Part shown: positions 1 through 16,198 of the stretch, one piece after another
Position numbering within the stretch: position 1 is the stretch's first letter
How the letters are laid out: every line of letters starts with the position of its first letter
DNA from: Candidatus Aminicenantes bacterium
GTDB lineage: Bacteria; Acidobacteriota; Aminicenantia; Aminicenantales; Aminicenantaceae
Length of the DNA stretch: 16,198 nt
Direction of reading: 5' to 3'
Assembly (NCBI GenBank): GCA_030607635.1
Contig: JAUWJP010000012.1
Span: 1 to 16,198 of the forward strand
The notes under the pieces: model-generated
The model's database searches: none
What the model saw: the letters and a program-made list of their open reading frames with translations, nothing else
What the model was told of the DNA's origin: nothing
Made by a program: the position numbers and the translations under genes

Positions 1-46
1 GCCCTGTAACGAAGCAGATGCGGTGAAATCGGCCCGCCCGAAGGGT

Positions 47-167
47 AAATTATGCCGACATATAATAAAAAGAAACGCATTTGAGACCGATTGAATGTTC
101 TGCTAGAGGTGAAATCAGCGTAACGAGTAGATATCAATGAAAATAAATATTGGTGTCGGCATAATTT
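47..167. repeat. Perfect 14-nt inverted repeat (AAATTATGCCGACA at 47-60, TGTCGGCATAATTT at 154-167) enclosing about 93 nt. It is extendable to about 16 bp with one G-U pair. The enclosed region carries two direct copies of GGTGAAATC (22-30 and 108-116).
   Basis: Read directly from the sequence. No ORF is listed in 1-441. Candidate long-range RNA helix or protein-binding palindrome upstream of ORF1. Confidence 0.5.
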
Positions 168-391
168 ATGAATAAATCAGGTAAGCTGAAATGGTGAGGA
201 TAGGTAGTCTTTTTAGGTGAGAAAAAAAAGAAAAAAAATCATTCCCCAAATCACCTCAAAGGGGTATTTACTTATATCGGGGCCTTTATTACCTTATACT
301 TGCGGCAATAATGAATCTCCGACGGTATTTATTGCCAAATAGAGGTGTGAAAGAGCTAGTAATTCTTGGCGAGCGCTAGTTATTCGGTTGG

Positions 392-420
392 TTGACATAA
401 AAAGTTCTGATGTATAAAAT
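392..420 (+). promoter_or_regulatory. Sigma70-like promoter for the 442-1011 gene: -35 TTGACA (392-397), -10 region TGTATAAAAT (411-420)
   Basis: Consensus TTGACA hexamer and an A/T-rich TATAAA/TAAAAT element at 15-17 nt spacing, preceded by TG. A GAAGGA Shine-Dalgarno lies 6-8 nt before the ATG at 442. Confidence 0.5.
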
Positions 421-441
421 AAATTTCAAAGAGAAGGAAAA

Positions 442-1011
442 ATGAGTTTTAACAAAATTATCGTAGCAATTTCTCTCCCTTTATTCCTTACCGCTGTTCT
501 TTCCTCTCAAAGCTTGGTTGATTTAGCCAAAAAGGAAAAAGAAAGAAGAGAAAAACTAAAGAAGCAAGAAAAGACAGTTGTTACCAATGCTGATCTGTCA
601 AACATTAAAAGAGGGCCGGCTCTTACCACTTCAAGACAAGCAGACCCCCCAGAAGGAAGCGCAAGGGCAGGATCCTCATCTGAGATGTCTGCACAAGATA
701 AGGCGGAACCATCAGGAGCCAAAGCCAGATCATCAGATGCTAGAAGCCCAGACAGAGCGCAGCCTCAAGAAAATACACGAGATCAACTCGAGCAGAAATG
801 GAAGAGCGAAAGAGAGCAAGTAGGTTTATTAACCACGAGGATGAACGGTCTATGGCAAGAATTTTACAGCATGGATGACATGAGTTCCAGAGAAAACATT
901 CAGAGAAATATAAGCGAAACTTCTCTAAGACTTCAGAAAGCTAAGGAAGAGGAAGCCAGGGCCAGGAAAGAATATCAGCAGGCAAGGACCGGAGCCAGAA
1001 AGAGAAGATAG
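442..1011 (+). CDS. Secreted hypothetical protein. It has an N-terminal signal peptide, a highly charged low-complexity K/E/R/S-rich body and a C-terminal coiled-coil-like segment.
   Basis: ATG start with a GAAGGA RBS and an upstream promoter. The N-terminus MSFNKIIVAISLPLFLTAVLSSQS is a typical Sec signal. No recognisable catalytic motifs. Confidence 0.6.
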   Translation: MSFNKIIVAISLPLFLTAVLSSQSLVDLAKKEKERREKLKKQEKTVVTNADLSNIKRGPALTTSRQADPPEGSARAGSSSEMSAQDKAEPSGAKARSSDARSPDRAQPQENTRDQLEQKWKSEREQVGLLTTRMNGLWQEFYSMDDMSSRENIQRNISETSLRLQKAKEEEARARKEYQQARTGARKRR

Positions 1012-1085
1012 CCCTAACAAGAAAGCCAAGAATAAGGGGAAAGAGCAAGTTCTCTAAGGTTACGCTCTCCTTCATTTGCGTTAAT

Positions 1086-1985
1086 CTATCTAAAATAAAT
1101 AAAGGAAATCTGGACCCCTAACTCTCTCTCATCCTTAGAGCGAAGTATAACCTGCTTCGGGATAAACGTTTTATCTGTAGAGATAACGAGGTAAAATATA
1201 TCCGCCTCGCCAAGTATTTCTTTTTTTATCCTGTATGATTTCTCGAATTGACTTTCCCCTGGGATGAACTCATCCAAAATCGAATCGTTGACCTTGAAGA
1301 TAACTTTTTGATTATTCAATACTCCCAGATTCACCCCCCCTTTTATAAACAGCAGAGCATCCTGGCGAGGATTATCAATTTTGCATCTGGCTTCATTGGC
1401 TGTCCATCTCCACCTTTTAAGAGAAGTCTCCGGTCTTATCTCTAAATAATACCATCCATCCTCGTAGCTGATTTTGGGTGCATTGGGAGGAGCAGGCGAA
1501 AACTTTAATTTTTTTTCAAGAATAGGCTTTGGTAGTTTCCCGGACCTGTCATAAGGAGAGTTCAATCCGATAGACAATCTCAAGATATCTTCTCCCTTGA
1601 ACGCAGGGTCAGACTTATCAATAAAGGCAGGAATATATATTCTTCGTGAATAAGTGTATTCCTTTTCCCGCTCCCATTGCGATGTTTGAATTTCCGGGGG
1701 ATGATTATCGTAGAAAAGAAGGTTATATCTATGCCAAAAATGTACATAAGCATAGTAGTCTTCTTTTACCTCTTCAAAGTCCTTCTTCGTCTTCCATCTA
1801 TACTGGATATCAGTAATCAGGTCATCTGATAAAGTCGCTTCAGAAAAGCTCACCTCGAGTTCGACCCCCCCGATCTGCGTCTCCCTCTTGCAGCTGAAAG
1901 AGACAAATGCCATCTGCATAATAAGAAAGATTCCTGCCACCTTTCTTATAATCTCGATCCTCCTTTTTTCTCTCAATAGGTGCAA
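1086..1985 (-). CDS. Exported or lipoprotein-like hypothetical protein, about 299 aa. The longest ORF begins with a TTG (1983-1985). An alternative ATG lies at 1917-1919, but starting there gives only a short N-region.
   Basis: Long ORF on the minus strand downstream of the BNR-repeat gene. Its N-terminus has a basic n-region (LLREKRRIEIIRK), a hydrophobic core (VAGIFLIMQMAFVSF) and then Cys. No conserved domain recognised by eye. Confidence 0.55.
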   Translation of the reverse strand: MHLLREKRRIEIIRKVAGIFLIMQMAFVSFSCKRETQIGGVELEVSFSEATLSDDLITDIQYRWKTKKDFEEVKEDYYAYVHFWHRYNLLFYDNHPPEIQTSQWEREKEYTYSRRIYIPAFIDKSDPAFKGEDILRLSIGLNSPYDRSGKLPKPILEKKLKFSPAPPNAPKISYEDGWYYLEIRPETSLKRWRWTANEARCKIDNPRQDALLFIKGGVNLGVLNNQKVIFKVNDSILDEFIPGESQFEKSYRIKKEILGEADIFYLVISTDKTFIPKQVILRSKDERELGVQISFIYFR

Positions 1986-2011
1986 ATATTATTAGAAATC
2001 AAAAAGTATAG

Positions 2012-2033
2012 GAAAAGACCCTTATGTCTTTTC
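2012..2033 (-). terminator. Candidate rho-independent terminator for the BNR-repeat gene. An 8-bp stem GAAAAGAC/GTCTTTTC with a 6-nt loop is followed on the minus strand by CTATACTTTTTGATTT.
   Basis: Hairpin read from the sequence, lying 50-70 nt after the stop of the 2085-5213 gene on its strand. The downstream U-tract is only moderate. Confidence 0.35.
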
Positions 2034-2084
2034 GGTATCGGCCAGCTTCGAGCGTTCATCAACCAGGCTAGCCATCCTGCAACT

Positions 2085-5000
2085 CTAGCTAATTCTTATT
2101 TTTTTCCCGGCAAATATACGGGGGCTATTGTTTTTATTCATCAACTCATTCAGTTTGGGGATATCTACCTCTATTATCTTGTTTATCCTCTCAATAAGTG
2201 TCTTTAACTCTTCAGAATTTTTCTTTATCTGCAGAACACGATGCTCAGAAGGGGCACCTGTATATCCTCCGATAGACCTTCCGGCCATGAGGAACCGTCC
2301 TCTGACTGAAAGGCGCATCCCCCTATAACCTAATCTCGGGTCTCCGATTAACTTCAGCCGAATATCATCGATCTCTTTGGAGATAGCTTTAATCGACTCA
2401 TGAATTGCCGCGGGGACGTCAGGTATCTTTTGTAGAGCGCTTTCCTGCTTTTTTATCTCCTTTCTCATACTATCTGAAGCGCGGCTCGCTGCTGAAATTG
2501 CAGGGAACAGCTTATGTATGCCCATCAGGGCATCATGCTGGGCTTTTCTGTCCTCGAAGGAAATATCGATCCTGGGGTCTCCCTCAATCTTAACAATTTT
2601 TGTCATCTCCTGACCCGCTGTTTTCAACGTCACCTTATATTCTCCGGGAAGAACAAAGGGCCCTCGAGCTCTGCACCGACGGCTAATCCTATCCTCTCCA
2701 AGAGCTTCAGGAGGCCCATACCTCATATCCCAGGCAAGGCGATGGATTCCGGCATCTTTCTGACCTTTGAGCTCCCTTATTTGCTGCCCTTGGCTGTCTT
2801 GTATAGCTATTTTTACGTCTTCTTTCGCTTCCTCTTTCAGGTAGTAGCTTATCGTAGCCCCAAAAGGCGGATTTTGAGCGACGAAAAATTTGTGACCAAG
2901 ATTTCCCTTATGGTTGTAAGAATTAAAGATTGTTGCTTTACGGATGTCAAAAAGATAAGCGGAAGAGGTCAAGGTATCTTTTGTAAGCTGCTCTAAGGGA
3001 TTGATATCATCTAGAATCCATATACTCCGGCCATGGGTGCCGAAAATAAGGTCATTCTCTCGAGGATGAATGGCAATGTCATCAACGGGAACGGTGGGGA
3101 AGTTGCTCTTAAATTTCATCCACTTCTTTCCCCTATCAATAGAGAAGTAGGCCCCTCTTTCTGTTCCGATAAAAAGAAGATTGGGATTCCGATGATGCTC
3201 TCTTATAACATTGACAATTCCGCCTCGAGGCAGATTGAATGAGATATTCTTCCAGCTTTCCCCATAATCTGTTGTCGTGAAGACATAGGCTTTAAAATCA
3301 TTATTGCGGTGGCCGTCAAATGTGGCGTAGGCTGTCCCTTCTTTAAAGCGGGAAGCTACAACCCTGGTGACATAGGTATACTTGGGCATCCGGGGAACTT
3401 TGCTGATCACATTCTTCCAATTCTTCCCGCCATCGCGGGAGACCTGTAGGTTACCGTCATCTGTGCCTGCATAGATGAGACCTTCTTTAAGAGGGGACTC
3501 AGAAACTGTTGTGATACTGCCGTAATAGGAAATGCCGTCGTGTCGGGAAAGAGTGTCTTTGTCTGGAAGCACTCCCATAAGCGGAAGTTTTTCTCTATCC
3601 TGTTGAGTAGTCAGATCAATCGTGGCTTCCCATGTCTCTCCTCTATCCTTGGATTTAAAGAGTCTGTTTCCGCCGTAATATATTGTCTTGGGATCATGAG
3701 GGGATATCAAAATCGGAGAATTCCAGTTAAACCTGTAACGCTCTTTCTCATCATTAGGTTCAGGCCTTATGGACTTGCTTTCTCCTGACCTCACGTCAAA
3801 CCTGTAGAGATTCCCATTCTGGGATTCGGCATAAATGGTGTTGTTGTCTTCGGGATCGACTTGAGTATAAAAGCCATCTCCTCCCCCGATTCTGACCCAG
3901 TCCTCGTTGGAAACTCCAAGTCTATTCAAGGTTGAGCTGGGACCTCCCCAGGTTCCGTTATCCTGCAATCCTCCGTAGACATAATAAGGATTCCGCATAT
4001 CAAAACCTATTTCGTAAAACTGTCCGAGAGGGAGCGTATTGACAAAATCCCAGGTTTTGCCGCGATCGTAAGAAAAATAAATCCCTCCATCTGAGCCCAA
4101 GACCATATGATTGGAATCGGAAGGGTTAATCCACATCGCATGATGGTCGCCATGTACTCCCCTTACATAATTAGTGCTGAAAGACTTACCTCCATCCTCA
4201 GAGACATACATAGAAGCCCCGAGAACCCAAACCCTCTGGTCATTGTTCGGGTCGATGCGTATCTTACTGTAATACATGGGCCGAGGGTTGGTGCTCGACA
4301 TCTTTTTCCAGCTAACGCCTTTATCTTCTGAGCGAAAAATCCCACCCTGTTTGTGTTCGATAACGGCATAGATAACATTGGGGTTGCTGCGGAAAATATC
4401 TATTCCGATACGTCCTGTGTTTCCTGAAGGCAGTCCATTTGTCAGACGGGCCCATGTTTCTCCGCCATCGGTCGTCCCGTAAAGACCACTGCCAGGTCCT
4501 CCCCCGTTAAAACCCCATCCCCGGCGTCGCCTCTGATAGGCTGCCGCATACAGAACATTTGGATTCTCATGATCCAGGGCAACATCCACAAAACCTGTAT
4601 TCTCATCAATAAACTTGGTATTGGTCCAGGTTTTTCCGCCATCCATGGTTCGAAACAAGCCCCTTTCTTTGTTCGGACCCCAGAGATGCCCCAAGGCTGC
4701 GACATAAACAATATCCGGATTGGTGGGATGGATGACAATGCGACCAATATGATGGGTATCACGAAGCCCCATATTCTTCCATGTCCTGCCGCCGTCAGTA
4801 GATTTATAAATCCCGTCTCCCCAGGAAGAACTCTGACGATTGTTCGGTTCTCCAGTGCCAACCCAGATTATGCCCGAATTGGAAGGCGCCACGGTCACAT
4901 CGCCGATGGTGCTCGTAATCTGGTCATCGAAAATAGGTTCCCAGGTTACACCGTTATTGGTGGTCTTCCACACTCCTCCTGAGGCAGTCCCCGCATAAAT

Positions 5001-5213
5001 AATTTTAGGATTGTTTTCCACAACAGCAAAATCATCAATCCGTCCTCCCATGTTGGAAGGGCCGATACATCTCCATTTTAGCCCCTCAAGGATGGATTCT
5101 TTGATAAGAGGTTCAGGTTCTTTCTTTGCCTTTTTCGCACCGAGGAAAAGGCTTAGGGCCAATCCCATACACAGTATCAATAGAAACCGAGAAGAAAATA
5201 TTCCTTTTTTCAT
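2085..5213 (-). CDS. Large secreted BNR/Asp-box repeat protein of about 1042 aa. It is a sortilin/VPS10-like double beta-propeller, the family often annotated as BNR-repeat glycosyl hydrolase.
   Basis: At least 11 Asp-box motifs (S/T-x-D-x-G-x-T/S-W), for example STDGGRTWKN, TMDGGKTWTN, TTDGGETWARL, SYDRGKTWDF, SKDRGETWEA, SRDGGKNWKN, TTDYGESWKN and SIDRGKKWMK. The N-terminal block WRCIGPSNMGGRIDDFAV...GGVWKTTNNGVTW is typical of this family. Signal peptide MKKGIFSSRFLLILCMGLALSLFLGA. The start is placed at the second ATG (5211-5213) because AAGGAGGA lies 6-7 nt upstream; the first ATG at 5249 has no RBS. Confidence 0.88.
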   Translation of the reverse strand: MKKGIFSSRFLLILCMGLALSLFLGAKKAKKEPEPLIKESILEGLKWRCIGPSNMGGRIDDFAVVENNPKIIYAGTASGGVWKTTNNGVTWEPIFDDQITSTIGDVTVAPSNSGIIWVGTGEPNNRQSSSWGDGIYKSTDGGRTWKNMGLRDTHHIGRIVIHPTNPDIVYVAALGHLWGPNKERGLFRTMDGGKTWTNTKFIDENTGFVDVALDHENPNVLYAAAYQRRRRGWGFNGGGPGSGLYGTTDGGETWARLTNGLPSGNTGRIGIDIFRSNPNVIYAVIEHKQGGIFRSEDKGVSWKKMSSTNPRPMYYSKIRIDPNNDQRVWVLGASMYVSEDGGKSFSTNYVRGVHGDHHAMWINPSDSNHMVLGSDGGIYFSYDRGKTWDFVNTLPLGQFYEIGFDMRNPYYVYGGLQDNGTWGGPSSTLNRLGVSNEDWVRIGGGDGFYTQVDPEDNNTIYAESQNGNLYRFDVRSGESKSIRPEPNDEKERYRFNWNSPILISPHDPKTIYYGGNRLFKSKDRGETWEATIDLTTQQDREKLPLMGVLPDKDTLSRHDGISYYGSITTVSESPLKEGLIYAGTDDGNLQVSRDGGKNWKNVISKVPRMPKYTYVTRVVASRFKEGTAYATFDGHRNNDFKAYVFTTTDYGESWKNISFNLPRGGIVNVIREHHRNPNLLFIGTERGAYFSIDRGKKWMKFKSNFPTVPVDDIAIHPRENDLIFGTHGRSIWILDDINPLEQLTKDTLTSSAYLFDIRKATIFNSYNHKGNLGHKFFVAQNPPFGATISYYLKEEAKEDVKIAIQDSQGQQIRELKGQKDAGIHRLAWDMRYGPPEALGEDRISRRCRARGPFVLPGEYKVTLKTAGQEMTKIVKIEGDPRIDISFEDRKAQHDALMGIHKLFPAISAASRASDSMRKEIKKQESALQKIPDVPAAIHESIKAISKEIDDIRLKLIGDPRLGYRGMRLSVRGRFLMAGRSIGGYTGAPSEHRVLQIKKNSEELKTLIERINKIIEVDIPKLNELMNKNNSPRIFAGKKIRIS

Positions 5214-5461
5214 ACCATATCCTCCTTTATCCTTGTGATGAACGAGCATTATGCCAAAATACTCATCTTATGTTTTGAATAGAAAGCAAAAACTACCATA
5301 AGGCAAAGAAAAAAGTCAAAGCAAAAATGGGCAGTGTAAGGGTCTCCATTTCCTTGATAACTGGTTGCTATGTTCAGGACAAAGGTTTTGGGAAATATTT
5401 GCAGCGACCATTGAAGAAAGGCTCAGGCTACATGGTTCTAAAACACGTTGCTTATGCCCCA

Positions 5462-5494
5462 GGGAATAAATGGGGCCAGGCCCCATTTATTCCC
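5462..5494. repeat. Perfect 33-nt palindrome GGGAATAAATGGGGCC-a-GGCCCCATTTATTCCC with 16-nt arms. It lies in the divergent intergenic region between the BNR gene and lpxK.
   Basis: Read directly. It shares the 21-nt core AAATGGGGCCnGGCCCCATTT with the palindrome at 9456-9490. There is no U-tract, so it is not a classical terminator here. Confidence 0.6.
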
Positions 5495-5662
5495 AAGGCT
5501 TCGCTCTCCTCTCCCTCTGAGAGCAACCATGCCCGCTCAGCCTTTCTCACGGTTTTTCACCATACAGCCTTCGCCAATCACGGATTTGGGGATGCTTTCA
5601 AGGGGCACGCTCATAAATGACTTCTTGAAAGAGAAAATCGAATATAGTATATTCCCCAGAGG

Positions 5663-6655
5663 ATGAAATTTCTCTTATTTTTTCTTTCTCTTTTCAACCG
5701 CTCAGGATGCCAGATTAAAAATTGGTTTTACAAAAAGAAAATATCAACACCAAAAAAAGCACCTTTGCCCGTTATCAGCGTGGGAAGCATCGCCTTTGGG
5801 GGGACAGAAAAAACGCCATTGGTCATAAATCTGATAACCTATCTCATTAAACACGGCTTCAAACCTGCCCTGATCTCCCGTGGGTATAAAGGGAGATGGG
5901 AAAAGAGCGGAGGCATTCTCTCTGACGGAAAAAACATTCTCGCTCCTTGGGAGGATTCCGGTGATGAGCCATTTATGGTCGCCCAAAGCATTCCTCAGGC
6001 TGGAATTTTCATCGGTAAAAATCGTCTTCTCTCCTGCCAAAAAGCAAAGAGCCTGGGTTTCGAGCTTGCTGTGCTGGATGACGGCTTCCAGCATCGCCGC
6101 CTCCACAGAGATTTGGACATTGTTCTCTACACTCCGGCAGAAAAAATTGCATTTCGCGAACCTGTCTCTTCCCTTAAAAGAGCCAACATTCTTTTGATGA
6201 AGAAAGGAGTCGATCCTCAGAGGAAAAAAAGAATAAGGGAACACTTTCCTGAATCAACCGTCTTTGAATACTCTGTTAAAAATAAGGGTTTCTTCAAGTT
6301 AGTAGAGAAGGGGAGAGAGCCGGGTGAAAAGCTTGAAAGAAAAAAAGTACTCGCTTTTTGCGGAATAGCCCGGCCTGAAAGATTCTTATCCATCCTCCAC
6401 GAGGAAGGCATAAAGCCATCGTTTTTCTTTAAATTTCCTGATCATCATCCCTACCCCAAATCTTCTCTAGAAAAAATCGCAGAAAAATACAAAAAAATCA
6501 ACGCTGAAGCAATCATCACTACTGAGAAAGACGCCGTGAAGATTATTCACAACAATAGTTTTAAAAAAATCCCTGCTTATTATTTAAAGATCGACCTCGA
6601 GGTGGAGGATAAATTTTACGCCAGGATATCAAATCTACTCCAAAATTGGGTTTAA
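5663..6655 (+). CDS. lpxK: Tetraacyldisaccharide 4'-kinase (lipid A 4'-kinase)
   Basis: It has an N-terminal membrane helix and the P-loop region PVISVGSIAFGGTEKTP. The conserved LpxK blocks ISRGYKG, GDEP, DDGFQH, GIARPERF and TEKDAVK are present. The length of about 330 aa fits. Confidence 0.9.
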   Translation: MKFLLFFLSLFNRSGCQIKNWFYKKKISTPKKAPLPVISVGSIAFGGTEKTPLVINLITYLIKHGFKPALISRGYKGRWEKSGGILSDGKNILAPWEDSGDEPFMVAQSIPQAGIFIGKNRLLSCQKAKSLGFELAVLDDGFQHRRLHRDLDIVLYTPAEKIAFREPVSSLKRANILLMKKGVDPQRKKRIREHFPESTVFEYSVKNKGFFKLVEKGREPGEKLERKKVLAFCGIARPERFLSILHEEGIKPSFFFKFPDHHPYPKSSLEKIAEKYKKINAEAIITTEKDAVKIIHNNSFKKIPAYYLKIDLEVEDKFYARISNLLQNWV

Positions 6656-6664
6656 TATTCTAAA

Positions 6665-7564
6665 ATGGCAAATTTTAAAGAATTATTTGAATTCTCACTC
6701 TTTCAAATAGCCAAAGTTCCTTTGTCCATTCTTTCCCGGAAGCTGTGCCTCTCTTTGGGACAAACCTTGGGATTAGCCTTTTATTACCTGGATAAAAGGC
6801 ATCGCCTGATCGCTTTATCCAACCTGAAAATCGCTTTTGGAAAGGAATTGCCCCTTACTGAGCTTAAAAGAATAGCCCGCAACTCCTTTATGCATTTCGG
6901 AAAGACCTTCATGGATATCATAAAGCTTCCTCATCTTGGAGAAGAAAAAAGGAATGCCCTCATAAATATCGAAGGCGAAGAAAATCTGCTTAAAGCTCTT
7001 CGAGAAAAAAAGGGAGCGCTCCTCTTCTCTGCTCACTACGGAAGCTGGGAAATCGCTCCGTTTCTTATAGCCAAAAAGGGGGAACTAAGTGTCATTGCCC
7101 GCCCCTTGGATAACAAGCTCCTGGAGAAAGAACTCCTCAAGCTCAGAACAAGCCAGGGGTCCCACGTCATCTACAAACATCAGGCAACAAAAAAGATTCT
7201 TCAATCTCTGCGGGCAGGAGAAATGGTTGCCTTTTTGATAGATCAGAATGTTCTCAGACAACAAGCTGTCTTTGTCGATTTTTTTGGCAAGAAAGCAGCC
7301 ACAACCCCAAGCCTGGCATCTTTTTCCCTCAGGACAAAATCACCTCTCATCCCGGTATTTTGCTATCCTACATCATCCCATGCCTATCACCTTAAAATAT
7401 TCAGCCCTCTAAGCATAACCTTGGGAGGAAATTACAACCAGGAAGTATTGAAAATTACCCAAATATGCACTAAGATTATAGAAACTCAGATACGGAAAAA
7501 TCCAGATTATTGGTTTTGGTTCCACAACAGGTGGAAAACGAGACCAGAGGAAGAGGAGGCTTGA
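6665..7564 (+). CDS. lpxL: Lipid A biosynthesis late (lauroyl/myristoyl) acyltransferase, LpxL/HtrB/LpxM family
   Basis: Blocks align to E. coli LpxL: IALSNLKIAF, LKRIARNSFMHFG, the HX4E/D acyltransferase motif in FSAHYGSWEIA, ARPLDNKLLE, GEMVAFLIDQN and the C-terminal YWFWFHNRWKTRP. It starts 9 nt after the lpxK stop. Confidence 0.85.
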   Translation: MANFKELFEFSLFQIAKVPLSILSRKLCLSLGQTLGLAFYYLDKRHRLIALSNLKIAFGKELPLTELKRIARNSFMHFGKTFMDIIKLPHLGEEKRNALINIEGEENLLKALREKKGALLFSAHYGSWEIAPFLIAKKGELSVIARPLDNKLLEKELLKLRTSQGSHVIYKHQATKKILQSLRAGEMVAFLIDQNVLRQQAVFVDFFGKKAATTPSLASFSLRTKSPLIPVFCYPTSSHAYHLKIFSPLSITLGGNYNQEVLKITQICTKIIETQIRKNPDYWFWFHNRWKTRPEEEEA

Positions 7565-7567
7565 ATT

Positions 7568-7595
7568 TTGAAAATGGTCAAATCCTTGATATATA
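7568..7595 (+). promoter_or_regulatory. Possible internal promoter before rph: -35 TTGAAA (7568-7573), 16-nt spacer, -10 TATATA (7590-7595)
   Basis: Hexamers read from the 100-nt lpxL-rph gap. It may be unnecessary if rph is co-transcribed with lpxK-lpxL. Confidence 0.3.
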
Positions 7596-7664
7596 AGGAA
7601 AGAAAAACTAAAATTTCAACAAGCTTCCCCGAGTGGGGGCGAGGATTCTGAAGGAAACGGAAAA

Positions 7665-8408
7665 ATGAGAGCCAATAAGAGATCTTTCGATGAATTAAGA
7701 CCGATAAAAATCAAGCTAGATTATCTGGATTTTGCTGACGGTTCTGCTTTCATAGAGATCGGCAAAACCAGAATCGTTGCAGCAGCTACAATTGAAGAGA
7801 AGGTTCCGCCCTTCCTTAAGAAAAGCGGAACTGGCTGGATCACAGCCGAATACTCCATGCTTCCCCGCTCCACTGAAAAAAGAAACATTAGAGAAAGAAC
7901 ACATGCTCATATTTCGGGCCGAAGTCAAGAAATTCAGCGCCTCATAGGGCGCTCACTTCGTGCCGTGACAGATCTTAGCGTCCTTGGAGAGAGGACTATC
8001 ATCCTTGACTGTGACGTCCTCCAGGCTGACGGGGGGACAAGAACAGCTTCGATAACAGCCGCCTGCCTTGCCTTAGCCCTCGCCTTGAAAAAGATGATGG
8101 ACGAAAAGATTATCGACCGGATGCCCCTCAAATACCTGGTCAGCGGCATCAGTGTGGGCATTGTGGAAGGAGAAGTCCTTCTTGACCTCGATTACTCCGA
8201 GGATTCAAATGCAGAAATTGATATGAATGTTGCCGGTACAGAGAAGGAGCATCTCGTGGAATTACAGGCAACAGCAGAGAAAAATCCATTTTCAAGAAAA
8301 GAACTGAGCACTCTTTTAAACTTAGCCTATAAGGGAATAAGGGAAATAGCCCAAGTGCAGAAGGACGCCCTCAAAAAAAAGAGCATTCTCTTCATGGCCT
8401 ACAGGTAA
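7665..8408 (+). CDS. rph: Ribonuclease PH (tRNA nucleotidyltransferase)
   Basis: The N-terminus [16 protein letters not shown]...[18 protein letters not shown] and the motif [20 protein letters not shown] match RNase PH. The length is about 247 aa. Confidence 0.9.
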
Positions 8409-8423
8409 AAAGGAGAAAAAAAT

Positions 8424-9368
8424 ATGAATCGAATCCTTATAACAGGAGGAGCCGGTTTTTTAGGCAGCCATCTTTGCGACTCTCTTTTAGAAACGGGGGC
8501 GGATGTGGTCTGTGTCGACAATTTTTTCTCGGGCTACAAAGATAATATCCGGCACCTCTTTTCCCACCCTTATTTCGAACTGATCCGCCACGACATCACC
8601 CATCCTCTCTTTTTGGAGGTTGATAAAATTTATAATCTCGCTTGCCCTGCCTCACCACTCCACTACCAGCACAATGCGATAAAAACGGTAAAGACCAGCG
8701 TCATGGGGACCATAAATATGCTGGGCTTGGCCAAGAGGATAAAAGCCCGCATCCTCCTAGCTTCTACCTCTGAAATTTACGGGAATCCGGCAGTTCACCC
8801 TCAACAAGAAAGTTACTGGGGAAACGTCAATCCTGTCGGTATTCGAAGCTGCTATGACGAAGGAAAAAGAGTGGCTGAAACGCTGATGATGGACTACCAC
8901 CGTCAGAACAACGTTGACACCAGAATAGTCCGTATATTTAACACCTACGGCCCGCGGATGGCCATAAATGACGGAAGGGTTGTCAGCAACTTTATCGTTC
9001 AGGCACTAAGAGGAGAACCAGTCACCGTTTACGGAGACGGAACTCAAACACGCTCCTTTTGCTATGTCTCAGACCTCATTGATGCTTTCATAATGACGAT
9101 GGATAAAGAAGGTTTTACACAGCCCGTGAACCTGGGAAATTCAGCAGAATCCACTATCCTTGAGTTAGCCGAAAAAATAATCAAACTCACCAAAAGCTCT
9201 TCCAAGATCATCCGCAAGCCTCTGCCCTCGGATGACCCTGTGCGCCGATGTCCGGATATCTCATTAGCCAAAGAAAAACTCGGCTGGCAGCCAAAAATAG
9301 GTTTAGAGGAGGGACTGCTCAAAACCATCGCCTACTTTAGAGAAAGATTGGACCTTAAGAAAAAATAG
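8424..9368 (+). CDS. uxs: UDP-glucuronate decarboxylase (UDP-xylose synthase, UXS-type short-chain dehydrogenase/reductase)
   Basis: It is near-collinear with UXS1-type enzymes: [54 protein letters not shown] and [10 protein letters not shown]. An AAGGAG RBS lies 9 nt upstream. Confidence 0.9.
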
Positions 9369-9455
9369 CCCCCCTTTCATCAGGAACAAATTTTACTTTG
9401 CTAAGTTTAAATAAAAAGACAGGTCTCGGCGTTAAAAATCTGAAGGGAGCTAGGC

Positions 9456-9509
9456 AAAAGAAAAATGGGGCCTGGCCCCATTTTTCTTTTGCTCCCATTT
9501 TTCTTTTTT
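9456..9509 (+). terminator. Strong palindromic intrinsic terminator. It has 17-nt perfect arms AAAAGAAAAATGGGGCC-t-GGCCCCATTTTTCTTTT, followed by a second copy of CCCATTTTTCTTTT. An A-tract upstream and a T-tract downstream make it potentially bidirectional.
   Basis: Read directly. It lies about 90 nt after the uxs stop. GC-rich core stem with flanking U/A runs. Confidence 0.8.
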
Positions 9510-9527
9510 CCTTAAGAGAGCGCCTTC

Positions 9528-9555
9528 TTGACAATAATAACTCTTCGCTATAACA
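9528..9555 (+). promoter_or_regulatory. Sigma70-like promoter for the flotillin operon: -35 TTGACA (9528-9533) and -10 TATAAC/ATAACA (9549-9555)
   Basis: Consensus -35 hexamer with 15-16 nt spacing to an A/T-rich -10. A leader of about 100 nt ends in the AGGAGG RBS (9650-9655) 7 nt before the ATG at 9663. Confidence 0.45.
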
Positions 9556-9662
9556 TTTCCGCTATCAGAGGATTTTAAGAAAAACGAGCAAATATTTATA
9601 ATTATGAATAATTCATCAAAATCCTGCCTTACCTTGAGAGGCTTAATTCCAAGGAGGTTATT

Positions 9663-11069
9663 ATGACCATCATACCCAAGCTGATCATATTAGGCATCAT
9701 ACTTATTTTCTTAGCCTTAATAATTCTTCTTATGGCCAAACAGTATCGAAAAGTCGGTCCCAATCAGGCTCTTATTATTTCTGGAGGAAGAAAGAGAACA
9801 GTGATCGCGCCTGACGGAACCAAGAAAAAAGTTGGCTATCGCTATCGTCTTGGAGGAGGCACCTTTGTCTTGCCCTTCATTGAAACCGTTGACATCTTGC
9901 CTATGGAAGTGATCACCTTGAATATTAAAACTCCAGAAGTTCTCACTCACGGAGGAGTTCCCCTCATGGCTGAATCCACTGCTCAGGTCAAGATAGATCC
10001 CTCGGACCACTCTATTCGCCTGGCCGCAGAGCAATTTTTGGGATTGGGAAAAGAAGGCATCAAGAGTGTCTCCATGACCATCCTCGAGGGAAAGATGAGA
10101 GAGGTCATAGGTGCCACGACCGTGGAGGAAATTTATACAGCAAGACACGAATTTTCAGCTAAAGTGATCCAGGCTGCTCATAAAGACTTTGCCCTGATGG
10201 GTTTGGTCATGATGTCCTTTGCCCTTAAAGACATAAGCGACACGCAGGGATACCTCGATGCCCTCGGAAAGCCACAGATAGCTGCAGCCAAACGGGACGC
10301 TGCAATCGCAGAAGCAGAAACAGAAAAGCAAGCCGTGGTCAAATCTTCAGAAGCTCGGAAGGAAGCAGAAGTGGCGCGCCTCGCTGCCGCAGCCCTCATC
10401 GCCAAAGCCGAGTGGGAAAACGAAGGAAAAAAGGCCGAGTCGCAGACTCTGGTCAACCAGAAAAAAGCACAAGCAGACCTCTCCTATGAACTTGAGCGCT
10501 TCCGTATCGACCAGGAAATAAAAAAGGAAGAAGCCAAGGTAAAAATTATAGAGAAGGAACAATCCATAAAGATAGAGGATTTAGAAATCGGCCGTAAGCA
10601 GAAAGAGCTTGAGTCCAGCGTTATCAAACCTTCTGACGCCCGCAAATACCAGCTAAAAGCCGAAGCAGAAGCAGAAGAATACCGCATCCTGGCTGAAGCC
10701 AGGGGAAAATCAGAAGCGACAAAACTCGAAGGTACTGCTGCAGCCGAAGAGCTCAAGCAACGAGGTTTAGCCGAGGCTGAAACAATGCTGAAAAAAGCTC
10801 AGGCCTGGGAAAAGTACGACAAGGCTGCTCTCTTTGATACTTATCTTAAACTCCTCCCTGACTTGGCCAAGGCCGTCTCCGAACCTCTTTCCAAGGTTGA
10901 TAAAATTGTGATTGTTGGAGGAGATAAAGGCCTGGGTACTTCAAAAATCACCGCCCAGGTAGCAGAAATCCTGGCTCAAATGCCAGAGGTAGTCAAGTCT
11001 CTGACAGGGATTGACCTGAAGAAATATTTCAAAGAGAAACTCACGCCTGAAGAGAAAGAAGAAGAATGA
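9663..11069 (+). CDS. floT: Flotillin-like SPFH/band-7 membrane scaffold protein (FloT/YuaG family)
   Basis: It has an N-terminal transmembrane helix, an SPFH core (GGGTFVLPFIETVDILPMEV, TPEV, GYLDALGKPQIAAAKRDA) and a long A/E/K-rich coiled-coil. It is collinear with B. subtilis FloT. Confidence 0.88.
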   Translation: MTIIPKLIILGIILIFLALIILLMAKQYRKVGPNQALIISGGRKRTVIAPDGTKKKVGYRYRLGGGTFVLPFIETVDILPMEVITLNIKTPEVLTHGGVPLMAESTAQVKIDPSDHSIRLAAEQFLGLGKEGIKSVSMTILEGKMREVIGATTVEEIYTARHEFSAKVIQAAHKDFALMGLVMMSFALKDISDTQGYLDALGKPQIAAAKRDAAIAEAETEKQAVVKSSEARKEAEVARLAAAALIAKAEWENEGKKAESQTLVNQKKAQADLSYELERFRIDQEIKKEEAKVKIIEKEQSIKIEDLEIGRKQKELESSVIKPSDARKYQLKAEAEAEEYRILAEARGKSEATKLEGTAAAEELKQRGLAEAETMLKKAQAWEKYDKAALFDTYLKLLPDLAKAVSEPLSKVDKIVIVGGDKGLGTSKITAQVAEILAQMPEVVKSLTGIDLKKYFKEKLTPEEKEEE

Positions 11070-11096
11070 TCATTCCCCAGGAAAAGTAGGTCAGTC

Positions 11097-13448
11097 ATGA
11101 TATCAGAAAAAGCTAGTCAAATCGGCATATCTCCCACTCTTAAAATATCAACCAAAGCCAAGGCAATGAAAGCCGAGGGAATAGACGTTGTTGACCTCAG
11201 TGTGGGAGAGCCAGACTTTCCCACTCCTGATAATGTAAAAGCGGCCGGTATCCAGGCCATTGAGCAAAATTTTACCAAGTATACAGCAAACGATGGAATT
11301 CCAACGCTGAAAGAAGCGATTATAAACCACCTGAAACAAGATTTTGGCCTCGCATACGCTCTGGATGAAATCATCGTCTCCTCAGGAGCAAAGAGCTCGC
11401 TTTACCATCTCGTTCAAGCGCTGATTGATGAAGGCGAAGAAGTCATCATCCCGGCTCCTTACTGGGTAACCTATCCCCATTCAGTCTCACTGGCTAAAGG
11501 AAAAGCCGTCATAATCCCTACCAAGGAAGAAAATGGATTTCTTCTGACGCCAGATCAGCTAAAGTCTGCCATCTCCCCTGCCACCAAGGCTTTGATACTT
11601 AACAATCCCTCCAATCCCACAGGAGCAGCCTACGAAAAACGCGATCTTGAAGCCCTGGCGGACATAGTTATGGAAGAAGATATCTTCGTTATCGCTGATG
11701 AGATCTATGAAAAAATCGTCTATGATGACTTTCGTTTTGTGAGTTTTGCTTCCCTGGGAGAGGAAATAAAAAAGAAAACAGTTATCATCAGCGGGGTCTC
11801 AAAATCTTACTCCATGACTGGATGGCGAATTGGATATGCAGCCGGCCCCGCAGAAATAATCAATGGCATGGCCAAAATCCAGAGCCACACTACCTCCAAT
11901 GCCTGCTCGATCTCTCAAAAAGCGAGTTTAGAAGCCTTGACCGGTCCCCAGTATGAAGTTTCCAAAATGACATCTGAGTTTCAGAGACGGAGAAATTATC
12001 TCTTGATGAGGATTCAGAGAATCCCTCATCTCTCCTGTTTCAAACCACAGGGAGCATTCTATCTTTTTCCTAATCTCTCCTCTTATTATGATAAAGAATT
12101 CAACAATGTCCAGATTCGAAACTCTTACGGCATGGCTTATTATCTTCTAAAAGAGGCTTTAGTAGCTATAGTTCCAGGAGATTCCTTTGGTGCCGATGAT
12201 TATATCCGTATTTCATATGCAACTTCCATGGAAAACCTGGAAAAAGGTATGGACAGGATCACACAGGCCCTCTCAAACCTTAAAACAGCTAAAAAAATCA
12301 AGCGCATATCTTTAGACAATACGATAACACGAAGAAAAAAATCAGTGCCCGTAGATTCCACAATCTCTGTCAAAATGAAGGATGCTCTGATCGCTGAAAT
12401 GGAAAGCCATCTCAGCTACGAAAACTATTTTGAATGGAACGCCAACATCAACGGCGTCATTGTTCAGCTGCGCACGAATGTCTCCCACCTCAATGATTTC
12501 TGGATCGAAAACTGGTACCCGGCTCAACTTGAAGCAGACCTGGAACCCCATGGCATCATATACGCTATCGACGGAATAACAGGACGCGAACCGCACTCTT
12601 TCTATAACTCAGAAACAAACACAGGAGTGCTCGTCAACACAGACAATTACGTTTCTCTGCGCAGTCTGGCTCTTGGTCTTGTCATGGACGGCTCCGAAAA
12701 GCTTTTTAATGTCCACACTATCCGGGGAATGTCGGCTGACATTGACGGAAGCGGTCTCGTCCTGATCGGGCCAAAAGGAACAAAAAAGACTGAACTTTTC
12801 TTCGCTCTTCTTCAAGATAAAAGATTCCGCTTGCACTCCAACGACATCATTTTCGTCCGCTTGGCAGGAGGCCCAGCCCTGGCTGATTCTGTCGAAAGAA
12901 AACTTTTTTCCCCGACAAACACTGTTGAATCCTATCCTCGCTTAGCTCCTCTTTTCGACTCAAGTAAATGTGAAAACGTAATTACGCTCAAAGAAGACTG
13001 CCAGGATTCAGAATGTCTTCGCATTGACGACTGCCGTCTTGACCGCGGCTCTCCCTATTGCTATAAAGCCTCCAAAGATTCCCATGCTCTTCTTGATCCG
13101 TATTGGATCGAGGGCCCAGCAAAGCACGTTAAGAGAACTTCTCTCCGTTGGGTATTCATCCTCCGCTATGATACAGTCTCTCCCCCTGTGGTGGAAGTCC
13201 AGGTTGAAGATGCCCTGCGCATTCTCGAGTCTGGACAGAGCCTGGGACTAACGCGCGGTCTCAGTCCCTCTAAAAGCCAGCCCTTTTTCAATCCCCATCT
13301 TTTGCCCACAACCCCTGAAAAGATGGAACTTCAGAGGAATTTTTTCGAGCGTCTTCTCGATAGCAGTTCCTGTTACCTCTTTAACAGCGGAAAGGCCTCA
13401 GTCGATGACCTCAAAAAAATTGTGACAGATGAGCCAAAAACAGAATAA
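11097..13448 (+). CDS. Fusion protein of 783 aa. The N-terminal ~395 aa are a class-I PLP-dependent aspartate aminotransferase. The C-terminal ~385 aa are an HprK/PEPCK-fold P-loop kinase-like domain with a Cys-rich segment.
   Basis: The AAT part carries GEPDFPTP, NNPSNPTGAAY and the PLP-lysine block SKSYSMTGWRIGYA, and ends about MDRITQALSNL. The C-terminal part contains GSGLVLIGPKGTKKTELFFALLQDKRFRLHSNDIIFV, which aligns with the HPr kinase C-domain pattern G-L-G-V-L-I-x-G-x-S-G-x-G-K-S-E...R-G-H-x-L-[IV]-[AS]-D-D. It also contains C-x9-C-x4-C-x5-C-x8-C (about 12965-13065). The reading frame is continuous with no stop between the domains. Confidence 0.8.
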   Translation: MISEKASQIGISPTLKISTKAKAMKAEGIDVVDLSVGEPDFPTPDNVKAAGIQAIEQNFTKYTANDGIPTLKEAIINHLKQDFGLAYALDEIIVSSGAKSSLYHLVQALIDEGEEVIIPAPYWVTYPHSVSLAKGKAVIIPTKEENGFLLTPDQLKSAISPATKALILNNPSNPTGAAYEKRDLEALADIVMEEDIFVIADEIYEKIVYDDFRFVSFASLGEEIKKKTVIISGVSKSYSMTGWRIGYAAGPAEIINGMAKIQSHTTSNACSISQKASLEALTGPQYEVSKMTSEFQRRRNYLLMRIQRIPHLSCFKPQGAFYLFPNLSSYYDKEFNNVQIRNSYGMAYYLLKEALVAIVPGDSFGADDYIRISYATSMENLEKGMDRITQALSNLKTAKKIKRISLDNTITRRKKSVPVDSTISVKMKDALIAEMESHLSYENYFEWNANINGVIVQLRTNVSHLNDFWIENWYPAQLEADLEPHGIIYAIDGITGREPHSFYNSETNTGVLVNTDNYVSLRSLALGLVMDGSEKLFNVHTIRGMSADIDGSGLVLIGPKGTKKTELFFALLQDKRFRLHSNDIIFVRLAGGPALADSVERKLFSPTNTVESYPRLAPLFDSSKCENVITLKEDCQDSECLRIDDCRLDRGSPYCYKASKDSHALLDPYWIEGPAKHVKRTSLRWVFILRYDTVSPPVVEVQVEDALRILESGQSLGLTRGLSPSKSQPFFNPHLLPTTPEKMELQRNFFERLLDSSSCYLFNSGKASVDDLKKIVTDEPKTE

Positions 13449-13475
13449 TCTAATAAAAGAAAATGCATAATTCCG

Positions 13476-15308
13476 ATGAATAACAAAGGAATTTACAATC
13501 ATGAAGCCTACAATAAATTCAAGGAGGAACTCCTTCGAGTCTTAAAGGGACCGAACATCAGAACCGTAGACCTCAAATGGATCGAGCCAAAAGCCAAAGC
13601 ATCGGGAGTGAAAACAAAGTTCGGATCCTACGGCTGGCGGGCAGCCATATCAAGCCGCATTGCCCCAAAAACTGTCTACTTAGGGAGTGAAGCAGCCCAC
13701 CTTCCCTCTCCCACAACAGAACAGCAAACTCTCATCTCCAGGGCGCCGGAAGAACTGGACAAGGTGCTCCATCTTCTGAGAACTCTTCCCTTCTACCACA
13801 TCCGGAGACAGATGGGAGAAAATGATTCCTATAACCCCATCTGCAATCTTTATGTTTCCGAAGCAGATCTTGTGAACTACCGCATCGGATTTATGTGGGG
13901 ACACACCATGTTCAAACCAGGAAAGCGTCCTGGCCCCGAGTTCATCATGATTCATATTCCGGAAGAGCATCTTCTGCGGCAGCAAATTCTTGCTCTGCCT
14001 GAAAAAAAAATTAATATCGCTCTGGGGACTGATTACTTGGGAGAAGATAAAAAAGGTTTTCTCCGCCAGGCTATGTGGTCTGCTGATGAGCTGGGCATGC
14101 TCGGTCTTCACGCCGGAACAAAGCTGGTTACGGTCAGAGATTCCAACAACAAGCTCAAAACCTATGGAGTATTTCTGTTTGGCCTGACAGCAACGGGAAA
14201 ATCCACCTGGTCCTGCCACAAACTCGGGCTTGATTATGATAAAGGCGAAAAGACCATAGTCTCCCAGGATGATATTGTTTTCTTGAAGACTGACGGATCT
14301 GCCCTGGGGACAGAAGACAACTTCTTTGTGAAAACAGATGTTGAACAAGAAAGCCAGGAAGCGATGTACAACGCTCTAACCGACAAATCTGCGCTGTTTG
14401 AAAACGTCATGATCAAAGCCGATGGGGAAGTCGATTTTCTCGATGAACCTCTTACGGCAAACGGAAGGGCAGTTCTGAGGCGCGATAAACTCAAGGTCAA
14501 GATAAAGGGAAAAACGGTTGGCATCTACTCTAAATCTATCAACCTCCCTCCTCTTAAAGAACTTGACGGTCTTGTCTTTGCTTTCATCACTCGAAGAAAT
14601 ACGATCATGAGTTTTGCCCAGGAGTTGACCCCGGAACAAGCTGTGCTTGCCTATCTCTGGGGAGAAAGCACTCACAGCTATGCCAGCCAGCCCCTCAAAG
14701 CCGGTGAATCAGTGCGCATTGTCGGAACCGATCCTTTCATCGTCGGGCCCAGAGCTAAAAAAATCAACCGCTTCTATGAAATAATCATGACCCTTGTCAG
14801 CAACTACCCGGGAAAACTCAAATTCATGCAGTACAACACAGGGGGACTTGGAGAGATTATCGAAACTCATGAAGAAAACGGTCAAACGAAAAAAAGATTG
14901 GTGCGCAAGGTGAGCCGTGTTCCCATCAATCTTATGGCTCAAATCCAGAGGGGGGATTTAAGGGGAACCAACCACTATGAGAAAGGACTGCTCGCAACCA
15001 AGGAAATAAGGCTCTGCGAAGGAAAGAGTCTAGATGAATACGCCCTCCGCAACTTCTACTCTGAGGAGCAGGTTCAACACTATATAAAGGATTTAGTGGC
15101 AGGCAGACGGAAGTTTACGGAGGAAGTTTCCTCTGAAGGACTCAGAGAAGAAATTCTTTATGCAGCAGAACGATCCTTCCGTATCGATAAAAGTGAAAAA
15201 AAAGAAAAGGCACCTGTACTTGAAAGCCCGGCTGCGGAGGAGAAGCCTATCACGTTCAGGGAATCCAAATCCAGACCGCGCAGGGAGAGGTTCTGGCGGT
15301 CAAGGTAA
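13476..15308 (+). CDS. pckA: Divergent ATP-dependent phosphoenolpyruvate carboxykinase family protein of 610 aa, with a basic low-complexity C-terminal extension of about 60 aa
   Basis: Collinear with E. coli PckA: ALGTDYLGEDKKG (GGTWYGGEMKKG), GLHAG (SMHCS, metal His), FLFGLTATGKSTWS (kinase-1a GLSGTGKTTLS), VSQDDIVF (IGDDEHGW), EDNFFVKTD (EGGCYAKT), AMYNALTDKSALFENVMIKADGEVDF ([25 protein letters not shown]) and YNTGGLG (NTGWNG). The catalytic K/H/DD/GK[ST] residues are present. Confidence 0.78.
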   Translation: MNNKGIYNHEAYNKFKEELLRVLKGPNIRTVDLKWIEPKAKASGVKTKFGSYGWRAAISSRIAPKTVYLGSEAAHLPSPTTEQQTLISRAPEELDKVLHLLRTLPFYHIRRQMGENDSYNPICNLYVSEADLVNYRIGFMWGHTMFKPGKRPGPEFIMIHIPEEHLLRQQILALPEKKINIALGTDYLGEDKKGFLRQAMWSADELGMLGLHAGTKLVTVRDSNNKLKTYGVFLFGLTATGKSTWSCHKLGLDYDKGEKTIVSQDDIVFLKTDGSALGTEDNFFVKTDVEQESQEAMYNALTDKSALFENVMIKADGEVDFLDEPLTANGRAVLRRDKLKVKIKGKTVGIYSKSINLPPLKELDGLVFAFITRRNTIMSFAQELTPEQAVLAYLWGESTHSYASQPLKAGESVRIVGTDPFIVGPRAKKINRFYEIIMTLVSNYPGKLKFMQYNTGGLGEIIETHEENGQTKKRLVRKVSRVPINLMAQIQRGDLRGTNHYEKGLLATKEIRLCEGKSLDEYALRNFYSEEQVQHYIKDLVAGRRKFTEEVSSEGLREEILYAAERSFRIDKSEKKEKAPVLESPAAEEKPITFRESKSRPRRERFWRSR

Positions 15309-15314
15309 AAAGTT

Positions 15315-15875
15315 TTATTCCAACCTTTTCTCTATCTCCTCAGCTAAAAGATGAAGCAGGAGAAGATGAACCTCCTGAACCCGGGGAGTGCTCTCTGAAG
15401 ACACATCAAGGAGATAATCAACGAGAGAGCTGAGCTTTCCTCCTCCCTTTCCGGTGAAGGCCACGGTGAGCAATCCTCTTTCTTTAGCAATTTTCATGGC
15501 TTCCATTACGTTGGGTGAGTTTCCGCTTGTGGAAAGGCCCAGGACAACATCCTCTTTATCCCCAAGGGCTTCTATCTGGCGGCTGAAGACATAGTCGTAA
15601 GATATATCATTGGCGATAGACGTGAGGGAAGAAGTGTCTGTGGTTAAGGATATCGCTCGAATAGGAGCCCTTTCCTTTAGAAATTTATTCACAAGCTCTG
15701 CAGCAAAATGTTGAGCTTGGGCAGCGCTCCCGCCGTTACCAAAAATCAGAATCTTATGCCCGGCTTTTAGCTTTTCGACCGAGAGGCTCACAACTTTTTC
15801 GAAAAGATCACCCCTGGCTGCAAAAAAATCCTCGGCAATTTGTCTCCATTCCTCGATAACGTTTTGATAATCCAT
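15315..15875 (-). CDS. gmhA: D-sedoheptulose-7-phosphate isomerase (phosphoheptose isomerase, SIS domain)
   Basis: ILIFGNGGSAAQAQHFAAELV, LGLSTSGNSPNV..TGKGGGKL and the C-terminal VQEVHLLLLHLLAEEIEK align with GmhA. An AGGAGG RBS lies 4-5 nt before the ATG on the minus strand. Confidence 0.9.
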   Translation of the reverse strand: MDYQNVIEEWRQIAEDFFAARGDLFEKVVSLSVEKLKAGHKILIFGNGGSAAQAQHFAAELVNKFLKERAPIRAISLTTDTSSLTSIANDISYDYVFSRQIEALGDKEDVVLGLSTSGNSPNVMEAMKIAKERGLLTVAFTGKGGGKLSSLVDYLLDVSSESTPRVQEVHLLLLHLLAEEIEKRLE

Positions 15876-15913
15876 CTTCCCTCCTGGCTAATAATAAAGT
15901 TTCTTAAAAATTT

Positions 15914-16198
15914 TCAATCTAATCCACTCTGTATGACGCTTCTGACTTTACCCATGAGCTGGGAGAGGTTGTTCCTGTCAAATCCCTGGACAGAAACGGG
16001 CGGATGAAATATCACGCCCACTTTTCCTTTTTTAGCAAAAAAAGAACCTTTGGGTAGGAGTGCGTAGCTTCCCTTTATGCTCACAGGAAAGATGGGAACC
16101 TGGCTGTTGACCGCCAGGAAGAATCCTCCCCGCTTGAATGGCTGAAGTTTCCCGTCTCGACTCCTCGTGCCCTCGGGAAATATCAGGAAGGAAATGCC
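15914..16198 (-). CDS. plsC: 3' portion of a PlsC/LPLAT-family 1-acyl-sn-glycerol-3-phosphate acyltransferase-like gene. It is truncated by the window edge and probably in an operon with gmhA.
   Basis: Translation of the minus strand gives ...GISFLIFPEGTRSRDGKLQPFKRGGFFLAVNSQVPIFPVSIKGSY...VIQSGLD*. It contains the FPEGTRS acyltransferase block III and a following PIxPV block. The stop codon is at 15914-15916. Confidence 0.7.
   Translation of the reverse strand, partial: GISFLIFPEGTRSRDGKLQPFKRGGFFLAVNSQVPIFPVSIKGSYALLPKGSFFAKKGKVGVIFHPPVSVQGFDRNNLSQLMGKVRSVIQSGLD

Follow-up and report, generated by a model that had tools for sequence, protein, structure and literature searches.

An Aminicenantes aspartate aminotransferase fused to a C-terminal domain of predicted PEPCK fold and encoded beside a PEPCK gene

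Gene Content of the Locus

The window analyzed here, a whole 16,198-nucleotide stretch of contig JAUWJP010000012.1 from a Candidatus Aminicenantes bacterium, carries a flotillin gene, a gene joining an aspartate aminotransferase (AspAT) to a PEP carboxykinase (PEPCK)-like domain (hereafter the C-domain), and a gene for a divergent PEPCK (Table 1). The spacing of these three genes is operon-like, and a pattern search found no terminator-like site on the forward strand between 9663 and 15308. The hairpin and promoter-like sites ahead of the flotillin gene are likely the start of a flotillin-fusion-PEPCK transcription unit. An exact look-up of the fusion protein in a contig collection gave no record. 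The fusion gene begins with ATG, ends with TAA, and has no interruption, bearing out an earlier note on this DNA that read a class-I AspAT running without a stop into a domain of ~385 aa. That note had also placed a PEPCK-family gene 27 nt downstream, and the gap is exactly 27 nt.

Table 1. Features at the fusion locus, in window positions. Residues of the C-domain are given in C-domain numbering unless marked aa; PEPCK residues are in E. coli numbering.
Feature	Position	Strand	Evidence or remark
Strong terminator-like hairpin (9453-9493, 19 bp stem), then promoter-like sites (9528-9602)	9453..9602	+	Pattern matches only
Flotillin/SPFH gene, 27 nt upstream of the fusion gene	9663..11069	+	PF01145, PF15975
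Fusion gene, AspAT then mini-PEPCK-like domain	11097..13448	+	Single ORF, 783 aa
Class Ib AspAT domain, aa 1-396	11097..12284	+	PF00155 E=6e-77; PDB 6f35, 1j32 E ~1e-108
C-domain, aa 397-783, predicted complete compact PEPCK fold, no Pfam match	12285..13445	+	
Structured linker/N-terminal extension of the C-domain (TAKKIKRISLDNTITRRKKSVPVDSTISV), conserved L-x-N-x-x-T	12285..12371	+	Alignment A1; pLDDT
N-lobe signature YFEWNANINGVIVQLRTNVSHLNDFWIENWYPAQLEADLEPHGIIY, with R63 (aa 459)	12426..12563	+	Invariant columns
NTDNYVSLRS, degenerate counterpart of PEPCK G-T-x-Y207-x-G-E-x-K212-K213	12636..12665	+	hhalign columns: N121 = Y207, R126 = K212, S127 = K213
I-R147-G, with Arg where PEPCK has H232 and HprK its catalytic His	12720..12728	+	HprK alignment (HG vs RG)
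Atypical P-loop GPKGTKKT (kinase-1a)	12768..12791	+	Lys168/Thr169 kept; Gly before Lys replaced by Lys
Kinase-2 strand LHSND	12831..12845	+	hhalign: N186 = D268, D187 = D269
Cys-rich insert C239-x4-C244-x5-C250-x8-C259 (plus C229 in SKCENV)	12999..13061	+	Located where PEPCK has a hairpin, after the ENV motif and before R333
Divergent ATP-type PEPCK, 610 aa, catalytic motifs intact	13476..15308	+	PF01293 E=1e-23, 84.1 bits (cutoff 26.5)

The Aminotransferase Domain

The PF00155 model aligns to aa 30-388 of the fusion protein at 259.6 bits (cutoff 19.7), spanning model positions 2-361 of 361, and among solved structures the closest to aa 1-396 have E values from 1e-108 to 1e-89. These are the class Ib aspartate and prephenate aminotransferases S. 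meliloti AatB (6f35), the P. lapideum enzyme (1j32), Arabidopsis PAT (5wmh), and T. thermophilus AspAT (1bjw), which match end to end and have their PLP-lysine and substrate-binding motifs in common with the fusion. Motifs conserved in the alignment include GAK, NPSNPTG, ADEIY, SKSYSMTGWR, and IRISYA. Residues matching 6f35 are K236, within SKSYSMT (nt 11799-11819), N173 (NPSNPTG), D201 and Y204 (ADEIY), R371 (IRISYA), and K99 (GAK). By reference to T. thermophilus AspAT, K236 presumably binds PLP, N173, D201, Y204, and R371 are taken to hold PLP or the alpha-carboxylate, and K99 is taken to be the distal-carboxylate lysine of subgroup Ib.

Specificity for aspartate is only likely because the NCBIfam equivalog cutoffs for 'aspartate transaminase' were missed (NF004769, 436.8 vs 617; NF041091, 411.3 vs 550), and prephenate or broad specificity is possible. 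Solved and characterized class Ib aminotransferases stop at ~385-410 aa or add only a transit peptide, and none has a C-terminal PEPCK-fold domain. A literature search found no description of the fusion architecture, as the earlier note had supposed for characterized AspATs, or of a 'PEPCK-like' prokaryotic domain.

Integrity and Conservation of the Fusion

Some database entries split this gene in two or label it 'partial', as might happen if an assembly or frameshift artefact had merged two ordinary genes. Comparison of loci from 80 species-representative Aminicenantes genomes settles that concern, since the aminotransferase and the C-domain lie in one frame in 74/74 complete loci (those with the aminotransferase start on the contig), drawn from independent assemblies and encoding 778-791 aa. 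The locus called as two genes (L002) has a frame change within the aminotransferase domain and an in-frame junction with the C-domain, and the 'truncated' call (L001) abuts a run of N, taken as an assembly gap; neither the split nor the truncation is biological. In an additional locus (L044), the frame is broken within the aminotransferase, away from the junction. Residues at the junction itself are conserved and under purifying selection.

Against four close relatives, dN/dS is 0.08-0.17 for the aminotransferase part and 0.10-0.14 for the C-terminal part, so both halves are under purifying selection (dN/dS ~0.1). An artefact is thereby excluded for practical purposes, and the fusion gene is real and conserved phylum-wide in Aminicenantes. 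That it joins an AspAT to a PEPCK fold in particular can be held with high confidence.

Fold and Family Placement of the C-terminal Domain

The isolated C-domain has no Pfam match at E<=10, to either PF01293 or PF07475, and its fold was therefore assigned by structure prediction. In the predicted model, it is a complete, compact, two-lobed PEPCK fold, nearer to PEPCK than to HprK. Homology with PEPCK is detectable profile to profile only, with an hhalign probability of 94% (E=1.4e-7, 249 columns) against the subfamily of the neighboring PEPCK. In the linker, L10, N12, and T15 are invariant or nearly so in alignment A1, and pLDDT climbs to 89-93 by C-domain residues 11-30. The full-length AlphaFold monomer (A4, 40 sequences) is weak (pTM 0.52) because its alignment rows were fragments; the N-terminal regions of the aminotransferase are poor, and no confident interdomain geometry is obtained.

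ATP-dependent PEPCKs (PckA, EC 4.1.1.49, PF01293; T. cruzi 1ii2, E. coli 1aq2, and T. thermophilus 2pc9) differ from the C-domain in several respects. The C-domain is ~140 residues shorter, has no PF01293 match at any threshold, is attached to an aminotransferase, and has a P-loop Gly changed to Lys and a Cys4 insert in place of the active-site hairpin. The Euglena gracilis complex I accessory subunit NDUEG2 (PDB 8j9h chain E2), part of a eukaryotic respiratory complex, is 12% identical to the C-domain.

The earlier note had matched the core segment SADIDGSGLVLIGPKGTKKTELFFALLQDKRFRLHSNDIIFV to the HPr kinase C-terminal domain. This segment is present in the ORF, with its P-loop at 12768-12791 and LHSND at 12831-12845, but the domain is not merely an HprK-type module, as the predicted fold takes in both lobes of PEPCK. 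An HprK-like protein kinase or phosphorylase acting on a protein target such as PEPCK, the aminotransferase, or flotillin is very improbable. The only sub-threshold sequence-family matches are to HPr kinase, and P0077 and P0117 carry precomputed PF07475 matches, yet the scores fall far below family cutoffs (TIGR00679, 14.1 bits, cutoff 240; PDB HprK chains, E=0.035-0.06). HprK (PF07475, TIGR00679; 1jb1, 1ko7, 1knx), with a kinase module of ~170 aa, covers 136-155 of the 387 residues, corresponding to ~140 residues only, with no counterpart of the PEPCK-type N-lobe and C-terminal elements, and its catalytic His is Arg147 in the C-domain.

Residues and Motifs of the C-terminal Domain

No stretch of the fusion protein is more conserved than the N-lobe signature YFEWNANINGVIVQLRTNVSHLNDFWIENWYPAQLEADLEPHGIIY, with a column conservation of 0.93 over aa 451-480 vs 0.84 for the aminotransferase domain. 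Invariant C-domain residues in the 75 Aminicenantes sequences (75/75) include E50, N52, R63, T64, N65, H68, and H89, and E204, R205, K206, E230, N231, D271, N336, and N367 are also strictly conserved. R63 is proposed as the counterpart of E. coli PEPCK R65. Catalytic residues were mapped by profile alignment and motif spacing, not by structural superposition, and E. coli numbering was carried over via the neighboring PEPCK (query 178-332 = 1aq2 198-334).

Compared with PEPCK, the C-domain has S for K213, R for H232, N for D268, N for Y207, P for K288, and H or a variable residue for R333; PDB titles identify Y207, K212, K213, H232, D268, D269, and R333 of the E. coli enzyme as the studied catalytic positions. 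Among the Mn2+ ligands K213, H232, and D269, the Asp alone is kept (D187), and among the oxaloacetate/PEP-binding residues R65, Y207, and R333, a counterpart is kept for R65 only. The R333 position is H267 and varies among H, Y, F, V, and R across Aminicenantes. R147 is found in 75/75 Aminicenantes sequences, and its column in the wider family has R in 112 sequences and H in 70. The assignment to H232 is ambiguous, as hhalign selects H144, which is not conserved, whereas spacing and the HprK alignment select R147.

The Aminicenantes P-loop follows the pattern G-[PAS]-x-G-T-[KRNQ]-K-[TS], with K168 in 75/75 and both K168 and T169 invariant, though the last position of the pattern is written [TS]. 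In the kinase-2 strand, D187 is present in 73/75 sequences and N186 in 71/75. Cysteines of the insert, a putative metal site, are kept in >=90% of family members and in 72-75 of 75 Aminicenantes sequences, and the insert has a pLDDT of 71-86, below that of the rest.

Because two of the three Mn2+ ligands as well as Y207 and R333 are replaced, the C-domain itself is most likely unable to carry out the PEPCK reaction any longer, and the residue analysis argues against canonical PEPCK catalysis. The strictly conserved polar residues and the invariant P-loop Lys and Thr resemble an active site or a ligand-binding site more closely than a docking surface, which counts against a mere docking role.

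A second active site with altered chemistry would fit part of this pattern. The domain would be a neofunctionalized mini-PEPCK acting on the 2-oxo-acid product of the aminotransferase, making the protein a true bifunctional enzyme. Possible reactions include the decarboxylation of oxaloacetate, or a phosphorylation that relies on another phosphoryl donor or another arrangement of metals, perhaps with Arg147 and the putative Cys4 metal site substituting for the Mn2+ site. Favoring this are ~20 polar residues invariant in 75/75, including K168, T169, D187, and E204-R205-K206 (D187 when counted separately, 73/75), a dN/dS of ~0.1, replacements that are fixed rather than drifting (R147, N186), and four conserved Cys where the PEPCK active-site hairpin would be. 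The missing Mn2+ ligands and substrate contacts, and the freedom of the R333 position to vary, weigh on the other side, and the idea is judged rather unlikely, if far from negligible.

Stand-alone Relatives and Other Fusions

Relatives of the C-domain that stand alone, without an aminotransferase, form >1300 protein clusters at 90% identity in archaea and bacteria, and 522 GTDB species have a relative. Their hosts include Thermoplasmatota, Nitrososphaerales, Methanosarcinales, Thermodesulfobacteriota, Chloroflexota, and Omnitrophota MAGs. There is no Pfam or NCBIfam model for the family, its members are annotated as 'hypothetical protein' or, rarely, 'ATP-dependent PEPCK' (JGI), and none is characterized as far as a literature search shows. 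Thaumarchaeota literature lists annotated pckA without saying which type.

These proteins of ~355-410 aa (P0128, P0125, and P0131 among them) consist of the same domain end to end, and P0128 is 37% identical to the C-domain (E=1e-72). The N-lobe signature and the ENV, LDPxW, NPxLL, and NxG motifs are common to both. The stand-alone forms keep HSIHG, APTGTGKST, HSDDW, and NSRA (R333-like), read NTDYYGQCKS where the fusion has NTDNYVSLRS, and mostly have no full Cys4 insert. Most of the PEPCK residues replaced in the fusion are thus retained (Y, K, H, DD, and R), along with a canonical GTGKST, and the fused form is therefore derived. Against NF006821, the stand-alone relatives have E values of 1e-8 to 1e-14.

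The aminotransferase-C-domain architecture recurs in distant lineages (P0121, 785 aa; P0122, 781 aa). One archaeal lineage (P0136, 899 aa, three independent contigs) instead combines a C-domain-like module with the subfamily of the neighboring PEPCK in one chain; this module is 33% identical to the C-domain of the window (E=4e-62) and has the derived R147 and N186 in common with it. The P-loop is degenerate in P0121 (HAPNVKKER) and erased in P0136 (GSSENDIAT).

For the second-site reading, these relatives cut both ways. The stand-alone proteins look fully catalytic, and in one of them an intein directly follows the P-loop, as is typical of functional sites. NDK adjoins family members in two unrelated lineages, a hint at nucleotide use. 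Loss of the P-loop in fused P0121 and P0136 is hard to square with essential phosphoryl transfer.

Other contexts examined were the following. A metagenome scan with the stand-alone alignment gave a single locus, because back-translated P-loop patterns were too generic; an arginase-family gene lies upstream, and the context is uninformative. A Thaumarchaeota locus (L095) likewise offered no informative context. A 396-aa neighbor of P0128 considered as an aminotransferase was rejected, as it is peptidase M3.

Linkage to PEPCK and Flotillin

The neighboring PEPCK falls under the NF006821 cutoff (280 bits, cutoff 369), yet its alignment to solved PEPCKs has Y-x-G-E-x-K-K-G, H, GLTATGKST, QDD, ENV, and NGR, and it has Y187, K192, K193, H212, K242, D265, D266, and R331, none of which varies within its family. 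In 63/80 Aminicenantes loci, this gene follows the fusion immediately downstream. In 14/80, an SIS gene is directly next instead, and PEPCK is also not adjacent in L001, L002, and L094; in L094, BLASTP ruled out a 595-aa gene as a PEPCK in disguise. The fusion therefore also occurs with no PEPCK next to it. At a distant locus (L091), a PEPCK of the same subfamily, 57% identical, is two genes away on the opposite strand.

The most constantly linked neighbor is flotillin, which lies upstream on the same strand in 74/75 Aminicenantes loci with gaps of ~19-38 nt, and is also linked at L091 and L094. It is probably in the same transcription unit as the fusion.

The usual adjacency of fusion and true PEPCK suggests a hard-wired aspartate-to-oxaloacetate-to-PEP unit, a pairing first proposed in the earlier note. 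The 63/80 adjacency, the L091 neighborhood (rearranged, yet retained), and the P0136 fusion support it, whereas the 14/80 loci and L001, L002, and L094 show that it is not universal. For a physical association with PEPCK and a channeled Asp-to-PEP flux, these three observations are indirect evidence. The presence of a complete PEPCK alongside would usually make a second OAA-to-PEP activity in the C-domain redundant, a further point against a second active site.

Persistence of the fusion in genomes without an adjacent PEPCK would also suit an allosteric sensor, in which the relic PEPCK cleft binds a metabolite such as ATP/ADP, PEP, OAA, or PPi and tunes the aminotransferase, with PEPCK adjacency reflecting shared pathway regulation and no contact. 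The retention of the P-loop Lys and Thr and cleft-type residues without catalytic metal ligands is in keeping with this, as is the rigid and conserved linker, which is predicted well. A literature search turned up no precedent, and P0136 is a PEPCK fusion without any P-loop, so P-loop ligand sensing is not general. Such a sensor is considered unlikely.

A Degenerate PEPCK Paralogue as a Possible Tether

The explanation preferred here, at a probability of about 0.4, is that the C-domain, a PEPCK paralogue degenerate in its catalytic residues, tethers AspAT to PEPCK or regulates the pair, as a ligand-sensing or non-catalytic module. One polypeptide would combine an intact class Ib AspAT with a compact (~385 aa) paralogue of ATP-dependent PEPCK that keeps the two-lobed fold, the P-loop Lys and Thr for putative phosphate or nucleotide binding, the kinase-2 Asp, and the R65-like Arg. 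The partner of this PEPCK-like module would be the true PEPCK encoded downstream, and oxaloacetate formed from aspartate by AspAT, being unstable, would be passed straight to PEPCK for conversion to PEP. An anaerobe that uses amino acids would in this way have an entry into gluconeogenesis. The tether or adaptor mechanism taken specifically is somewhat short of an even bet.

Implications

Oxaloacetate is scarce and chemically unstable, and its transfer from enzyme to enzyme is a classic metabolon question. If the tether reading is true, the natural covalent joining of AspAT to a PEPCK-like domain, with a real PEPCK alongside, would offer a simple and testable form of enforced coupling at the junction of amino-acid use and gluconeogenesis, in a globally abundant, uncultured phylum.

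A broader and doubtful proposal is that mini-PEPCKs (~360-410 aa) are an unrecognized, widespread branch of the PEPCK superfamily. Their stand-alone members, including those of Nitrososphaerales and Thermoplasmatota, would be active enzymes. The fused form would be a pseudo-PEPCK, present in Aminicenantes, Zixibacteria, Calditrichota, and Acidobacteriota, and would nucleate a dedicated aspartate-to-oxaloacetate-to-PEP metabolon with a true PEPCK, possibly organized at the membrane by flotillin. The analysis exposes a large unannotated family of the PEPCK/HprK superfamily in which the stand-alone members, which look catalytic, are clearly set apart from the derived, fused ones. This division is useful for genome annotation, for the study of pseudoenzyme evolution, and for rechecking calls of PEPCK as present or absent in metabolic reconstructions of archaea.

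An aminotransferase fused to a second domain

The fusion gene encodes 783 amino acids in one unbroken frame, and its reading in the earlier note, as a complete class-I aspartate aminotransferase continuing into a C-terminal domain (residues 397-783, the C-domain), holds. A complete class I/II aminotransferase domain spans residues 30-388 (Pfam PF00155, E=6e-77); K236, the PLP lysine, and the expected binding motifs are present. Among solved proteins, residues 1-396 come closest to aspartate and prephenate aminotransferases of subgroup Ib (E 1e-108 to 1e-89), namely S. meliloti AatB (6f35), P. lapideum 1j32, Arabidopsis PAT (5wmh), and T. thermophilus 1bjw. Aspartate specificity is likely, short of proven, because the top NCBIfam matches, 'aspartate transaminase' equivalogs, score under their cutoffs. 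Public annotations name the protein plain aminotransferase.

The architecture is shared well beyond this contig. A scan for the C-domain, taking one genome per GTDB species, found relatives in 522 species, the best 80 loci all being from Aminicenantes or from mislabelled MAGs of the same clade. Both parts lie in a single open frame of 778-791 aa in 74/74 loci with the aminotransferase start on the contig; one further locus, L044, has a frame break within the aminotransferase. Two apparent exceptions have technical causes: the two-part gene call in L002 stems from a frame change inside the aminotransferase, the junction being in frame, and the L001 gene runs up against a stretch of N, interpreted as an assembly gap. 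Distant full-length fusions, about 50% identical, are P0121 (785 aa) and P0122 (781 aa), and there are fragments under the labels Zixibacteria, Calditrichota, and Acidobacteriota; taxon names throughout follow the depositors. Pairwise dN/dS against close relatives is ~0.1 in both halves, and the linker carries the invariant residues L-x-N-x-x-T. An assembly or frameshift artefact merging two genes, the alternative raised beforehand, is excluded by the shared frame, the dN/dS, and the invariant linker; this strong comparative evidence thus stands in for a read-level check and marks the fusion as genuine and under selection.

A compact PEPCK fold

The profile searches proposed in the earlier note returned no Pfam match for the 387-residue C-domain, even at E=10, and no Pfam or NCBIfam model covers it. 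The signal from sequence methods was weak and confined to the P-loop: the HPr kinase model TIGR00679 matches at E=0.021, and a PDB profile search was topped by four HprK chains (E=0.035-0.06). In Foldseek, the 35 best matches are all ATP-PEPCKs (E 1e-18 to 1e-14; query-normalised TM 0.65-0.73), and profile-profile comparison with the family of the neighbouring PEPCK (hhalign) gave a probability of 94% and E=1.4e-7 over 249 columns, pairing the P-loop, kinase-2, E..K, ENV, N-P, and N-x-G motifs. The alignment given to AlphaFold had little depth, at 32 rows, and the model of the full-length fusion was uninformative. Because of the Foldseek matches and the significant profile-profile comparison, the C-domain is taken to be established as a complete, compact, two-lobed PEPCK fold of ~385 aa, against ~520-610 aa for PEPCK. 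The PEPCK side of the earlier HprK/PEPCK-fold reading therefore stands, with the HprK likeness reduced to a shared superfamily core; an HprK-like protein kinase role, to which the sequence matches at the P-loop might point, is unlikely.

An exhaustive profile search yielded 343 representative proteins at 50% clustering. When stand-alone members later served as query, >1300 clusters at 90% identity emerged; among their sources are Thermoplasmatota, Nitrososphaerales, Methanosarcinales, Thermodesulfobacteriota, Chloroflexota, and Omnitrophota. Almost every entry is a 'hypothetical protein', a few being named ATP-PEPCK by JGI, and membership of the C-domain in an unannotated family is firmly shown. 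The stand-alone relatives (355-410 aa, with no fused aminotransferase) resemble the C-domain end to end at 37% identity, and carry canonical HSIHG, APTGTGKST, HSDDW, NTDYYGQxKS, and NSRAxxDP motifs, with the His, standard Walker A, Asp-Asp, Tyr/Lys, and R333-like Arg all in place. Their best named relative is the neighbour's PEPCK subfamily, NF006821 (E 1e-8 to 1e-14). One stand-alone protein, P0197 (754 aa), has an intein (PF14890, E=1.5e-16; residues ~200-400) directly after the P-loop GTGKS, which suggests that the P-loop is functionally critical in these members. Another stand-alone member, of 391 aa (PF07475, E=1e-10), from a soil metagenome, overlaps an upstream arginase-family gene by 4 nt, a single observation. 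A group of ~555 aa (about 540-570 aa; P0156, P0173, P0178, P0193, P0198, P0218, and P0244) aligns with just one half of the profile, that of the N-lobe and P-loop. These proteins carry HSIHG, GTGKST, and HSDDW in canonical form, have no PF01293 match, and may be another unannotated branch of the PEPCK superfamily.

Replaced catalytic residues

The neighbouring gene encodes a divergent, motif-complete ATP-type PEPCK. Its residues 178-332 align with E. coli PckA 198-334, and Y187, K192, K193, H212, K242, D265, D266, and R331 correspond to E. coli Y207, K212, K213, H232, K254, D268, D269, and R333, which are mutated in E. coli mutant structures according to PDB entry titles. Residue roles in E. 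coli PEPCK we take to be those of established knowledge and these titles. The mapping was transferred to the C-domain through hhalign, the HprK alignment, and the alignment of stand-alone relatives.

Alignment-based counterparts of E. coli PEPCK residues in the C-domain (protein numbering minus 396)
E. coli PEPCK	C-domain	Remarks
R65	R63	probable counterpart; invariant
Y207	N121	
K212	R126	
K213	S127	
H232	R147	21 residues to P-loop Lys, as in HprK; hhalign pairs H232 instead with non-conserved H144
S250-T255	G162-P-K-G-T-K-K-T169	
D268	N186	
D269	D187	
K288	P210	
R333	H267	

Across 75 Aminicenantes sequences, R63, R126, R147, K168, T/S169, D187, E204-R205-K206, E230-N231, D271, W274, N336, and N367 are invariant or nearly so, position 267 is free to vary (H, Y, F, V, R), and in place of the P-loop Gly there is invariably K, R, N, or Q. 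Four or five conserved cysteines (C229, C239, C244, C250, C259; CX4CX5CX8C) lie in an insert in the place of the PEPCK hairpin leading to R333 and are reasonably taken as a putative structural metal site. At the level of alignment it is firmly shown that two Mn2+ ligands and two residues that bind substrate were replaced in the fused branch, and that this branch retains the putative phosphate-binding Lys/Thr of the P-loop and many polar residues of cleft type. The P-loop decays further in other fused lineages (HAPNVKKER in P0121). Because the stand-alone relatives keep the canonical motifs, the aminotransferase-fused form reads as a derived branch with several catalytic positions replaced. The conservation pattern among the Aminicenantes sequences resembles a ligand or active site.

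Linkage to PEPCK and flotillin

A terminator-like hairpin and promoter-like sites precede three co-oriented genes, flotillin/SPFH, fusion, and PEPCK, spaced by 27-nt gaps with no terminator-like site between them in the window; the gap before PEPCK is exactly the 27 nt first noted.

Features of the window and of related loci
Feature	Position	Strand	Remarks
ORF	442-1011	+	no Pfam match
ORF	1086-1985	-	no Pfam match
ORF	2085-5249	-	1054 aa; Sortilin/Vps10 and BNR/Asp-box repeats
ORFs resembling ordinary envelope and RNA-processing genes	5663-9368		LpxK, lipid A acyltransferase, RNase PH, NAD-dependent epimerase
Terminator-like hairpin	9453-9493		strong
Promoter-like sites	9528-9602		
Flotillin/SPFH	9663-11069	+	N-terminal membrane helix
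Fusion	11097-13448	+	
PEPCK	13476-15308	+	
Flotillin, other loci	L002-L006, L011-L090		
Flotillin	L091 4556-5983		
Flotillin	L094 99-1499		
Nucleoside diphosphate kinase	L001 9587-10015		downstream of Zixibacteria fusion
Nucleoside diphosphate kinase	L092 4325-4825		upstream of stand-alone Omnitrophica P0125
P0136	L007 6001-8700		also on L008, L009
Stand-alone member, soil metagenome	L093 895-2960		

PEPCK directly follows the fusion in 63/80 Aminicenantes loci and a convergent SIS gene does so in 14/80, the other 3/80 being uninformative or different. The 14 with no PEPCK between fusion and SIS (L024, L026, L030, L035, L053, L054, L056, L060, L070, L072, L075, L080, L087, and L088) keep all the conserved C-domain residues. 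Flotillin lies ~19-38 nt upstream of the fusion in 74/75 Aminicenantes loci, a tighter linkage than that of PEPCK, and is also found in the two distant fused lineages. In L091 the fusion is P0122, which shares 52% identity with the fusion protein of the window. A PEPCK sharing 57% identity with that of the window is encoded on the opposite strand, two genes upstream and adjacent to flotillin, so the trio outlasts rearrangement. In L094, the P0121 locus, flotillin is again directly upstream, with no PEPCK within 6 kb downstream. Genetic linkage of the C-domain to a true PEPCK and flotillin is firmly shown; membrane-microdomain scaffolding of the enzyme pair by flotillin is speculation. Nucleoside diphosphate kinase genes adjoin family members in two unrelated lineages, a possible sign that the domain uses nucleotides.

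The most telling of the genomic associations is P0136 (899 aa, on three contigs), in which a C-domain-like module is carried on the N-terminus of the window neighbour's PEPCK subfamily in a single chain. The module is 33% identical to the window C-domain (E=4e-62) and shares its derived Arg147 and Asn186, with no recognisable P-loop and no Cys insert; the neighbouring genes are archaeal-looking (V4R, TFIIE-like).

Proposed role

With this Rosetta-stone fusion and the recurrent neighbourhood as main support, the preferred reading is that the C-domain is a catalytically degenerate PEPCK paralogue coupling the aspartate aminotransferase to the true PEPCK. It would bind that enzyme, or at least work with it, and oxaloacetate from the aminotransferase would be converted at once to PEP. 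Linkage of the fusion to PEPCK is incomplete and the conservation active-site-like; therefore neofunctionalised catalysis by the C-domain and allosteric sensing remain serious rivals to coupling. Full-text literature searches turned up no description of the fusion or the C-domain. Since the components belong to superfamilies already known, the system is not new in category; what is novel is the domain architecture and, within the PEPCK/HprK superfamily, a large subfamily.
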